Program-made: the position numbers and the translations under genes | The notes under the pieces: model-generated | What the model was told of the DNA's origin: nothing | What the model saw: the letters and a program-made list of their open reading frames with translations, nothing else | Database searches by the model: none | Shown: in pieces, positions 1-64,000 of the stretch | Layout: every line of letters begins with the position of its first letter | Position numbering within the stretch: position 1 is the first letter of the stretch | DNA from: Thermodesulfobacteriota bacterium | GTDB lineage: Bacteria; Desulfobacterota_D; UBA1144; Nemesobacterales; Nemesobacteraceae | Direction of reading: 5' to 3' | DNA: 64,000 nucleotides | Assembly (NCBI GenBank): GCA_965116725.1 | Contig: OZ220700.1 | Span: forward strand, 564,923-628,922

Positions 1-215
1 TTTCCCCCGGCTCTGAGACACTTCTGGGAAGAAACCGCTCTTTTGAAATCCCTGGTCTCATTCCCAGTGAAAACATTTTTGAACTGAACCATCCCTGCGT
101 TGGTAAAAAGGAGGGTAGGATCGTTCTCCGGTATAAGAATGGAACTGCGCACCGGTTCGTGTCCCCTTTCGGAGAAATACTCGATAAATTCTCTTCTAAC
201 CTCGTATCCTTTCAT
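1..215 (-). CDS. alaS: Alanine--tRNA ligase, N-terminal fragment (gene runs off the window start)
   Basis: Reverse-strand translation from ATG (cat at 213-215) gives [51 protein letters not shown]...KCLRAGG. This matches the canonical AlaRS N-terminal motifs ([26 protein letters not shown] region). Not in the ORF track because it is open-ended. Confidence 0.7.
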
Positions 216-349
216 CTGACAAAAATCCCGGGCATACAGTACGGTGAACCGTTATTGGCTAAGAAGCCGGTTTCCAGCCCGGATGAGAAAATATAACAGG
301 AATGGTAGAAAACTGAATTGAAAGAGCGGAGCAAAGCAAGGAAAGAGCT

Positions 350-1768
350 CTATTTTCCGGTCCGCTGCAATGCTTCTTCCTCAACCCCGGTAACGGCGTA
401 ACAGAGATTCCCATCGACCTTTTCACGTCTCACTTCGAGATAATCGCTTGCGCCCTCGCGGAAACCGGTCGTAACAAACACACTCCATGCCCTCGCTCCA
501 TTGCAAAGAGCCTTGGCCTCGTCCACAAAGGGTTTTGCAAGCGCGAAAACATCCGATTCATCTGACACCGGCAAATCAGCCGAGGAAATGCCCATCTTGA
601 GCTTTATATCCGACCGGGTAGAGACTTTCTGACCATCGACAACCCCGGCGAAAAGCTGCATCATCTCAACCGCGCAGCACACGCAATTGAGCTTTGCAGC
701 GGGTCCGGGATCGGGGTTGGTGAAAAAAGCCACCACCTCATCGCGAAGTATGGCCTCTACGGTTCCTCCGAAGGAGCCTATAGTGGTTGAAACGGACTTT
801 CTGTAATTGGCCGTAAGAGAGTTGACACTGGATGGCGAAACATCTTCAATCAGGGTTTCAAAATCCGCGATCTTTACGACGAGTATGCTGATATCTACCT
901 TTTTCCCCTCGGAATCCGCAATCTCGGTAACGGCGGAGGGAGCCTCTTGTTCAGGTTCGGCATCCTCTTCTTCAACATGCACGATTTCCACCAGGCCCTC
1001 ATCAAACGAATCTTGGGGAGCCTCAAATGAAGAAACATCAGAAGATTGCTCCTCTCTTAAGACTATCTTCGGCCGGAAATCCGTCGGCACTTCATCCGAA
1101 CGGTCAAAGTCCGCATCTTCCAAATCCTCCGTGTCGTCCCGGTCGGCCGACCCGCCTTCAAGCGAAGAGGCCATTTCGTTGAATTCACGGCAAAGCCACT
1201 GAACCCCCGCCCCCGCAATGAGCGAAGACCGTCCATCCAGGCGGACCGAGTAATCTCCGCTGGCAACAGAACCTACAGCTTCAGAGAATTCCCCCATGAA
1301 CCGGAATGCCCGATCACTTATAAAACGTATCAGGGAAGTAAAAACAACTGCCATCAGGGAAGCGAAAATGAGGCTCCAGAGCAAAGCGTCAAGGTGGAAG
1401 CTTTCCCCAACAGAACTTCTCAGACCCAAAAGGACAGTCTTTCCCTCAGGTCCCTTGAGGGTGAGCTTCTCAAAACCCTTGTCATCCTGAAAACCGAAAC
1501 TCTTCTCAAGCACCCCGTTATGATCAAGCAGCCTTACGTACCCGACATTGTTTCTCGTATCAAGAATGCTTCTTGCGCGGTCGGCGAAAAAAACTTCCTC
1601 GCTGAACACTTCTTCCATCTCCTCAACTACGAGGTCGGCGTACCTATCCGGGAAATAAAAATACTGGAACGCGAAAACCGCCAGAAATGAGAGCAGGAGA
1701 CAGAAAATAAATACGGGAAAGAATGGAACTAGATTGAAAGATTTTTTCCGGTTTTTCAAAGGACTCAA
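350..1768 (-). CDS. Membrane-anchored class III adenylate/guanylate cyclase with two TM helices, periplasmic loop, HAMP linker, acidic low-complexity spacer and C-terminal cyclase homology domain
   Basis: N-terminal hydrophobic helices (FFPVFIFCLLLSFLAVFAF, LLWSLIFASLMAVVFTSLI). HAMP-like segment (SDRAFRFMGEFSEAVGSVASGDYSVRLDG). D/E-rich spacer. C-terminal segment with cyclase-homology-domain features: ILVVKIADFETL (first metal Asp), RDEVVAFF (second Asp), KMGIS. Assignment is motif level only. Confidence 0.55.
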   Translation of the reverse strand: MSPLKNRKKSFNLVPFFPVFIFCLLLSFLAVFAFQYFYFPDRYADLVVEEMEEVFSEEVFFADRARSILDTRNNVGYVRLLDHNGVLEKSFGFQDDKGFEKLTLKGPEGKTVLLGLRSSVGESFHLDALLWSLIFASLMAVVFTSLIRFISDRAFRFMGEFSEAVGSVASGDYSVRLDGRSSLIAGAGVQWLCREFNEMASSLEGGSADRDDTEDLEDADFDRSDEVPTDFRPKIVLREEQSSDVSSFEAPQDSFDEGLVEIVHVEEEDAEPEQEAPSAVTEIADSEGKKVDISILVVKIADFETLIEDVSPSSVNSLTANYRKSVSTTIGSFGGTVEAILRDEVVAFFTNPDPGPAAKLNCVCCAVEMMQLFAGVVDGQKVSTRSDIKLKMGISSADLPVSDESDVFALAKPFVDEAKALCNGARAWSVFVTTGFREGASDYLEVRREKVDGNLCYAVTGVEEEALQRTGK

Positions 1769-1870
1769 GGTAAATTTCCGTCTAACTTATCCAGAAGGAC
1801 AACATGCCGGTAAAAGTATTCAGTAATTATAATAGGAGAAAAACAAAAAACTAGTTTTACGGGGAACCGC

Positions 1871-2125
1871 TCAGGCAGGAACTACGGAAACCTTTGTTCT
1901 GCCCTTTCCGGATTTCTGAAATTTCACAACCCCGTCAGACATCGCGAATATCGTGTAATCCTTTCCAAGCCCCACGTTCAGACCAGGCTTAATGCTGGTA
2001 CCACGCTGCCTTACTATTATGTTCCCCTTGACAACCGGCTGGCCTCCGAATTTCTTTACGCCAAGCCTTCTGCCTATTGAATCCCTTCCGTTCTTGGAAC
2101 TTCCGCCGCCTTTTTTGGTTGACAT
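1871..2125 (-). CDS. rpmA: 50S ribosomal protein L27
   Basis: 84 aa. [11 protein letters not shown]...[11 protein letters not shown]...VRQRGT is the L27 signature. Sits immediately downstream of L21 as in the conserved rplU-rpmA operon. Confidence 0.9.
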
Positions 2126-2144
2126 GCTTACTCGCCTCCGCGAA

Positions 2145-2459
2145 TCAGGCGCTTATGCCCGTAATCTCGACGCTGGTCAGGTTCTGGCGATGGCCCGCCT
2201 TTTTCCTGTACCCTTTCCTTCTTTTGAACTTGAAGACTACTATCTTCTCGCCCTTTTTCTGCTTTACTATTCTACCCTCAACCCTGGCACTTTCAACAAC
2301 AGGGCTACCCACCTTAACGTCCTCTCCGTCAGCGGACACAAGCAGAACTTCTTCAAAGTTCACCTCTTCGCCAGGTTCGCCGGAGATTTTCTCTATATCA
2401 ATAACGTCACCCGGTTTGACTATATACTGTTTTCCACCGGTCTTTATAACAGCGTGCAT
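2145..2459 (-). CDS. rplU: 50S ribosomal protein L21
   Basis: 104 aa. [12 protein letters not shown]...VKPGD start typical of L21. Adjacent to rpmA. Confidence 0.9.
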
Positions 2460-2513
2460 AACATCCTCCGCACTTTATGGAAGCACTATTTTGCCTGTTA
2501 GAAAATTCTTTTG

Positions 2514-3095
2514 TCAAATGCCGCTCCGAAGATTCCATGTCCTGAGGCTGGTGTAGCGGGATCCCCGGGGTCCGAGTTCACTTTGAACAAGCCCGACTCT
2601 TGTAATGGAGAACTCCGTTTTGTCCGGTCGAGGAATCCTCCTGATTCCCTCGAAATCCCCTCTGATCCTGCCCAGAGTCACGTGCGGGATGAATTTTCTT
2701 TTCTCCATCTCAAACCCGTTCTGCAGGACCGCACTCTGCACTTTGTCAAAAAGAGACTGGAACTGCTCGTTTTTCACAAGACCCAAGGCCAACACTCTGG
2801 GATTTCTCGAGCCCGGAAATAGGCAAAAATCGTCAAATCCAGACTCAACACTCCCCGAACCGTAAACCGCGGAACCTACATCGGCTGATATGTCCTCAAG
2901 GCGTGACTCATCAACATCTCCAAGAAACCTGAGCGTGACGTGAAGTTTCTCCTTCGGTTCCCACCTTACCCCTCGAAGAAAACTCCTAAGCGACTGGACG
3001 TAGCGAAAAAGCACATCTTTTGTTTCCTCGGGAAGAAAGGCAGCGATAAAAAGTCTCAAGAGCAAAGCCTCCACATCCGCTACTTCACGCACCAA
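2514..3095 (-). CDS. thpR: RNA 2',3'-cyclic phosphodiesterase (2H phosphoesterase, ThpR/LigT family)
   Basis: Two H-x-T-x motifs (HVTLRFLG and HVTLGRIRG) at the expected spacing of the 2H fold. ~190 aa. The annotated start overlaps the tolB stop by 16 bp, so the true start may be further downstream. Confidence 0.65.
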   Translation of the reverse strand: MVREVADVEALLLRLFIAAFLPEETKDVLFRYVQSLRSFLRGVRWEPKEKLHVTLRFLGDVDESRLEDISADVGSAVYGSGSVESGFDDFCLFPGSRNPRVLALGLVKNEQFQSLFDKVQSAVLQNGFEMEKRKFIPHVTLGRIRGDFEGIRRIPRPDKTEFSITRVGLVQSELGPRGSRYTSLRTWNLRSGI

Positions 3096-4384
3096 GTGGA
3101 GAACGAATCATTTTTGCCCCGGGAAAGCGGAAGCTTGTTCTCACCGTTTAAGTACATGATGTATACCTGCCTTTTCCCCAGCCTCTTTGAAGAGAAAGTG
3201 ATGTAGTGACCATCGGGAGACCACGAGGGATGTTCGTTTCTTCCCGAAGAGGTAAGCCTCTGCTGGCCCCGGCCGTCAGGTCCTACGGAGTAGATGTCGG
3301 CCTTGGATTTTTTCACTTTCACAAACGCTATACGGTTAACTAAGTGGCTTGGAGACCAGACCGGGTCGGTATTGTAACCCTCCGAGGTAATTCTTACCGC
3401 TCGACCCCCCTCGGAGCTTATCACGTATATGTTCGGCGCTCCCGCCCGATCCGACACAAAGGCAATTTTTCTGCTGTCGGGAGACCAAGTCGGGGAGATA
3501 TCTATGGCGGGAGACTTGGTAAGTCGCTTAAGTATTTCCCCTGAGGACGAGGCTATGTATATGTCCCCGTTACGGCTAAACGCCACGCGGCTGCCGTCTG
3601 GAGACCAGCTCGGAGAATTGTCGAGGTGAATGCCCCGGGTTATTCTCCTGCCCTCAGCGGGGAGGCGGGTGGTCTTGAAATTCAGCAAGTAGACGTCATG
3701 GTCCCAGCTTCTGTCGGAAGTGAAAACCACTTGGCTTCCGTCAGGTGAACAGTCAGGAGAGAGAACCGAAGATCCGTGATTGGTAAGCCTTTTTGCGTTG
3801 TGCCCGTCGTAATCCATGATAAAGAGATCACTTCCATGACCGTCCCTTCTGACAAACACGATCTCGGAGTCAAAAAAGCCGTCGAGGCCGGTAAGCTCCC
3901 TCATAAGCTCACCCGCAAACTTGTGCACCACATTCCTTATGTGGCGCGGAGACGCCACGTATCTCCTTCTCATGCGCTCCTGCCTGCTGGGCACATCATA
4001 AACTATGAGATCGTAAGAGACCTCCCGAGGCGAAACATCAAAATTTCCGCTCACCAGATACCTGGTTTTCTGAGCATCTAAATATTCGAAATCTATATCC
4101 TCAAAAGAGGATGAAAACAGTATGTTCACCTGGCGGACATCAAAAAGGGCCGCGTTGGTAAGATCATTCTTCAGGACATCAGTGAAATTCTTCCCGTATA
4201 CGCTTAAATCCCCCTTGGCCTTAAGCACCGCGACGGCGATCGGTATTTTTTTTATCGGAGAAGCAACCGGGGGAAGCTGTATCTGCGCGGTTGCCAAGCA
4301 GGGAATAAACAAGAGCGTAAAGAAAACCGCAAGCGCTGATCTCATCTTTTTTTCTTTCCAGGTCCCGAGGCCGCGAACGGACAA
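3080..4384 (-). CDS. tolB: Tol-Pal system beta-propeller protein TolB
   Basis: Signal peptide (MRSALAVFFTLLFIPCLATAQ; likely true start at the internal Met near 4345). Repeated SPDG/SPDS blades (SPDGSQVVFTSDR, SPDGSRVAFS, SPDSRKIAFVSDR, SPDGHYITFSS) typical of the TolB C-terminal propeller. Confidence 0.8.
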   Translation of the reverse strand: MSVRGLGTWKEKKMRSALAVFFTLLFIPCLATAQIQLPPVASPIKKIPIAVAVLKAKGDLSVYGKNFTDVLKNDLTNAALFDVRQVNILFSSSFEDIDFEYLDAQKTRYLVSGNFDVSPREVSYDLIVYDVPSRQERMRRRYVASPRHIRNVVHKFAGELMRELTGLDGFFDSEIVFVRRDGHGSDLFIMDYDGHNAKRLTNHGSSVLSPDCSPDGSQVVFTSDRSWDHDVYLLNFKTTRLPAEGRRITRGIHLDNSPSWSPDGSRVAFSRNGDIYIASSSGEILKRLTKSPAIDISPTWSPDSRKIAFVSDRAGAPNIYVISSEGGRAVRITSEGYNTDPVWSPSHLVNRIAFVKVKKSKADIYSVGPDGRGQQRLTSSGRNEHPSWSPDGHYITFSSKRLGKRQVYIMYLNGENKLPLSRGKNDSFSTWCVK

Positions 4385-4420
4385 TGATCTCGCGGCAAAG
4401 ACATTTCCTGAGACAAAACT

Positions 4421-5017
4421 TCAGTCAGTCAGTTCGACGTTCCAGTAAGACATATCCACAAAGTTCAGAAAAGGTTCCCACTCCTCGTATCTCACGGTTT
4501 TAAAATGGAGGTTGGAAAAAATACTGGCAGCGGGCTTCACAGGTTTGGTGAGCAGTCTCATGTTTGCCTGCTCGGGAGTCTTTCCTCCCTTTTTCCTGTT
4601 GCACTTAACACAACAGCACACTATGTTGTCCCAGGTGCTTCTTCCGCCCATTGACCGCGGAATCACATGGTCAAGGGTAAGATCTCTTTTCCGAAAAGCC
4701 TTCGCGCAGTACTGGCATGTATCCGCGTCCCTTCTGAAAATGTTTATCCTGTTGAACTTAGGCTGCTTTCTGTGATACCCCTCATACCTCACGAGAATTA
4801 TCACCCGGGGAGCCTTTATGACGTTGGTAACGGTCCTTACGCAGTCTTCGGCGTCGACCGAACGGATATCCTTCCACGAATCGAAGTCAAAGGTCTCATA
4901 CTCCCTGTTTACGGCCTTCGCAGCACCGCCGTAAAGAAGGATAAAGGCCCTTTTCAAGCTCGTTACCGAGACAGGGACGAAAAACCTGTTCAAAACCAGT
5001 ACCGGTGACTGAAGCAT
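4421..5017 (-). CDS. HNH endonuclease family protein
   Basis: CQYC...DHVIPRSMGG...WDNIVCCCVKCNRKKG matches the HNH CX2C...H...N...CX2C zinc-finger/catalytic core. 198 aa. Confidence 0.65.
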   Translation of the reverse strand: MLQSPVLVLNRFFVPVSVTSLKRAFILLYGGAAKAVNREYETFDFDSWKDIRSVDAEDCVRTVTNVIKAPRVIILVRYEGYHRKQPKFNRINIFRRDADTCQYCAKAFRKRDLTLDHVIPRSMGGRSTWDNIVCCCVKCNRKKGGKTPEQANMRLLTKPVKPAASIFSNLHFKTVRYEEWEPFLNFVDMSYWNVELTD

Positions 5018-5132
5018 ATTAGCCGACTAATTTACCGGCTTGCGGGGGTTATTCAAGCACACAACAACACTTTTATTTTCCTTAACTGTTCGTTAAAATT
5101 GTCATCGCCCAGCCAAAAGGAAGTCTCTTAAC

Positions 5133-5261
5133 ATGGAAATGAAAACCAACCTGCTGATTCAGATAATCCTCTGCACAGCACTTTTTCTGTCCATATTTCT
5201 TCTCGTAAGGTCAAACTCCGAAGCGGAAAAAGAACTTGAATCCGGAGAAGAGAAGAAATAA
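5133..5261 (+). CDS. Small single-pass membrane protein (42 aa), translationally coupled to lgt
   Basis: ATG at 5133 preceded by aaaaggaag 9-10 nt upstream. Encodes MEMKTNLLIQIILCTALFLSIFLLVRSNSEAEKELESGEEKK. Stop TAA (5259-5261) abuts the lgt ATG (5262). One hydrophobic helix plus a charged tail. Below the ORF-track size cutoff. Confidence 0.35.
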   Translation: MEMKTNLLIQIILCTALFLSIFLLVRSNSEAEKELESGEEKK

Positions 5262-6020
5262 ATGTTCCCTGAACTTCTCAGAATAGGCGATTTTCATATT
5301 ACATCCTTCGGGGCGATGGTCGCCGTCTCTTTTCTTGTCGCTTTCTGGGTTTCCGGGATGGAATTTGAAAGAAAAGGGATGTCCAGGCAACTTCACGAAC
5401 AGGGTTTTCTCGCCTGCCTTGTGGGAGGCATACTCGGAGCCAAGCTTCTTTTCCTGATCGAGAACGTTCCCCTAAGCGACCTTATCTCCTACCCCATGCA
5501 CTATCTTCTTCTAAGGGGGGGACTTACCTTCTACGGAGGATTTTTTCTGGCTCTCTTCGCCTTTTTCGTACTAACAAAAAAACATAAAGAAAGTTTCTGG
5601 AAAGTTCTTGACGCCACCGCCCCGGCTCTCGCAATAGCTTACGCGACTGGAAGGGTCGGCTGTCTTCTAGTTGGAGACGATTACGGGATCGCCTCCACAC
5701 TCCCTTGGGCGATGCCGTTTCCAAAGGGTTCCCCCCCGACACTTGAGGCGGTTCATCCGACTCAGATCTATGAAACGATCATAATGTCTCTTGTGTTCTT
5801 AGTGCTGTGGAAGATAAGGAAAAAGGAAAGGCCTGTCGGCTGGCTCGCCAGCATATATCTGGGACTCGCGGGTCTTGAAAGGTTCTTTGTCGAGTTCATA
5901 AGAAACACCACAGAAAGCCCGGTATCCGGCCTTTCTGTAGCGCAGGTAATGGCACTTGCGCTGATTCTTGTCGGAGCGCTTAAATACATATCTTTACGCA
6001 GACACAAGGAAGCGTCTTGA
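5262..6020 (+). CDS. lgt: Prolipoprotein diacylglyceryl transferase
   Basis: 252 aa polytopic membrane protein with the Lgt signature GRVGCLLVGDDYG and an MFPELLRIGDF...FG start. Confidence 0.85.
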   Translation: MFPELLRIGDFHITSFGAMVAVSFLVAFWVSGMEFERKGMSRQLHEQGFLACLVGGILGAKLLFLIENVPLSDLISYPMHYLLLRGGLTFYGGFFLALFAFFVLTKKHKESFWKVLDATAPALAIAYATGRVGCLLVGDDYGIASTLPWAMPFPKGSPPTLEAVHPTQIYETIIMSLVFLVLWKIRKKERPVGWLASIYLGLAGLERFFVEFIRNTTESPVSGLSVAQVMALALILVGALKYISLRRHKEAS

Positions 6021-7626
6021 ACCCGCAGTTTCTCCGTTACACATGAAAACGATCCGGATAACCAGACCGACCGGAAACGAAATCCTAGCCGCAGGATCCG
6101 GGGTGCTTTTTTCCGCATCCCTTTTTTCAAGCACTCTCGGCGTACTGGGCTGGGTATGCTTTGCCCCAATGCTTCTGGCGCTTCAGGGGAAAAGCGCTTC
6201 GCAGTCACTTCGACTGGGCATGATATCCGGGACATCCATGAATCTCGTCTCGCTTTACTGGCTCGTCGGGACTCTTAACAGGTTCGGGGAAATCCCCCTG
6301 ATCCCAAGCATGGCGGCCGTGTTTCTGTTCTGTGTGTACTCATCGCTTCAGTTCGGAATTTTCACTTGGTATATATCGAGATTCGGACTTTGCCGGAGAA
6401 AAAGTGTCGCAAACGCGCTCATAATCTCTTTTGCCTGGGTGGTCGCAGAGTTTTTCTTCCCGGTTCTTTTCCCCTACGGAATAGGAGTCTCCCAAGGCTA
6501 CTACCCGAAGGTAATACAGGTGGTTGACACCCTCGGGGTGAACTTTCTGGGATTCCTGATGTTTTTTGCAAACGTATCGGTTTTCTACCTCGTTGACGAC
6601 TTGCTGCGGAGAAAAAAACCCGTGCTTGCCGCACCCGCAATCTCGATTGCAATAATCGCAATCGTGCTCGGCTACGGATCTTTCAGAATAAACGAAATTG
6701 AGGCTTTCCTTAAAACAGAGCCCCGGGTGGAAATCGGGATGGTTCAGGCGAATTTTGATTACGCGGAAAAAAACCTCGACAATGAACCGGTCATAACGGA
6801 AAAACACAGGGAGATGTCGCGAAGACTTCCGGAGGCAGACCTCGTGATCTGGCCGGAGACATCGGTTCAGTACTGGTTTCCCAAAGACAAATCGTCATAC
6901 AGAATTGAAGACCAAACAGACATAGTGCCGGCAGGGCACCCAGCGCACTTTCTCATCGGAGGACTTTCTTTTACCCGGGATCCCATCCTGCTTGAGGACG
7001 GCTGGGATGAAGAGGACCACAAAAAATACAACACGGCCTTCCTAGTCGACCCGCAAAGCAATATCCTCAGCCGCTACAGCAAGACCCGGCTGTTTCTTCT
7101 GGGCGAATATTTCCCCTTGATAAACGAGGAGCTTAAGTTCCTCAAAAGGGTCTTCCCCATGATGGGAGATCTCACTCCGGGAGAAGGTCTCAGAGTGCTT
7201 GAGGTTCCGGAAAAAAACATGAGAATAGGACCCCTTATATGCTATGAGGACATAGTGGCGAAGATTTCGAGCGAATACGTGAAAATGGGAGCCAACCTGC
7301 TCGTTAACCTCACAAACGACGCTTGGTTCGGAAGGAGTATCGCTCCCTACCAGCACCTGCTCCTCTCAATTCCAAGGGCAGTTGAAACGCGCCGTTACCT
7401 GGTAAGATCAACAAACAGCGGCGTAAGCGCGATCGTATCTCCTACCGGAAAGATAGAGGCCCGCACGGGGATATTCACTACGGAAAATCTTGAGGGAGAG
7501 GTAGTTCTGATCGATTCGCTTGAAACTCTCTACTCGAGGGTAGGAGACATCTTCGCGTGGATAGCCCTTGCGGCGACAATTCTTTTCGTGGTGAAGAGCT
7601 ACTTAGGAAGAAAATATGCTGACTAG
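5968..7626 (+). CDS. lnt: Apolipoprotein N-acyltransferase
   Basis: N-terminal multi-TM region plus C-terminal nitrilase/CN-hydrolase domain (ICYEDIV, catalytic Cys context). Directly follows lgt. The track start overlaps lgt by 53 bp; the likely true start is the ATG at 6043 (MKTIRITRP...). Confidence 0.8.
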   Translation: MSERLNTYLYADTRKRLEPAVSPLHMKTIRITRPTGNEILAAGSGVLFSASLFSSTLGVLGWVCFAPMLLALQGKSASQSLRLGMISGTSMNLVSLYWLVGTLNRFGEIPLIPSMAAVFLFCVYSSLQFGIFTWYISRFGLCRRKSVANALIISFAWVVAEFFFPVLFPYGIGVSQGYYPKVIQVVDTLGVNFLGFLMFFANVSVFYLVDDLLRRKKPVLAAPAISIAIIAIVLGYGSFRINEIEAFLKTEPRVEIGMVQANFDYAEKNLDNEPVITEKHREMSRRLPEADLVIWPETSVQYWFPKDKSSYRIEDQTDIVPAGHPAHFLIGGLSFTRDPILLEDGWDEEDHKKYNTAFLVDPQSNILSRYSKTRLFLLGEYFPLINEELKFLKRVFPMMGDLTPGEGLRVLEVPEKNMRIGPLICYEDIVAKISSEYVKMGANLLVNLTNDAWFGRSIAPYQHLLLSIPRAVETRRYLVRSTNSGVSAIVSPTGKIEARTGIFTTENLEGEVVLIDSLETLYSRVGDIFAWIALAATILFVVKSYLGRKYAD

Positions 7627-8676
7627 GGCTTGGATGAGCTGATCGTTCTCCTCTCTAGTTCCAACCGTGATCCTGAGACAGTTTGCAAGGCGTCCCTCTC
7701 CCTTGAAGCGACGGACCAGAATATCGTTTTTTACAAGCTCTTCGAAAAGAAAATCCGCGTCCGGAACCCGTACCAGGAAAAAATTCGCGTCCGTTGGATA
7801 AACATGAATTCCCTCAATTCGCTCAAGCGACGCGCGAACTTTTTCTCTCTCGCTCAATATAAGGCTTATCTTCCGTTCAGTAGCCTCGGGGTTTTCAAGA
7901 GCAAAAGACATTACATCCTGACTAAAAGAATTTATGTTATAGGGAAGACGCGCCTTGTTCACTTCGTCTGCGATCTGCGGTCGTGCAAAGAATATTCCAA
8001 GTCTCGCCCCCGCAAACCCTATCTTGGACATTGTTCTCAGTACCAGCAGGTTTTCATATTTATCTATATGGGGAATATAGCTTTTTTTCGAAAAATCACA
8101 GTAGGCCTCGTCGACAACCACCGCGCCCCCGCTTGCCTCAAGGATCTCGAGCACTTTTTCTTCCGAAAAAGAGTTACCGGTAGGATTGTTCGGAGTGGCG
8201 AGAAAAACGATGTCAGGATCCTGCGCGCGAATCATCTCCAAGGTCTGTTCGAGATCTATGTCAAAATTCTCATCGAGTTCAACCTCCGTCACCTGTTTTC
8301 CCAGAATAAGCGACGTGATCCTGTACATTGAGAAGGTCGGGGACGGCACGAGCACGCGGCCGCTTTTCCCCCCAAGCACCTCGACGATCATCTGTATGAT
8401 CTCGTCTGAGCCATTGCCAAGCAATATCCCATCCATAGGGAAGCCTACAGCGCGGGAAAGGGAAGTTCTTACCTCCAGAGCCTCGGGGTCCGGATAACGA
8501 TTTACTGGAAGCTTCGCCAGCCGTTCGGAAAGCGCAATCTGCTCTTCTTCCTCAAGATCATAAGGACTTTCGTTTCCATCAAGCTTCACCGAGCAGTCAA
8601 TCCTCGGCACCGAGTAAGCAGATATTGACCTTACGTTCTTAGAAATCCTGCTTTTAATTGAGTCTATGTCAGACAC
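7603..8676 (-). CDS. hisC: Histidinol-phosphate aminotransferase
   Basis: Class II aminotransferase motifs (NPTGNSF, PLP-lysine context RTMSKIGFAGARLG). 357 aa. Adjacent to hisD. Confidence 0.85.
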   Translation of the reverse strand: MSDIDSIKSRISKNVRSISAYSVPRIDCSVKLDGNESPYDLEEEEQIALSERLAKLPVNRYPDPEALEVRTSLSRAVGFPMDGILLGNGSDEIIQMIVEVLGGKSGRVLVPSPTFSMYRITSLILGKQVTEVELDENFDIDLEQTLEMIRAQDPDIVFLATPNNPTGNSFSEEKVLEILEASGGAVVVDEAYCDFSKKSYIPHIDKYENLLVLRTMSKIGFAGARLGIFFARPQIADEVNKARLPYNINSFSQDVMSFALENPEATERKISLILSEREKVRASLERIEGIHVYPTDANFFLVRVPDADFLFEELVKNDILVRRFKGEGRLANCLRITVGTREENDQLIQALVSIFSS

Positions 8677-8713
8677 CGGAGTCTCCCGTCCTAAACAGTA
8701 GCGTGAACATTAC

Positions 8714-10111
8714 TCAGGAATCCTCAATCCGTCTTTTTACCGAAAACGCATGACCCGAAAGCCCCTCGGCGTGGGCAAGGTTCATAACGGTCGCGCCGAG
8801 AGACGAAAAGCCTTTTTTCGACATCGATATGGTGCTCGGCATCCTCAGGAAATCATAAACGCTAAGAGGAGAAGAAAACCTCGCCGCTCCTCCCGTCGGA
8901 AGAACGTGACTCGGACCCGAGACGTAATCGCCGAAAGGCTCGGTCGAGAGAGATCCCAGAAATATTGCTCCTGCGTGTTTTATGCCTTTTAGAAGAGATT
9001 TGGGGGAACGCACGCAGAGCTCAAGGTGCTCGGGAGCAACCGCGTTTGAAAGCGCCACTGCCTGCTCCATATTCTCGGTTACGTAGATTCTTCCGTTGTT
9101 TGAGACCGCGGCGCCCGCGATTTCTTCTCTGTCAAGCCCCCTTAGCTGCGAGAGCACTTCCTTCTTCACCTCTTTGGCGTAATCGTAGCTGGTGGTCGCG
9201 AGAATCGGGATTGACATTTCGTCATGCTCGGCCTGGGCAAGCAGGTCTGCGGCAACCCATCCCGGCGGACACGAACCGTCGGCTATAATCAGAACCTCGG
9301 TCGGCCCTGCCAGCATGTCAATGTCGCAGAAACCATAAACCAGCTTCTTGGCTATCGTGACATAGATGTTCCCCGGACCTACTACCTTGTCCACTTTCGG
9401 TATGCTCCTGGTTCCAAAGGCCATTGCCGCTATGGCGTGGGCCCCGCCTATTTTGTAGACGTTGCTCACCCCGGCAATTTCGCACGCCAGAAGAATCTCG
9501 GGATTCACCCGTTTCCCGGAACATGGTGTGACAACGCTTATCTCGATTGCCCCGGCAACCCGCGCCGGTATGGCGGTCATGAGCACGGTTGAAGGGTACG
9601 AAGCCTTGCCTCCCGGAACATACACTCCCACCTTCTCAATTGGTCTTATCAGCCAGCCAAGTTCGTTTCCGAGCGCATCCTTGTAGGCTCCGGCCTTCGG
9701 AAGCTTCTTCTTCTGGTAGGAGCGAATCCGTGAAGCGGCCTTCTTAAGGTCCCTCGCAATGCCCGGCGCGACGGATGCTCTGGCCTCTTTGAATTCCCGA
9801 TCGGTGACTTTTACGTTTTTCGCAGTTACGTAAGGTCCATCAAATTTCTTCGCATAGCGAAAAAGCGCCGAGTCTCCCCGCTCTCTGACGTCCTCTACAA
9901 TCTTTTCCGTCTGCGAAACAAGCTCCGGATCGAAATGTGAGGCCGACTTCTCTATTTCTCTTGACCTTCTTTCCAGATTTTTCGAATTTATCCTTATAAT
10001 CTTCATGGTCGTAACAGTGCTTTCCCTTAAAAACCGATTCAGTTTATCCCGCTTGCAGAATATCCCAAATTCAGTTTTCCGGATCGACTCCTTCTCCGAA
10101 GCCGCTTTCAA
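8714..10111 (-). CDS. hisD: Histidinol dehydrogenase
   Basis: HisD-like 430-aa core (GGAHAIAAMAFGT, AGPTEVLIIAD, HLELC). The N-terminal 35 codons of the track ORF overlap the ptsH coding region; the likely true start is the internal Met near 10006 (MKIIRINSKNLERR). Confidence 0.85.
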   Translation of the reverse strand: MKAASEKESIRKTEFGIFCKRDKLNRFLRESTVTTMKIIRINSKNLERRSREIEKSASHFDPELVSQTEKIVEDVRERGDSALFRYAKKFDGPYVTAKNVKVTDREFKEARASVAPGIARDLKKAASRIRSYQKKKLPKAGAYKDALGNELGWLIRPIEKVGVYVPGGKASYPSTVLMTAIPARVAGAIEISVVTPCSGKRVNPEILLACEIAGVSNVYKIGGAHAIAAMAFGTRSIPKVDKVVGPGNIYVTIAKKLVYGFCDIDMLAGPTEVLIIADGSCPPGWVAADLLAQAEHDEMSIPILATTSYDYAKEVKKEVLSQLRGLDREEIAGAAVSNNGRIYVTENMEQAVALSNAVAPEHLELCVRSPKSLLKGIKHAGAIFLGSLSTEPFGDYVSGPSHVLPTGGAARFSSPLSVYDFLRMPSTISMSKKGFSSLGATVMNLAHAEGLSGHAFSVKRRIEDS

Positions 10112-10364
10112 TCAGACGGGAGACTTCCTCCATCGCAAGCTCCGAGTCTTCCCCCTCTATCGTAACGGCAACTTCAGTGCCACAAATGGCCGCAAGGGAC
10201 AAAACGCCCAGTATGCTTTTTCCGTCTATCTCGAAACTGTCTTTCCTTATCATTATACTGGAACTGAATCTGCTGGTCAGGGCGACCAGAACCGCGGCCG
10301 CTCTGGCGTGAAGGCCTAAACGGTTCCTTATTACGAAGTTTTTTACAAGCGGTTTCTGCGACAA
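10071..10364 (-). CDS. ptsH: Phosphocarrier protein HPr
   Basis: 97 aa. His15 motif (GLHARAAA) and Ser46 motif (GKSILGV) both present. No EI or EII genes are nearby. Confidence 0.75.
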   Translation of the reverse strand: MSQKPLVKNFVIRNRLGLHARAAAVLVALTSRFSSSIMIRKDSFEIDGKSILGVLSLAAICGTEVAVTIEGEDSELAMEEVSRLIESGFGEGVDPEN

Positions 10365-10365
10365 A

Positions 10366-11118
10366 TCAGGGTTCCTCTGCGGACCGGAAAAAAGAAATAT
10401 CCGTCTTTGAGTTTACCCGTAAATTCTCGTCATAATTCACGTTGAGACTGTAATCGGCGGTCTCAAAAAGCAGCTTTCTCGGGAAATAGGTGTCCGAGTC
10501 AATCCGTTTGAACAGCGAGAACTCAATCTTAGCCTTCTTTCCGTCAGAAAGCGTACCCTCTACTCTGGTTATGAAGTTTCTAGGGAAATCTACCGTGACC
10601 TGAAGAGGCGTGCTTCCCGAAAACACGAAAACTATTTCCCCTTCCTTCTTCCCGGTCCGCACAGAGTAACTTTTCTGGGGAAGGGCAAATGGGGATCCCC
10701 CCAGCAGAAAGTTTACTATGTCCTCAACTCCGAGCTGGGGCGGGAGTCCCGGATAAAGGTAGGAAAGTCTGAAATCCTCCGGATTCTCAAAGATCAACTC
10801 TTCCCAGTTGGTCTTCATTCTCACGCTTTCTCCGTCGGAAACCACCCTCGCGAGCATCTCGCCGAAAGGAGCGAAAACCGAAACTCTGAGAAACTCCGGG
10901 CGGACGACGGTGGCTACCTGATCGAAAACAATTTTCCCCTGTGGGGACTTTATTGACACCCTCGCCCTAGCTTTTATCGAAGTGAAGCCCATCTGGGTGC
11001 GTTTCGCCTTTGCCAATATGGCGGAAAGATCTGGATGTTCGGCGGTAGGGAGCGGGAGCTTACCGGCGCAGGAAAAAAAGAGAAAAACAAATGGAATAAA
11101 AACCCAGCTATGCCTCAT
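10366..11118 (-). CDS. Putative outer-membrane lipoprotein (LolA/LolB-like fold candidate)
   Basis: Signal peptide with lipobox-like FFSCAG. 250 aa, beta-rich. No confident family assignment. Confidence 0.4.
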   Translation of the reverse strand: MRHSWVFIPFVFLFFSCAGKLPLPTAEHPDLSAILAKAKRTQMGFTSIKARARVSIKSPQGKIVFDQVATVVRPEFLRVSVFAPFGEMLARVVSDGESVRMKTNWEELIFENPEDFRLSYLYPGLPPQLGVEDIVNFLLGGSPFALPQKSYSVRTGKKEGEIVFVFSGSTPLQVTVDFPRNFITRVEGTLSDGKKAKIEFSLFKRIDSDTYFPRKLLFETADYSLNVNYDENLRVNSKTDISFFRSAEEP

Positions 11119-12877
11119 CGCGCTTGAATTCCTTTAGCTTTTCTTGAAGCCTCGCGCGGATTTTCCTGTCTTCAACCGTAACCAGTTTCTTGGAATCCAG
11201 GAGTTCAAGGGCTTTCGTGTAATTCTCCACCGCGAGTTCTCTTTTGCCGAGTTTCTCATACACATCGCCCACGTGCTCCAGAATGGCCGCATCGGGAGGA
11301 GGCATCTCCGAGGCGCGAAGCAGATACTCGAGGGCTCCGGTGAAATCGCCCTTCTGATAGTAAACCCACCCCAGGCTGTCGATTATGTAAGCCCGCCCGG
11401 GAGCAAGCTCAAGAGCCTTGTTAATGAGTTCCTCGGCGTAATCAAGTTTTTCTCCTCGCTCGGCGTATGTGTACCCGATGAAATTCATCGCATCGAAACT
11501 CCGCGGATTCCTGCTGATTATATCCTCCATTACCGAGAGTGCTTCCGTTATTCGGTCGCTGTAGTAATACGAAACGCCAAGCGAATACAGAACGGATTCG
11601 TCATCGGGATGCTTTTCAAGATACCTGCCGTATAAAGAGATTGAATCATCCTGTCTCCCCTGCCTTCCATAGATTTCACCCAGAGAATTCACGGCCTTGG
11701 GATTGTCCGGGTCCTTCTCATGAAGCTCTCTCAGTATATTGATCGCCTTCTGTGCCGAACCCTCAAGTTCATGTATGTATGCTCCATGGACGACCGCGTC
11801 TACGTGGAAATCAGAGCTTTGGGGTATGGAATCGAGAAGCATTCTTGACTGGGAATACTGCCCGAGCTTGGTGTGGGCGACGGCGGAGTAGTATTTTGCC
11901 CCAAAATGTGCGGGCAGACGTTCGAAAACCTGCTTCAGTTCTCCGATAGCTTCCTCGTAACTGCCGCTTTCAAGATACAGAAGACCTATTCTGAAGCTGA
12001 TCTCGGGATTCTCCGGATCCGCGGCCTCCGCGTTGTGGTACTGCTTTATGGCCTCCTCGAACCTGCGCTGGCGGTAAAGCATGTTCCCGTAGGAAATAAA
12101 GACATCGCGATAAGGAGCAAATTTCCTGATCGCCGACTCGTACTGCTCTATCGCCTCTTCGATTCTTTTCGCTTTCTCAAGGGTTTCGACGAGCCCGGCG
12201 AAAGCGGGGTAGTATGTCCGTTGAATTTCAAGAGCCCTCTTGTAGTGCTTTACCGCGGTATCCAGATCGTTTCTTCTGGAGGCGATGCTTCCAAGGTAGA
12301 AGTGACCCGTGACATCTTTAGGACTTATCGAAAGACTTTTTTCGGCATACTTCTGCGCCTTCTCAAGATTTCCGGAATACAGTTCAGTCGCACAAAGAAG
12401 CAGATAGGTTTCATTGTCCCCGGGATCGATCTCAGCTGCCTTGAGCAGGAATTTCTTGCCCCTTTCCTTCATGGCTTCGTCCGGATATGCAAGGTAGATG
12501 CGGGCAAGGTCCCTGTAAGCCGGCGAATTTGACGGATCAAGAACAATGGACTGGGTGAACTTGGCAACGGCCTTCTCGCGCATATTAAGAACCGTGTAAA
12601 TCAGAGCGAGACGGTATTTTATTTCAGAAGACTGGGGATCAATCCGTTCTGCCTCTTCAAGGCTCTCCAGTGCACGTTTCAGGTCCCCTTGTTCCAGATA
12701 AAGCGCCGAAAGCGCAAAATGATAATACGCATCCTCCCGGTCTACGCTCTCAAGATCCCGGTCGGGGTCGACAAAGAGTCCCACGCCGCTACAGGAAAGA
12801 CAAAAAAAGAGAAAAGACAGAAGAAAAAGCTTTTTTTTAGGAAATTTCTTCAAGCCACGCACCCAAGCACATATCAA
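11108..12877 (-). CDS. TPR-repeat protein (589 aa), probably envelope-associated
   Basis: N-terminal signal/lipobox-like segment. More than 10 tandem 34-aa TPR-like units (recurring A..Y..A/L..G..EEA..Y..AL..P pattern). Confidence 0.75.
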   Translation of the reverse strand: MICAWVRGLKKFPKKKLFLLSFLFFCLSCSGVGLFVDPDRDLESVDREDAYYHFALSALYLEQGDLKRALESLEEAERIDPQSSEIKYRLALIYTVLNMREKAVAKFTQSIVLDPSNSPAYRDLARIYLAYPDEAMKERGKKFLLKAAEIDPGDNETYLLLCATELYSGNLEKAQKYAEKSLSISPKDVTGHFYLGSIASRRNDLDTAVKHYKRALEIQRTYYPAFAGLVETLEKAKRIEEAIEQYESAIRKFAPYRDVFISYGNMLYRQRRFEEAIKQYHNAEAADPENPEISFRIGLLYLESGSYEEAIGELKQVFERLPAHFGAKYYSAVAHTKLGQYSQSRMLLDSIPQSSDFHVDAVVHGAYIHELEGSAQKAINILRELHEKDPDNPKAVNSLGEIYGRQGRQDDSISLYGRYLEKHPDDESVLYSLGVSYYYSDRITEALSVMEDIISRNPRSFDAMNFIGYTYAERGEKLDYAEELINKALELAPGRAYIIDSLGWVYYQKGDFTGALEYLLRASEMPPPDAAILEHVGDVYEKLGKRELAVENYTKALELLDSKKLVTVEDRKIRARLQEKLKEFKRDEA

Positions 12878-13040
12878 TCCTCGGTTCCAAAACCCCGGTG
12901 CGTACTAGTCACGAAAGGAAAAGCCGCCGAGACATCACCGGGCAGAACCTTCTCAAACAGAATAACAAAAATGGATCAAAATACACAGCAAAGGAAAACA
13001 GTGCCGACCGCTTCTGCCCAGCAAGTTAGCCGGCCAACAG

Positions 13041-13988
13041 CTATTGTCTCTCGGGCCGCTGCCTCCAGCCGCGCTTCGCAAGGACCTCGGCAAACTCTTT
13101 GATTTCCCCTGCGCGCTGTGGATCAATTCGTTCAACTTTCCCTTCGTGTTCAATAAAGAAGTAAAGCTCTGAGAAAATACAGCCGGAAGGACAATCACCC
13201 CATGCCCTGCGAAACACCGCGTACCATTTCCCCTCTGACCACAGCACTTCAATATCGGAACCATCCCCCAATATGGAATTGGGCCTGGCGTAAATGACTC
13301 CTTCTATTTTCTCATATGATGCGCCCGCGGAGTAGACGTGCTCGCGCGGGTCAAACCTGATCACGATGACTTGCGTATATTCAAAAGGAAGAATTTCCAC
13401 GCCTCGCAGGCCAACCGACGCATTAAGAGCGTCAAACTCCGGGCGCCCTGTACAAAAAGGAGCGGAAACACCCTCTTCGGGCAGACTGACGGACACGGCT
13501 TCAAACAAAGACGGTTCCAAACTCAAAATCAGCGTCCCGGGTTCCCATCTTGGGCGCGCATTCACCTCGGCCATCTCCGGCCATGTGGAACGTATTATCC
13601 CCAAAACCCGCGCTATATCATCGATAAGACTGCGCCCGGAAAGATCCGGGATTTCTAAGACGCGACGGGCTAGAATCGCGGAATCAGTCTCGCTAGTCTG
13701 TTCAAGAGCTCCGCGAGTGACAACCGGTGCCTTGTCGCCGCACGCATCAGACAGAATAACAGCAGATGGGGATACCGGAGAATCCGCAAAGCATGCCGTC
13801 ACCATCATACACAAAACGGCAACAATTGAGATCTTGACTATGGACATCCGGAACCTCTGAACAGATACAGAGTGTATATTTTTCGGGAACAGCATCTTTA
13901 ATTCCATGAACTCCATATATTTTTCATTATATGTCATCATAAAAACAGGGGCTCCCGACCTTCTATCAGAATGTGTATCCTCACACAC
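13041..13988 (-). CDS. Hypothetical lipoprotein
   Basis: Likely true start at the internal Met near 13847 (MSIVKISIVAVLCMMVTAC...), which gives a signal peptide and a VTAC lipobox. The rest has no recognisable motif. Confidence 0.5.
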   Translation of the reverse strand: MCEDTHSDRRSGAPVFMMTYNEKYMEFMELKMLFPKNIHSVSVQRFRMSIVKISIVAVLCMMVTACFADSPVSPSAVILSDACGDKAPVVTRGALEQTSETDSAILARRVLEIPDLSGRSLIDDIARVLGIIRSTWPEMAEVNARPRWEPGTLILSLEPSLFEAVSVSLPEEGVSAPFCTGRPEFDALNASVGLRGVEILPFEYTQVIVIRFDPREHVYSAGASYEKIEGVIYARPNSILGDGSDIEVLWSEGKWYAVFRRAWGDCPSGCIFSELYFFIEHEGKVERIDPQRAGEIKEFAEVLAKRGWRQRPERQ

Positions 13989-14136
13989 CAGTTTCTTAAA
14001 TGTAATATAAATACTGTAACTCCCTACAATTTATAAAGTCTTCTCACAAAGAAAATCAGGGAATAATCACACATTTCTTTTCTAAATGTAAAAACACCTA
14101 CAAGTAATGGACAGTATGTAGTGCTTGAATGGTGGG

Positions 14137-14165
14137 TTGACATTATTTCTGTTTTCTGGTATTAG
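14137..14165 (+). promoter_or_regulatory. Candidate sigma70-type promoter (TTGACA, 17-nt spacer, TGgTATTAG extended -10)
   Basis: TTGACA at 14137-14142. 17 nt spacer. TG at 14157-58 followed by TATTAG at 14160-65. No annotated plus-strand gene follows before the terminator at 14252-14292. Confidence 0.3.
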
Positions 14166-14171
14166 TACTAA

Positions 14172-14292
14172 CTGTTCGGTAACATAGGTTCATATCTCTG
14201 TTGCCTCCTTTAAGGAGTTAGGTCTCTTTATAGATTCGTGTGTTTTGAATGGGAAGACTAGGTCGCTACCACAGCTTAGTCTTCCTTTTTTT
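14172..14292 (+). ncRNA. Candidate small RNA (~120 nt) bounded by a predicted promoter and a strong intrinsic terminator
   Basis: Promoter-like element upstream. Internal perfect hairpin CTCCTT-t-AAGGAG. Terminates in a 9-10 bp GC-containing stem (ggaagacta...tagtcttcc) plus a 7-T run. No ORF of more than 21 codons in the interval. Confidence 0.3.
14252..14292 (+). terminator. Rho-independent terminator (plus strand)
   Basis: Stem ggaagactag / ctagtcttcc with one bulge and a ~14-nt loop, followed by ttttttt (14286-14292). The orientation only works on the plus strand. Confidence 0.6.
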
Positions 14293-14486
14293 ATTCAAAT
14301 GAAGTAGCTGAGTGGTAAATACGGAGTGGCGGCGGTCGGAGTTCTGGATAAAACCGTAAAATCACACGCAAATAGGCTTTTAAACTTTTATCACATCGCC
14401 AACCCGCATGTGCTGGACACTACGCCTCTAAACTATACGCTTTTCCCCAACTGCAGGGAAACTTTCCGTTCGCACCAGTTTCGAAG

Positions 14487-15632
14487 TTGGCTTCAGGAGC
14501 ACTGCTTGCGGAATTGACTTTGCCTCCGCTATTAGCTTTATTAATTTTCTCTATGAGTTCGCTCGAAAATATCTACGGGAAGGTTTTTGAAGGTAAGCGG
14601 ATATCGACCGACGAAGCCGCCCAGCTTCTCGCAAAGGCCGACCTGCTCCAGTTGGGTTCCTTGGCCGATATAGTAAGGAAAAGGTTTAATCCGGAAAACA
14701 TAGTGACCTTCGTCGCGGACACAAACCCCAACTATACGAACGTCTGCGACACGGAGTGCCTTTTCTGCGCTTTCTGGAGACCGCCGGGCGCCTACGACGC
14801 CTACACCATGAGCGTCGACAAAGTAATCGAAATAATGCGCACCTCCTACCACAACGGCGCCACTACCGTCCTTCTGCAGGGCGGCCATAACCCGGAACTT
14901 AAGCTTGACTACTACATCGAAATCGTAGAAAGGACCACGAGGGAGATACCGGATCTTCATCTCCACGCATTCTCCGCCCCGGAGATAGCCGCCATTGCCA
15001 AGTACGAAAACCTCGACACGAGATACGTGCTGCAAACCCTCTGGGACGCGGGGCTGAGAACAATACCGGGAGGGGGAGCAGAGGTGCTGTCCAACAGGGC
15101 GAGAAGGGCGATAAGCCCTCTCAAGATAGATGCTGACACCTGGATGAGAATCACCAGGGAAGCTCACCTTGTGGGCTTTAAGACAACCGCAACCATGATG
15201 TTCGGTCACCTTGAGGAAGACGAGGACATAATCGAGCACCTCTTCAGGATAAGAGAGCTTCAGGATGAAACGGGGAATTTCCTGGCGTTTATCCCCTGGA
15301 CATTCAAGCCTAAAAACACCTTGCTTGAAAAAAGAATAAAGGACGAGGTCGGCGGGGAAAGATACCTTAGGGTTCTTTCGGTGTGCAGGATATTCCTTGA
15401 TAACTTCAAGCATGTACAGGGCTCTTGGTTTACCCAAGGAAAGAAAATGGGTTCAATGTCCCTGCACTACGGCGCGAGCGACCTCGGCGGGACTCTTTAC
15501 GACGAAAATGTCCTGGGGTGCGCTGAGAACAAGATCCGCTCGACTGTGGACGAGCTTGTTCACATGATAAAAAGCGCCGGGTTTAACCCCGCGCAGAGAA
15601 ATACCTATTACGAAATTCTGGAACGGTTCTAG
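14487..15632 (+). CDS. Radical SAM enzyme of the MqnE/MqnC family (menaquinone biosynthesis via futalosine)
   Basis: CDTECLFCAF radical-SAM cysteine triad in the NYTNVC...C.FCAF context typical of MqnE/MqnC/CofH-type enzymes. C-terminal HYGASDLGGTLYDENV. The likely true start is the internal Met near 14553 (MSSLENIYGK). Confidence 0.65.
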   Translation: MASGALLAELTLPPLLALLIFSMSSLENIYGKVFEGKRISTDEAAQLLAKADLLQLGSLADIVRKRFNPENIVTFVADTNPNYTNVCDTECLFCAFWRPPGAYDAYTMSVDKVIEIMRTSYHNGATTVLLQGGHNPELKLDYYIEIVERTTREIPDLHLHAFSAPEIAAIAKYENLDTRYVLQTLWDAGLRTIPGGGAEVLSNRARRAISPLKIDADTWMRITREAHLVGFKTTATMMFGHLEEDEDIIEHLFRIRELQDETGNFLAFIPWTFKPKNTLLEKRIKDEVGGERYLRVLSVCRIFLDNFKHVQGSWFTQGKKMGSMSLHYGASDLGGTLYDENVLGCAENKIRSTVDELVHMIKSAGFNPAQRNTYYEILERF

Positions 15633-15705
15633 AGGCTGTCACCTGCCTCTGCCACGGTGACCCTAATCTTCTCTTTCCTGTCCACTTTTAAAGTGAATGT
15701 CCTGC

Positions 15706-16143
15706 TCATTGATTGCCCCTGCCCATTGGGCCATTAAGCACGCCTCCCCAATAACATGTCCGGACATAGCCTTTTCCTATACAGTTCTCGCCCGTGCCGA
15801 AATTATAGTAATACCCCGTCCGGCTATCGTAACTCCAGGGGTTGTAATTGCTATCGTAGCCCCTCATGTCCCCGTCCGGTTCGATAGTCGCATTCCAGTA
15901 CGCCCCTGTTTTCGTATCAAAGCCATGAACGGTCGTCTTGCCCTCAGAATCCGTATTCCAATAGTAGCTGTTTCCCGAATACCAGTCGTGGCCCGTCCCG
16001 CTCTGGGCATAAGCAGGTAACGAAAACGCGGTCACTAGCATCAGCAATAACGGTAAAAACCTCACTTTGCTAAGGTAACAGGTTTTAAGCAGGCCCGCAA
16101 AAAGGCAATCAGGAAAGGAAAATGAATATATAGAAACAGCCAA
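15706..16143 (-). CDS. Small secreted Tyr/Trp/Gly/Asn-rich protein
   Basis: Signal peptide (FLPLLLMLVTAFSLPAYAQ). Mature part is dominated by Y, W, G, N, D, T (YYWNTDSEGKTT, AYWNATIEPDGD, YNPWSYDSRTGYYYN). Likely last gene of an eda operon. Confidence 0.45.
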   Translation of the reverse strand: MAVSIYSFSFPDCLFAGLLKTCYLSKVRFLPLLLMLVTAFSLPAYAQSGTGHDWYSGNSYYWNTDSEGKTTVHGFDTKTGAYWNATIEPDGDMRGYDSNYNPWSYDSRTGYYYNFGTGENCIGKGYVRTCYWGGVLNGPMGRGNQ

Positions 16144-16157
16144 AATAATGAGTGCTT

Positions 16158-16529
16158 TCAGTCAGTAACGGTTATTATCCAGCTGTTTCCCGAAAAATCC
16201 ACACTGCAGACAATTTTCGATCTTTGGGAGAAAACATAATCAAAAAATTCAAGCGCACTGCTTGTATGCACCGGGGCCCCGAGATACTCCTCTAAATTCT
16301 CCGCAGAAACTCCCGAACACTCAAAGGCACAAAGCTCAAAGTCAACCGCTCCTTCTCGATCAACCGCCGTGATGCAAAGCGAAAAAGAAGCGCTTACAAG
16401 AGAAGTTTCTGAAGCAATTTCCATCCGGACGTCAAAGCCACCACCGAAAAGAAAAAAAATCTCGGCAAACACCTCGTCTATTGAATCAAGATAAAACTCC
16501 CTTGCCTGCGGCTTTGTATCCATTTTCAC
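16158..16529 (-). CDS. Hypothetical acidic protein
   Basis: 123 aa with no recognisable motif. Its start overlaps the eda stop by 4 bp (ATGA), suggesting co-transcription. Confidence 0.4.
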   Translation of the reverse strand: MKMDTKPQAREFYLDSIDEVFAEIFFLFGGGFDVRMEIASETSLVSASFSLCITAVDREGAVDFELCAFECSGVSAENLEEYLGAPVHTSSALEFFDYVFSQRSKIVCSVDFSGNSWIITVTD

Positions 16530-17137
16530 GTGGAGAACCGGGAGAACTCCTCGGCTCTTTGTTTTATGGACTGATAGTCGTCTCCTCCGCCCAAAAGCGC
16601 GGTAGACACCCCGGCAAGCGCAGCTCCCGCCGAGAAATAATCCCGAATGTTGTCCACGGTAATTCCTCCGGTGACCATGATATCCATAAATCCGAGAGGC
16701 TCCTTTATGGCTTTCACGTAACCCGGACCGAAACTCGAAGCGGGGAATATCTTTACGAAATCCGCTCCGATGCTGCGGGCGTTAACCATCTCAGATGATG
16801 TAAAGGCTCCGGAGATCGCCGTAATGCCGTTTTTCCGGCAATACTCGATTATCTCGGGATCGGTGTGCGGAGAAACTATGAAACGGGCGCCGCAATCAGA
16901 CATCCGTTCGGCGGAATCACGGTCAAGAACCGTACCCGCCCCGACGCATATTCCGTCCTGCGAGGCAAGCTCCCGAAGAAGTCTTTCAGAACCTGGAGAG
17001 ATTGATATGATTTCTATGATTCTTATCCCGCCGTCAACGCATCCCCTTGCAAATTCAAGAGATTTTTCATAACTGGCGGACCTGATAACGGCCACGATCC
17101 TGTTTTTCCTCATAAACTCAATCACAGTTTTCTCCAT
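16526..17137 (-). CDS. eda: KDPG/KHG aldolase (Eda family)
   Basis: 203 aa TIM-barrel aldolase with RIVAVIR, GIRIIEI, GAGTV, and a Schiff-base Lys in the FVKIFPA context. Confidence 0.8.
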   Translation of the reverse strand: MEKTVIEFMRKNRIVAVIRSASYEKSLEFARGCVDGGIRIIEIISISPGSERLLRELASQDGICVGAGTVLDRDSAERMSDCGARFIVSPHTDPEIIEYCRKNGITAISGAFTSSEMVNARSIGADFVKIFPASSFGPGYVKAIKEPLGFMDIMVTGGITVDNIRDYFSAGAALAGVSTALLGGGDDYQSIKQRAEEFSRFST

Positions 17138-17215
17138 GGCGCGCGGTTTGAGACTTAAAAACTTTTAAGGTACACTGAGACTGGCCTGTTTTAATCCCCC
17201 TAAAAGGGGCAAATC

Positions 17216-17665
17216 ATGAAGAATTCGGAACTCAGAACCGAAAACAAGATATCGCAATTCATAAAAAGAAGCAAAGAACTGGGGCTTAAGGTAACTCCTC
17301 AGAGAATAGCGATATACAGGGAGCTCGCGGGAAGCATGCAGCACCCGAGCACCGAGATGATCTACAAGAACATAAAGGACTACTATCCGAACATATCCCT
17401 TACCACCGTGTACAGAACGCTTGAGACATTCGAGAGAATGGGGCTCATATCAGTAGTTAACACCCTGTATCACGCCGCAAGATACGACGCCAACATGGAA
17501 CCTCACCACCATGTGGTATGCGTAAAATGCAAAAAGATAGAGGACATCTACGACGATTCCGTGGCTTACTCGGAACTTGACCCGCAAATAGATAATTACA
17601 AGATTCTTGGATACTCGGTGCTTTTCAGCGGAATCTGCGAGGAATGCAAAACCCTTAACAACTGA
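17216..17665 (+). CDS. Fur-family metalloregulator (Fur/PerR/Zur type)
   Basis: 149 aa with a winged-helix N-terminus (TPQRIAIYREL), an HHHVVC metal site and C-terminal CX2C pairs (CVKCKK...CEEC). Confidence 0.8.
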   Translation: MKNSELRTENKISQFIKRSKELGLKVTPQRIAIYRELAGSMQHPSTEMIYKNIKDYYPNISLTTVYRTLETFERMGLISVVNTLYHAARYDANMEPHHHVVCVKCKKIEDIYDDSVAYSELDPQIDNYKILGYSVLFSGICEECKTLNN

Positions 17666-17711
17666 CCGGAAACGGGCCGTTTCTCGCAAGGCCGCCTAAA
17701 AGAGCGGAAAA

Positions 17712-19013
17712 ATGAAAATCCCCCAAGGCTTTGAACGAGCCATAAACTTCAGTCTTCTGGATTCCATATTCTCAAGAAGATCGCGCCGTTTCGGCCTCGG
17801 GATGGAAATTCCCGAGGGAAATCTGGCTTACAGTTCCGCTCATGACCCGGTCCCTCTCTCCGAACTTGAAGAAGCTTTTTTGATCTGGGCGGGCACGGGA
17901 ACCACGGGTCTCTCCCTGGGGGACCTTCCGAGAACCGGCATATCGTGGCTTTTCCAGTGGACCGGCAGAAGCTGGCCGTGCTCCTGCAACTCTCATTCGA
18001 CCGAACTTTTCTACACAAACGACGAAGGCGTTTACATGGTGCGGCTTTTTGACCTCATGCCCCCCGACACCTCCATCTTCATGTCGCTTGACAGGGAAAA
18101 GCAGCTTGAAAAAATAGTCGAGCTTTTCAGGGCAAGCAGAATTACCCTTGAGAACCAAAGAGCCGATCTCCCGAAGGGAGAACCCGGCCTTTTCGACTTT
18201 AACGCATGGAATACAAACAAGCCGGGAACGACTTTCTTTATCCCGGTAACCAATACCACAGTCGAGTACATGGTGCTTCTGTTCATATACTTCGGAGCCA
18301 AGTACGGATTTAACATTATTGACGAACTCAACGGGGGAAGATCGTGCGGTCTTGATAAGTGGATAGAGAAAGGCTACATAAGAAACGACGTCAGGCTTTC
18401 CCTGTTTGACCTGGAATTAAGGGTGCTGACCACGCTTAACGTGGAACAGGCCTTTATAAGCCAGAACATGAATCTCGCGTTGCAGGCATTGGGTCTCGGA
18501 GGCTGGACTTTCACCGGACTGCTTCCCCATTACGCGCTCGGGGTCGATCCTTCCCACAAAGGGCTCGGATTCCGGTTCGTCCAGCCGGAGGAAAGCCTCA
18601 GGAGCACAAACCCGCCTTATCCCGTCGGAAGGGACGGAGTTTTCGAATCCCTCTGCCCTCCCTATGTGGCGGACATGAGCGAAGCCGTCGACAGGTTTCT
18701 AGAGGTAAGGGGACAATTCTGGAAGGAGGACAATCCGTTCCCCTACAGAGATCCCGCGTCGATCCTGCGTGACGAATACCATCCTTCCGAAGTCAGAATA
18801 CAGATAGTAAAGGATTTCTGCACCTACGTTTATGAGAACTATGGAAGATTTCCGGCTTTTCTGGACCCGATGTTCGTACGGCTGGTATTTCAGGCCCACC
18901 ACCTTGATCTTGAATTCTACGATAAGTATTTCGAGAAAGATTCATACCACGACCTGCACAGAGAACACTTCAAGCTCTGGCATCCGGAAATTGAGGACCC
19001 TTTCGGGAAATAG
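17712..19013 (+). CDS. Large nitroreductase-fold family protein (433 aa), function unknown
   Basis: N-terminal RRSRRFG. LGLGGW near residue 250 resembles the nitroreductase GLGS/C dimer-interface motif. Roughly twice the size of canonical nitroreductases. Immediately downstream of the Fur-family gene on the same strand. Confidence 0.4.
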   Translation: MKIPQGFERAINFSLLDSIFSRRSRRFGLGMEIPEGNLAYSSAHDPVPLSELEEAFLIWAGTGTTGLSLGDLPRTGISWLFQWTGRSWPCSCNSHSTELFYTNDEGVYMVRLFDLMPPDTSIFMSLDREKQLEKIVELFRASRITLENQRADLPKGEPGLFDFNAWNTNKPGTTFFIPVTNTTVEYMVLLFIYFGAKYGFNIIDELNGGRSCGLDKWIEKGYIRNDVRLSLFDLELRVLTTLNVEQAFISQNMNLALQALGLGGWTFTGLLPHYALGVDPSHKGLGFRFVQPEESLRSTNPPYPVGRDGVFESLCPPYVADMSEAVDRFLEVRGQFWKEDNPFPYRDPASILRDEYHPSEVRIQIVKDFCTYVYENYGRFPAFLDPMFVRLVFQAHHLDLEFYDKYFEKDSYHDLHREHFKLWHPEIEDPFGK

Positions 19014-19040
19014 GTCGCAGTTAACACAGGCAGCCTTCGC

Positions 19041-19610
19041 TCAGGATTTCGCCCTTTCGAGATAGTTCCCGTTTCTCGTATCGACTTTTATCATGTCCCC
19101 GATGTTGATAAAAAGAGGGACGGCCACCACTGCTCCGGTTTCTATGGTCGCCGGTTTCGTGGTACTTGAAACCGTATCTCCCTTCACTCCAGGTTCCGTG
19201 TGGGTAACCTCGAAGACAACGGCCGTGGGAAGCTCCACTCCTATGAGTTCTCCTTCATGCATCTGCACCGTGACTTCCTGCTGTTCCTTGAGAAACTTCG
19301 TCGTATCCCCTATTGCATCCGCCCTGAAAGGAAACTGGTCGAAAGTCTCGGAATCCATAAAGTAAAACATCTCATCGTCCCTGTAGAGATACTGCATGGT
19401 TCTTTTCTGGATATCGGGAACGTTAAACGTGTCTCCCGCGCGGAATTTCATTTCCCGTACGGCTCCCGTGGCGATATTCTTAAGTCTCGCCGTAACTATC
19501 GGGCTTCTCTGCGCCATCTTTGAATGCTTGTACTCGACTATCTCCCAGATCGCCCCTTCGGTCTCAATCTTCATACCCTTGTGAAAACCACTTGTGTCGA
19601 CAACAGCCAT
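19041..19610 (-). CDS. efp: Elongation factor P
   Basis: 189 aa. KPGKG-equivalent loop (HSKMAQRSP). Three-domain EF-P pattern in the typical order. Confidence 0.9.
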   Translation of the reverse strand: MAVVDTSGFHKGMKIETEGAIWEIVEYKHSKMAQRSPIVTARLKNIATGAVREMKFRAGDTFNVPDIQKRTMQYLYRDDEMFYFMDSETFDQFPFRADAIGDTTKFLKEQQEVTVQMHEGELIGVELPTAVVFEVTHTEPGVKGDTVSSTTKPATIETGAVVAVPLFINIGDMIKVDTRNGNYLERAKS

Positions 19611-19698
19611 TTCGGACTCGGTCCTCCTTTATGAATTTGCAAAAAGTAATTTTTCTCGGAAATTCTCGCTTGCCATCACCATGTATCAACCTTAAGAA

Positions 19699-21501
19699 TC
19701 AGGTTCTCTTAAACATCTTTTCAAGCATATTGTACGATATCCGGGTCGCTACCGGCCGGCCGTGAGGGCAGGCGTGCGGATTCTGAGAAGCGTCCATATC
19801 GGCAAAAAGAGTCCGCGCTTCCTGCTCCGAGAGGGTTCGGTTTGCAGTTATCGAACTGTGGCATGCCATGGTCGCACACACAGCGTCAAGATGCTCCTCC
19901 AAGCTCTTGGGGTCGCCCAGACCGTCAAGCTCATCAAACAGGTCGCCGAAAACCCGGGCGTAATCAGAGTCTCTTAAAAACCCCGGGACGGATTTCACTC
20001 TCACCGCGTTTTCCCCGAAAACTTCAAAATCAAAGCCAAGCTTCTCCATTTCTTCTGCAAACTGCTGCGCCGTATTGATTTCCCGGACCGTAAGTTCGAC
20101 GACTTCGGGGATGAGAAGTTTCTGGGAGCAGGAAAAAGCTTCTTCGAGATAGGATTTTTTTATTCTCTCGAAGTTAACCCGCTCATGGGCCGCGTGCTGG
20201 TCAATAAGAATGATGCCGTCCGGGTCTTCGCATACGAGATAAAGTTTTCCTACCTGTCCGAGAAACCTGAGGTTTGAATAGAAGCCACCAGAGAACATAT
20301 CCTCTCCTGTCGCCTCTCGAGATTTCTCAGATATAGAGGAGGCACCGTTGTGAGGGTGTGGAGACCCCAACTCAGGATTGTGAGCGGCCTGGGTGGAAGC
20401 TGCTTTTGGCGAAGGCCCTGTGGCGGAGTAACCCCTGTTCCCGGAAAGTGCGGGATCTTTTTGCTTCTCGTAGAAATCTTCAAGGGCCTTCTGGGTTCTT
20501 TCCCTGTAGGCCTTCATCCAAGGGGCATCGGCAAGCATGCCGCCTATCGCGCGGCGAATGCTCTGGCCAACTTCGTACTGGCTCTCGAACATCACCTCGC
20601 TTTTGGTAGGATGTACGTTCACGTCCACCAAGGCGGGATCCCTTTCAATAAAGACCGCCCCTTGGGGGTATTTCCCCTTTTCAACCATCCTTCCGTAGCA
20701 CTCCATTATAATCCTGTTTATAAAACGGTCCCTTACGGGTCTTGCATTCACGTAAGTAAAGAGCCTGCGCATCGAGGAGCGTGGATCCAGAGGACTTCCT
20801 AGGAAACCCCGCAGGGCCAGCGTCTCGTCTTCAAAGTCCACAGGGTAAAGCGGCGTGCCGGGAATTATCTGCGCTACGCGCTGCGCAAACGACTCGCTTG
20901 CGCCGTAGCGATGGATGGTTCTTCCATCCGAGGAGACCTCAAAAGATACCCCGGGGCGTGAAAGGGCCTCGCGCTGGATAACTTCAAGAACCCTGCCGAA
21001 CTCGGTCTCCGGCCTTTTGAGAAATTTAAGCCGCGGCGGGGTGTTGAAAAACAGGTTCTTAACCTCAATGGACGAACCCACGGGAGACGCAGTATCCTTT
21101 ATCTTCCTTACGACTCCGCCTTCAATGTAGATTTCGGTACCGGATCCTGAACCTTCGGCGGCAGTTATCATTCTGAACCTTGAAACGCTGGCTATGCTCG
21201 GAAGGGCCTCGCCGCGAAAACCGAGAGTTCCTATCGAGAAAAGATCATCAATGTCCCTTATCTTGCTCGTGGCGTGACGTTCAATGCTCATGAGGGCATC
21301 GTCACGGGACATCCCGTGGCCGTTATCGACCACCCTTACTAGCCGCTTGCCCCCGGCTTCAAGGTGTATGGATATTCTGGTTGCCCCGGCGTCAATTGAG
21401 TTTTCAACAAGCTCTTTTACTACGGAAGCTGGTCTCTCGACTATTTCTCCGGCGGCTATTTTAGAGACAAGTACATCCGGAAGTGTTCTGATTCTTGCCA
21501 T
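19699..21501 (-). CDS. mutL: DNA mismatch repair protein MutL
   Basis: N-terminal GHKL ATPase motifs (VKELVENSIDAGA, DNGHGM, GFRGEALPSI) and C-terminal dimerisation domain. 600 aa. Confidence 0.9.
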   Translation of the reverse strand: MARIRTLPDVLVSKIAAGEIVERPASVVKELVENSIDAGATRISIHLEAGGKRLVRVVDNGHGMSRDDALMSIERHATSKIRDIDDLFSIGTLGFRGEALPSIASVSRFRMITAAEGSGSGTEIYIEGGVVRKIKDTASPVGSSIEVKNLFFNTPPRLKFLKRPETEFGRVLEVIQREALSRPGVSFEVSSDGRTIHRYGASESFAQRVAQIIPGTPLYPVDFEDETLALRGFLGSPLDPRSSMRRLFTYVNARPVRDRFINRIIMECYGRMVEKGKYPQGAVFIERDPALVDVNVHPTKSEVMFESQYEVGQSIRRAIGGMLADAPWMKAYRERTQKALEDFYEKQKDPALSGNRGYSATGPSPKAASTQAAHNPELGSPHPHNGASSISEKSREATGEDMFSGGFYSNLRFLGQVGKLYLVCEDPDGIILIDQHAAHERVNFERIKKSYLEEAFSCSQKLLIPEVVELTVREINTAQQFAEEMEKLGFDFEVFGENAVRVKSVPGFLRDSDYARVFGDLFDELDGLGDPKSLEEHLDAVCATMACHSSITANRTLSEQEARTLFADMDASQNPHACPHGRPVATRISYNMLEKMFKRT

Positions 21502-21659
21502 TAATACCTTAGAAAAGCTTAAGCAGAATAAACAGGATGAGTATGGTCAGAGGCAAAATGACCGCGGCAACCGAGAAGAAGGAAAAAGCCGAGAGGGTTT
21601 TCTTCGGATGCGTCCCGAAAACATCCCGCGACTGTTCTTCCACTACACCGAAATACTTT

Positions 21660-21998
21660 TTAAACATCTTTATCTTCCCCGGATGGCGTCGGGGGCGTCT
21701 TCTCCGCTCTTGCCTTATTAAGCGATTTAACCAGAGATTCGACCGAGACCGCCGGAAGAGTTACCAGCTCGACCGTTCCCCTTGAGCAGAGGTCAACCGA
21801 GACCTTCCCTATGGTCTCATTATCGGGTGCTTCCACTATGTTCACAAAATCGTATCTTCCCAGGGTCGCATACTGCTCAAGAACCCTGACCCCTATGTCC
21901 TCAAGCTCCTTGTCGACTTCCTTTATTCTCCCGGGCCGCTCCTTAACGGTTTTTCTGCCCTCGGGGGTAAGTCTGCTGAGTAATATGTAAATTGCCAT
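21660..21998 (-). CDS. GYD-domain protein
   Basis: 112 aa. MAIYILLSRLTPEG...GRYDFV pattern characteristic of the GYD family. Confidence 0.5.
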   Translation of the reverse strand: MAIYILLSRLTPEGRKTVKERPGRIKEVDKELEDIGVRVLEQYATLGRYDFVNIVEAPDNETIGKVSVDLCSRGTVELVTLPAVSVESLVKSLNKARAEKTPPTPSGEDKDV

Positions 21999-22181
21999 TG
22001 AAAAAACCCGCTGTTTCTATGAGTTGCGACGAATCGCGCGCCGAGAAAATCCCTAGCTGCCAACCAGCCGTTCTAGATTTATAACTTTTTTGAAAGATAT
22101 CTCAAGAAAAAAAAGCCCTCCTCCAGAACTTCCATAACAAAAACTCTTCGGTATATTACTATAAATATTTTTTAAGACCTG

Positions 22182-23465
22182 ATGAAAAGCATAATTCACG
22201 CCGCGACAATCACGCTTGCCCTTCTGCTTTTTCCGCTTCTTCTCTCTCCCCGAGCGGAGGTCGCTTATGCGCAGCAGCCAAACCCTCGGGAAGATCTCAC
22301 CGTAACGGACTACTCGTGGAAATCCTACGGAGTGGGGCGTATGGCAACGCTTTCAGAAATAACCGTCGCAAATTCCGGCAGAACCAACTACAAGAACATC
22401 AAAATCAGGATTGATCTGTTTACAAGAACCGGCAAGCTCCTGGGCTCGCTTCACGGAAAGATACACGAGGATCTGCCCGCAGGAAGCCGAAAAACCTTCT
22501 CCAACTTGGATCTGGGATTCATGAACTCGGATCTTGAAGACTCCGAGGCGATGGTGACTGGCGCCGAGGTGTCGGGAAGTTCTTCGTCTGCGGGTGCCGA
22601 GAACGTGATTTTCATAAAGAACTGGGAGTTTGAAGGTGCGAGCTTCGGAACGGAGGGTTTCATAACGGAAATCACCCTTGAGAACACAGGAAGAACCCAT
22701 TTTAAGAACATAAAACTGCTTTTAACGGAAAAAGAGGGCGGAACCGGACCGGGCAGCACTCACCTGTCCTCGGTGACGATACACAACGTACTTCCCGCCG
22801 GAGAGGAAAGAACTTTTACGGGGATAAACGTCGGTTTCTCGAGTCCGAAAGCTGTTGAAAGATCTATTGCCGTCTCTGGAGCCGAGGTGATAACGACAAA
22901 GGAACTCAATTACATCCTTTCCGGCGGGGGAAGCCTTGGGGAGAGGATAAAGAAAAAAATCACTTCCGTTAGCATACTAAGAAAAAAAGACGGGGAGAAG
23001 AAAGCCGAACCGCGCCGGGAAGCACCATCCTCGGATGAATCCGAAAGCGCTTACGAAAGCGGAACCGAAATCGTCCCTCCTCCGGCCAGTTCGGTCGGCT
23101 CTACCGGTTCGGTCGCAGACAGGAACACGGAATTTCCCCAGGAACAGCCCAGAGAAGCTTTCCCCAAACACGATATAGTAATAAGGGAGTTTGAATGGGG
23201 AAGCGGGATCCCCGGGGCGACCGCGACGCTCAGCAAGCTAGTCATTGAGAACATAAGCGACATTGCTTACGAGAAAATAGTGCTTGAAATAGAGTTTTTC
23301 AAATCCTCGAACACCCCTTTCGGATCAAACCGCTTCAAGATAAAAAAAGTCCTGGCTCCGAAACAGGTGATGTGGCTCAGGAATGTTCAGGTCGGATTTA
23401 TAAGCAAGCTTCCCGACCCGAATCTTATAAAACTCAGAGTGGTAAAAGCAAAAGCGATCATGTAG
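22182..23465 (+). CDS. Secreted protein built from three homologous ~95-aa repeats separated by an acidic/Ser-rich linker
   Basis: Signal peptide (LLLFPLLLSPRAEVAYAQQ). Three internal repeats share a core: LSEITVANSGRTNYKNIKIRIDLF, ITEITLENTGRTHFKNIKLLLTEK and LSKLVIENISDIAYEKIVLEIEFF. No known family recognised. Confidence 0.55.
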   Translation: MKSIIHAATITLALLLFPLLLSPRAEVAYAQQPNPREDLTVTDYSWKSYGVGRMATLSEITVANSGRTNYKNIKIRIDLFTRTGKLLGSLHGKIHEDLPAGSRKTFSNLDLGFMNSDLEDSEAMVTGAEVSGSSSSAGAENVIFIKNWEFEGASFGTEGFITEITLENTGRTHFKNIKLLLTEKEGGTGPGSTHLSSVTIHNVLPAGEERTFTGINVGFSSPKAVERSIAVSGAEVITTKELNYILSGGGSLGERIKKKITSVSILRKKDGEKKAEPRREAPSSDESESAYESGTEIVPPPASSVGSTGSVADRNTEFPQEQPREAFPKHDIVIREFEWGSGIPGATATLSKLVIENISDIAYEKIVLEIEFFKSSNTPFGSNRFKIKKVLAPKQVMWLRNVQVGFISKLPDPNLIKLRVVKAKAIM

Positions 23466-23518
23466 ATGATCTTAAAGCTTGTGCCAAGATGGGGAGGGAT
23501 TAAATCCTGGGGATTTCT

Positions 23519-23740
23519 CTAGTTTCCAACCAGCTCGAGGGATTGGTTTATCGTTTCGACCAGCTTGTCTCTGAACTGCTCTATTCCTTCAAAGGGAACG
23601 ACTATGCTTGAGCGGCCGCCGCTTAGTTCGGTAATCCTAAGGTACTGACCCTTGTGATTTTCCTTGACGTCAAAGAAAAACCTTTTGGATTCAATATCAA
23701 CGTGGTTACTTACATGCTCCTTTTCTGTCCTTTCTTCCAT
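23519..23740 (-). CDS. PUR-alpha-like nucleic-acid-binding protein (DUF3276-type)
   Basis: 73 aa. KRFFFDVKENHKGQYLRITE resembles the single PUR repeat of bacterial DUF3276 proteins. Confidence 0.45.
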   Translation of the reverse strand: MEERTEKEHVSNHVDIESKRFFFDVKENHKGQYLRITELSGGRSSIVVPFEGIEQFRDKLVETINQSLELVGN

Positions 23741-23872
23741 CTAATTCCGCCTCCTAGAAAAATTTATTGGAACAATTATTGAGGCATGATGATAACCCCT
23801 GAAAAGTAAAAAGCAAACATTTCTTTTATAGCCTCGCAAATACGGATATATTCAGGGAGAAAACCCGCAAAA

Positions 23873-24304
23873 ATGGCAAGAATAAAAATAAACCTACCGA
23901 GCAGATTCGTCTTTTCAACGCAAATTCCGATAAGAATAGACGACATAAATTACGGTTCTCATCTTGGACACGACTCGGTGTTAACCCTCGCACACGAGGC
24001 CCGCGTAAGATTCCTCGCGGCACACGGCTACACTGAAGCCGATATAGAGGGAGTGGGAATTATAATGGGAGACGTCGGAATCACCTACAGTTCGGAAGCG
24101 TTTTACGGGGACGTAATGGAAATAAGCATCGGCATCGGCGAGTATGGCAACAATTTTCTCGAACTTATCTACGCACTGGTGAACGAAAAAACCGGCAAGG
24201 AGGTCGCCAAGGTCAAGACCTCTCTCGTATTTTTTAACTACAAAGAGAGGAAAACCGTACGGATGCCGGAGGAATTCCGAAGGAAAATCATCCCCGGAAA
24301 ATAA
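23873..24304 (+). CDS. Hotdog-fold acyl-CoA thioesterase (4HBT/YbgC-like)
   Basis: 143 aa. Resembles 4HBT-type thioesterases. Confidence 0.55.
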   Translation: MARIKINLPSRFVFSTQIPIRIDDINYGSHLGHDSVLTLAHEARVRFLAAHGYTEADIEGVGIIMGDVGITYSSEAFYGDVMEISIGIGEYGNNFLELIYALVNEKTGKEVAKVKTSLVFFNYKERKTVRMPEEFRRKIIPGK

Positions 24305-24321
24305 TCACCGATAGTTACCCG

Positions 24322-25791
24322 CTACTGTTTGTTTTTGGGAGCGTAGCCGATGTAAATCGTGTTTTTACGTTTCTTCACCAGGAAGAGATACTGCTTTCCG
24401 GGTTTCAGGCCGCTTATGATTTTGTTGTAGTCCCCGAGGTTCGCCACGGGGTTCTTGTCAACCTCAAGTATCACGTCCCCAGGACGAAATCCCGCCTCCC
24501 AGGCCGAGCTGCCACGGTTTACGTTCGTAACCAGCACCCCGGCTTTATCCTCAACGCCGAACCGCGCGGCGATATCCGGGGTGATGTCACTCAATTCAAT
24601 ATCTTCGTCCCGCCGGGACTCCGCAGGGGCCTCATCATCCGGCATCTCGCCGAGAACAACGGAAATCTCCTCGCGCTTCCCGTCGCGGAGAACCGTGATT
24701 TTAGAGGAAGTGCCGGGAGCTTTCATTCCCACGAGTTTGGATAAAGACGTAAACTCCTTTATGGGCTCTCCGTCAAATTTCACTACCACGTCTCCTCTCC
24801 GCAGACCTGCTTTCTCCGCGGGGCTCCCCGGGCTTATATCGGATATAAGAGCCCCGTCGGTGCTCTCATGCCCCATGCTCTCGGCTATCTCCTGCGTTAT
24901 AGGCTGAATAACGACTCCCAGCCAACCCCTGACCACCTTGCCTTTTTCCATGAGCTGGGATATGACCCCCTTGGCCATGTTGGTTGGGATAGAAAACCCT
25001 ATTCCCTGGCCTCTGGACGCTATTGCGGTGTTAACACCAACCACATCCCCTCCCAGGTTAAAAAGCGGACCTCCGCTGTTTCCGGGGTTGAGGGACGCAT
25101 CGGTCTGAATGAAATCATCGTAGGCCCCGAGACCCAGAGACCTTCCCTTCGCGCTCACTATTCCGACCGTCACGGTGTAGCCGAGTCCGAAGGGATTTCC
25201 AATCGCCATGACCCAGTCGCCGATTCTAAGCCTGTCCGAATCTCCGAAAACAACGGGCTTCAGCTTTTTTTCAGGCTTTATCTTCAGAACCGCAAGGTCC
25301 GTTTTGGTGTCTTGTCCCACAATCTCGGCCGTATACCTCGACCCGTCATAGAGAACGACCTGTATATCTTCTGCCCTGCTGATCACATGGTTGTTGGTAA
25401 CTATGTAGCCGTCTTTGCTGACTATGAACCCGGAGCCCAGGCCCTTTTTCCTGAACTCCCGTTCCCGGTCATTCGGAAAAAATCTCTTGAAAAACTCCTC
25501 GAAAGGGTCCCCTTCGCCGAAATCAGGAAGAACCTTTCCCCGCTTTACGACACTCGTGGTGCTTATGTTCACGACAGAATGCTTTTGTTTCTCGACAAGA
25601 CCCGCAAGGGAGGGAAATTTTACAGAAGAGCCGGAAGAAGAAAGAAGTTCCGGGACGCTTTCCCGCGACAGGGAACCAGAGTTCTCTTCGTCATCCTCCA
25701 TCTTAGCGCACGAAAGTGAACCCGCAAGTAAAAAACAGGCAGCAAAAAACAGGAAAACAGTTCTCTTCATAGTTAAAGCCTCCAGCTTCAT
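24322..25791 (-). CDS. htrA: Periplasmic serine endoprotease DegP/HtrA with two PDZ domains
   Basis: Signal peptide. Trypsin-like catalytic triad context (TNNHV, DLAVLKI, GNSGGPL). Two C-terminal PDZ-like segments. Confidence 0.85.
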   Translation of the reverse strand: MKLEALTMKRTVFLFFAACFLLAGSLSCAKMEDDEENSGSLSRESVPELLSSSGSSVKFPSLAGLVEKQKHSVVNISTTSVVKRGKVLPDFGEGDPFEEFFKRFFPNDREREFRKKGLGSGFIVSKDGYIVTNNHVISRAEDIQVVLYDGSRYTAEIVGQDTKTDLAVLKIKPEKKLKPVVFGDSDRLRIGDWVMAIGNPFGLGYTVTVGIVSAKGRSLGLGAYDDFIQTDASLNPGNSGGPLFNLGGDVVGVNTAIASRGQGIGFSIPTNMAKGVISQLMEKGKVVRGWLGVVIQPITQEIAESMGHESTDGALISDISPGSPAEKAGLRRGDVVVKFDGEPIKEFTSLSKLVGMKAPGTSSKITVLRDGKREEISVVLGEMPDDEAPAESRRDEDIELSDITPDIAARFGVEDKAGVLVTNVNRGSSAWEAGFRPGDVILEVDKNPVANLGDYNKIISGLKPGKQYLFLVKKRKNTIYIGYAPKNKQ

Positions 25792-25836
25792 TTGAGCATC
25801 CCAATTACTTTATCAGCAACTTCTGAGACACTCATA

Positions 25837-26301
25837 TCATCCGTAGAGAACAACATGCGGCGAGAGTTCGTAAATATCCTTTCTTTTCATGAAAAGCTCA
25901 TGGAACTCAGCCCTAGGGTCTTTGACGTCGAGAAGGGGCCTTCCCTTCTTGCTCCTCACCCTGTTCCAAAGGGTATCGATATCCGCCCGCAGATAGAAGA
26001 CCTCACCCGAGGCCTCCATTATTTCGCGATTCTGCTGCCGCAGAACCGCACCTCCCCCCGTTGAGATCACTGCCGGGGGTGTTTTCTGCGAAAGGACGGC
26101 GAGCATCTCAGTTTCCTTCTGCCTGAAGCTCTCCTCTCCCTCCGCTTGAAAGATCTCGGATACTGAAAGACCTTCGGCCCGTTCCACTTCACTGTCAAGA
26201 TCGTAGAAATCCATTCGCAGTTTTCCGGAAAGCTTCCTGCCGACGCTTGTTTTGCCCGCTCCCATAAACCCCGTAAGAAAAATATGTCGTTTCTCGCTCA
26301 A
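25837..26301 (-). CDS. aroK: Shikimate kinase
   Basis: 154 aa. Walker A (GFMGAGKTSVG) and shikimate kinase spacing. Confidence 0.85.
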   Translation of the reverse strand: MSEKRHIFLTGFMGAGKTSVGRKLSGKLRMDFYDLDSEVERAEGLSVSEIFQAEGEESFRQKETEMLAVLSQKTPPAVISTGGGAVLRQQNREIMEASGEVFYLRADIDTLWNRVRSKKGRPLLDVKDPRAEFHELFMKRKDIYELSPHVVLYG

Positions 26302-26307
26302 ATCAAC

Positions 26308-26940
26308 CTACAACTTTCTTCCGACGGGAGAACCCTCGGCAGGGGGGTTTGCGCCGGAGAGCATTTTCTCAACGTACTTGCCTATTATGTCGCACTCTAT
26401 ATTGACTTCCCTGCCACGGCGAAATTCGGAAAAAGTCGTCTCCCGAAGCGTGTAGGGAATTATGTTCACCGAAAACTCAGTGTCTTTTACCGAATTGACG
26501 GTGAGACTTACGCCGTCAACAGCAACCGATCCTTTCTCGACCACATATTTCGCAAGCGATGCGGGAATCGAGAAGGAAAAGACCTTGGATTCTCCTACCG
26601 GAGTAATGGACTGAACTACTCCGACTCCGTCCACGTGGCCTGTGACGATATGCCCGCCCATCCTGTCTCCGACCCGAAGAGATCTCTCGAGATTCACTCC
26701 GCTTCCTGTCCGGAGGCCGGAGAGGTTTGTCCTGGAAAGCGTTTCGTGGGATGCGTCAACGGAAAAACTCCCGTCTCCAGCAGAAACCACCGTAAGGCAT
26801 ACGCCGTTTACGGCCATGCTCTCTCCCAGATCCAGTTCCCCGGCATCGATATTCCGAACCCCGATTCTTAAAAGAACGCCCTTGTCCTTTTTCTCAAGCG
26901 CCTGGACCGCTCCAATGTCTTCAACTATACCGCTAAACAT
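26308..26940 (-). CDS. ribE: Riboflavin synthase (alpha chain)
   Basis: MFSGIVEDIG start and duplicated lumazine-binding half-barrels (NGVCLTV, DGVSLTV). Confidence 0.8.
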   Translation of the reverse strand: MFSGIVEDIGAVQALEKKDKGVLLRIGVRNIDAGELDLGESMAVNGVCLTVVSAGDGSFSVDASHETLSRTNLSGLRTGSGVNLERSLRVGDRMGGHIVTGHVDGVGVVQSITPVGESKVFSFSIPASLAKYVVEKGSVAVDGVSLTVNSVKDTEFSVNIIPYTLRETTFSEFRRGREVNIECDIIGKYVEKMLSGANPPAEGSPVGRKL

Positions 26941-27471
26941 TTAATTCTCCTTGCCCCGCCCCAGGACTCCGGAAACCAGGATCGAAATCGCCCCGACCGT
27001 GATCGCAGAGTCGGCTACGTTAAAAGGAGGCCAGAGCAGGTCCGGGTTCCCCGGCCAGTAAACTGCAATAAAATCGGTTACGTATCCGTAGGCAAACCTG
27101 TCTATTGAGTTTCCGATAGCTCCCCCCAGCACAAAAGCAAGCGCATATCGAAAAACTCTCTGCTCCTCTTCAAGTCTTCGGAGAAAGAAAAAAATCGCGA
27201 TCAGCACCAAAACGAAAATAACTATGTAAAAGTAAAGCCTTATATCTTCAGACATGTTCCTTAACATGCCAAACGCGATTCCAGGATTTCGCAAGTGCGT
27301 TATATCGAACCACGAAAACACGTTTATCCTCGATAGAAACGGCACGTGGGCCTTAACGAGCCACTTGGTCAGCTGGTCAAGCAATACTACCAGAAAAGAT
27401 ATAATGAATACGCTTAGATAGTTTCTCATGAAAAAAACAAGGAATCCCGACCCCGAAAGAAAATCCCGCAA
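26941..27471 (-). CDS. lspA: Lipoprotein signal peptidase II
   Basis: 176 aa four-TM protein with LspA motifs (NPGIAFG, FNVADSAI). Confidence 0.85.
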   Translation of the reverse strand: MRDFLSGSGFLVFFMRNYLSVFIISFLVVLLDQLTKWLVKAHVPFLSRINVFSWFDITHLRNPGIAFGMLRNMSEDIRLYFYIVIFVLVLIAIFFFLRRLEEEQRVFRYALAFVLGGAIGNSIDRFAYGYVTDFIAVYWPGNPDLLWPPFNVADSAITVGAISILVSGVLGRGKEN

Positions 27472-27493
27472 ACTCCCGGCAGATGGTTAAGCC

Positions 27494-28075
27494 TCATTCC
27501 AGCCGAAACTCTATCGGAACCTTGACCCAGCTTGAAACCGCCTTGAAGCCCCTTTGCGCCGGGACGAATCTCCACTTTTTTACAGCCCTCAAGGCGGCAT
27601 TATCAAGAACCTTGTGACCGGAGGATTTGAAGATGGTTACTTCCTCGGGCTTTCCGTTCGGAAGCACACGCACATTAAGCAACACGCTGCCTTCGTAACC
27701 GCGTCTTATGGCAACCGCGGGATAGCCGGGTCTTGGGGTGAAGCCGTAAGAGGGTCTCGCGGTGGAATTAGCCTCTTCGGGCTGTTCCTCTGGAGCGGAT
27801 TTTTCATCCTTTTTAAGCGCCAGGGAGTCATCCCGCTTTTTCACTTTTTCTACGACTTTTTTCTCTTTCTTCTTCTCAACCTTTTTTCTCTTTACGATTT
27901 TTTTGGCGGGTGCGGGTTTTCTGAATTCAAAATGCCTGAGGGATACCTCTATATGATCGCCGTACACAGGAACGCTTCTCTGCACGACAATCTTCCCCCA
28001 AGCAAAAGATATAAGAATATGGAAAACAATTGAAAACAGTATGAATCTCTTGAGATTGTCAACCGGCCTGCCCAT
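27494..28075 (-). CDS. TonB-family energy transducer
   Basis: N-terminal TM anchor, K/E/P-rich spacer (KKVEKKKEKKVVEKVKK...EEQPEE) and a C-terminal TonB domain (GYEGSVLLNVRVLPNGKPEEVTIFKSSGH). Confidence 0.65.
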   Translation of the reverse strand: MGRPVDNLKRFILFSIVFHILISFAWGKIVVQRSVPVYGDHIEVSLRHFEFRKPAPAKKIVKRKKVEKKKEKKVVEKVKKRDDSLALKKDEKSAPEEQPEEANSTARPSYGFTPRPGYPAVAIRRGYEGSVLLNVRVLPNGKPEEVTIFKSSGHKVLDNAALRAVKKWRFVPAQRGFKAVSSWVKVPIEFRLE

Positions 28076-28084
28076 ACCAAAAGA

Positions 28085-28561
28085 TTATTCTATATTAATA
28101 ACCAGAAATTCCTTAATTCCTCCGGGAGCTCTGACCTGTATCTCGTCATCAACTCTTTTTCCGATAAGCGCGCTGCCAACCGGAGAGGTGACGGAGATAA
28201 AGCCATTTTCGGGCTCGGATTCATCCTCTCCCACAAGCTTGTACTTCTTTATGTCCCCGGAATCAATATCCTCCACCGTAACCGTAAGACCGAAAACCAC
28301 CCTGTCCCGGGCAGTGATTTTCTCGGGGTCAATTACTTCCGCACGGCCAAGGCGGTCTTCTATCTCCTGTATCCTTCCCTCTATGAACGCCTGTCTCTGC
28401 TTGGCAGTCTCGTACTCGGCGTTTTCGGAGAGGTCCCCGAGGGACCTCGCGTATTCTATAAGTTTGATTACTTCCTGTCTTTCGACGGTTTTTAACCTGT
28501 GAAGTTCGTCCCGAAGCTTTTTCCAGCCATCAGGAGTAATTAGAACTCTTTGGACACTCAT
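28085..28561 (-). CDS. greA: Transcription elongation factor GreA
   Basis: 158 aa. N-terminal coiled-coil with acidic tip (DLSENAEY). C-terminal FKBP-like domain. Confidence 0.9.
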   Translation of the reverse strand: MSVQRVLITPDGWKKLRDELHRLKTVERQEVIKLIEYARSLGDLSENAEYETAKQRQAFIEGRIQEIEDRLGRAEVIDPEKITARDRVVFGLTVTVEDIDSGDIKKYKLVGEDESEPENGFISVTSPVGSALIGKRVDDEIQVRAPGGIKEFLVINIE

Positions 28562-28599
28562 TAATATCTCCTCCTCGCCTCAACCATACCCCAGCCGTG

Positions 28600-31500
28600 T
28601 TAATAGTAGCTTTGCAGGGCCTTTACGTCGAGACCGATTCTCACCAAGGCCTCGATAGCACTGACTCCGGCGACCGCACCGGCGAGAGTGGTAAAGTAAG
28701 GAACATTGTTTACAAGCGCGGTCCTTCTTATCGAATATGACTGCGCGATCTCCTTTTTCCCGAAAGTGGTATTTATAACCAACTGCACCTCACCGTTTTT
28801 AAGGTGATCGACTATGTGGGGACGTCCCTGCTTAACCTTGTTCACCGTTCGGGAAAATATACCATTTTTATTGAGAAATTCAGATGTGCCCCCGGTAGCC
28901 ATTATATCAAAACCTATATCGCTCAGCCTCCGGGCTATATCAAGCATCTTGTCGGACTTGTCCTCGTCTTTTATGCTTATGAAGGCCACTCCGCTTGAGG
29001 GAAGGCTGTTGCCGGCCGCAATCTGGGATTTGGCAAACGCCTGGTCAAGGTCGGGAGCAATTCCCATGACCTCACCGGTGGATTTCATTTCCGGTCCCAG
29101 AATCGTATCAACTTCCGGGAACTTGACGAAAGGAAAGACCGATTCCTTTACGCAGTAGTGCTTCGGGACGATTTCCTCCGTGTAGCCGAGTTCCTCAAGA
29201 GATTTTCCGGTCATCACTTTGGTCCCTATTTTAGCCAACTGAACCCCTATGGCCTTGCTCACAAAGGGAACGGTGCGGCTTGCTCTTGGATTTACCTCGA
29301 TTATGTAGACCCTCCCGTTCTTTACGGCAAACTGGATGTTAACAAGCCCTTTTACATCCAGAGAAAGCGCAAGTTTTTTCGTCTGGGATTTTATTTCCTC
29401 GACAATTTCAGGTTCCATCGAGAACGGCGGCAGAATCGCCGCGCTGTCTCCGGAATGAACCCCCGCTTCCTCGATGTGCTCGAGCACTCCGCCCACAACA
29501 ACGGTTTCCCCGTCGCAAACTGCGTCCACATCAACTTCCTTTGCGTCCTTTAGGAACTTATCTATCAATATCGGGTGGTTCGGTGAAACGCTCGCGGCTT
29601 CCCGTATGTAAGTTCGAAGAGACTCCTCGTCGTAAACTATCTCCATGGCGCGACCGCCCAGAACGTAAGACGGGCGGACCATGACCGGATACCCTATTTC
29701 GCGGGCTATGCCAATGGCTTCCCCCTCGCTTCTTGCGGTATCGCTTTGAGGCTGGAGAAGTCCCAGATCCGAAACGAGCTTTCTGAACCTGTCTCTGTCC
29801 TCGGCAAGATCTATGCTCTCGGGGGAAGTTCCTATTATTTTCACCCCCTCCTCCTCAAGCGCGAGGGCCAGGCGGAGTGGGGTCTGGCCTCCAAGGTGAA
29901 CTATGACTCCCCATGGATCTTCCCTTCCTATAAGAGCCAAGGTGTCTTCAAGCGTAAGCGGTTCGAAATAAAGCCTGTCCGAGGTGTCGTAATCCGTGCT
30001 CACGGTCTCGGGATTGCAGTTAACCATAACAGCCTCGTACCCTTCTTCCCGGAGCGCAAAAGACGCGTGCACGCAGCAGTAGTCAAATTCTATGCCTTGA
30101 CCTATGCGGTTCGGTCCCCCGCCGAGTATCACAACTTTTTTCCTGTCCGTGGGGAGCGCTTCGCTTTCACTCTCGAAAGTCGAGTAGAGATAAGGTGTGT
30201 AAGCCTCGAATTCGGCAGCGCAGGTATCAACCATCTTAAAAGCAGGCTTAATTCCCTCGCGCAGGCGGAAATCCCTCACTTCCCCTTCTTCCGTGGAAAG
30301 AATCTTTGCGATCTCAATGTCGGAAAAACCATGGCGCTTGGCCTGAAGGATGGTCTCGCGGTTAAACCCGTCCTTCGCAATATCAGATTCGAAATCGACA
30401 ATCTGCTTTATATTTCGAAGAAACCACGGGTCCACGTGAGAGATCGAGTAGATTTCATCCAAGTCCATCCCCAGACGAAACGCGTCGGCTATGTACCAGA
30501 GACGCCGAGGGGAGGGAACCCTGAGTTCTTCCCTTACCTCTTCGGGGTCATCAGACACCTTCTCGAAACCGTAGGAATCTATCTCAAGAGATCTCATCGC
30601 CTTCTGCAGGGATTCCTTGAAAGTTCTTCCGATGGACATGGCTTCACCCACGGATTTCATCTGCGTGGTGAGATTCGGACTCGTCTGCGGGAATTTCTCA
30701 AACGCGAATCTCGGTATTTTCACCACAACGTAATCTATCGTCGGTTCAAAAGACGCGGGGGTGTACTTCGTTATATCGTTTGAGATCTCATCGAGTGAAT
30801 AGCCGACCGCAAGCTTGGCGGCTATCTTGGCGATCGGAAACCCGGTGGCTTTTGAGGCAAGGGCGGAACTTCGCGAAACCCTCGGGTTCATCTCTATTAC
30901 CATCATCCGCCCGTCTTTGGGGTTAACGGCAAACTGGATGTTAGAGCCGCCGGTTTCAACACCGATTTCCCTTATTATCGCTATGGACGCGTCGCGCATA
31001 TGCTGGTATTCCTTGTCAGTAAGAGTCTGCGCAGGAGCCACCGTTATGCTGTCTCCCGTGTGAACACCCATGGCGTCGAAATTCTCTATGGAGCAGATTA
31101 TGACGACGTTATCCATGTGGTCCCGCATTACCTCGTACTCAAATTCCTTCCACCCCACTATGGATTCCTCTATGAGTATCTCGCTTGCCGGGGAGCTTTC
31201 GATTCCCGCCTTGGCGAACTCCTGGAATTCCTCCCTGTTGTAGGCAACGCTTCCGCCGGTTCCGCCAAGGGTAAAAGAAGGTCGTATAATGACCGGAAAC
31301 CCTATCTCGTCCACAACATCCCAGGCCTCTTGCATGTTATGCGCGATACCGCTTTTCGGCACCTCAAGACCTATGTCGGCTATGGCTTTTTTGAAAAGAT
31401 CCCTGTTCTCCGCCTTTTTTATCGCGGGGATTTTAGCACCTATGAGTTCCACGCCGTGGCGCTCGAGCACGCCCGACTCGGCAAGCGAAACGGCAAGATT

Positions 31501-31788
31501 AAGGGCCGTCTGCCCGCCTATTGTGGGCAGAAGGGCGTCGGGTTTTTCCTTCTCTATTATTTTTTCCAGTATTTCGGGAACGAGCGGTTCCACGTAAGTA
31601 TTGTCGGCAAAGTCCGGGTCGGTCATTATTGTGGCCGGATTGCTGTTTACCAGAACCACCCTGTAACCTTCTTCTTTCAGCACCTTGCACGCCTGGGTGC
31701 CTGAATAGTCAAACTCGCAGGCCTGTCCTATAACTATCGGACCGGAGCCGATGACCATTATGGTTTTTATGTCAGTTCGCTTGGGCAT
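28600..31788 (-). CDS. carB: Carbamoyl-phosphate synthase large subunit
   Basis: 1062 aa. Duplicated ATP-grasp halves and a C-terminal MGS-like domain. Starts [33 protein letters not shown]. Confidence 0.95.
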
Positions 31789-31915
31789 GGAACGGAAGAG
31801 CTTGTAAAAGGTTGCAAATATATACTTAATAACGTCCTGACAGGCAATGATGTCGGACGTGAGATCGAATTATAATTATAAAGAACCACCCCAATCTCTT
31901 GACCTAACATAAAAC

Positions 31916-33908
<1,993 letters not shown>

Positions 33909-33915
<7 letters not shown>

Positions 33916-35186
33916 GAAATCCTGTAAACGGCTCCCCTGCGGTCATCGGATACGAGCAGTGCTCCGTCGGGGGCAACTAGAACGTCAACTGGCCTTCCCC
34001 AAGCAGTTCCGTCACTTCCAAGCCACCCATGGGCGAACACATCGTATGAAGCCGCGTTCCCCGATTCGTCGAGGCGCACTGAGGTCACCCTGTAACCTAT
34101 GGGTACGCTTCTGTTCCATGAGCCGTGCTCCGCGATGAAAATCACGTTTTTCCAAGACGCGGGGAACATGGAACCCGTATAGAACCGCATGCCGAGCGCC
34201 GCAACGTGTGCAGGAAGCTCCCACTGGGGAGGAGTAAATTCATTGCAGCCGCGCTCCGAACCGAACTGCGGATCCTGAACATCCGCCCCGTGGCAGTAAG
34301 GAAAACCGAAATGAAGTCCGGATTCCCCGGCACGGTTAAGTTCGTCCGGGGGGCTGTTATCATTAATTTGCTGGTCTCTGCTGATGTTATCCCTTCCGTT
34401 ATCCGTAAACCAAAGCACTCCAGATTCCGGATGCCAGTCAAAACCCACGGTGTTTCTCACTCCATGGGCGAAAACCTCAAGATTCGTTCCATCGGGATTG
34501 ACCCTCAGGATCGCTGCGTAGCGCTCGTCGCCCCTTTTGCAGACGTTGCACGGCGCTCCGACCGGAACATAGAGTTTTCCGTCCGGTCCGAACCGGATGA
34601 ACTTCCACCCATGATGCGTATCCCTAGGAAGCGTATCAATGATGACTACGGGGGCTGGAGGAGATGAGAGACGGCTTTCGATCCCGTCATAGCGGAGAAT
34701 CCGGCTTATTTCCGCGACATAAAGTGCCCCGTCCCGAAACGCAACACCGTTTGGAGTATTGAGGTTATTCGCAATTATATGGACGGTCTCGGCGTAGTTA
34801 TCACCGTCCGTATCGCTAAGGGCGTACACGGTTTTAGACCTAGTACCGACAAACAATGTGCCATCGGCTCCAAGGGCAAGCGAACGCGCACCGGGTACTT
34901 CGTTTGAATAAAGGGAGATCGAAAACCCCTCGGGAAGGAATATGCCCGAGAGCCTTGGGTCCACGGGAATCTCCGGGGGCGCTGTTTCCCCAGGAGTTTC
35001 AGCAGGCATTGGTTCCGAATGAGTTTCCTCGGATATCGATTCTGGTGGAACCCCAGCACGCTCGTCTGGGGCGGTTCTTTCCCCGCAGCCACAGGCAGAC
35101 AACAGAAAAATAAAAAGAGATGGAATCAGTACCCTAAAGATCTTCGGCATCAAAACCTCTGCAATATAAAAACACTCACAATCCAC
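33909..35186 (-). CDS. Lipoprotein, soluble PQQ-dependent sugar dehydrogenase (SGDH/YliI) beta-propeller family
   Basis: Likely true start at the internal Met near 35150 (MPKIFRVLIPSLFIFLLSAC, lipobox). The propeller body matches glucose/sorbosone dehydrogenase-type proteins (GFRFYTGS-type blades, conserved His and Arg context). Confidence 0.65.
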
Positions 35187-35261
35187 CGAATGTTAACCGG
35201 AACACCTTCCCATGGAAACTGGGCAAAACCGAAAGCCCTTCCCGTTCACTAAATCGAACAC

Positions 35262-36323
35262 TTGGGTAAAGTTATTACCCAGTTCATCAAAGAGGTTCGG
35301 TTTATGTCTTATCTCATTCTGGGTATTGAGACGTCATGCGACGAAACTTCCGCAGCAGTGGTAAGAGACGGAAAACAGATGCTCTCAAATGTGGTTTCCT
35401 CTCAAATCGACGTTCATAACGCCTTTGGCGGAGTCGTCCCGGAGATAGCGTCGCGCATGCACACGGAAATAATCCTCCAGGTAATCAAGCAGGCACTCGA
35501 GACTGCCGAGACTTCAGCGGGGGAAGTTGAAGCCATAGCGGTAACCCAGGGACCCGGACTCATAGGTTCGCTCATGGTCGGAATTTCGACCGCAAAGGCC
35601 CTTGCATTCTCCCATGGGAAACCCCTTGTGGGAGTAAACCATCTGGAATCGCATATAGCGGTAGCGCATCTGGAGAACGAAATTGATTTCCCGTTTGTCG
35701 CACTCATAGTTTCCGGAGGGCACACGAACCTTTACATGGTAAGGGGCTTTCTTGACTTCGAGCTGCTTGGAAGCACAAGAGACGATGCTGCGGGAGAGGC
35801 TTTTGACAAGGGAGCGAAGGCCCTCGGGCTCGGATACCCCGGAGGAGTCGAAATAGACAGGCTTTCAAAAAACGGCGACCCCGACGCCATCAGTTTTCCA
35901 AGACCGTTTAACAATGAATCCCCTGATTTCAGTTTCAGCGGGCTTAAAACCGCTCTTCTTAACCACATAAGAAAAAATCCGGTTAAAAACGAAGAGAACC
36001 TCTTTGACGTATGCGCCGGGTATCAGGAAGCCATAGTGGAAACTCTTATTGACAAGACGCTTAATGCCGCAAGGAAAAACGGAGTGGAAGGCGTTGTTTT
36101 AGCAGGCGGGGTAGCCTGCAACTCAAGGTTAAGGCAGCTAAGCGAAGAGAGAATAAGAAGCAAAGGAATAAATGTTTTTATCCCCTCGCCCGCTCTTTGC
36201 ACTGATAACGCGGCCATGATAGCCACGCTCGGTTACCACATGTACACAGATAACAGGGTGTCCGCCCTTGATATATCTCCTTATTCAACGGCTAGACGGA
36301 ACCAGAAAAATCATGTTTCGTAG
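35262..36323 (+). CDS. tsaD: tRNA N6-adenosine threonylcarbamoyltransferase TsaD
   Basis: ILGIETSCDETS N-terminus (likely true start at the Met at 35304), HMEAH-type metal site (HLESHIAVAHLE), 340-aa Kae1/YgjD architecture. Confidence 0.9.
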   Translation: MGKVITQFIKEVRFMSYLILGIETSCDETSAAVVRDGKQMLSNVVSSQIDVHNAFGGVVPEIASRMHTEIILQVIKQALETAETSAGEVEAIAVTQGPGLIGSLMVGISTAKALAFSHGKPLVGVNHLESHIAVAHLENEIDFPFVALIVSGGHTNLYMVRGFLDFELLGSTRDDAAGEAFDKGAKALGLGYPGGVEIDRLSKNGDPDAISFPRPFNNESPDFSFSGLKTALLNHIRKNPVKNEENLFDVCAGYQEAIVETLIDKTLNAARKNGVEGVVLAGGVACNSRLRQLSEERIRSKGINVFIPSPALCTDNAAMIATLGYHMYTDNRVSALDISPYSTARRNQKNHVS

Positions 36324-36613
36324 TCGACAACAACCGCATCTACAGCTATCTGCCGAACGAACTGCGCGACCTTCTGGTGCTCGGGATGCTCCTTGTAGAT
36401 ATCAAGATCTCCCTGCGATTCGAACTCTGAATAAAGAGCAATATCAAACGATGTGGGAAGCTCGTTAGAATTCCTGCCGATCTCCATTGTCTTTATCTCA
36501 GGAATGGTATCTTTGAGCCCCTCGAGTTCCTCCTTGATCCTGTCCATGAGCTCACCCTTGTCCGCCCCTTCGTGCGACTCCTTGATCTTCCACATCACTA
36601 TATGCTTGATCAC
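36311..36613 (-). CDS. Dabb-family stress-responsive dimeric alpha/beta-barrel protein, copy 1
   Basis: 100 aa. GTG start preceded by GGAGA. MIKHIVMWKIKE...EHPEHQKV...VVDYE pattern of the Dabb fold. Confidence 0.6.
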   Translation of the reverse strand: MIKHIVMWKIKESHEGADKGELMDRIKEELEGLKDTIPEIKTMEIGRNSNELPTSFDIALYSEFESQGDLDIYKEHPEHQKVAQFVRQIAVDAVVVDYET

Positions 36614-36724
36614 TTAGGTCTCCTTGGAAAAATATTCGTACCAAGCAGTATAAACCATTTTTCTGGAATTGCGAAAATCCCCCATCCTATCTAGGCAGCT
36701 ATCCGGCTTTTGACAACAGAGCAT

Positions 36725-36803
36725 ATTATGCCGATAAAAGCGGATAACAGGGTGTCTGTGCTCGACATATCCCCTTATTCAACGGCAAGGCGGACCCAAG
36801 AAA
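36725..36803 (+). pseudogene. Duplicated 3'-terminal fragment of tsaD (non-functional remnant inside the second repeat copy)
   Basis: Encodes ADNRVSVLDISPYSTARRTQENHVS, almost identical to the true TsaD C-terminus DNRVSALDISPYSTARRNQKNHVS. No upstream TsaD body. Confidence 0.45.
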
Positions 36804-36804
36804 A

Positions 36805-37149
36805 TCACGTTTCGTATTCGACAAGAGCCACATCCGTTCTTATCTGCCGGATGAACTTTCCGACCTTCACGTGCTCGGGATGCTTCAGGAAAACTTCATA
36901 ATCTTCCTTCGAGTCGAACTCAGAATAGAGAGATACATCGTACGCGACAGGAAGCTCACTAAAACTCTTGCCAAGCTCCATAGTCTTTATCTCCGGAACG
37001 GCGTTTTTCAGTACCTCTACTTTCTGTTTGAACTTGGCAATAAGCTCATCCTTGCTCATTCCTTCGTGCGAATCCTTCAGTTTCCACATCACCATACGTT
37101 TTATCACCTGAGTCTCCTTGGAAAAAGTTTCTGTAGTTCTTCCAAACAA
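36805..37149 (-). CDS. Dabb-family stress-responsive protein, copy 2 (paralogue of 36311..36613)
   Basis: The probable true start is the GTG at 37107 (VIKRMVMWKLKD), preceded by GGAGA as in copy 1. Ends VEYET (copy 1 ends VDYET). Confidence 0.6.
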   Translation of the reverse strand: MFGRTTETFSKETQVIKRMVMWKLKDSHEGMSKDELIAKFKQKVEVLKNAVPEIKTMELGKSFSELPVAYDVSLYSEFDSKEDYEVFLKHPEHVKVGKFIRQIRTDVALVEYET

Positions 37150-37261
37150 TGTAAATCGTTTTTAACAAAATTGCGAAAAAGCCCTTGATCTTGTCCGGAC
37201 GGTCAGCCGAGTTCTGGCTATAAAGTATATTATGCCAACAAAAAAGGTATGATTTGTTTTT

Positions 37262-39988
37262 ATGTGGGAAAAAAGAGAGATATTCAGCGAACTTCCGTTC
37301 GTTTCGAATTTCGAGAAAGACAAAACCGATTTCCTGCTTAAGATAGGCGAACTGATAGAAGTGCCGGAACGCTACGTTCTCACCAAACAGTTCGAACCGA
37401 GTCATTCTTTCTACTTCCTCGTAGAGGGACTAGTGAATTTTTCAATCAGCGTCGAAGACAGAACCAATGAATTCTCGGTGGGCAAGAGCGACGAAAAATT
37501 CACTCCCGTAGGCTGGTCGGGCTTCCGCTCTCCCAAACGCTACTACACAACGATCACATGCGAGAGTCCTTGCGTCTTGCTAAAGTGGAGCCACCAGAAT
37601 CTTGAAAAATTCTTTGACCAAGAACCCTTTCTGGGACGTGAATTCCTGCTTTTCGTTCTCGGCAAAAGCATAAACCTTCTAAAACATGTCAGGACCGAAC
37701 TTGCAGAATACAACAACGTCAACTGGGACATTGAAACGGGAAAAACGGGCGGTTTTTCCCAAGAAGGGAGATACATATCCGTACCTAACCCGCTTCAGCT
37801 TCTCAGGCAATCTCCTTTTTTCGAGGTTTTCCCCGACAGAACACTGCGCCAGCTGGCAAAAGCTACCCAGAAAAAATACTATCTAAACAACGAACCCATA
37901 TTCAACCAGGGAGATATCCCCAAAGGAATAGACATACTGGCTTACGGAAAGGCGGCACTGTGCTTCTCTCCCGACGGGGCGCAGGGAGGAATCGAGGAAT
38001 CCGCCGCGCTTCATCTGATTAACCTCCCCGGATATCTGGTCGGATGGATGGGCGCTGCTCCCGCCGGATCAAACGACATCACCGCTGTTGCGAGCAGAAA
38101 CTCTGTTATCTATCACATAAGCACCCGCAATCTTCATAAAATCCTGAATCAGGATCCCCACTCGGCGCTGGCGTTGGCAAGAAGACTTTTGTGGTTGGTG
38201 TCAATACGGCTTCGAAATGCCCGCGCGGGGCTCATATCGCAAAGATACGAACGAGAAATACTGGCTATAAGCAACCTTATAGAGCAGAACTCCATGCAGT
38301 TAAGCGTAAACTCTCCCATTCACAAACTCCCCCACCTGCTAAACAGCCCGCTTACGCTGGATGATGCTTTCCGGCTTCTGTTCAGGCTGGAAAAAGAAGG
38401 CGAAAGCCTTGAGAGGGAACTGTCCCGTCTCAGCCTTGATATTCTCGGAAAGATCTACAAGGAATACAACTTTTTCGAGGGACTAAAAAACGTTTATCAG
38501 TCCGTGACCGCTGCGCCCAAGTCGCTTTGTCCAAGCGAAATAAGAACCATGGCGGCCAAGCAGTTCGCTGGAGTCTTCAACAGCACTCCTTACGTAATTG
38601 AAGGCTGGGAAAACCTGCCAGATGAGCCGGGGCACATCTTCATATACAATCATCTGCTGAATCATCCCTATAACACCCTTCCCAATCATTTTCAGATTAC
38701 ACTCGATTCCCACTTCATAAGCTCGATGGTTCTTTACGCCAAGTACGGCGAGGCCGGGATCCGCGTCGTACGTGTTCCAAGGGCGGAGGAATACGGACAT
38801 GAATACTACTACGAAAGGCTCGGACACATAAATGTTTACACCGGCGAATCCGATCTCTCCCAAGGAACCCCGGAGCGGAGAAAAGCTTGGAGGAGAAAGT
38901 TCTATGAAACGGCCAAGGATCATCTGGAAAAAGGATTTAACATAGTAATAAGCCCTGAGGGAACCAGCATGACGACGGAGGAATCGCCCGGTCCGTTCAA
39001 ACTCGGCGCTTTTCTTCTGGCCGCATCCGTCTCGCCCGAACCGTATATCGTTCCCGTGGCCGTGGCGAACTTCGACAAAAGAATAAACCAGAACGTGTTC
39101 TCCCTAGTAATAAAAAAGCCCTTCAGGGTATCCGATTACGTAAAAAACCCGCAGGAGAACAAAGACAGCCTCTTTGAATTCGTCAGCAAATACGGAAACG
39201 AATACAGAAAATATGTGGAAGAGGCAGCGGGACTCGCAAGACGAGTAGAATCCACCAAGATAAACTTAAAAACCTTCGAGCAGGTCGAAAAAGAGTCCCC
39301 AGTAATCGATAAAAATCTGTTTGAACAGGATGTAAGGATCCTTGAGAGACGCCATGTGGGGAAAAAGAATGACGCGACGGTATTTTACGGCAGTTCAAGT
39401 TTCCGCCTCTGGAGGGCCATGGCAAGGAATTTCTCCGATTACAACGTCATAAATCTTGGCTTCGGAGGCGCCAGAATCACCTACTGCCTGCACTATTTCG
39501 AGCGCCTAATAAAACCGAATGACGTTAAATCCCTGGTTTTCTACGCGGGCGATAACGATATAGGGGACGGCTGCATACCAAGGCAGGTGCTGAATTTTTT
39601 TGTGGATTTTTACCACCGCTTCAGAGAATCCTACCCCCACACGAAATTTACCTTCGTCTCAATAAAACCGAGTCCCGTAAGGTTCCATTTTCTTGACAGA
39701 ATCGAGGCGTCAAACGATCTCGTAAGACAGTTCCTGTCGAGAGAACCAAATACCTTTTACCTGAATGTTTACGACCACATGCTGGATGAAAGCGGGAATA
39801 TAAGGGAGGAACTGTTCACCGAAGACGGTCTCCACATGAACAGAAAGGGATACGCACTATGGAAGGGTCTGTTTTTGGCGAACGAAAAGGAAATTTTTTA
39901 CGACCCCGGACCCGAGGAATCTGAAAGGCAGACTAAACTTCTCCCGAAAACGGAAATCCACACACAGGCACCCTCTGATCTGGCTTGA
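37262..39988 (+). CDS. Multidomain fusion: two cyclic-nucleotide-binding (CAP effector) domains + PlsC/LPLAT-type acyltransferase domain + C-terminal SGNH/GDSL hydrolase domain
   Basis: Residues ~1-150 and ~170-330 each have the CAP/CRP beta-roll layout with a C-terminal helix. Middle domain: NH-box variant (IYNHLLNHPYN), ISPEGTS (motif III F/PEGTR) and IVPVAV (motif IV). C-terminal domain: SGNH blocks I (FYGSSSF), II (NLGFGGARI), III (YAGDNDI) and V (DGLHMN). Confidence 0.65.
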   Translation: MWEKREIFSELPFVSNFEKDKTDFLLKIGELIEVPERYVLTKQFEPSHSFYFLVEGLVNFSISVEDRTNEFSVGKSDEKFTPVGWSGFRSPKRYYTTITCESPCVLLKWSHQNLEKFFDQEPFLGREFLLFVLGKSINLLKHVRTELAEYNNVNWDIETGKTGGFSQEGRYISVPNPLQLLRQSPFFEVFPDRTLRQLAKATQKKYYLNNEPIFNQGDIPKGIDILAYGKAALCFSPDGAQGGIEESAALHLINLPGYLVGWMGAAPAGSNDITAVASRNSVIYHISTRNLHKILNQDPHSALALARRLLWLVSIRLRNARAGLISQRYEREILAISNLIEQNSMQLSVNSPIHKLPHLLNSPLTLDDAFRLLFRLEKEGESLERELSRLSLDILGKIYKEYNFFEGLKNVYQSVTAAPKSLCPSEIRTMAAKQFAGVFNSTPYVIEGWENLPDEPGHIFIYNHLLNHPYNTLPNHFQITLDSHFISSMVLYAKYGEAGIRVVRVPRAEEYGHEYYYERLGHINVYTGESDLSQGTPERRKAWRRKFYETAKDHLEKGFNIVISPEGTSMTTEESPGPFKLGAFLLAASVSPEPYIVPVAVANFDKRINQNVFSLVIKKPFRVSDYVKNPQENKDSLFEFVSKYGNEYRKYVEEAAGLARRVESTKINLKTFEQVEKESPVIDKNLFEQDVRILERRHVGKKNDATVFYGSSSFRLWRAMARNFSDYNVINLGFGGARITYCLHYFERLIKPNDVKSLVFYAGDNDIGDGCIPRQVLNFFVDFYHRFRESYPHTKFTFVSIKPSPVRFHFLDRIEASNDLVRQFLSREPNTFYLNVYDHMLDESGNIREELFTEDGLHMNRKGYALWKGLFLANEKEIFYDPGPEESERQTKLLPKTEIHTQAPSDLA

Positions 39989-39997
39989 AATAGCCCC

Positions 39998-40390
39998 CTA
40001 CTGCCGCCCGCGCTCCCTTCCCGAAGAGGGGATTAGAACCCACATCTTTCTTTTCGAGTGACGTCCCCAGCTTGGAGAGAGCAGAACGTAATTGCCCCAA
40101 AGGAGCGGTGAATCGCCGAGATTAAAAGAGAGTCTGAAGGCACCTTCATGACTCGAGACGTACCTCCCGGAAACGAAAAAATCGGCTTTCGCCGCGGAGG
40201 ACTGCCTGCAGAGAAAAGGCCAAAGATCATTTTCTTCAAACTCAATCCCGATAGCCTTCTCCCTCTTGTCCATCCATTGCGCGTTTGGAAAAACCCAGTG
40301 GTGATAACCGTCTTTGAATTCTAGGGAAAGGACAAAACAGGTGGTTTCCGAGACGATTTTCCTAACAGAGTATCTGAGAGTTGAGTTCAT
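39998..40390 (-). CDS. Hypothetical protein downstream of coaX
   Basis: 130-aa ORF overlapping the coaX stop by 29 bp. No recognisable motif. May be spurious. Confidence 0.25.
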   Translation of the reverse strand: MNSTLRYSVRKIVSETTCFVLSLEFKDGYHHWVFPNAQWMDKREKAIGIEFEENDLWPFLCRQSSAAKADFFVSGRYVSSHEGAFRLSFNLGDSPLLWGNYVLLSPSWGRHSKRKMWVLIPSSGRERGRQ

Positions 40391-41138
40391 GGAGCAGTCT
40401 CAGGCCGTGGAGAGCAAGGTCCTTGTCGACTCGGTTCACGCAGGCGCACTCCTCAGAGATCGCTTCGGCAAAACCCCCGGTCATTACGATTTCAGGAGAA
40501 GAACCCATCTCCTCCTTGAGTTTTACGCAAAGCCCGTCAATCATCGAGGCGTAACCGTAAAACAGCCCCGACTGTATGCACTCGACTGTGTCTTTGCCGA
40601 TCACCTGCTCAGGCTTCTCGGGATCAACCTTCGGAAGCTTGGAAGTTCCGTGGTAAAGCGCCACCGTGGAAAGCTCGATCCCGGGGACTATGACTCCGCC
40701 TAGATATTCTCCTTTTTCGGAAACGCAGTCAAAAGTGGTCGCCGTACCGAGATCAACTACTATCACGCTTCCGCCCAAGCGATGGTAAGCCGCAACGGCA
40801 TTTGCTATCCTGTCGGCTCCGAGCTCTTCGGGACTATAAATCCGAATCGGCATTCCTGTTCTTGTCTCGGGACCCACGATTATAGGCCGGTGACCGAAAT
40901 ATTTCTCCACCAGTTTCGCCACCCCTTCCTCCATCTCGGCAACCACGCAGGAAAGTATGGAACCGCTGAACGAAGAGGGAGATATGTCTTTCTCGTCCAT
41001 CTTCCCGAATAAGATAATTCCGTAATCATCGGGGGTTTTGGTTCTGTCAGTATCAATTCTGAAACTGTATACGAGATCCTCTCCGGAAAATATTCCGACC
41101 ATTATGCTCGTGTTGCCAACGTCAATTGCGAGAAGCAT
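40362..41138 (-). CDS. coaX: Type III pantothenate kinase
   Basis: MLLAIDVGNTSIMVGIF N-terminus (ASKHA fold, DxGNT motif). 258 aa. Confidence 0.85.
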   Translation of the reverse strand: MLLAIDVGNTSIMVGIFSGEDLVYSFRIDTDRTKTPDDYGIILFGKMDEKDISPSSFSGSILSCVVAEMEEGVAKLVEKYFGHRPIIVGPETRTGMPIRIYSPEELGADRIANAVAAYHRLGGSVIVVDLGTATTFDCVSEKGEYLGGVIVPGIELSTVALYHGTSKLPKVDPEKPEQVIGKDTVECIQSGLFYGYASMIDGLCVKLKEEMGSSPEIVMTGGFAEAISEECACVNRVDKDLALHGLRLLHELNSQILC

Positions 41139-41357
41139 GGCTAATCAAGTCCGGTTATCGTGATCTGATTTGTTAATTTACAGGTGCAGGCACTTCTGGA
41201 ACAACAAGATATCGTTAATTCCGAATGCAGGTAAACCGGTTTTGAGGGGAGTATAACTTAAAAACCGGACAAACCGAAGCACTAAAATTTTCTTGGATAT
41301 TGATACGAAAACGGGGCCCTAAAATAAGTAAAAATTCCACAACCTTTCGTATACGAA

Positions 41358-41720
41358 TTGTGTTATAGTGGAACTATTAGTCCTATAAGGAGGAATTTTG
41401 TTATGTGGAAGTTTTACAATAGTCTTGCGTTGCGCCGTTTTCAAGGGATACGCGGTCTCGGAATTCTCGCTTTATCGGTGGCGTTCTGCCTTACAGGATT
41501 GCTAGCGCTCTCATCCTGTGATGATGACGATGATGAAGCGGAAGCGCAACCAATTGAGATGAGAGGATTCTACACCAGTGTTAATGCGGATGGTACAACG
41601 GATTGTACGAATGAAGACATTGACCTGCGCGAGGAAGAGGCCGGAGATGAGTCAGTGAGCCCAACGTCAGGATCACCGCAAGAGGCGTCGCTTTCGGATC
41701 CGCAACCTTTCTACAGGTAG
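41358..41720 (+). CDS. Lipoprotein, N-terminal portion of a frameshift-split gene
   Basis: The likely true start is the ATG at 41403, after AGGAGG (MWKFYNSLALRRFQGIRGLGILALSVAFCLTGLLALSSC, lipobox LSSC). An acidic linker (DDDDDEAEAQ) follows. The frame ends at 41720. Confidence 0.5.
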   Translation: MCYSGTISPIRRNFVMWKFYNSLALRRFQGIRGLGILALSVAFCLTGLLALSSCDDDDDEAEAQPIEMRGFYTSVNADGTTDCTNEDIDLREEEAGDESVSPTSGSPQEASLSDPQPFYR

Positions 41721-42117
41721 GAGTAAAGGTAGGCGAAAGCGATTACAATGCTGAAACCATTTCAACCTATTACGTAAGTGAGACGGATGGAAATTTTGAC
41801 AGGCCTGGAGCATATTTTCTGGTAGCAAAAACCGACGCTGACATTGAGGCAGACACGATATATACCGGTTACTGGGCCGGCTATGCCTACCGTCACGCCG
41901 ATCCCGCCACAGGCAAAAACGCGGTGGTAATTTGTCCATATGTAATGGTACCAGCAGGAACTGCTGGGTTAGACGACATAGAAGCAGGCGCCTGTGGTGA
42001 AGGAGACATGGTGCACCCCGCACTGGCACAATATCTTACAGACGCTGACGGTTCTCTTAGGGATTGCCATAATCTTTTGGATGCTGACGGCGTATTGTCT
42101 CCCATGAAACGGTAATT
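41651..42117 (+). pseudogene. Downstream portion of the same lipoprotein gene in the -1 frame (frameshift, authentic or sequencing error)
   Basis: 155 sense codons in a row with protein-like composition (VGVKVGESDYNAETISTYYVSETDGNF...TGYWAGYAYRHADP...). No ATG/GTG/TTG start for the first 91 codons. The frame overlaps the end of the upstream reading frame by ~70 nt. Confidence 0.4.
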
Positions 42118-42297
42118 GGAATACCACGAAACGGCCGAGCATAAAATAGCAACGGGCATCGGGTTGTTAACAACAATCCTGCATGCCCGTTCTTTGTTCG
42201 CTTAACGATTTAAACAGTCCCAAGGTTTATACGAACCTGCTTTTTGACAAAACCCTAGGGGAAAACTATTATTTCACGGCATCCGGAAGGAGAAAAA

Positions 42298-43224
42298 GTG
42301 AGAATAATAGTCACAGGCGGAGCGGGATTCATAGGTTCCTGGGTATGCGAAGCGTATATCTCCGAGGGCCACGAAATCCTAGTGGTCGACAACCTCTCAA
42401 CGGGATCTGAGGACAATATCCCTCCTGAAGCCGAGTTTGTTGAGTGCGACGTAAGGGATTCCGCCCGACTCGAAAAGGCGTTTCGCCAATTCCGCCCCGA
42501 AGTCGTCAACCACCACGCAGCACAGATAAACGTAAGAGATTCCGTCGAGAACCCCGGCTTTGACGCTGACGTAAACATAGGAGGTTCCCTTAACGTTCTT
42601 AGACTCTGTGCGGAGCACAAAACCGAAAAATTCATTTTTTCATCGACCGGAGGCGCTCTCTACGGAGAGCCAAAGAAACTTCCGGCCGATGAGTCAACCC
42701 CCGCCCTTCCTCTTTCCCCTTATGGAATCTCGAAACTCTCAACGGAAAATTACGTAAGATACCACTCAAGAAACCATGGTTTCGGACACGTTATCCTGAG
42801 ATACTCAAACGTGTACGGAGAAAGGCAGAACCCCGAGGGGGAGGCTGGCGTGATAGGGATTTTCTGCGAGAACATAATCAGCGGGAAACCCTGTCTCATA
42901 TTCGGAGACGGAGAACAGACGAGGGATTACGTGCACGTCTCCGATGTCTCACGGGCAAACCTGCTCGCCGCAACCCTCATGCAAGAGGGAACCTTCAACA
43001 TAGGAACTTCCATCGAGAGCTCGGTAAACGACATAGTGCGCATACTGGGAGAGGTAACTAAAACCGAATTCACGACTGTTCACGAAAAAGAGCGTTCCGG
43101 GGAAGTAAAAAGAATTAGTCTTGACTGCTCTCTGGCGACAGAGAAGCTCGGATGGAGTGCGCAGGTGGCCTTGCGCGAAGGCCTTTTTAGAACATGGAAC
43201 TGGTTTTTGCAGGAAAGAAATTAA
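42298..43224 (+). CDS. NAD-dependent epimerase/dehydratase (UDP-sugar 4-epimerase-like SDR)
   Basis: GGAGFIGS Rossmann motif. Catalytic YxxxK (YGISK). 308 aa. Confidence 0.8.
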   Translation: MRIIVTGGAGFIGSWVCEAYISEGHEILVVDNLSTGSEDNIPPEAEFVECDVRDSARLEKAFRQFRPEVVNHHAAQINVRDSVENPGFDADVNIGGSLNVLRLCAEHKTEKFIFSSTGGALYGEPKKLPADESTPALPLSPYGISKLSTENYVRYHSRNHGFGHVILRYSNVYGERQNPEGEAGVIGIFCENIISGKPCLIFGDGEQTRDYVHVSDVSRANLLAATLMQEGTFNIGTSIESSVNDIVRILGEVTKTEFTTVHEKERSGEVKRISLDCSLATEKLGWSAQVALREGLFRTWNWFLQERN

Positions 43225-43297
43225 CGGCAACCCGAAGCCCCGTCTTTGAAAAAACCTCGCTCGTGGTTAGAATTGTTTTTCTTTCGGAGGATGGATA

Positions 43298-43470
43298 ATG
43301 CAAGATAACGAAGAATTTTTTGATGTACGGATTTACGGAAGATATATAAAAGAAGGGCATATCACCCAGAAGGATTACGAAAAACACATAAAATCCCTTC
43401 CCGACGTAAGTGACAAGGCAACATCCCTTCTCATCGACGAAGAAGAGGAAACCGGAGAGCCAGAAGAATA
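43298..43470 (+). CDS. Small acidic protein (57 aa), translationally coupled to the DUF4177-like gene
   Basis: GGAGG 7 nt upstream of the ATG at 43298. Encodes MQDNEEFFDVRIYGRYIKEGHITQKDYEKHIKSLPDVSDKATSLLIDEEEETGEPEE. Its stop overlaps the next ATG (TAATG). Below the ORF-track cutoff. Confidence 0.35.
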
Positions 43471-43683
43471 ATGGAGCGCTGGGAATACAAGGTAGTCTCG
43501 ACTGATGTGCTTGTTAAAAGACCCCAAGACCATGATATAGCGGTCTACAAGGAAGAGGCTGATTCAAGAAGGGAGAACGCCAGAGAAAACCTTGAAGATT
43601 CTCTTGTCTCGCTTGGTAAGGACGGCTGGGAACTTGCCACCATTACGGGTGAATTCGCCATATTCAAAAAGAGAGTCAGCTAG
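43471..43683 (+). CDS. DUF4177-like small protein
   Basis: 70 aa. MERWEYKVV...GWELATITGEFAIFKKR pattern typical of DUF4177. Confidence 0.45.
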   Translation: MERWEYKVVSTDVLVKRPQDHDIAVYKEEADSRRENARENLEDSLVSLGKDGWELATITGEFAIFKKRVS

Positions 43684-43686
43684 ATT

Positions 43687-45219
43687 TCACTGCCACTCTA
43701 TGGTGCCGGGAGGTTTTGTGGATATATCGTATACGACCCGGTTTATTCCCTTTACCTCGTTTATGATCCTTACTGAGATTTTCCCGAGCAGATCATAGGA
43801 TATCTTCGACCAGTCGGCGGTCATTCCATCCGTACTGCTCACAGCCCTCAGGGCGCAGACGTTTTCATAGGTGCGCTCATCGCCCATCACTCCCACCGTC
43901 TTTACCGGGATAAAAACGCAGAAGGCCTGCCATACTTCATCATAGGCCCCCGATTTTTTAAGCTCGTCTATAAAAATGCTGTCCGCGTGCCTCAGTATGG
44001 AGAGTCTCTCGCGCGTGACTTCTCCCATTATCCTGATCGCAAGACCCGGACCGGGAAAGGGATGGCGGCCTATCAGAGAGGAAGGAAGTCCGAGAGCCTT
44101 GCCAACGCTTCTCACCTCGTCTTTGAAAAGTTCCCGAAGAGGCTCTACTATCTCTAGGTTCATTTTTTCCGGAAGCCCTCCGACGTTGTGGTGGGACTTT
44201 ATGACGGCCGAGGGGCCTTTGACGCTCACGCTCTCGATAACGTCGGGATAGAGTGTCCCCTGGGCCAGAAAACAGACACCGGATATCTTCTCAGCTTCTT
44301 CCTCAAAGACCCTCACGAACTGCTCGCCCATAATCTTTCTTTTCGTTTCGGGATCCTCAACACCCTCAAGATGAGAGAGAAATCTCTCAGAGGCATCCAC
44401 GTGAATAAAATTCATCTCAAACTCGGAAAAAGCGTCACAGACCTCCTTAGCCTCATCAACCCTCATGCATCCCGTATCAACGAAAATACAGTAAAGCCTG
44501 CGGCCCACCGCCTCGTTAATAAGAGCCGCCGCGACCGAGGAGTCCACTCCCCCCGAGAGCCCGCATATGATCTTGCCGTCCCCGACCCTTTCCCTTATAT
44601 CGTGTATTGAATGCTCTATGAACGAGCCCGCCGTCCAGTTCCCGGCAAGCCCCGCTACCTGAAAAAGGAAATTGGAAAGTATGCGGATTCCGAATTCCGT
44701 ATGCACGACCTCCGGGTGAAATTGCACCCCGTAGATGTTTCCGCCTGCGTTTCTTACCGCCGCGCACTCCGTATTTTCGGTACCGGCTATCGCCGTAAAT
44801 CCCTCGGGCATACTCAAAACCCTGTCGCCGTGAGACATCCAGACTCCCGAGGTCTTCTCCACACCCGAGAACAGCGGGTCTTCCGTTACCAAGTTCAAGA
44901 CGGCGGGACCATATTCCCTCTTCTCGGAGCGTTCAACTTCACCACCGAGCTGGAAAACCAGCACCTGAAGCCCGTAACAAATACCCAGAACCGGTACTCC
45001 CAAAGACAGTATTTCCCCGTCCACCCTAGGAGAACCATCCTCCCAGACGCTTGAGGGCCCCCCGGAGAGTATTATCGCCCCTGGAGGGTCTTTCTTTATT
45101 TCGTCTGTGGCAGTGTTATAGGGTTTTATTTCGGAATAAACCCCGAGTTCCCTGGTGCGCCTGGCGATAAGCTGCGTATACTGGGAACCGAAATCAAGAA
45201 CAAGAACTTTTTCCCGCAT
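43687..45219 (-). CDS. guaA: GMP synthase (glutamine-hydrolysing)
   Basis: N-terminal class I GATase (GICYGLQ, HPE). ATP-PPase SGGVDSS motif. C-terminal dimerisation domain ending IEWQ-like. Confidence 0.95.
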
Positions 45220-45314
45220 TTACAACCGCCTCCCCCGTTGCGATAAAATCCGAAGAACCCTGAAGGGTAAACCACGCTTTCTGAGGCTGACTTTACGAGA
45301 TAAGAAAACCGTTA

Positions 45315-46784
45315 TCACCCGATCCTGTAGTTGGGAGATTCCTTGGTAATTACGATATCGTGAACGTGACTTTCCTGAAGCCCGGCATTGGTAATCTTTA
45401 CGAATTTCGCCTTTTCCTGAAGTTCCTTTATCGTCGCGGAACCGGTGTAGCCCATTCCCGCACGAAGCCCTCCGACCAGTTGGTAGACTATGGCCCCTAT
45501 ATTGCCCCTGTAAGGAACCCTTCCCTCTATTCCTTCGGGGACAAGCTTAGCCTCCATCATCTCATCGTCCTGGGCGTAGCGGTCCCTGCTCCCGGCCCTC
45601 ATCGCTTCAATGGAACCCATGCCACGGTAGACTTTGTAGGTTCTCCCCTGATAGAGAACAACCTCCCCAGGGGCTTCGTCCGACCCGGCGAGCAGGTTCC
45701 CTATCATCACGGAATCTGCTCCGGCGGCAAGCGCCTTTGTTATATCCCCCGAGTACTTTATCCCTCCGTCGGCTATTACGGGTATGTCGCGCTTTTTCGC
45801 CACGGAACAGACTTTTCTTATGGCGGTTATCTGCGGCACCCCTATACCGGCTATCACACGCGTCGTGCATATCGATCCGGGACCGACCCCCACCTTGAGA
45901 CAATCCGCACCAGCTTTTATAAGATCCTCGGCCGCTTCGGATGTGGCTATGTTGCCGGCCACCAAAGCTATCTCCGGGTATTTTTTTCTTATATGGGCCA
46001 AGCTGTCTAGCACTCTTTTCGAATGTCCGTGTGCAGTATCAACCACTATTACGTCGCAGCCTGCTGCAACAAGCTCGTCCACCCGCTCATGGCTGTGCTT
46101 GTCAACCCCGACCGCGGCTCCCACGAGAAGCCTTCCCATCGCGTCCTTAGACGCCTTGGGAAACTTCTCTATTTTTTCTATATCCTTCATGGTTATAAGA
46201 CCGCGAAGCTTGAAGCTGTCATCAACGACCGGGAGTTTTTCTATCTTAAACTTGTGAAGAAGTTCCTTGGCTTCAAGAAGAGTGGTGCCCTCCTTGACAG
46301 TAACAAGCTCCTTTTTGGGAGTCATCACCTTGTCGATCTTAAGATCCATGTTCTTTTCGAATCTTATGTCCCTGTTGGTGATTATTCCGTGAAGCGTGTT
46401 GTCGGACTTTACAACCGGAAGACCTGAGATGTCGTTTTCAACCATTATCTCGAGGGCTTCGCTAACCCGGGTTCCGGGACGTACGGTCAGTGGATTAACT
46501 ATCATTCCGCTTTCGTATTTTTTTACTCTCTCGACTTCACCCGCCTGTGCAGGGATGGAGAGGTTTCTATGGATTATCCCTATGCCGCCTTCCTGTGCCA
46601 TGGCGATTGACGTGCGGAATTCCGTTACGGTATCCATGGCCGCGCTCAGTATGGGAATATTAAGGTTTATATGCCGGGTAAGCCTTACCGAAACATCAAC
46701 TTCGCTCGGCAGAACTTCGGAATAGCGCGGAGATAGTATTACGTCGTCAAAGGTAAGCGCTTCTTCAAAAACAAAATCCTGCAT
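45315..46784 (-). CDS. guaB: IMP dehydrogenase
   Basis: TIM barrel with CBS pair insertion. Catalytic Cys loop ([11 protein letters not shown]). [17 protein letters not shown]. Confidence 0.95.
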
Positions 46785-46789
46785 AGCAG

Positions 46790-47167
46790 CTAGCCGGCCT
46801 TCTTCGCGGCGGAAACCTTCCTTGCCCTCGGTTTTCTTGTTTTCGAGGCGGGTTTTGGTTTTCTTTTAGCGTCAGGAGCCCCGCTTCCGCCCATACTTTG
46901 AAAACCCTTAGCGAAAAGATCCAGAATTTTCTTTCTCGCGTCGGAAGCCTCCACCCCTAGTTCAATCTCTATCTCCTGCTCCTTCTCCAGAAGATTCAGA
47001 AAAACTGACACGATACCCACGTAAGTCGTGTCATCCACTTTTTCAAATCCCATGGATTTCAGAAGCTTTCTTGGAATGAGTGGAAACTCGAAATCAACGG
47101 TCTCGACGGATTCTTTGGAGAGCGAACCGTCCTGACTTATGCTTATTTTTATTCGTGTAGATTTCAT
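46790..47167 (-). CDS. Small protein with a globular N-domain and a Lys/Arg/Ala/Pro-rich histone-H1-like tail, immediately upstream of guaB
   Basis: 125 aa. C-terminus [27 protein letters not shown]. Its stop is 5 bp before the guaB start on the same strand. Confidence 0.45.
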
Positions 47168-47238
47168 CGCTTACCCACCGGATTATTTCTATAAAGGGGC
47201 TATAGTTTACTAAAAACAGCTTAATAAAGCAATTTAAA

Positions 47239-47421
47239 ATGCATTTGGGGAGCAACTACTGGGCTGAGGTCGCCTGGTACTATGAAAACGCCAACAACTG
47301 GACACACCTGGTCAGACAGAAGAAGGAGAACGAGCTTGGTCTGCTCGACATGACGGGCAACGTCAAGTCCGGAGCCCCAAACGGCTCCCCTAACCCTCGG
47401 ACATCACCTCGAAATCTGTAA
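47239..47421 (+). pseudogene. Possible remnant of an FGE-sulfatase (formylglycine-generating-enzyme family) gene
   Basis: The 60-aa ORF contains only the two ends of the family signature: EVAWYYENANNW (compare VSWxDAxAYCxW) and GLLDMTGNV (compare GLYDMAGNVWEW). The ~150 residues between them are missing. Confidence 0.25.
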
Positions 47422-48001
47422 TCTCGATCTGATACTTAAGACCAAGTATCTTACTCACGGAAAGGTAGAAAGTGTTGAAGAAAACGGTATTGCCGGGCTT
47501 TATGTTTAAATTGGCCGAGGCCTCTGTCCCGGTAAGTGCCGAGAGGTCATCCCCGCTTTTCCTGCTTAACTTCTGAAGAGGATGCTCCGTGTCGGCGTTT
47601 CTGAGATCCCGCATCGAAAGGGTGTTGCCCGAATAAAAGTCCTGAACGTAAACGGTCCGCCCCGACACTTGAAAACTGCTCCTGAGCTTTATGTAGCTGA
47701 CGGGAACGTCGCTTTCGTTCATGATCTCCCCTCGAACGAAAAAAAGATATCCTTTCTTGGTGGTTATCCATCGGGATTCAGTATTCCTAACGATCAGTTT
47801 TCGGGAAATATCGTCGCTCTCCCAGAACCACCGCTCAGGGGGAACCCCGAATTTAAAGGCCCCAAGACCAAGTGCGAAAACAACGGCTATCAGGATAAGC
47901 CTACGCGGGTATTTCCCCTTTTTTACTTCGTCTATCCCGTAAAATATTTTTTCCGCGTCCATAAGTCCCGCCCCGGAGATAAAAAATCCGCAAGGCGGCA
48001 A
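47390..48001 (-). CDS. Membrane-anchored protein, DUF3426-like
   Basis: One TM helix (LILIAVVFALGLGAF) followed by a ~130-aa beta-rich domain. Confidence 0.4.
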   Translation of the reverse strand: MPPCGFFISGAGLMDAEKIFYGIDEVKKGKYPRRLILIAVVFALGLGAFKFGVPPERWFWESDDISRKLIVRNTESRWITTKKGYLFFVRGEIMNESDVPVSYIKLRSSFQVSGRTVYVQDFYSGNTLSMRDLRNADTEHPLQKLSRKSGDDLSALTGTEASANLNIKPGNTVFFNTFYLSVSKILGLKYQIEITDFEVMSEG

Positions 48002-48221
48002 AGAACCGCCTTGGCAGGCAGATTATAACCGTAATATCCGCTTTTCCCACAAGCGGAGTTTCCCCTAGCGAACGGCAGTACGCACCATCGCCCAAGTCCC
48101 TCAACCGCTTCATTTTACAATGGGCATTCTTCAAGCTATAAATATTGAATAGGAAGAGTTTCAGCTTCCTTGGGGTGTTAAGGATTTAACCTCGTAATAA
48201 GAACTATCAGGAGAAAAAACC

Positions 48222-49052
48222 ATGAATAGAATTCTTAAGAATCGGAAAACGGATCTTTGGGTTTTAGTAATAGCGATGGCGATGATTTTCGGTGTTTCCG
48301 GAAATGCGTTCGCACAAAGCGGAAGTTTCTACCTTGGCGCCTCGGGCGGGATTGAACGCGCAAACATCGAACACGCAAAAACTGTTGACAGCACCAATGT
48401 TCCGGCCAGCTACCTTCAGAGCGGAAACATTTACAGCACAAGTGATTCGGCAAGCAAAACGGGGTTTAGCGGTGGGCTTCTTGCCGGCTATCGCCTTACT
48501 CTGGATCCAAGCGACACCTTCTACTTAGGCGTCGAGATTGACGGACAGTTCCACGGTGGCACGGTAAGCGGAACGCTTCCCGGGGACGGAGAGTCCGAGG
48601 GTCGAAACCAGTACGGAGAAGCTTGGCCCGATGAATGGAGCGTCGAGAGAAAAAACAGCTACGGCGTAACGTTGATGTTCGGCGCAAGCCCCCCGTTTCT
48701 GATTTCGCTTTTGGGCCCGGGCGCCGGCTTCTACGCTCTTGGCGGCGTGCGCCGCCTAGACGCGGAGTTAAAGGTTGATTACAACGGTTGCCCAACCGGC
48801 AACGCGATTTGCACCAGTCCTGAAGAGTTTACCTCTGGCACCAATTCCTACGACGAGACCTTCTACGCGTGGACGGCGGGAGGGGGCCTTGAGAAGATGA
48901 TCGGGGACAAGATAGGACTCCGGGGCGAGGTGCGCTACACCCAGTACGGAAAGGAAGATCGGGACACTTTTTCGGAGTCAGAGGTCAAGGTTCCCATATC
49001 GCTTGACGGAAGCGAAACCGGTTTTTCAGTAAAAGCGGTTTTATACTTCTGA
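48222..49052 (+). CDS. Outer-membrane beta-barrel protein (OmpA-N/porin-like)
   Basis: Signal peptide (LWVLVIAMAMIFGVSGNAFAQ). Alternating amphipathic beta-strands. C-terminal aromatic residue (VLYF) as in OMP sorting signals. Confidence 0.55.
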   Translation: MNRILKNRKTDLWVLVIAMAMIFGVSGNAFAQSGSFYLGASGGIERANIEHAKTVDSTNVPASYLQSGNIYSTSDSASKTGFSGGLLAGYRLTLDPSDTFYLGVEIDGQFHGGTVSGTLPGDGESEGRNQYGEAWPDEWSVERKNSYGVTLMFGASPPFLISLLGPGAGFYALGGVRRLDAELKVDYNGCPTGNAICTSPEEFTSGTNSYDETFYAWTAGGGLEKMIGDKIGLRGEVRYTQYGKEDRDTFSESEVKVPISLDGSETGFSVKAVLYF

Positions 49053-49251
49053 TCGGCTCCTGGCAATTTGCCCTGAAAAGCCTCTCGGCTTTGCCCCAGA
49101 AGGTACTTACTCCCTTAACAACTTGTGCAAAATGCAGGGAAGAACCACCAGCTGCGTCAAAACCTCCGATTTCTGCACACGCCAAAACAAATTGAAAAAA
49201 ATATCCCTTTATGTAATAATAACGCTCATTGCCTTTTTCAGGAGTGGATGA

Positions 49252-50208
49252 ATGAACCCCGCTAGCCCTTTTGCGTCCCTTCGGGAAGAAATGGATAAGC
49301 ACGTCGTCGGACACGACGAGGTAAAAACCGCTCTTCTTCTCGGAATAATCTCAAGAGAACACATCTATATTGAAGGTCCTCCGGGTACGGCGAAGACCAT
49401 GCTTTCGGAAATCGTTTCCAAAGCTGCCCAGCTTAACTTCTTTTTCTACCAGCTTCACAGAGACACCAGGCTCTCAGAACTCGTCGGAGACCTGACAATA
49501 GTGAAGGAAGACACCGAACTCGGAGAGAGGATAAAGCAGGATATCGTAAAGGGCGGAATACTGACATCTGAGATATGCCTTTTAGACGACATATCCCGTG
49601 CGCCCGGGGAATCGCTCAACATACTTCTTCGAATACTTAACGAAAGGAAATTCTTCAGCGAACCCATTCCGCTTCTGACAGCTATAGCGACGAGCAATCC
49701 GACGGCTGACGAGTACTACAACGAGCCCCTTGATCCGGCCAACCTTGACCGTTTCATTCTTCAGGTGAAGGCCCTGGGAATCTCCTATGGAAGAAAATGG
49801 GACGAGGCCAAAAAGGTTATCGAGCTTTACGCCGAAAAGCCGTTTGAAGAAAAGATACCGAAAAGGGTAAGCAAAAAACTTTTCGACAAAAGCTACAAGA
49901 CACTTGAAAAGATTCCGATTCCACCCGAAGTGCAGGAAGGTCTTGCGAATTTCGCAGCCATAATGATCGAGGACTTCGGGCTTAACGAAACCAACTCCCT
50001 TATTACCGACAGGACTTTTTTCGTAAAAGCGCTCAAACTTATCCGCTCCCACGCACTTCTAAACGAAAGAGAAGTATGTTCAAGAGAAGACCTCGACGTT
50101 CTAAGGTACATGACTGCTTTCCGGGTTCCTCCCGACGTCTACGAACAGATGGACAATATTCTTCGGAACATAGTTCAGGATAAAAAAAAAAGCCAGATGA
50201 CAAGCTGA
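49252..50208 (+). CDS. MoxR-family AAA+ ATPase
   Basis: Walker A GPPGTAKT. Walker B DDISRAP-type (LLDDISRA). 318 aa. Confidence 0.8.
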   Translation: MNPASPFASLREEMDKHVVGHDEVKTALLLGIISREHIYIEGPPGTAKTMLSEIVSKAAQLNFFFYQLHRDTRLSELVGDLTIVKEDTELGERIKQDIVKGGILTSEICLLDDISRAPGESLNILLRILNERKFFSEPIPLLTAIATSNPTADEYYNEPLDPANLDRFILQVKALGISYGRKWDEAKKVIELYAEKPFEEKIPKRVSKKLFDKSYKTLEKIPIPPEVQEGLANFAAIMIEDFGLNETNSLITDRTFFVKALKLIRSHALLNEREVCSREDLDVLRYMTAFRVPPDVYEQMDNILRNIVQDKKKSQMTS

Positions 50209-50225
50209 CCCCGGACCCGGATCAG

Positions 50226-51380
50226 ATGCCTGATTCGGAATTCGATCAGGATTTCTCTCAGGAACCCAAGGGGGAAATTCCCGACGAGGAAGCGGACAAG
50301 GAGACCGAGAATCCGCTCGCCGAGGCCCAGAAAACCTTCTTTGACGCGCTCAAGGACCTTAAGCAAAACCTCGATAATAACCAGAGCGAAATGGCTCCCC
50401 CAGAAGGCCAGGACGTACCGAGCGATCCCACCGGAAATCCACAGGACAGCGGAAACACGGAGAGAGAAGACAAATCTGCGCGCGCATACATGAGCAGCAA
50501 GTCATCCAAAGCCGGAGAAGACGACGAAACGGTAATACCGGGAAGGGGAAATACGGAAACCGCCGAGAACATAAAACGCATCATGAGAGTGCTTGAAGGC
50601 AATTTTCAGAAAAGCATGGCAAAAAAGACCTCCCACCCGGGAGGGTCTCCGAGGAAATGGAAGCGCATGTCCTCTTTTGACGAGATCGAAGATATAGATC
50701 CCGTCGAGGCGTTCATATGGTCCGAGCACACTTCCCCCAAGCTGCCCAGAGTTCACCTTCGCGAAAAGGAAACGCTCGGAGGGGAAATAGCAATTCTCAG
50801 GGACGTAAGCACTTCGATGATGGGAGTGTACAGCGAGTGGTCTTCATCCGTCGTGAAGGGGGTAATAGAGCTTGCGAGAAAAAAGAGGATGAGAATCGGC
50901 TATCTGGAATTTAACCACCGCTCAAGAAAACATACGAAAAACTCCCGCTTTTTCACCAGGGACTACAGGTGGATAGAAAGGCTGGCTGAGAGCACGGACT
51001 GCTCCGGAAACACAAATTACGAAGAAGCGCTGGGAGAGGCCCTCAAGGAGTTCCGAGGCAGAGGACTTAGAAACAAGCACATACTATTTATAACCGACGG
51101 GATTCCAACTTCCGGCGATCCCAACGTTGAAGCGCAGAGAGTGCGCGCAAAGAGCATAGGGGTCTGCATACATTCCATATTCATCGGATCGAAGAACTAC
51201 CCGGCAATACTTGAAATAATTTCAAAAGAAACGGTAGGAACACAGTTCATGGCATCCAAGGGCCGGGACGACATAATACGCATAGAGAGAAAGGACCGGG
51301 CTTATCTGCAGGCCGAGCAGGAAAAGATTGCCAGATCGCAGCACGACGGCTTTGCAAAAGCGTTCAGGGGAGAGCTCTAG
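50226..51380 (+). CDS. von Willebrand factor A (VWA) domain protein, partner of MoxR
   Basis: Acidic disordered N-terminal half. C-terminal VWA with a MIDAS-like DVSTSM (DxSxS) motif. Follows moxR after an 18-bp gap. Confidence 0.7.
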   Translation: MPDSEFDQDFSQEPKGEIPDEEADKETENPLAEAQKTFFDALKDLKQNLDNNQSEMAPPEGQDVPSDPTGNPQDSGNTEREDKSARAYMSSKSSKAGEDDETVIPGRGNTETAENIKRIMRVLEGNFQKSMAKKTSHPGGSPRKWKRMSSFDEIEDIDPVEAFIWSEHTSPKLPRVHLREKETLGGEIAILRDVSTSMMGVYSEWSSSVVKGVIELARKKRMRIGYLEFNHRSRKHTKNSRFFTRDYRWIERLAESTDCSGNTNYEEALGEALKEFRGRGLRNKHILFITDGIPTSGDPNVEAQRVRAKSIGVCIHSIFIGSKNYPAILEIISKETVGTQFMASKGRDDIIRIERKDRAYLQAEQEKIARSQHDGFAKAFRGEL

Positions 51381-51400
51381 AACGCTCTTCATATCCTTTT
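51359..51400 (+). terminator. Possible intrinsic terminator of the moxR-vwa operon
   Basis: 7-bp stem agcgttc / gaacgct spanning the stop codon, followed by a T-rich tract cttcatatcctttt. Confidence 0.3.
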
Positions 51401-51825
51401 CGCGTAAAACTTTCCATTTTTGCCAATATGGTTCCTTCTCTATTCCAGAAACTCCGGCGGGGAATTGAACATCCGGAGATATTGTTTCTTATCAAGCTCT
51501 AAAAAATAGGGGTCGGTATGGTGGAACATAAACGGTTGCTATAAAGCAAGACCGAACCCGACCCCATAAGAATAAGAAGGCAAGGAGTAGTTCTGCAAAA
51601 GCAAAGACTGCAACTTATCCAAGGCTCTTCCCGGTAGCACCAGAACTAAACTGCAGATTAGTTCTGACCGGTTGGATTTTGTTCTACTAGTAAACCGAAA
51701 GTCCGTTATGAGGTCAAGTTTTTTTGTAACGTTTGCAAATTTCGAAAAAAAGGATCAGGTGTGAGAGGGGCAACGGTTTCGCAGGTCAGATTAGGCCTAT
51801 CCGATGCACGGGTAATTTAGAATCG

Positions 51826-52824
51826 TCATTTTGGTTTCTTTAAAACTTTGTTCACGGCATCTAAATGATCCCTGTAAGTGGTCGAGAAGAAATGACGTCC
51901 TCCTCCATTTGCAACGAAGTAAAGATAGTCTACGCCCGCCGGCTCAAGGGCCGCACGGATAGAGTCAAGGCCGGGAGCGGCTATCGGACCTGGGGGAAGT
52001 CCCGAAACCACGTAGGTATTATAGGGAGAAGGGAAACTCAGATCTTTTTTTCTAATATTGCCGTCGAACTTCTCGCCGAGAGCATAGATCACCGTCGGGT
52101 CAAACTCAAGCTTCATCCCTTTTCGAAGCCGGTTGCGTATTACGGCGGATACAAGAGGCCTCTCCGGGGAAAAAGCCGTTTCTTTCTCTATTAGTGATGC
52201 AATGGTCACAATCTCCTTGATATCGGGTTGCGGACTCGCAATACCAAGCGTCGCATAAACTTCCCGAAACCTATCGAGCATCGTTTCAATTACCTTCTCC
52301 GCAGAGCAGTCACGCGCAAAGAAATAAGTGTCGGGAAAAAGGAATCCTTCAAGACTCGAAACGTCCACGCCAAGTTTTTTCGTGGAATACTCACTGTTTT
52401 TCGCAACCGCGAGAAACTCTTCCCGGGAAACTATCTGCGAGGCATCAAGAATCCCGGCCATCTGCACAAGAGTAATCCCTTCGGGGAAGGTAACTCTCTT
52501 TAGGGACACTTCGCCGCGACGCAACTTTCTATGAACAGTATAAGGCGCCTCGCCAGCCGAAAACACGTATTCGCCGTGCTTAAGCTTCCGATGGGTTCCG
52601 CTTAGAAAAGCCGAAAAAAAAAGAACCTCAGCTTTTCTTACCACTCCCTCTCCCTCAAGCTTCTCCGCTATAGCGGACAGGCCAAGGCCTTGCGGTATCT
52701 CGACAATTTTTGTCTCAGCTGGAAAGCCGTCTAGAAAATAAAACCAGACAGACAAAGCCAACAGAGAGGAAACAAAAACCACAAGTCCCTTTGAGAACCA
52801 GTTGAATCCACGAGTCTCACTCAT
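51826..52824 (-). CDS. mltG: Endolytic murein transglycosylase MltG (YceG family)
   Basis: N-terminal TM anchor. YceG-like domain with LASIIEKE, catalytic Glu context and TVIYALG-type segments. Confidence 0.85.
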   Translation of the reverse strand: MSETRGFNWFSKGLVVFVSSLLALSVWFYFLDGFPAETKIVEIPQGLGLSAIAEKLEGEGVVRKAEVLFFSAFLSGTHRKLKHGEYVFSAGEAPYTVHRKLRRGEVSLKRVTFPEGITLVQMAGILDASQIVSREEFLAVAKNSEYSTKKLGVDVSSLEGFLFPDTYFFARDCSAEKVIETMLDRFREVYATLGIASPQPDIKEIVTIASLIEKETAFSPERPLVSAVIRNRLRKGMKLEFDPTVIYALGEKFDGNIRKKDLSFPSPYNTYVVSGLPPGPIAAPGLDSIRAALEPAGVDYLYFVANGGGRHFFSTTYRDHLDAVNKVLKKPK

Positions 52825-53960
52825 CTGGAAAGTATCACCATCTCGTTTCGATGGATTATCTCGTCGCTGTATCTGTACCCGAGCACATCCTCTATTTCAG
52901 ATGATTTCTTTCCGAGGATCTTCCTCACTTCTGAAGAACCGTAGGAACAAAGTCCTCTTGATATTTCAACCTCAGAGGAGTTAAAGCAGCTCACAAGCTC
53001 TCCTATCTCGAACTCCCCCTGAACTTCCTTTATACCCGAAGGAAGGAGACTTCTGCCTTTTTTGGTAATAGCCTCGGCCGCACCCTCGTCCAGTATAAGT
53101 TTCCCTTGAGGCTTAAGTGTATAGGCAATCCAGTGTTTTTTCCCTGTGAGTCTTTCCCTTGTCGGAAGTATTACGGTTCCATACTCATGGCCGTTAAAGA
53201 TGTTCAGAAGGGAATCTTTTCTCCTCCCGTTCGCAATTATAGTGGGCACCCCAAAGGCGGCGGCGGATTTTGCCGCTTGGACCTTGGTTCTCATTCCTCC
53301 GGAAGTGGTTTTGCCGAAAGTATCTCCGGCAAAAGATTCTATTCTGGAATCTATCTCCGCGATTGTGGAAAGCAGCTTGGCGTTTTCGTCTTTCGCCGGG
53401 TCCTTGTCGAAGAAGCCCTCCACGTTGCTTAGCAGTACAAGAAGATCCGCTTCCGTAAGAGAAATCACAAGCGCCGCGAGATTGTCATTATCTCCGAACA
53501 TGATCTCCTCGAAAGCAACCGTGTCATTTTCGTTTATGACGGGAATTATCTCCATCTCAAGCAGCCGGCGGATAGTCTTTCTAGAGTTAAGGAACCTTTT
53601 CCTGTCGGAGAACCCGTCACGGGTAAGCAGAATCTGCGCCACATTAAGACCGAACTCGGAAAAAGCCTCTTCGTAATTTCTGATAAGCTCGGTTTGACCG
53701 CAGGCGGAAATCGCCTGTTTTACGTCTATCTCTACGGGTTTGCTCGAAAGACCAAGTTTCTTCATCCCCGACGCTATGGCTCCCGAAGAAACTATGATTG
53801 TCCTCACTCCCCTCTGTTTAAGGTTAAAGACCTGCTCAGCTATCTCCTTAAAAACGGATTCGTTAAGAGATCCGTCGTCGTGGGTAAGCACGCTGCTTCC
53901 TATCTTGATGACGGCGGTCTTTACCTTCTCAATGAGATTTTTTCTCTCCTGTTCACTCAT
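52821..53960 (-). CDS. proB: Glutamate 5-kinase with C-terminal PUA domain
   Basis: Amino-acid kinase fold (VIKIGSSVL, FGDNDNLAA). C-terminal PUA domain. Its stop overlaps the mltG start (ATGA). Confidence 0.9.
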   Translation of the reverse strand: MSEQERKNLIEKVKTAVIKIGSSVLTHDDGSLNESVFKEIAEQVFNLKQRGVRTIIVSSGAIASGMKKLGLSSKPVEIDVKQAISACGQTELIRNYEEAFSEFGLNVAQILLTRDGFSDRKRFLNSRKTIRRLLEMEIIPVINENDTVAFEEIMFGDNDNLAALVISLTEADLLVLLSNVEGFFDKDPAKDENAKLLSTIAEIDSRIESFAGDTFGKTTSGGMRTKVQAAKSAAAFGVPTIIANGRRKDSLLNIFNGHEYGTVILPTRERLTGKKHWIAYTLKPQGKLILDEGAAEAITKKGRSLLPSGIKEVQGEFEIGELVSCFNSSEVEISRGLCSYGSSEVRKILGKKSSEIEDVLGYRYSDEIIHRNEMVILSR

Positions 53961-54045
53961 GGCGGTTCTATTGTACCCAAATACGAAAATCCATCCTATT
54001 TGACAACAAAGGAGGCTCTTGATATGTTTTCAGTTCGCTTTCGTT

Positions 54046-54122
54046 GCGGGAATAGCTCAGTTGGCTAGAGCGTCTCCTTGCCAAGGAGAAGGTCGCGGGT
54101 TCGAATCCCGTTTCCCGCTCCA
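54046..54122 (+). tRNA. tRNA-Gly (anticodon GCC)
   Basis: Cloverleaf folded by hand. 7-bp acceptor stem (GCGGGAA/TTCCCGC). D-arm GCTC/GAGC. Anticodon stem TCTCC/GGAGA with loop TTGCCAA. T-arm GCGGG-TTCGAATC-CCCGT. Discriminator U73. Encoded CCA. Confidence 0.9.
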
Positions 54123-54140
54123 CTCACCACACTATTCCTT

Positions 54141-54878
54141 TCATATTCCGGTTTCTTCAAAGAATTCACCGATTCTCCGACGGATCACCATATCAGCCTC
54201 ATCGTCAAAAGGAGTCTCCATCAGGTTTATGATCACGAGCGCGGCCCCCTTGGAAAGAGCCAGACGGGGAAGTCCGCTCGCCGGAGCAACCAGAAGGGAA
54301 GAACCCATAACGATAAGCACCTCTGAGTCTGATACGAGATCAATCGATTTTCCCCATGGATCTTCGGGAAGGGCCTCTCCGAAAAAAACGGCATCAGGCT
54401 TCAGAATACCTCCGCACTGCATGCAGAGAGGAGGATTTTCCCCTCCGGCAACCCTGCTCATCGTGTCAGCCATCGGATAGTACTCCCGGCACTGGAGGCA
54501 AACGACCCGCCTTACGGAACCATGGAGCTCAAGCACTTTCTCAGAACCCGCCTTTGTATGGAGGCCGTCCACGTTCTGCGTTATGACACCCCTGAGCCAG
54601 CCCCTTTTCTCAAGACGCGCAAGCGCGTAATGGCCCGCGTTGGGTTCGGCGGCCGCCCTCACAGGATAGGATTCCATGGCGTACGAATAGTAATTCTCGG
54701 GATTTCTCAAAAATCCGGAAAGCGAGACCACCGACTGGTCCATTTTCTCCCACATTCCCGTCCCCGGAGAACGGTAGTCGGGTATTCCGGATTCGGTGCT
54801 TATTCCGGCTCCCGTAAAGGCAACCCCTCTCTGGGTCTTCTCCAACAGTTCCAGAAAAAGCTCGACTTCCTTTTCCAT
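54141..54878 (-). CDS. cobB: NAD-dependent protein deacylase (sirtuin, CobB family)
   Basis: GAGISTESGIPDYR Rossmann motif, HG catalytic His, Cys4 zinc module (CLQC...CMQCGG). Confidence 0.85.
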   Translation of the reverse strand: MEKEVELFLELLEKTQRGVAFTGAGISTESGIPDYRSPGTGMWEKMDQSVVSLSGFLRNPENYYSYAMESYPVRAAAEPNAGHYALARLEKRGWLRGVITQNVDGLHTKAGSEKVLELHGSVRRVVCLQCREYYPMADTMSRVAGGENPPLCMQCGGILKPDAVFFGEALPEDPWGKSIDLVSDSEVLIVMGSSLLVAPASGLPRLALSKGAALVIINLMETPFDDEADMVIRRRIGEFFEETGI

Positions 54879-54893
54879 AGAATACGCCCGGCT

Positions 54894-55499
54894 CTAACCG
54901 GCAAAAGCAATGAAGTTGGGAGTTCCCTCGACGCTTTCGCACCATCTTCTGATCGACGCATACGCTCCCAAGTCAAAACCCCCTTCCTCACAAAGCATCG
55001 TGTAGGGATAACACGCAATGTCGGCTATTGAGTAGCCCCCGCAGAGAAACTCGGTTCGGGAGAGATGATCGTCAAGGATCGCAAGCGCTACGTTTCCCTG
55101 TACGTGAAGCTTCTCCATCGCCCCGGGGGGTACCTGGTCAGGTGGCAGGAACTTCGCGAAGTATCTCGCAAGCGCAAGGTTCGGATCTACGGTCGTCTTT
55201 CCGAAAAAAGTCCACTGCGCAATCAGACCGTAGGTCTCCGGATCGTCGGACAGGTAAGGATTCGGAGAAAACTTGTTTGCCAGATAGAAGAGTATCGCGT
55301 TTGATTCCCACATGACGAAATCCCCGTCCGAAAGAACCGGGATCTTGCAATTGGGGTTAAGAGCGGAGAATTCCTCTTTTTTATGTTCCCCAGCAAATAT
55401 ATCCACCGTTACTCCCTCGTATTCGACCGAAAGCTGGTGCAGAAGAAGCTTCGCCTTATAGGCGTTCCCAGAAAGCGGATGTTCATAAAGTTTTATCAT
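54894..55499 (-). CDS. Glutathione S-transferase
   Basis: N-terminal thioredoxin-like domain (MIKLYEHPLSGNAYKAKL) plus helical C-domain. 201 aa. Confidence 0.75.
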   Translation of the reverse strand: MIKLYEHPLSGNAYKAKLLLHQLSVEYEGVTVDIFAGEHKKEEFSALNPNCKIPVLSDGDFVMWESNAILFYLANKFSPNPYLSDDPETYGLIAQWTFFGKTTVDPNLALARYFAKFLPPDQVPPGAMEKLHVQGNVALAILDDHLSRTEFLCGGYSIADIACYPYTMLCEEGGFDLGAYASIRRWCESVEGTPNFIAFAG

Positions 55500-55994
55500 C
55501 TAATCCCTCACATATTGTAAGAATTCTTCGCTCAGAAGCTCAGGGCCCAGTATCTGGCGCAGAGTTTCCTTTCGGGGAAACACGTAGGTAACGGCGGCGC
55601 TCGCGAGTTCCGTTCCGTCCTCATCCCTTATGACCGAATCGACTTCAACTCTTCTTCCCCTGATCTCCCTTATCTTGGCTCTCACGTCAAGCATTGCGCC
55701 GCTTGGGACCTTCTTCATGTAAGAAATGTCTATCTTCGCCGTAAAGGCAATCTTGCGGGTTTCATTGAACATGGCCCAGAAAGAAACCTCGTCGACAAGG
55801 GCGCACTGAACTCCTCCGTGCACTATCCCCGGCCAGCCGCAGAAATGCTCATCCGTACAGATGGTAGTGAATACCTCATCGGTTTCCTGATCATGAAAAA
55901 ACTTAAGGCGAAGTCCGTGCTCATTGTGCGGACCGCATGCAAAGCAGTTATAGCCCGGAAAACCGGAGAGCACATTTTCTATTTCCTTTATCAT
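55500..55994 (-). CDS. PaaI/4HBT-type hotdog thioesterase
   Basis: HGG motif (IVHGGVQCALVDEVS) typical of PaaI-like thioesterases. 164 aa. Confidence 0.65.
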   Translation of the reverse strand: MIKEIENVLSGFPGYNCFACGPHNEHGLRLKFFHDQETDEVFTTICTDEHFCGWPGIVHGGVQCALVDEVSFWAMFNETRKIAFTAKIDISYMKKVPSGAMLDVRAKIREIRGRRVEVDSVIRDEDGTELASAAVTYVFPRKETLRQILGPELLSEEFLQYVRD

Positions 55995-58426
55995 CAGTCA
56001 CCCTCCGCGACTTTCGCAACCGCGGCTACAAGTTCCTCGGACTCAAGATTTATTACCTTCACCCCTTGGGCGGCTCGGCCCGTGTTACGTATCTCGGAAA
56101 CGCTCGTTCTTATAATCTTGCCGCCCTGATTACTTATGAGCATTATCTCCGTATCATCATCCACCTGGAACCCCCCGACCACTCTTCCATTTCGCTCGGT
56201 TATGTTGACGGTCTTCACCCCCATTCCTCCCCTTTTCGTAAGCCTGTACTCCGAGATTAGGGTGCACTTGCCATAGCCCATCTCGGTTATGGTAAGTATC
56301 TGCGCGTTCTGGTTCCTTATGACCTCAAGACTCACCACCTCGTCACCTTCTCTGAGCCTTATGCCTTTAACACCTGTCGACACCCTGCCCATGTTCCTGA
56401 CGTCAGTGCCTTTGAACCTAATCGCCTGGCCGTTCCTTGAAGTAAGGAGCACCTCGTCGTCCTCTGACGCAAGCGCCGCTCCCACAAGTTCATCTCCCTC
56501 GAGTATGTTAAGGGCTTTTATCCCTCCTACGCGGGGATTTGAATACGCTCTCAGCTTCGTTTTCTTAACGATTCCGTTTCGAGTCGCCATGATTATTGAG
56601 ACGTCCTCGGCAAAGTCCTTTACGGGCAGCACAGCTGCCACTTTCTCTCCCTTATCAAGATTAAGCAGGTTCACCATCGCCCTTCCCCGCGCGGCGGGAG
56701 AGGCCTCGGGAATCTGGTAGACCTTGAGCCAGTAGCATCTCCCGAGGCTTGAGAAAAACAGAATGCTGTTATGCCTCGACGCCGTGAACAAATCGTTAAC
56801 GAAATCCGTGTCCCTAGTACTCATTCCGGTTCTTCCACGTCCGCCTCTTCTCTGGTTCCTGTAAACGCTAAGCGGGATGCTCTTTATGTAACCCCCGTAG
56901 GTGGTGGTAACCACCATCTCCTCGTCGGTTATAAGATCCTCGATGGATATCTCCCCAACGTCCTCTACTATCTCAGTTCTCCTCGCGTCCCCAAATTTTT
57001 CCCTGAGTTCGGTGAGTTCCTCCACCGCGAGATCGAGTATGAGTTTTTCGCTCCCCAGTATCTCCCTGAGCTTCGCCACGGTTGCTATAAGCTCGCGTCT
57101 TTCTTCAAGTATCTTGTCCCTCTCAAGCGCCGTAAGTCTCTGAAGACGCATCTCCAGAATGGCCTGGGCTTGGCGTTCAGAAAGCGTAAAGGTCCGCACA
57201 AGACCAACTTTCGCGGCCGCTGGGCTCTCGGAACCTTTTATGAGTTCCACGATTTCATCCAGATTATCAAGAGCGATCTTGAACCCCTCGAGGATGTGGA
57301 GGCGTTCCTCGGCCTTTCGAAGCTCGTACTGGGTTCTGCGGGTAATTACCTCCTTTCTATGCTCTACGAAGTGGGCAAGGAGTTCTTTTAAGCTAAGGAC
57401 CTTTGGCTGGTTTCTCACAAGCGCGAGCATTATGATGCCGAAAGAAGTGTACATCTGCGTATGCTTGTAGAGCTGATTTAGAACCACTTGGGCGTGTTCC
57501 CCGCTTTTCACGTCGATAACAAGCCTTATACCCTCTCTGTCGGACTCGTCCCTTATGTCGGAGATACCCTTTATTTTCTCCTCTCTCACAAGCTCTGCGA
57601 TTTTCTGGGCCAGCCGCGCCTTGTTAACCTGGTAGGGGAGCTCGGTGACGATTATCACTTCCCTGTCCCCTTTTTTCTGCTTCTCTATGCGAACCCTAGC
57701 CCTCATCCTGACTATTCCGCGACCGGTGGCATAGGCGGTGCGAATGTCATCCCTACCGCTTACGAAACCGCCCGTGGGAAAATCCGGTCCAGGCATGATC
57801 TCAAGCAGCCTATCCACAGTGATTTTGGGGTCTCGTATCTGTGCCACCACGGCGTCGAGAAGCTCCCCAAGGTTATGAGGAGGAATGTTGGTCGACATAC
57901 CCACCGCGATTCCCGAAGAACCGTTTAGAAGCAAGTTGGGCACCTTGGTCGGCAGCACGCTTGGTTCAAGTTCTCCCCCATCGTAGTTCGGATAAAACTC
58001 GACTGTTTCCTTATCAAGATCCTCAAGCATCTCTGAAGAGATTCTTGAGAGCCTTACTTCCGTGTAGCGCATGGCCGCCGGACTGTCCCCGTCAACGGAA
58101 CCGAAGTTGCCCTGCCCGTCGACAAGCGGAATTCTCATGGAAAAATCCTGAGCCATCCGGACAAGGGAGTCATAGATCGCCGAGTCTCCGTGAGGGTGGT
58201 ATTTACCCATGACATCCCCCACCACTCTGGCAGATTTCTTGTAAGGTCGATTCCAAACGTTTCCGACCTCGTTCATTCCGTAGAGAATTCTTCTGTGAAC
58301 GGGCTTGAGTCCGTCGCGCACGTCTGGAAGAGCCCTTCCGACTATCACGCTCATTGAGTAGCTGAGATAGGACTCCTTCATCTCATCTTCAATGTTTACA
58401 GTCTGCACTCTGGATGAAGTGTCCAT
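55994..58426 (-). CDS. gyrA: DNA gyrase subunit A
   Basis: Active-site Tyr region. GyrA-box-like QRRGGRG. C-terminal beta-pinwheel repeats. 810 aa. Confidence 0.8.
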
Positions 58427-58570
58427 TCCTGAAAAAGCCCTCCGGAGAAAAGAAAAAGAATGGTTGTGAAATAAACCGGTTAGAATGATATTTTACATGA
58501 ATAAATCCATGAATTCCAGAGCAAAACGGGAAGTAAATCTGGTCTTGACGAAAGAGTTGAAATAATCGAT

Positions 58571-59119
58571 ATGCGCATACTCACAGGACAATCCAAGGGC
58601 AAAAAACTGAAGGTCCCAAGGGGAAAAGCGCTTAGACCCACGGCGTCCAGAATAAAAAAATCTATTTTCGACATACTGGGTCCAGAAGTAGCGGGAAAAA
58701 GGGTGCTTGATCTTTTCTCAGGCTCGGGAAATCTGGGAATCGAGGCTCTGAGCCTGGGAGCCGCATTTTGTGTCTTCGTTGAGAAAAACCCCGGCACAGC
58801 GGGAATAATCGCTCAGAATCTGCGTTCCTTGGGATACACGAAACGATCGAGAATACTCAATTTTGATTTCAGAAAAGCATTGAGTATGTTAAGTGCGGAA
58901 AATTGCGGGTTTGATGTTGTTTTCGTCGATCCCCCGTATGAGCTTTACGAAAAGACGGAGCCTCATGAGCTTGCCCGCAATATACGAAGCGTCGTCGGGG
59001 AGAAGGGAGTAATGGTTATTGAACACCCATCCAGAAACGTTATTAATTCTGAAGGACTTGACGTGAGAGCAAAAAAATACGGAGGTACCTCCGTAAGTTT
59101 TCTAAGGAGGCTAGATTGA
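58571..59119 (+). CDS. rsmD: 16S rRNA (guanine966-N2)-methyltransferase RsmD
   Basis: MRI..G.KG..L start. SAM-binding DLFSGSGNLGIEA and DPPY catalytic motif. Overlaps coaD by 4 bp as in the conserved rsmD-coaD pair. Confidence 0.8.
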   Translation: MRILTGQSKGKKLKVPRGKALRPTASRIKKSIFDILGPEVAGKRVLDLFSGSGNLGIEALSLGAAFCVFVEKNPGTAGIIAQNLRSLGYTKRSRILNFDFRKALSMLSAENCGFDVVFVDPPYELYEKTEPHELARNIRSVVGEKGVMVIEHPSRNVINSEGLDVRAKKYGGTSVSFLRRLD

Positions 59120-59619
59120 ACGGCAAAACTGTAATCTATCCGGGTTCCTTCGACCCTTTCACAAACGGGCACCTTAACATAATCACCCGGGCCGCGGGAA
59201 TATTCGAGAAAATAATAATTTCGGTCGGACACAATACTTCAAAGAAAACGACGCTCTCGACCGAAGAAAGAGTATCTCTGATCGCTGAGGTGACCAAGGA
59301 TTTTCCCAACGTCGAGGTTGAAAGCTTCGAGGGACTGCTGGCCGACTACATAAGAGAGAAGGAAACCAACACCATACTGCGCGGAATGAGGTGCCATTCG
59401 GATTTTGAATACGAACTTCAGATGGCCACCGCGAACAAGCTTATGAACGAAGAAGTGGAAACACTGTTTATGGTGACCGACAGCCAGTTCTCTCACATAA
59501 GCTCCTCTCTGATAAAGGAAATCATTTCCCTGGGAGGTTCCGCAAAAGATTTTGTGCCGGCAGTGGTTGAGGAAAAACTGATTGAAAAACTTCGCCCGAC
59601 CGGGGAACGGAGGAAATGA
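59116..59619 (+). CDS. coaD: Phosphopantetheine adenylyltransferase
   Basis: YPGSFDPFTNGH motif. 167 aa. Confidence 0.9.
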   Translation: MNGKTVIYPGSFDPFTNGHLNIITRAAGIFEKIIISVGHNTSKKTTLSTEERVSLIAEVTKDFPNVEVESFEGLLADYIREKETNTILRGMRCHSDFEYELQMATANKLMNEEVETLFMVTDSQFSHISSSLIKEIISLGGSAKDFVPAVVEEKLIEKLRPTGERRK

Positions 59620-60817
59620 TAAAGTGAAACTTTCAGGAAGGGTCAGCAATCTGAAGCCTTCTGCAACTCTGACCATAACGGCAAAAGCCAAGTCGCTTCG
59701 CGCCCAGGGAGTCGACATAATAGGGTTCGGAGCTGGGGAACCCGATTTCGACACCCCCGAGAACGTAAAAAAAGAAGGCGTGGCTGCGATTAAAAGCGGT
59801 TTTACGAAATACACCGCCGTGGGTGGAATCGACGAGCTCAAAGACGGGATAGCGGCGTCTTTGAAAAAAGATCACGGCCTTGAGTACTCAAGGGACGAAA
59901 TACTGGTTTCCTGCGGGGCGAAACACTCGATATACAATATCACCCAAGCACTTTTTGAATCCGGAGACGAAGTCATAATTCCGGCCCCCTACTGGGTTTC
60001 CTATCCCGAGCAGGTGGCGCTTACGGGCGCGACTCCGGTGATCATGGACACAGACGAACATGGGCTTTTCAAAATCACCCCGGAGCAGCTTCAGGCAGAG
60101 ATAAACGAAAGGACGCGGGCCCTTATTCTTAACTATCCTTCAAACCCAACGGGAACCACTTATTCGCGCGGGGAACTTGAGGAGATAGTAAAAGTAGCCC
60201 TGGACGCCGACCTGATTATAATTTCAGATGAAATATACGAAAAAATAATTTACGCAGATACTGAACATGTACCTGTCTGCTCTCTTAGCGACAAGGCTAA
60301 GAAATCCACTATACTTGTAAACGGAGTATCCAAATCCTACTCAATGACCGGATGGCGCATAGGATACGCCGCCGGAGACAAGAGAGTAATAAGCGCGATG
60401 GCGAAGCTACAAGGCCAATCGACCTCAAACCCCTCTTCAATCTCGCAGATGGCAGCCCTTGAGGCGCTTAGAGGACCGCAGGAGTTGCTAGGCAAAAGGG
60501 CAAGGGAATTTGAGAGAAGGAAGAACTTCATAGTAAAAAGGCTGAACGAAATCCCGGGATTCACCTGTTTTGACCCCATGGGAGCGTTCTACGTATTCCC
60601 GAGCATAAGCGGTTTCGTGGGCAAAGCATACGGAAACAAGAGAATCGACGGATCCATTTCGTTTACCGAATTCCTGCTCGAAGAAGCGAAAGTAGCCGTC
60701 GTTCCCGGCATAGCCTTCGGAAAAGAAAACTACCTCAGGATATCCTACGCGACATCCATGGAGAACATAGAAGAGGGCTTAAACAGAATTGAAGAGGCGG
60801 TAAAAATCCTGCTCTGA
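59582..60817 (+). CDS. Aspartate/aromatic aminotransferase (class I PLP fold)
   Basis: AspC-family pattern (GEPDFDTP, NPTGT, SKSYSMTGWRIGY with the PLP Lys). The probable true start is the GTG at 59624, 10 nt after GGAGG; this removes the overlap with coaD. Confidence 0.8.
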   Translation: MKNFARPGNGGNDKVKLSGRVSNLKPSATLTITAKAKSLRAQGVDIIGFGAGEPDFDTPENVKKEGVAAIKSGFTKYTAVGGIDELKDGIAASLKKDHGLEYSRDEILVSCGAKHSIYNITQALFESGDEVIIPAPYWVSYPEQVALTGATPVIMDTDEHGLFKITPEQLQAEINERTRALILNYPSNPTGTTYSRGELEEIVKVALDADLIIISDEIYEKIIYADTEHVPVCSLSDKAKKSTILVNGVSKSYSMTGWRIGYAAGDKRVISAMAKLQGQSTSNPSSISQMAALEALRGPQELLGKRAREFERRKNFIVKRLNEIPGFTCFDPMGAFYVFPSISGFVGKAYGNKRIDGSISFTEFLLEEAKVAVVPGIAFGKENYLRISYATSMENIEEGLNRIEEAVKILL

Positions 60818-60823
60818 TTCGAA

Positions 60824-61942
60824 ATGGACTCCTTTAAAATCGGCCTTTCCGCAACGCTCTCAGGACGCCACGCGATCCAGGGCAGGGAAAGCCTCCGAGG
60901 AATAAAACTTTTTACCGAGGAACTGCGCGCTAGGGGCGGAATAGAGAGAGGGGATGGAAAATCCCTGGTTCCGGAACTCGTCTTCTATGACGACGAGAGT
61001 GTCCCCGAAAAAACCAAGGAGAACACCCTCCGCCTTATAGGAAAAGACAAAGTAGACATACTGCTGGGGCCATATTCAAGCAGCCTCACGCTTGCGTGCG
61101 TTGAAACTGCAGAGAGCGCCCAAAGAGTAGTGTGGAATTACGGTGGGTCGCTTGACGATATTCCTTCTCGCACCCGGGGCAAAACGGTAAGCACGATAAC
61201 CGGGGCATCTTCTTACTTCCAAGCAGTCGTGGATATGATCCATGACTGCTATAACCAAGCTGTGGAGCTCTTCGTTTTGCGTCTTGGGGGAAGCCGCTTT
61301 TCCCAGACCGTGTGCGGAGGGGCTCTGCTTCGCGCGGAGAAACTAGGTATTTCGGCAGCCGTTTATGACTTTCCCTCCGGCACAGAAGACTTCTCCACCA
61401 TACTTGCACGCCCAAAAAGCCCTAGCGCTTCCTGCGTGCTCTGCTGCGGGGGGATAGAAGACGACATAAATCTCGCCAAGTGGATACGGAGGAACTCAGA
61501 CCTTGACTTCGGGGTAGTGGCGACGCTTGCGGCGGCGGTAAACGAGTTTGAAAAACGTCTCGGGCGGGAAGCAAACGGTTTTGTTTCAACAAGCCAGTGG
61601 GAACCGACGCTTTCTTTGTCCCCGGATTTCGGCCCGAGCCCCAAGGAGTTTTCAGACAGTTTTGCCCGCGCCTACGGATACACGCCCGACTACACCGCCG
61701 CACAGTCCTACAACATGGGACTTATAATCGAGAAACTCATCGAGAGAACAGGCGAAACGGACGAACAGGCGCTTCTGCACCAAGCCCTGCACTCTCGGTT
61801 CACGACTTTTTACGGGGATTTCCGTATTGATCCCGAGACCCTGCGGCAGACTGGACACGGGATGCTGGTAACCCAGTGGCAGGACGGGAAGAAAAAAATA
61901 GTTTTTCCGAAGGAATATTCTAATTCCCGGCTCATAGTATGA
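60824..61942 (+). CDS. Periplasmic-binding-protein type I fold protein (Leu/Ile/Val-binding-like) without an evident signal peptide
   Basis: LivK-like two-lobe pattern (KIGLSATLSG...GILLGPYSS...). The N-terminus lacks a hydrophobic signal sequence, so it may be cytoplasmic or the start may be mis-set. Confidence 0.55.
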   Translation: MDSFKIGLSATLSGRHAIQGRESLRGIKLFTEELRARGGIERGDGKSLVPELVFYDDESVPEKTKENTLRLIGKDKVDILLGPYSSSLTLACVETAESAQRVVWNYGGSLDDIPSRTRGKTVSTITGASSYFQAVVDMIHDCYNQAVELFVLRLGGSRFSQTVCGGALLRAEKLGISAAVYDFPSGTEDFSTILARPKSPSASCVLCCGGIEDDINLAKWIRRNSDLDFGVVATLAAAVNEFEKRLGREANGFVSTSQWEPTLSLSPDFGPSPKEFSDSFARAYGYTPDYTAAQSYNMGLIIEKLIERTGETDEQALLHQALHSRFTTFYGDFRIDPETLRQTGHGMLVTQWQDGKKKIVFPKEYSNSRLIV

Positions 61943-61946
61943 GGGA

Positions 61947-62022
61947 TGGTGGAGCCGACGGGAGTCGAACCCGCGACCTCATGAATGCCATTCATGCGCT
62001 CTCCCAACTGAGCTACGGCCCC
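61947..62022 (-). tRNA. tRNA-Ala (anticodon GGC)
   Basis: Reverse complement folds as a cloverleaf. Acceptor GGGGCCG/CGGCTCC with the G3:U70 alanine identity pair. Anticodon loop ATGGCAT. T-loop TTCGACT. Encoded CCA. Confidence 0.85.
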
Positions 62023-62089
62023 GCATAAAACAGAATTATAAATCTAGTTTCAAGGCGAGCGCATGTCAAACCCGAAGAAAGTTGAGGGA

Positions 62090-62166
62090 TGGTGGAGCCG
62101 ACGGGATTTGAACCCGCGACCTCATGAGTGCGATTCATGCGCTCTCCCGGACTGAGCTACGGCCCC
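62090..62166 (-). tRNA. tRNA-Ala (anticodon CGC)
   Basis: Near-identical paralogue of the upstream tRNA-Ala. G3:U70 retained. Anticodon loop ATCGCAC. D-loop one nt longer. T-loop TTCAAAT. Encoded CCA. Confidence 0.85.
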
Positions 62167-62303
62167 ACGAAAAACAGGAATAATTAGTCTATTTCAGGAA
62201 ACATGGCTGTCAAACCTCCGCTCCAAGACAGCGGCCCCTCTGTATTGTAAAGCGGATTATGTATAATTTTCTTTTTGTGCGTTAAGAAAAAGGAGATTGT
62301 CGG

Positions 62304-63605
62304 ATGAATTCCGTAGATATAGGTCTTATAGGCGCCGGAACCATAGGTTGCGGAGTTTATAAAACAATAAGCGAAAACAAGGACATAATAGAAAAAAGGA
62401 CCGGGATAAGGCTCAGAATCAAGAAAATAGCCGATATCGACATAAAGAGAAAACGCCCGGTAAAAATCCCTAGGAAGCTTTTTACCACCGATGCGCGCGA
62501 ACTCATAGACGACGAGAGCATCTCGATAATAATCGAACTTATAGGCGGAACGACGGCAGCGCGTGAACTGGTCTTGGCCGCGATACGAAACGGAAAAAAC
62601 GTCGTAACTGCAAACAAGGCCCTTCTGGCCCACCACGGGGGTGAAATATTCAGGGAAGCGGCCGCAAACGGGGTTCACGTGGCGTTTGAAGCAAGCGTCG
62701 GAGGAGGAATACCCATAATCAAGGCGGCACATGAGAGCTATGTGGCAAACAACATTCTCTCCATACACGGAATAATGAACGGGACGTGCAACTACATACT
62801 CCACAACATGTCGGAGCAGAAAAAAGGGTTTGACGAAATGCTGCAGCGCGCCCAGAAAGAGGGATACGCAGAAGCGGACCCCTCGTTTGACATAGACGGC
62901 ATTGATGCCGCGCACAAGCTGTCGATTCTGATAATGCTTGCCTACGGATTCTTTCCGAAATTCGAGAACATATACGTCGAGGGAATAAGAAACATCTCTT
63001 CAATCGATATAACCTTCGCCGAGCAACTCGGCTACAAGATCAAACTACTTGCTATAGCCAAGTTAACCGACTCGGGCATACAGGCTGGAGTTTATCCGGC
63101 CCTTATAAGAAAAAACACTCAGCTGGCCGATGTAAAAGACGCGTTTAACGCAATCCATATCGTGGGAGACAAGGTAGGTCCGACAATGCTATATGGAATG
63201 GGAGCCGGAATGCTCCCGACAGCAAGCGCCGTTGTGGGCGATCTGGTTTCAATTGCAAAAACCGCCCAAAACGGTTCGCAGCCTGCCCCTCCCATGCTTT
63301 ACGCGGAAGACGCCGGACGCAGGTCTCTTGTCAGCACCGACGGTCTTACGGGCCGCTACTATCTTAGATTCCAGGTCGAGGACAAGCCTGGCACACTCGG
63401 GAAAATAACCACGATTCTCGGGAAGTGCGGAATAAGCATAGAGTCCATAATTCAGCAGACAAGGGAAACAAACGGCGGGGAGGTTCCTATCATAATAATG
63501 ACCCACGAGTCAGGGGAGAAAAGTCTCAGGAAAGCCCTTGATAGGATAAGGAAATCCATGACATCCGTAGCCGACGCGATTTTCATAAGGATTGAAGAAA
63601 TATGA
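62304..63605 (+). CDS. hom: Homoserine dehydrogenase with C-terminal ACT domain
   Basis: NAD-binding GLIGAGTIG. Catalytic domain (NKALLA, HGIMNGTCNYIL). C-terminal ACT. 433 aa. Confidence 0.9.
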   Translation: MNSVDIGLIGAGTIGCGVYKTISENKDIIEKRTGIRLRIKKIADIDIKRKRPVKIPRKLFTTDARELIDDESISIIIELIGGTTAARELVLAAIRNGKNVVTANKALLAHHGGEIFREAAANGVHVAFEASVGGGIPIIKAAHESYVANNILSIHGIMNGTCNYILHNMSEQKKGFDEMLQRAQKEGYAEADPSFDIDGIDAAHKLSILIMLAYGFFPKFENIYVEGIRNISSIDITFAEQLGYKIKLLAIAKLTDSGIQAGVYPALIRKNTQLADVKDAFNAIHIVGDKVGPTMLYGMGAGMLPTASAVVGDLVSIAKTAQNGSQPAPPMLYAEDAGRRSLVSTDGLTGRYYLRFQVEDKPGTLGKITTILGKCGISIESIIQQTRETNGGEVPIIIMTHESGEKSLRKALDRIRKSMTSVADAIFIRIEEI

Positions 63606-64000
63606 GAGAACCAGCGGTAGCGAGAAAAATGTTTACGGATACAGAACCGCAGGAACATGCGACGTTCTACAAGGATCTTCTGGATTCACTTCCCGAGGGA
63701 GTGATAGTAGCTGACAAGAATCTTAATATAATTTCCGTTAACGAGCCGTCTGAGACCATACTCAATATCTCAAGGCGAAAGACAATCGGAAATCATATAT
63801 CAAAGTTTCTGCCGGAAGAAATAACCACCCTCTGCTCAAGGGCGGTAAAAGAAGAAAGAGTCGTGCAAGAAAACGATCTGCTTTTCCGCATATCTCGCAA
63901 CTCTTCGATCAACGTGGAATGCACCGTATCTCCGATACACGGAAGCGACGGCAGGATGAATGGACTCGTAATCCAGATAAGAAACACTGAAAAAATGAAC
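63602..64000 (+). CDS. PAS-domain sensor protein, N-terminal fragment (runs off the window end)
   Basis: ATG overlaps the hom stop (ATGA). PAS-like segment (LLDSLPEGVIVADKNLNIISVNEPSETILNISRRKTIGNHISKF). The output domain is outside the window. Confidence 0.5.
   Translation, partial: MREPAVARKMFTDTEPQEHATFYKDLLDSLPEGVIVADKNLNIISVNEPSETILNISRRKTIGNHISKFLPEEITTLCSRAVKEERVVQENDLLFRISRNSSINVECTVSPIHGSDGRMNGLVIQIRNTEKMN

Follow-up and report, generated by a model that had tools for sequence, protein, structure and literature searches.

A candidate lineage-restricted small RNA gene on a recent insertion between a lipoprotein gene and mqnC in sponge-associated Candidatus Dadabacteria

We analysed a 64 kb stretch of DNA (64,000 nt; hereafter, the window) from Candidatus Dadabacteria, a phylum that NCBI files under Thermodesulfobacteriota, and identified upstream of mqnC a compact, non-coding unit on the plus strand. 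The evidence supports a unit that consists of a promoter-like site and a strand-specific terminator and is separate from mqnC. We tentatively read it as an independently transcribed small RNA gene that is restricted to its lineage, a reading to which we assign slightly less than an even chance. In its favour are a rare promoter motif and a top-ranked terminator set at the spacing of a small RNA gene, and a core that was spared while the neighbouring DNA eroded. Against it are the restriction to one small clade with close relatives that do not carry the unit, evolution at the rate of silent sites, a defective ‒10 box and a location in an insertion hot spot. Given the young insertion and the silent-site rate of evolution, the unit remains an ordinary small RNA candidate.

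The unit lies between two divergent genes, and no plus-strand gene was found upstream of it for more than 3.7 kb. The downstream gene encodes an MqnC/CofH-type radical-SAM enzyme, and its ATG is located at 14553, not 14487. The upstream gene, on the minus strand (13041–13847), encodes a fast-evolving putative lipoprotein, with 64–88% identity among homologues where MqnC shows 93–98%; no Pfam family was detected for this ORF. The preliminary description had extended the ORF to 13988, which is too far: within the long ORF, the lipoprotein-type signal peptide MSIVKISIVAVLCMMVTAC begins only at codon 35, and a length of 266–267 aa prevails among the homologues; the start was therefore placed at 13847. 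With the corrected starts at 13847 and 14553, the gap between the two genes is approximately 700 bp. The long gap reported earlier is thus real, although its size had been given as only about 500 bp, and it is AT-richer as had been described, with a GC content of 0.31–0.41 versus 0.5–0.57 in the flanking genes.

The long intergenic region is a lineage-specific, AT-rich insertion of approximately 460 nt (13878–14340; GC 0.31–0.41) that carries the candidate unit and whose left half is eroding by large deletions. Relatives with an empty site have instead about 20 nt (TCACCAAGAGTTATTTCAAG) at this position, and in them only about 270 nt separate the lipoprotein gene from mqnC. When 80 mqnC-anchored genome loci were screened by blastn and nhmmer, the unit was found only in L001 and L003. 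Contigs encoding lipoprotein homologues added L081 and L082, while L111–L117, L085 and L083 were empty or different at this position. No more than four distinct sequences were found to carry the insertion, all at the same locus: those of the window, L081, L001 and L003 (L082 being the same as L003). The closest copies of the unit are derived from metagenome-assembled genomes, that of L081 from a sponge metagenome, and the clade that carries the unit is one small clade of sponge-associated Dadabacteria. Empty sites were aligned from L008, L018, L009, L002, L010, L111, L112–L117 and L085, and they occur in relatives equally close to the window. Since no further lipoprotein homologue in the protein collection has the N-terminal ORF extension created by the insertion, public data are unlikely to contain further copies.

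The locus is a variable insertion hot spot. At the same position, L007 carries an IS-like gene, and L006 and L083 carry genes for large surface proteins, namely, a 795-aa Calx-beta protein and a He_PIG protein, respectively; in L006 and L007, the conserved block lies on one side of the insert and the mqnC promoter on the other. Comparison of the four variants revealed, in the left half of the insertion, three large indels, which we judged to be independent. One of them is a palindromic segment of about 120 nt found only in L081 and L001, which is single-copy and has no terminal repeats. In contrast, the right half (14103–14342), which includes the unit, is intact save for an 18-nt and a 3-nt indel.

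The unit ends in an intrinsic terminator on the plus strand (14251–14292), in which a 13-bp stem is followed by U7. The core of the stem is formed by pairing of GGAAGACTA (14252–14260) with TAGTCTTCC (14277–14285), and RNAfold lengthened it to 13 bp (14251–14286; ΔG ‒17.9), its last pair involving the initial T of the T7 run at 14286–14292. In a custom scan for hairpins followed by T-runs on both strands of the 64 kb, this terminator ranked 4th among 42 sites by strength; the sole reason why a generic scan passed over it is a loop of more than 8 nt. Past the hairpin, the minus strand reads CAUUCAAAAC and offers no U-tract, indicating that the terminator is one-directional and operates on the plus strand. 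A stable, G+C-containing hairpin with an adjoining U-tract on the transcribed strand is therefore present, in agreement with the earlier claim of a strong plus-strand terminator without a plus-strand gene upstream. The stem is kept in all four variants, with one pair appearing as A–U, G–U or G–C, and an invariant run of 23 nt extends from the 3′ arm through the T-run to 11 nt beyond it. Past the terminator, the right flank of the insertion (14293–14342) is invariant in 34 of the 42 columns over 14301–14342.

Next to the terminator, the second signal of the unit is a promoter-like site; the TTGACA and TATTAG hexamers and the terminator stem were all present where the preliminary description had placed them. 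The ‒35 hexamer TTGACA (14137–14142, plus strand) is invariant in all four variants and is the same as the ‒35 of three tRNA promoters of the window. After a 17-nt spacer follows the ‒10 candidate TATTAG (14160–14165), with a TG at 14157–14158. The final position of sigma-70 ‒10 boxes is almost always T, and TATTAG carries a G in place of this ‒7 T. The window and L003 share the ‒10 sequence TATTAG, L001 has TATTGG and L081 has TATCAG, so that the final T is absent from all four; the TG of the extended ‒10 is out of register or missing in L001 and L081 (L081 has no TG). A generic promoter scan rejected the site because its ‒10 does not have the obligatory final T. Hence, the promoter proposed earlier stands as regards its perfect, invariant TTGACA and its 17-nt spacer, but its ‒10 is defective in every variant.

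The three tRNA promoters of the window have the form TTGACA-N16/17-TAnnnT (TATGTT, TAGACT and TAGATT), with the ‒7 T in all three, indicating that the organism uses classical sigma-70 promoters. The pattern TTGACA-N16–18-TA occurred at 6 sites in the 64 kb, compared with 3.4 expected from shuffles; among the five sites other than that of the unit, three are the tRNA promoters and one (42244) lies just 5′ of a ribosome-binding-site-like sequence. By our own estimate, a given terminator would have such a motif 80–150 nt 5′ of it on its own strand in about 0.2% of cases by chance. An alternative extended ‒10, TGaCATTAT (14138–14146, plus strand), has the A at position 2 and the T at position 6 and is kept in all variants (as CATCAT in L001); no ‒35 accompanies it in the window sequence. 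In L003 and L001, the 18-nt insert (GGTTGACGTCAACCTCCT) supplies a TTGACG ‒35 at 16 nt from this alternative ‒10, and the scan reported the site in L003. The alternative promoter would place the transcription start near 14153, and the predicted RNA would then be approximately 140 nt. Directly 5′ of the ‒35 is a conserved block (14103–14136, plus strand) with 28 of 34 columns invariant, at the 3′ edge of which the 18-nt insert of L003 and L001 is located.

The predicted non-coding RNA of about 122 nt (14171–14292, plus strand) folds stably. Its folding energy on the plus strand was ‒39.4 kcal/mol (z ‒4.6), and none of 200 shuffles was as stable, versus a z of ‒1.6 for the minus strand. After correction for GC content, the folding energy of this 122-nt stretch was among the best 4 of 5112 windows covering both strands (top 0.1%), on the plus strand only. 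Across the four variants, z ranged from ‒4.3 to ‒6.4 on the plus strand versus ‒0.6 to ‒2.7 on the minus strand. RNAalifold recovered two hairpins, H1 (10 bp) and H2 (5–7 bp), and the terminator. H1 (14178–14205) has 10 bp in the consensus, and its stem is kept in all variants through one-sided, G–U-compatible changes, with one pair broken in the window. H2 (14211–14230; UAAGGAG/CUCUUUA in the window) is the most variable part of the RNA, with 5 consensus pairs and one A–U to G–C double change. A U-rich stretch, UGUUUUGAAU, precedes the terminator hairpin and U7. The 'perfect hairpin' CTCCTT-t-AAGGAG (14205–14217) of the preliminary description was discarded as a conserved element: its 1-nt spacer allows at most 4 bp, and it is not conserved in L003 or L001. 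The longest plus-strand ORF in the unit has 20 codons, and no conserved ORF was found in the unit, the plus-strand ORFs losing their start or gaining stops in the orthologues (L001, L003 and L081). The unit is thus non-coding, as had been supposed.

The conservation of the unit was then compared with that of silent sites. Across the four lineages, 107 of 151 4-fold degenerate mqnC sites were invariant (0.71), as were 83 of 123 columns of the candidate RNA (0.67), so that the RNA, taken as a whole, is not conserved beyond silent sites; the invariant fraction was 0.74 for the core (14103–14342) and 0.70 for the left part of the insertion. Conservation within the RNA is highest in the first 14 nt, of which 12 are invariant, in the pre-terminator UUUGAA-GGGAAG and in the invariant 23-nt run. 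By our count, approximately 10 substitution events keep plus-strand pairing versus approximately 3 that give C–A mismatches, and 2 double changes were present. The covariation score (0.194) was matched by 108 of 500 shuffles and is not significant, the four distinct, close sequences giving low power. The structure is therefore retained and strand-biased, while four close sequences do not demonstrate selection on it. The check for compensatory stem changes suggested in the preliminary description thus yielded no support, with no conservation beyond that of silent sites and covariation within the range of shuffles; neither of these marks of a functional structured RNA was found, at the low power of four distinct sequences.

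Database searches did not assign the unit to a known family. Rfam 15 at gathering thresholds detected only 3 tRNAs in the whole window, and even at E≤10 no match was obtained over 13950–14560, so that the covariance-model search recommended earlier left the unit without a family. A covariance model of our own (R1), built from 5 copies of the unit, detected neither paralogues nor remote homologues when run against the window and 92 related loci, and a 16-bit match in L048 was dismissed as hairpin-only noise. Of two pattern scans of JGI metagenomes, one had no match and the other had 25, all pattern-only and attributable to chance. Two viral pattern scans gave 2 matches (unaligned and taken as chance) and none, respectively. 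One of the viral matches is on the same contig as one of the metagenome chance matches. The complements of two conserved unpaired segments of the RNA occurred in the 64 kb at counts equal to chance. A tblastn search for hfq that covered the 64 kb and the fetched loci had no match in these regions. In a full-text search of the literature, no paper on small RNAs in Dadabacteria was found.

The claim of an independent non-coding unit is accordingly upheld by its signals, its fold and its separation from mqnC, but receives no support from Rfam, from excess conservation or from covariation. Alternatively, the insertion may be the decaying relic of a past event that brought in, for instance, a mobile element or of a lost gene, the terminator being a leftover and the promoter motif fortuitous or likewise a leftover, with nothing functional made from it. 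The lineage-specific and eroding nature of the insertion makes this a serious rival, and we consider it quite possible, although not probable. The whole insertion, including the candidate RNA, evolves at the rate of silent sites; three independent large indels have struck its left half among only four lineages; the site is a hot spot, with the IS-like gene of L007 and the large surface-protein genes of L006 and L083; the insertion is confined to one small clade, with empty sites in equally close relatives; and the ‒10 box is defective. However, chance is unlikely to have set a perfect ‒35 at small-RNA distance from a top-ranked terminator, the core escaped the deletions that struck the neighbouring DNA, and the stems pair in all variants with a bias to the plus strand. 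Moreover, the insertion showed no similarity to phage and plasmid collections (blastn), to IS elements, to protein-coding remnants or to the L007 element, and the window and 117 loci contained no second copy of it. Neither terminal inverted repeats nor a clean target-site duplication was present at its junctions. The repeats, copies and duplication expected of a MITE or IS remnant were thus not found in the window and these loci.

A different type of explanation is suggested by the lipoprotein gene. In the empty-site relative L008, the approximately 20 nt replaced by the insertion, together with the adjoining TATATTTTTC, form a promoter-like site for this gene (TTGAAA-N17-AAAAAT). The window keeps the ancestral ‒10 at 13878–13883, and the ‒35 has been replaced by the insertion. 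These observations indicate that the insertion separates the ‒35 of the lipoprotein promoter-like site from its ‒10. The insertion might thus act in cis by having rewired lipoprotein expression, in which case the unit would oppose a long lipoprotein 5′ UTR, as an antisense transcript or by transcriptional collision, or would be an insulator that keeps plus-strand transcription out of mqnC. In line with this, the L008 site lies exactly at the insertion point, the insertion contains a minus-strand promoter-like site, TTTACA-N18-GATTAT with a TG (14092–14063), back-to-back with the plus-strand site, and the hairpin is no terminator on the minus strand, so that minus-strand transcripts coming from the right would cross the unit. 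However, the minus-strand site at 14092–14063 is deleted in L001 and L081, no canonical minus-strand promoter was found to the right of the unit, and the argument consists of motif matches. We regard this cis role as unlikely. A related reading, in which the insertion split the lipoprotein promoter and at the same time delivered or created a newborn regulatory RNA that controls the lipoprotein gene in cis, through antisense action or transcriptional interference on an elongated 5′ UTR, or other targets in trans, appears to us equally improbable.

The location upstream of mqnC, on the same strand, of a structured RNA ending in a terminator could also point to a cis-regulatory mqnC leader, in which transcription would start near 14171 and the hairpin with U7 would be a conditional terminator of an attenuator or a riboswitch. 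We consider this very unlikely. A distance of 260 nt separates the terminator from the mqnC ATG, and about 220 nt past the terminator lies a promoter-like block of mqnC itself, TTGACT-N17-TTTATT with the ATG at 14553 (14514–14555, plus strand), which is kept with or without the insertion. In this block, 40 of 44 columns are identical across 16 relatives, both insertion-bearing and empty-site. The 40 nt directly 5′ of the ATG read GAATTGACTTTGCC.C.GCTATTAGCTTTATTA.TTTTC.CTATG and are shared even by L083, whose upstream DNA is unrelated. Since mqnC has its own invariant promoter past the terminator, the unit is not an mqnC leader. In addition, the unit is absent from most of the relatives that keep mqnC, some of them with a 98% identical MqnC, and neither a conserved anti-terminator pairing nor an Rfam riboswitch match was found.

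A small-protein gene or a type I toxin–antitoxin pair is scarcely credible, for although the 39-codon minus-strand ORF (14143–14024), which begins within the ‒35 box, has its first 14 or so residues similar in three variants and an 18-nt indel that stays in frame, its C-terminal two thirds are wholly different or deleted in L001 and L081, the 17–20-codon plus-strand ORFs are broken across orthologues, and no ribosome-binding site was found.

Returning to the small RNA gene, we propose the following course of events. The insertion of approximately 460 nt landed between the divergent lipoprotein and mqnC genes, and would carry a self-contained plus-strand transcription unit. RNA polymerase would start at about 14171 from TTGACA-N17-TATTAG, or at about 14153 from TGaCATTAT, and would stop at the hairpin and U7 (14251–14292). 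The transcript would be a non-coding RNA of approximately 120–140 nt with three hairpins, namely, H1, H2 and the terminator, and would be made on its own, mqnC starting from its own promoter 220 nt further on. We infer that the promoter fires and that the RNA accumulates, as well as any target or chaperone that it may have. The product would most likely be a base-pairing small RNA, and pairing might take place at its 5′ end, which is unpaired and invariant (ACUAAC..UUCGG), or at the linker CCUCCUU that follows H1. At its other end, the combination of U-rich stretch, terminator hairpin and U7 tail is similar to the 3′ module to which RNA chaperones bind.

Small RNA genes that consist of an orphan promoter and a Rho-independent terminator are the type predicted by sRNAPredict and SIPHT, and are exemplified by the Hfq-dependent small RNAs of enterobacteria. 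The candidate resembles these orphan intergenic small RNAs in its length of about 120 nt, its non-coding nature, its own sigma-70-type promoter-like site, its 2–3 hairpins and unpaired 5′ end, and its ending in a U-rich stretch, a terminator hairpin and a U7 tail. It differs from them in that it matches no curated family, has a defective ‒10, and is kept in only four near-identical lineages at a level not above that of silent sites. Its membership of this familiar class is thus suggested by these features but unproven. Young small RNAs restricted to a lineage, born on insertions or from degraded mobile or foreign DNA, are a general concept of comparative studies of enterobacteria. As in those cases, the candidate is located on a recent, AT-rich insertion in a hot spot, its presence varies among close relatives, and it evolves fast outside the terminator; unlike them, its inserted DNA resembled none of the phages, plasmids, IS elements or other loci compared.

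Two further types of element share some properties with the unit. Like attenuators and riboswitch platforms, it is structured, ends in a terminator and lies 5′ of a cofactor-biosynthesis gene, mqnC, on the same strand, but it is separated from this gene by 260 nt and an invariant promoter, is absent from most relatives and matches no aptamer. Like MITEs, REP-like elements and IS remnants, the insertion is short, AT-rich and structured, and lies at a hot spot that holds the IS-like gene in L007, but it is single-copy, has no terminal inverted repeats and no clear duplication, and is dissimilar to the L007 element.

We know of no small RNA previously described in Candidatus Dadabacteria, an uncultivated phylum. 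If expressed, the candidate would be, to our knowledge, the first, and would provide a dated example of a regulatory RNA that arrived on a recent insertion which rewired the promoter of a surface lipoprotein. Should the newborn-RNA reading be true, it would illustrate the birth of a small RNA by insertion in an uncultivated phylum. If the unit is not expressed, it would caution that neutrally decaying DNA can harbour textbook promoter and terminator signals together with a strong fold.

In any of these cases, the unit has no bearing on the regulation of menaquinone (mqn) genes, because mqnC has its own invariant promoter. No Shine–Dalgarno sequence was found before the mqnC ATG and the predicted transcription start lies a few nucleotides before this ATG, suggesting that the mqnC transcript is probably leaderless.

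Immediately upstream of mqnC, a block of approximately 40 nt 5′ of the ATG at 14553 (window 14511–14555) was almost unchanged across 16 relatives, including those carrying unrelated DNA further upstream. The layout of this block is TTGACT-N17-TTTATT, followed after 10 nt by the ATG, and no Shine–Dalgarno sequence was found in the approximately 40 nt ahead of this start codon. The presence of a promoter-like motif 10 nt from the ATG, together with the lack of a Shine–Dalgarno sequence, suggests that the mqnC mRNA is leaderless or near-leaderless. The sequence GCTATTAGC within the same block is possibly a regulator site.

The gap between the lipoprotein gene and mqnC is an insertion hot spot, with a different gene in each of three related loci: an IS-like HTH protein of 397 aa (L007 1647–2840), a Calx-beta/SWM-repeat protein of 795 aa (L006 469–2856) and a He_PIG protein of 615 aa (L083 380–2227). 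In L006 and L007, the insert is flanked by a conserved intergenic block on one side and the mqnC promoter on the other.

The minus-strand ORF at 13041–13988, which encodes the putative lipoprotein, is probably too long at its start: a lipoprotein-type signal peptide (MSIVKISIVAVLCMMVTAC) starts at 13847, inside the ORF, and the homologues are mostly 266–267 aa. No Pfam family was detected for this protein; some homologues gave a weak Fervidolysin-prodomain-like match. Compared with its neighbours, the protein is evolving far more rapidly, and many relatives lack it. Ahead of this gene, the empty-site relatives carry a promoter-like TTGAAA-N17-AAAAAT (L008 2772–2800), of which the window retains the −10 (within 13875–13884) and has lost the −35, the insertion coming between the two. 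The 10-mer TATATTTTTC of this region occurs again 41 nt on (13916–13925).

Within the insertion, L081 (2353–2472) and L001 (about 2357–2474) carry an extra segment of approximately 120 nt that is missing from the window and L003. This segment contains the long imperfect palindromes CCGACCG...CGGTCGG and AAGTTTCC-A-GGAAACTT, is bordered by CCCGACC repeats, and had no further copy among the window and the relatives' loci examined. An 18-nt indel, GGTTGACGTCAACCTCCT (L003 2571–2588; aligned site in L001, about 2576–2593), would fall just before window position 14135. It introduces a second TTGAC motif and contains, immediately 5′ of the −35, a perfect 14-bp palindrome (GGTTGAC/GTCAACC), a possible protein-binding site. 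A direct repeat, TCACACA...TTTCT.AAATGTAA, occurs at 13981–14005 and 14067–14091, with a spacing of 86 nt; the DNA between the two copies is deleted in L001. A promoter-like site on the minus strand, TTTACA-N18-GATTAT with TG (14092 to 14063), overlaps the right-hand copy.

Elsewhere in the window, at 62262–62307 on the plus strand, a long hairpin (UUUUCUUUUU/AAGAAAAAGG) lies downstream of a TATAAT box; its fold has z −4.95 and ranks second in the GC-corrected scan of folding energies. An ORF begins at 62305, and its ribosome-binding site, AAGGAG, is predicted to be sequestered by this hairpin, which may act in translational control. On the minus strand, two tandem tRNA-Ala genes with anticodons CGC and GGC (61947–62213) each have a separate promoter, TTGACA-N16/17-TAGAYT.

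What the first reader, a model, noticed from the sequence alone, without database searches (positions are those of the whole stretch)
37262..39988. Single-polypeptide fusion of two cNMP-binding domains with an LPLAT acyltransferase and an SGNH lipase/esterase domain
The two CAP-type cyclic-nucleotide-binding modules sit upstream of two lipid-active catalytic domains.
- Domains: a PlsC/LPLAT-type acyltransferase (IYNHLLNHPYN NH-box variant, ISPEGTS motif III, IVPVAV motif IV) and an SGNH/GDSL hydrolase with all four blocks (FYGSSSF, NLGFGGARI, YAGDNDI, DGLHMN).
- CAP domains usually gate DNA-binding, kinase or channel outputs. A cAMP/cGMP-gated acyl-transfer plus deacylation enzyme would be an unusual one-protein switch for membrane lipid remodelling.
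- Whether the NH-box variant is catalytically competent, and which lipid is the substrate, cannot be told from sequence.
Basis: partly seen in the sequence, partly recalled or inferred. Interest (0 to 1): 0.75.

Follow-up and report, generated by a model that had tools for sequence, protein, structure and literature searches.

The report
Sensor-linked acyltransferase fused to partner esterase
This is a real 908-residue bacterial protein joining two ligand-sensor domains, a PlsC-type acyltransferase and an acetylesterase-type hydrolase. It is the fused form of a widespread, unstudied gene pair that probably adds and removes an acyl group under control of an unknown small molecule, which need not be cAMP.

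Summary

- **Not a one-off.** The sensor-acyltransferase core (~650-690 aa) is a large uncharacterised family found in Dadabacteria, Bacteroidota, Acidobacteriota, Myxococcota and Gammaproteobacteria.
- **Always paired with an esterase.** In all 93 loci examined plus the window, the core has one esterase partner. The partner is a fused SGNH domain (31), an SGNH gene abutting or overlapping downstream (24), or a divergently transcribed CE7/AXE1 esterase (39). The two esterase types never occur together.
- **Recurrent fusion.** Fusion or fission happened at least 5 times. Fused forms are already in RefSeq/UniProt under generic names.
- **Acetylesterase, not lipase.** Both partner types belong to acetylesterase clades (sialate O-acetylesterase/PAF-AH Ib; cephalosporin-C deacetylase). 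No transmembrane segment is present.
- **cNMP ligand doubtful.** CNB2 lacks both cNMP-contact residues. CNB1 has an invariant non-canonical pocket (Glu replaced by Trp, Arg kept).

Best reading: a ligand-gated acyl "writer-eraser" (or deacylation-reacylation) module. Substrate and ligand are unknown.

The parts
37262..39988 (+). Whole gene: 908-aa CNB-CNB-LPLAT-SGNH protein. It is monocistronic, flanked by opposite-strand genes (Dabb 36805-37149, hypothetical 39998-40390).
37262..37711 (+). CNB1 (aa 1-150): CAP/CNB-fold sensor domain. This is the likely ligand-binding module.
   Evidence: Pfam; AF2 (pLDDT ~90); Foldseek; best PDB sequence hit is DNR
37511..37552 (+). CNB1 phosphate-binding-cassette equivalent, GWSGFRSPKRYYTT (aa 84-97). 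G84, W85, S86, G87, F88, P91, R93, Y94, T96 and T97 are invariant or nearly invariant (112-117 of 117) in the aligned family. The canonical Glu is replaced by Trp; the Arg is kept.
37715..37774 (+). Disordered linker between CNB1 and CNB2 (aa 152-171, pLDDT 32-37).
37775..38251 (+). CNB2 (aa 172-330) including the long C-terminal helix 299-328. It has the CNB fold but a degenerate pocket.
38030..38092 (+). CNB2 cassette GYLVGWMGAAPAGSNDITAVA (aa 257-277). The Glu position is W262 (W/L in the family). The Arg position is N271 (N/Q/T/H/S in the family).
   Evidence: alignment to T. thermophilus CRP 4ev0; conservation
38252..38581 (+). Helical linker / N-terminal helical extension of the acyltransferase (aa 331-440). 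It is high-confidence and continuous with the CNB2 C-helix.
38582..39259 (+). LPLAT (PlsC/GPAT-fold) acyltransferase alpha/beta core (aa 441-666).
38648..38716 (+). Motif I variant NHLLNHPYNTLPNHFQITLDSHF (aa 463-485). N463-H464 and D482 are invariant in 121/121 sequences. A conserved insertion of about 13 residues separates His from Asp, and position +5 is Pro.
38951..38968 (+). Motif III SPEGTS (aa 564-569). P-E-G is invariant. The canonical Arg of FPEGTR is replaced by Ser (120/121).
39047..39076 (+). Motif IV IVPVAVANFD (aa 596-605).
39260..39307 (+). Flexible tether (aa 667-682, pLDDT 30-49). In unfused relatives the stop codon of the core gene and the start of the SGNH gene lie here.
39308..39913 (+). 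SGNH hydrolase domain (aa 683-884), sialate-O-acetylesterase/PAF-AH Ib clade. The catalytic residues S712, G735/G736, N765, D855 and H858 are all present.
39914..39988 (+). Disordered C-terminal tail (aa 885-908) and the stop codon.

Best explanation
The gene encodes a soluble (or at most peripheral) cytoplasmic enzyme. It is the fused version of a conserved two-component module: a ligand-sensing LPLAT acyltransferase plus a dedicated acetylesterase-type hydrolase.

**Proposed mechanism**
1. The PlsC-fold domain uses H464 as general base. D482 probably replaces the canonical HX4D Asp. The domain transfers an acyl group from a thioester donor to a hydroxyl acceptor.
2. The tethered SGNH domain (S712/D855/H858) hydrolyses the same class of ester. 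This either erases the product (a writer-eraser cycle) or generates the de-acylated acceptor (deacylation-reacylation).
3. The group handled is probably acetyl or short-chain. Both alternative partners (SGNH of the PAF-AH Ib/sialate-esterase clade, and CE7) come from acetylesterase families.
4. A small-molecule ligand binds the invariant CNB1 pocket (W85, R93, Y94, T96, T97). CNB2 is a degenerate relay. The signal passes through the rigid helix 299-328 and the helical extension into the N-terminal helices of the acyltransferase. This sets the balance between the two activities.
5. The ligand may be a cyclic nucleotide but need not be.

**Shown:** the folds, the catalytic residues, the obligatory gene coupling, the recurrent fusion and the cytoplasmic location.

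**Inferred:** catalytic competence, a shared substrate, the direction of regulation, the acyl-chain length and the ligand identity.
For: **Folds**
- Pfam.
- Foldseek: tandem CNB similar to PKA-R, E 5e-14.

**Catalytic residues**
- N463-H464, D482, E566 and D605 are invariant in 121/121 sequences.
- S712, N765, D855 and H858 are invariant or nearly so in 143-146 sequences, including stand-alone partners.

**Gene coupling**
- In Arcticibacterium and a metagenome contig the core gene overlaps a 195-199 aa SGNH gene by 4 or 8 nt.
- Over 93 loci plus the window there are 31 fused, 24 adjacent-SGNH and 39 divergent-AXE1 cases. None lacks an esterase, and the two esterase types are mutually exclusive.
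- Identity of the SGNH part tracks identity of the core: r = 0.99, and r = 0.89 below 60% identity.
- There are at least 5 fused/unfused transitions on a core tree.

**Acetylesterase affinity of both partners**
- The SGNH family profile hits 7pzg/6njc at E 2e-19, 2hsj at 1e-17 and PAF-AH Ib at 1e-14. TesA is absent.
- The AXE1 partner hits B. pumilus AXE at 2e-32 and cephalosporin-C deacetylase at 2.4e-32.

**Cytoplasmic location**
- Maximum Kyte-Doolittle 19-residue hydropathy is 1.46.
- The partners have no signal peptides.

**Sensor**
- The CNB1 pocket is invariant in 117/117 sequences, while the CNB2 pocket is variable.
- The CNB2-to-acyltransferase connection is continuous high-pLDDT helix. 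The CNB1-CNB2 and acyltransferase-SGNH linkers are disordered.
Against: - There is no biochemical or genetic data on any family member. Literature searches found nothing.
- The canonical HX4D Asp and the motif III Arg are missing, so activity and acceptor type are uncertain.
- The Pfam acyltransferase hit is partial. TIGR00530 scores far below its cut-off, 19-21 bits against 103.
- Acetyl specificity is inferred only from the nearest characterised relatives, at about 20% identity.
- Model coordinates and PAE were not available. I could not check the H464-D482 geometry, the size of the acyl tunnel or the docking of the CNB domains.
- No conserved third gene or pathway context points to a substrate.
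Confidence: 0.5

Rival explanations
1. One reading: a cAMP/cGMP-gated Lands-cycle enzyme. The SGNH domain would act as a phospholipase A or lysophospholipase on membrane glycerophospholipids. The PlsC-like domain would re-acylate the lysolipid with a long-chain acyl donor.
For: - The closest structural relative of the acyltransferase domain is the LPA acyltransferase PlsC, including its N-terminal helices (212 of 232 residues aligned).
- The motif II Arg (R504) is invariant.
- CNB1 keeps the phosphate-binding Arg R93 and the R-x-A-T pattern.
- Epac-type CNB domains bind cAMP without the Glu (own knowledge).
- Sources label the stand-alone SGNH partners 'lysophospholipase L1-like esterase'.
- PAF-AH Ib acts on a glycerophospholipid (own knowledge).
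Against: - CNB2 lacks both Glu and Arg. CNB1 has an invariant Trp at the Glu position.
- There is no transmembrane or strongly amphipathic segment.
- The motif III Arg that binds the lipid phosphate in PlsC/GPAT is Ser.
- The SGNH clade and its CE7 replacement are acetylesterase families, not long-chain lipases.
- TesA, the real lysophospholipase L1, is not hit at E <= 0.01.
- No cyclase gene was seen in the 12 distinct loci with Pfam tables.
Confidence: 0.2
2. A linear biosynthetic or salvage pathway rather than a cycle. The esterase would unmask (de-acetylate) an imported or intermediate compound, for example an acetylated sugar or lipid. The acyltransferase would then attach a different acyl group, producing a specialised lipid or metabolite. 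The CNB domains would sense pathway demand.
For: - The coupling of the two genes is strict, with translational overlap.
- CE7 enzymes and this SGNH clade de-acetylate sugars and small molecules (reviews PMC6282417, PMC10154613).
Against: - No transporter, glycosidase or biosynthetic gene is conserved next to the pair in any lineage examined.
- The module is self-contained in five phyla.
Confidence: 0.15
3. The LPLAT-like domain is a non-catalytic acyl-ligand or CoA-binding regulatory module (a pseudo-enzyme). The only catalytic output would be the partner esterase, which the CNB-LPLAT protein would regulate.
For: - The canonical HX4D Asp is missing, as is the motif III Arg.
- The Pfam match is partial.
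- An esterase partner is always present.
Against: - N463-H464, D482, E510, H513, P565-E566-G567, D605 and the active-site insertion are invariant in 121/121 sequences. That pattern is typical of retained catalysis and unlike pseudo-enzymes, where catalytic residues drift.
- PatA-type LPLATs use an acid residue from elsewhere (own knowledge).
Confidence: 0.12
4. An artefact: a chance fusion produced by a sequencing or assembly frameshift that merged two neighbouring genes, with no biological meaning.
For: In close relatives the two genes overlap or are separated by a single in-frame stop codon. A one-base error could therefore fuse them.
Against: - The same fused ORF occurs in 28 independent Dadabacteria loci at 54-96% identity.
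- It also occurs in cultured Maribacter, Flagellimonas, Reichenbachiella and Marinomonas genomes.
Confidence: 0.01

Closest known systems
PlsC / LPLAT (GPAT-AGPAT) acyltransferases, e.g. T. maritima PlsC (PDB 5kym)
   Different: - The Asp at H+5 is absent. There is a conserved 13-residue insertion, with an invariant Asp 18 residues after the His.
- The motif III Arg is replaced by Ser.
- There is no membrane anchor.
- Two CNB domains and a 110-residue helical extension precede the domain.
- The TIGR00530 score is far below its cut-off.
PAF acetylhydrolase Ib alpha subunits and bacterial sialate O-acetylesterases (SGNH; PDB 1bwp/1wab, 7pzg/6njc)
   Same: These are the nearest sequence and structural relatives of the C-terminal domain. 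They share all four SGNH blocks and are small, single-domain cytoplasmic-type esterases.
   Different: Identity is only about 20%. The domain has its own invariant signature (FYGSS-x-RLW, NLGFGG, YAGDND). It is always encoded with, or fused to, the sensor-acyltransferase. Its substrate is unknown.
Mammalian PAF remodelling pair: LPCAT2 (an LPLAT with lyso-PAF acetyltransferase activity, regulated through EF-hands and phosphorylation) plus PAF-AH Ib (PMC4076079; own knowledge)
   Same: An LPLAT-fold 'writer' is paired with a PAF-AH Ib-type SGNH 'eraser' acting on one ester position. The writer carries a signal-sensing module.
   Different: This is only a functional analogy. The two activities are separate proteins in mammals and membrane-bound there. 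No evidence shows that the bacterial substrate is an ether lipid or that the acyl group is acetyl.
CNB-domain-regulated enzymes: neuropathy target esterase/PNPLA6 (CNB + patatin) and mycobacterial Rv0998/KATmt (CNB + GNAT, cAMP-activated; reviewed in PMC8556138)
   Same: A CNB-fold sensor is fused N-terminally to an acyl-group-handling enzyme.
   Different: The catalytic folds differ (patatin, GNAT). KATmt has a canonical cAMP pocket. Here the pocket is non-canonical, and two opposing catalytic domains are present.
Tandem CNB domains of PKA regulatory subunits, including the cAMP-independent trypanosome PKA-R (PDB 6flo, 6hyq)
   Same: The two-CNB arrangement is similar (Foldseek E 5e-14). The trypanosome proteins show that cassette substitutions can retarget CNB domains to other ligands (nucleosides).
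   Different: There is no inhibitor sequence or kinase partner. The linker between the two CNB domains is disordered here, and the cassette substitutions are different (Trp at the Glu position).
[not shown]
   Same: An acyl(acetyl)-handling transferase module is combined with an SGNH domain.
   Different: OatA uses a membrane AT3 domain, and its SGNH domain is extracytoplasmic and acts as the transferase. Here the partner is a cytoplasmic LPLAT-fold domain with sensor domains.

Membership tests
CAP/CNB (Pfam cNMP_binding PF00027) | HMM score above the gathering threshold | tested here: met
   51.1 bits against 27.5, two stretches.
CAP/CNB (Pfam cNMP_binding PF00027) | Eight-stranded beta-barrel plus helices, similar to solved CNB domains | tested here: met
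   [not shown]
Cyclic-nucleotide-binding CNB domains (functional subset) | Phosphate-binding-cassette Glu that contacts the ribose 2'-OH | tested here: not met
   W85 in CNB1 (117/117 in the family). W262 in CNB2 (W/L in the family).
Cyclic-nucleotide-binding CNB domains (functional subset) | Phosphate-binding-cassette Arg that contacts the cyclic phosphate | tested here: inconclusive
   Met in CNB1 (R93 invariant, R-Y-A-T-T). Not met in CNB2 (N271; N/Q/T/H/S in the family).
Cyclic-nucleotide-binding CNB domains (functional subset) | Measured binding of cAMP or cGMP | not testable with these tools
   Needs ITC or DSF on purified protein.
LPLAT / PlsC-type acyltransferases (Pfam PF01553) | HMM score above the gathering threshold | tested here: met
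   28.9 bits against 23, but only profile positions 57-131, i.e. motifs II-IV.
LPLAT / PlsC-type acyltransferases (Pfam PF01553) | GPAT/AGPAT alpha/beta fold | tested here: met
   [not shown]
LPLAT / PlsC-type acyltransferases (Pfam PF01553) | Motif I HX4D: catalytic His | tested here: met
   N463-H464 are invariant in 121/121 sequences. A weak alignment places them on the PlsC 'ANHQ' motif.
LPLAT / PlsC-type acyltransferases (Pfam PF01553) | Motif I HX4D: Asp five residues after the His | tested here: not met
   Position 469 is Pro here, and P 54 / E 41 / R 11 across the family. An invariant D482 at the start of the next helix is a candidate substitute.
LPLAT / PlsC-type acyltransferases (Pfam PF01553) | Motif III (F)PEGTR with the phosphate-binding Arg | tested here: not met
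   SPEGTS: P-E-G is invariant, and Arg is replaced by S569 in 120/121 sequences.
PlsC proper (1-acyl-G3P acyltransferase, TIGR00530) | Score above the NCBIfam cut-off | tested here: not met
   19.3-21.5 bits against 102.95.
SGNH/GDSL hydrolases (Pfam PF13472) | HMM score above the gathering threshold | tested here: met
   48.3 bits against 32.9.
SGNH/GDSL hydrolases (Pfam PF13472) | Blocks I, II, III and V with the catalytic Ser, Gly, Asn and Asp-x-x-His | tested here: met
   S712, G735/G736, N765, D855 and H858 are present. They are invariant or nearly so in 143-146 fused and stand-alone homologues.
SGNH/GDSL hydrolases (Pfam PF13472) | SGNH flavodoxin-like fold | tested here: met
   [not shown]
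Long-chain lipase / lysophospholipase L1 (TesA-type) | Closest relationship to TesA-type enzymes, or lipase activity | tested here: not met
   A profile of the partner family does not hit TesA at E <= 0.01. The top hits are acetylesterases. Enzyme activity itself is not testable here.
NTE-like CNB-patatin esterases | Patatin catalytic domain | tested here: not met
   No patatin hit in Pfam or NCBIfam.

The most novel reading that the evidence does not exclude
The family may be a previously unrecognised bacterial signalling or homeostatic switch. One cytoplasmic unit would combine an LPLAT 'writer' and an acetylesterase 'eraser' that set the O-acetyl (short-acyl) state of a specific lipid or metabolite. 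This would be a bacterial counterpart of the LPCAT2/PAF-AH Ib cycle. The switch would be governed by a new, non-cNMP ligand read by a CNB-fold pocket with an invariant Trp/Arg/Tyr signature. It is ancient enough to have undergone non-orthologous displacement of the eraser (SGNH versus CE7) and repeated gene fusion across at least five phyla.
Probability: 0.2. Interest if true: 0.85.

Novelty: new variant of a known kind. Interest (0 to 1): 0.6.

Why it matters
- **A gap in bacterial lipid biology.** Regulated acyl remodelling (a Lands-type cycle, or an acetylation/deacetylation switch) is well known in eukaryotes but barely documented in bacteria.
- **A testable module.** This family offers a compact, soluble unit in which sensor, writer and eraser are physically linked. 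It occurs in cultured, genetically accessible organisms (Marinomonas mediterranea, Maribacter, Flagellimonas, Arcticibacterium).
- **Strong evidence of a functional partnership.** The core is always paired with one of two unrelated esterase folds, and the two never occur together. Comparative genomics rarely gives clearer evidence than this.
- **A lead for ligand discovery.** The invariant non-canonical CNB1 pocket is a candidate for a new ligand specificity of the CNB fold.
- **A practical annotation point.** These proteins are currently named 'GDSL-type esterase/lipase' or 'cyclic nucleotide-binding domain-containing protein'. Both names hide the acyltransferase domain and the module.

Tried and rejected
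- **Operon context in the window.** The flanking genes are housekeeping genes on the opposite strand (GSDH-like, TsaD, Dabb | target | hypothetical, CoaX, epimerase, GuaA). They are syntenic only within Dadabacteria and give no functional clue.
- **A conserved third gene.** An Abhydrolase_1 gene lies near some loci, but only in a subset of closely related Vicinamibacterales. Neighbours in Arcticibacterium, Marinomonas, Polyangiaceae and the metagenome contigs share nothing else.
- **Naive ORF clustering of flanks.** This failed on the high-GC Acidobacteriota loci because of spurious long ORFs. I replaced it with look-ups of called genes.
- **Sequence alignment of motif I to PlsC.**
  - phmmer against PDB gave only a non-significant local alignment to 5kym, E 0.9.
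- **RNA and transcription signals.** There is no Rfam hit around the gene. Promoter and terminator scans found no more than chance.
- **Literature.** Five searches for the architecture or the family found nothing relevant.
- **afdb50 fold search.** The library was not available.
- **CNB docking on the acyltransferase.** This could not be assessed, because PAE and coordinates are not returned by the tool.
- **Assembly artefact.** Considered and rejected (see the rival explanations).


Full report
**1. The observation**

The window has a single long ORF at 37262-39988 on the + strand (ATG start, 908 aa). Pfam finds three families above their gathering cut-offs:
- cNMP_binding: two stretches, E 1.3e-13
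- Acyltransferase PF01553: E 1.1e-6, covering only the motif II-IV half of the profile
- Lipase_GDSL_2: E 2.2e-12

The AlphaFold2 model built on an 83-sequence alignment has mean pLDDT 83.4. It has three disordered stretches: aa 152-171 between the two CNB domains, aa 665-682 before the SGNH domain, and the C-terminal tail.

Fold searches confirm all three folds.
- The tandem CNB domains resemble PKA-R/PKG tandem CNB domains (Foldseek E 5e-14).

For the acyltransferase the fold and the His are there, but the canonical Asp is not.

**2. Organism and local context**

The closest homologues (83-94% identity) come from Candidatus Dadabacteria MAGs. NCBI now places this class in Thermodesulfobacteriota.

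Opposite-strand genes flank the target on both sides: a Dabb-domain gene upstream, and a 130-aa hypothetical followed by coaX downstream. The wider neighbourhood is housekeeping (carB, thiC, tsaD, guaA, guaB). The gene is therefore monocistronic, and the window itself says nothing about substrate. No Rfam element or above-chance promoter/terminator signal is present.

**3. The fused protein is one state of a conserved two-component module**

The database search shows that full-length (~880-910 aa) proteins are confined to close relatives. A much larger set of ~650-690 aa proteins at 42-48% identity carries only CNB-CNB-acyltransferase.

Searching with the SGNH domain alone finds ~200-aa stand-alone SGNH proteins at 43-56% identity. 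They sit on contigs of the same lengths as the short core proteins.

Direct look-ups confirm adjacency. In Arcticibacterium luteifluviistationis and in a metagenome contig, the core gene is followed by an SGNH gene that overlaps it by 4 or 8 nt.

I scanned one genome per species (80 loci) and classified the loci with tblastn and stop-codon checks.
- The ORF is fused in 28 Dadabacteria loci and, independently, in Maribacter sedimenticola DSM 19840 (verified by translation).
- The genes are separate but abutting (-28 to +17 nt) in Cytophagales, Cyclobacteriaceae, Jiulongibacter and Marinoscillum.
- Two loci that my script flagged as fused (L035, L038) actually have a single in-frame stop between the two genes.
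- No SGNH gene lies within 6 kb in Vicinamibacterales (Acidobacteriota) or Polyangiaceae (Myxococcota).

**4. Non-orthologous displacement of the esterase**

In the SGNH-less lineages a gene of the AXE1 family (Pfam PF05448) sits directly upstream and is divergently transcribed. A tblastn search of these AXE1 proteins against all loci gave a clean split. Every one of the 36 loci without SGNH has the AXE1 gene, and none of the SGNH-bearing loci or the window has it.

I then tested five more divergent core representatives (30-42% identity to the query).
- Three have the divergent AXE1 gene. One of these had no precomputed Pfam hit but scores E 4e-122 against a profile of the other partners.
- Two have an overlapping downstream SGNH gene.

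The tally over 93 loci (a few are redundant) plus the window is:

| Partner state | Count |
|---|---|
| Fused SGNH | 31 |
| Adjacent SGNH | 24 |
| Divergent AXE1 | 39 |
| No esterase partner | 0 |

Other findings point the same way.
- Identity of the SGNH part to the query tracks identity of the core (r = 0.99; r = 0.89 among loci below 60% identity). The two parts are therefore co-inherited.
- An exhaustive search of 1.84 billion cluster representatives finds 323 representatives at E <= 1e-30 (this count includes fragments and SGNH-only proteins). Among them are fused proteins at only 30-37% identity.
- Those fused proteins belong to Marinomonas mediterranea (WP_013662188.1 / UniProt F2K2A6), Flagellimonas/Allomuricauda, Reichenbachiella and unnamed metagenomic lineages.
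- A rough neighbour-joining tree of the core, with Fitch parsimony, needs at least five fused/unfused changes.

Recurrent fusion, translational overlap and mutually exclusive replacement by an unrelated esterase fold all argue that the acyltransferase and an esterase act on the same chemistry.

**5. What kind of esterase**

A profile of the SGNH partner family hits the following PDB entries (structural ranking agrees):
- Bacteroidales sialate O-acetylesterases 7pzg/6njc, E 2e-19
- a putative PAF acetylhydrolase 2hsj, E 1e-17
- bovine PAF-AH Ib alpha subunits, E 1e-14 to 1e-10

E. coli TesA, the true 'lysophospholipase L1', does not appear at E <= 0.01. More distant members of this SGNH clade are fused to GH141/beta-helix modules or occur as tandem SGNH proteins, which are carbohydrate-esterase contexts.

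The alternative partner is a clear CE7 homologue. It hits B. pumilus acetyl xylan esterase at E 2e-32, B. subtilis cephalosporin-C deacetylase at E 2.4e-32, and T. maritima TM0077.

CE7 enzymes and PAF-AH Ib are acetyl- or short-chain-specific esterases (established knowledge; reviews PMC6282417, PMC10154613). So two unrelated partners converge on acetylesterase families. This points away from a long-chain 'lipase' and towards removal of an acetyl or short acyl ester. It remains an inference from relatives at about 20% identity.

Both partner types lack signal peptides, and the fused protein has no hydrophobic segment (maximum 19-residue Kyte-Doolittle hydropathy 1.46, located in the buried motif IV strand). 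The whole system is therefore cytoplasmic.

**6. The acyltransferase domain**

Across 121 family members the following are invariant or nearly so:
- N463-H464
- N467, L473, N475, F477, L481, D482
- R504, E510, H513
- P565-E566-G567, G582, F584, P598, A602, D605

A weak local alignment puts N463-H464 on the 'ANHQ' catalytic box of PlsC. hhalign to E. coli PlsC aligns SPEGTS/FPEGTR, PFKxGAF and IVPV/IIPI.

Two canonical features are missing.
- The Asp five residues after the His is Pro here (P 54, E 41, R 11 in the family).
- The motif III Arg is Ser in 120 of 121 sequences.

The model places 18 residues between the His-bearing strand (aa 459-462) and the next helix (aa 481-495), against about 6 in PlsC. 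This conserved insertion ends in the invariant D482 at the helix N-terminus, the structural position of the canonical Asp. I infer an 'H-X17-D' variant that is probably active. The missing phosphate-binding Arg suggests the acceptor differs from lysophosphatidate. Without coordinates I could not check the geometry.

The protein is not a PlsC orthologue: TIGR00530 scores 19-21 bits against a cut-off of 103.

**7. The sensor domains**

*CNB2.* It aligns over its full cassette to a canonical CRP (4ev0). The cNMP-contacting Glu is replaced by W262, and the Arg by N271. These positions vary across the family (W/L; N/Q/T/H/S). CNB2 is therefore very unlikely to bind a cyclic nucleotide and is probably a structural relay.

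*CNB1.* It is the opposite. G84, W85, S86, G87, F88, P91, R93, Y94, T96 and T97 are invariant or nearly so in the 117 aligned sequences. This conservation matches or exceeds that of the catalytic motifs. The Arg and the R-x-A-T pattern are retained, but the Glu is an invariant Trp. Its only PDB sequence hits are to DNR, a non-cNMP sensor.

Loss of the Glu does not by itself exclude cAMP, since Epac lacks it (own knowledge). However, the CRP/FNR and PKA-R families contain many members retargeted to other ligands. The trypanosome PKA-R proteins among the Foldseek hits bind nucleosides. I conclude that CNB1 binds a specific, probably anionic ligand whose identity is open. I put 'cAMP/cGMP' at roughly one chance in three.

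No cyclase gene was seen in any of the 12 distinct loci with Pfam tables.

The CNB2 C-helix (aa 299-328) runs at high confidence into the helical extension of the acyltransferase (aa 331-440). That extension corresponds to the N-terminal helices that shape the substrate entrance in PlsC. This gives a plausible path for allosteric control (inference).

**8. Mechanism and alternatives**

My best-supported reading (confidence about 0.5) is a ligand-gated acylation/deacylation module. The LPLAT domain writes an ester. The tethered or co-expressed acetylesterase-type partner removes it, or prepares the acceptor. CNB1 occupancy sets the balance.

The logic is that of other bifunctional opposing-activity proteins such as PFK-2/FBPase-2 and RelA/SpoT-type enzymes. 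The closest functional analogy is the mammalian LPCAT2/PAF-AH Ib pair, an LPLAT acetyltransferase plus an SGNH acetylhydrolase (PMC4076079).

The alternatives are:
- a linear unmask-then-acylate pathway (0.15)
- a pseudo-enzyme regulator of the esterase (0.12)
- an artefact (0.01, effectively refuted)

**9. Novelty and verdict**

I found no paper on this family in five full-text searches. Its members are annotated only generically.

The individual domains are ordinary, and sensor-enzyme fusions with CNB domains are known (NTE; Rv0998, PMC8556138). The fused architecture is also already in public databases. This is therefore not categorically new. It is a new, uncharacterised variant: a CNB-regulated LPLAT with an obligate acetylesterase partner.

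Three features lift it above a routine domain fusion:
- the strict pairing with one of two unrelated, never co-occurring esterase types
- the recurrent fusions
- the invariant non-canonical sensor pocket

These features make it directly testable in cultured bacteria. Interest 0.6.

Noticed in passing
L022 (OZ242379.1, Dadabacteria-type MAG chromosome) 2939-6057: In this genome the orthologous gene is split after about codon 114 by a 2.7-kb insertion. The insertion has 27-nt terminal inverted repeats (3277-3303 / 5973-5999, 96% complementary). It carries a 231-aa ORF and a 606-aa ORF with weak MULE/ISL3 DDE-transposase hits. This looks like an IS-type element that has disrupted the gene, so the gene is dispensable in that strain.
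   Followed up: partly
L086 4347-6002 (Polyangiaceae JBNLEN010000001.1), same locus as the AXE1 / CNB-acyltransferase pair: A 551-aa GNAT (Acetyltransf_1) + cNMP_binding protein, of the mycobacterial KATmt/Rv0998 type, and a CBS-domain protein lie 1-2 kb upstream of the AXE1 gene. This places a second CNB-linked acetyl-handling enzyme in the same neighbourhood.
   Followed up: no
window 39998-40390 (-): A 130-aa ORF with no Pfam match overlaps the start of coaX by 29 nt. It is conserved at the same position in about 21 Dadabacteria loci. It is an uncharacterised lineage-specific gene.
   Followed up: partly
window 41358-41720 (+): A 120-aa ORF with a hydrophobic N-terminal segment followed by Cys and an acidic run (..LSSCDDDDDEAEAQ..) looks like a small acidic lipoprotein. 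It has no Pfam hit.
   Followed up: no
L001 (Arcticibacterium luteifluviistationis CP029480.1) 12726-17859: Just downstream of the core + SGNH pair lie a group II intron-type reverse transcriptase (RVT_1 + GIIM), two SSB genes and PDDEXK/DUF1016 fragments. This is a mobile-element-rich patch.
   Followed up: no
P0370 (807 aa, metagenomic) and P0324/P0326/P0328/P0345/P0363 (418-438 aa): More distant members of the same SGNH clade (about 30-41% identity to the domain) are fused to GH141 plus right-handed beta-helix modules or occur as tandem SGNH-SGNH proteins. These are carbohydrate-esterase-like architectures.
   Followed up: partly
L093 (Marinomonas mediterranea contig) 7281-11608: The fused orthologue lies between a Flavin_Reduct gene (111 nt upstream, same strand) and a 310-aa gene with no Pfam hit (50 nt downstream, same strand). 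The PrkA/DUF444/SpoVR stress operon is nearby. I did not test whether these are co-transcribed.
   Followed up: no
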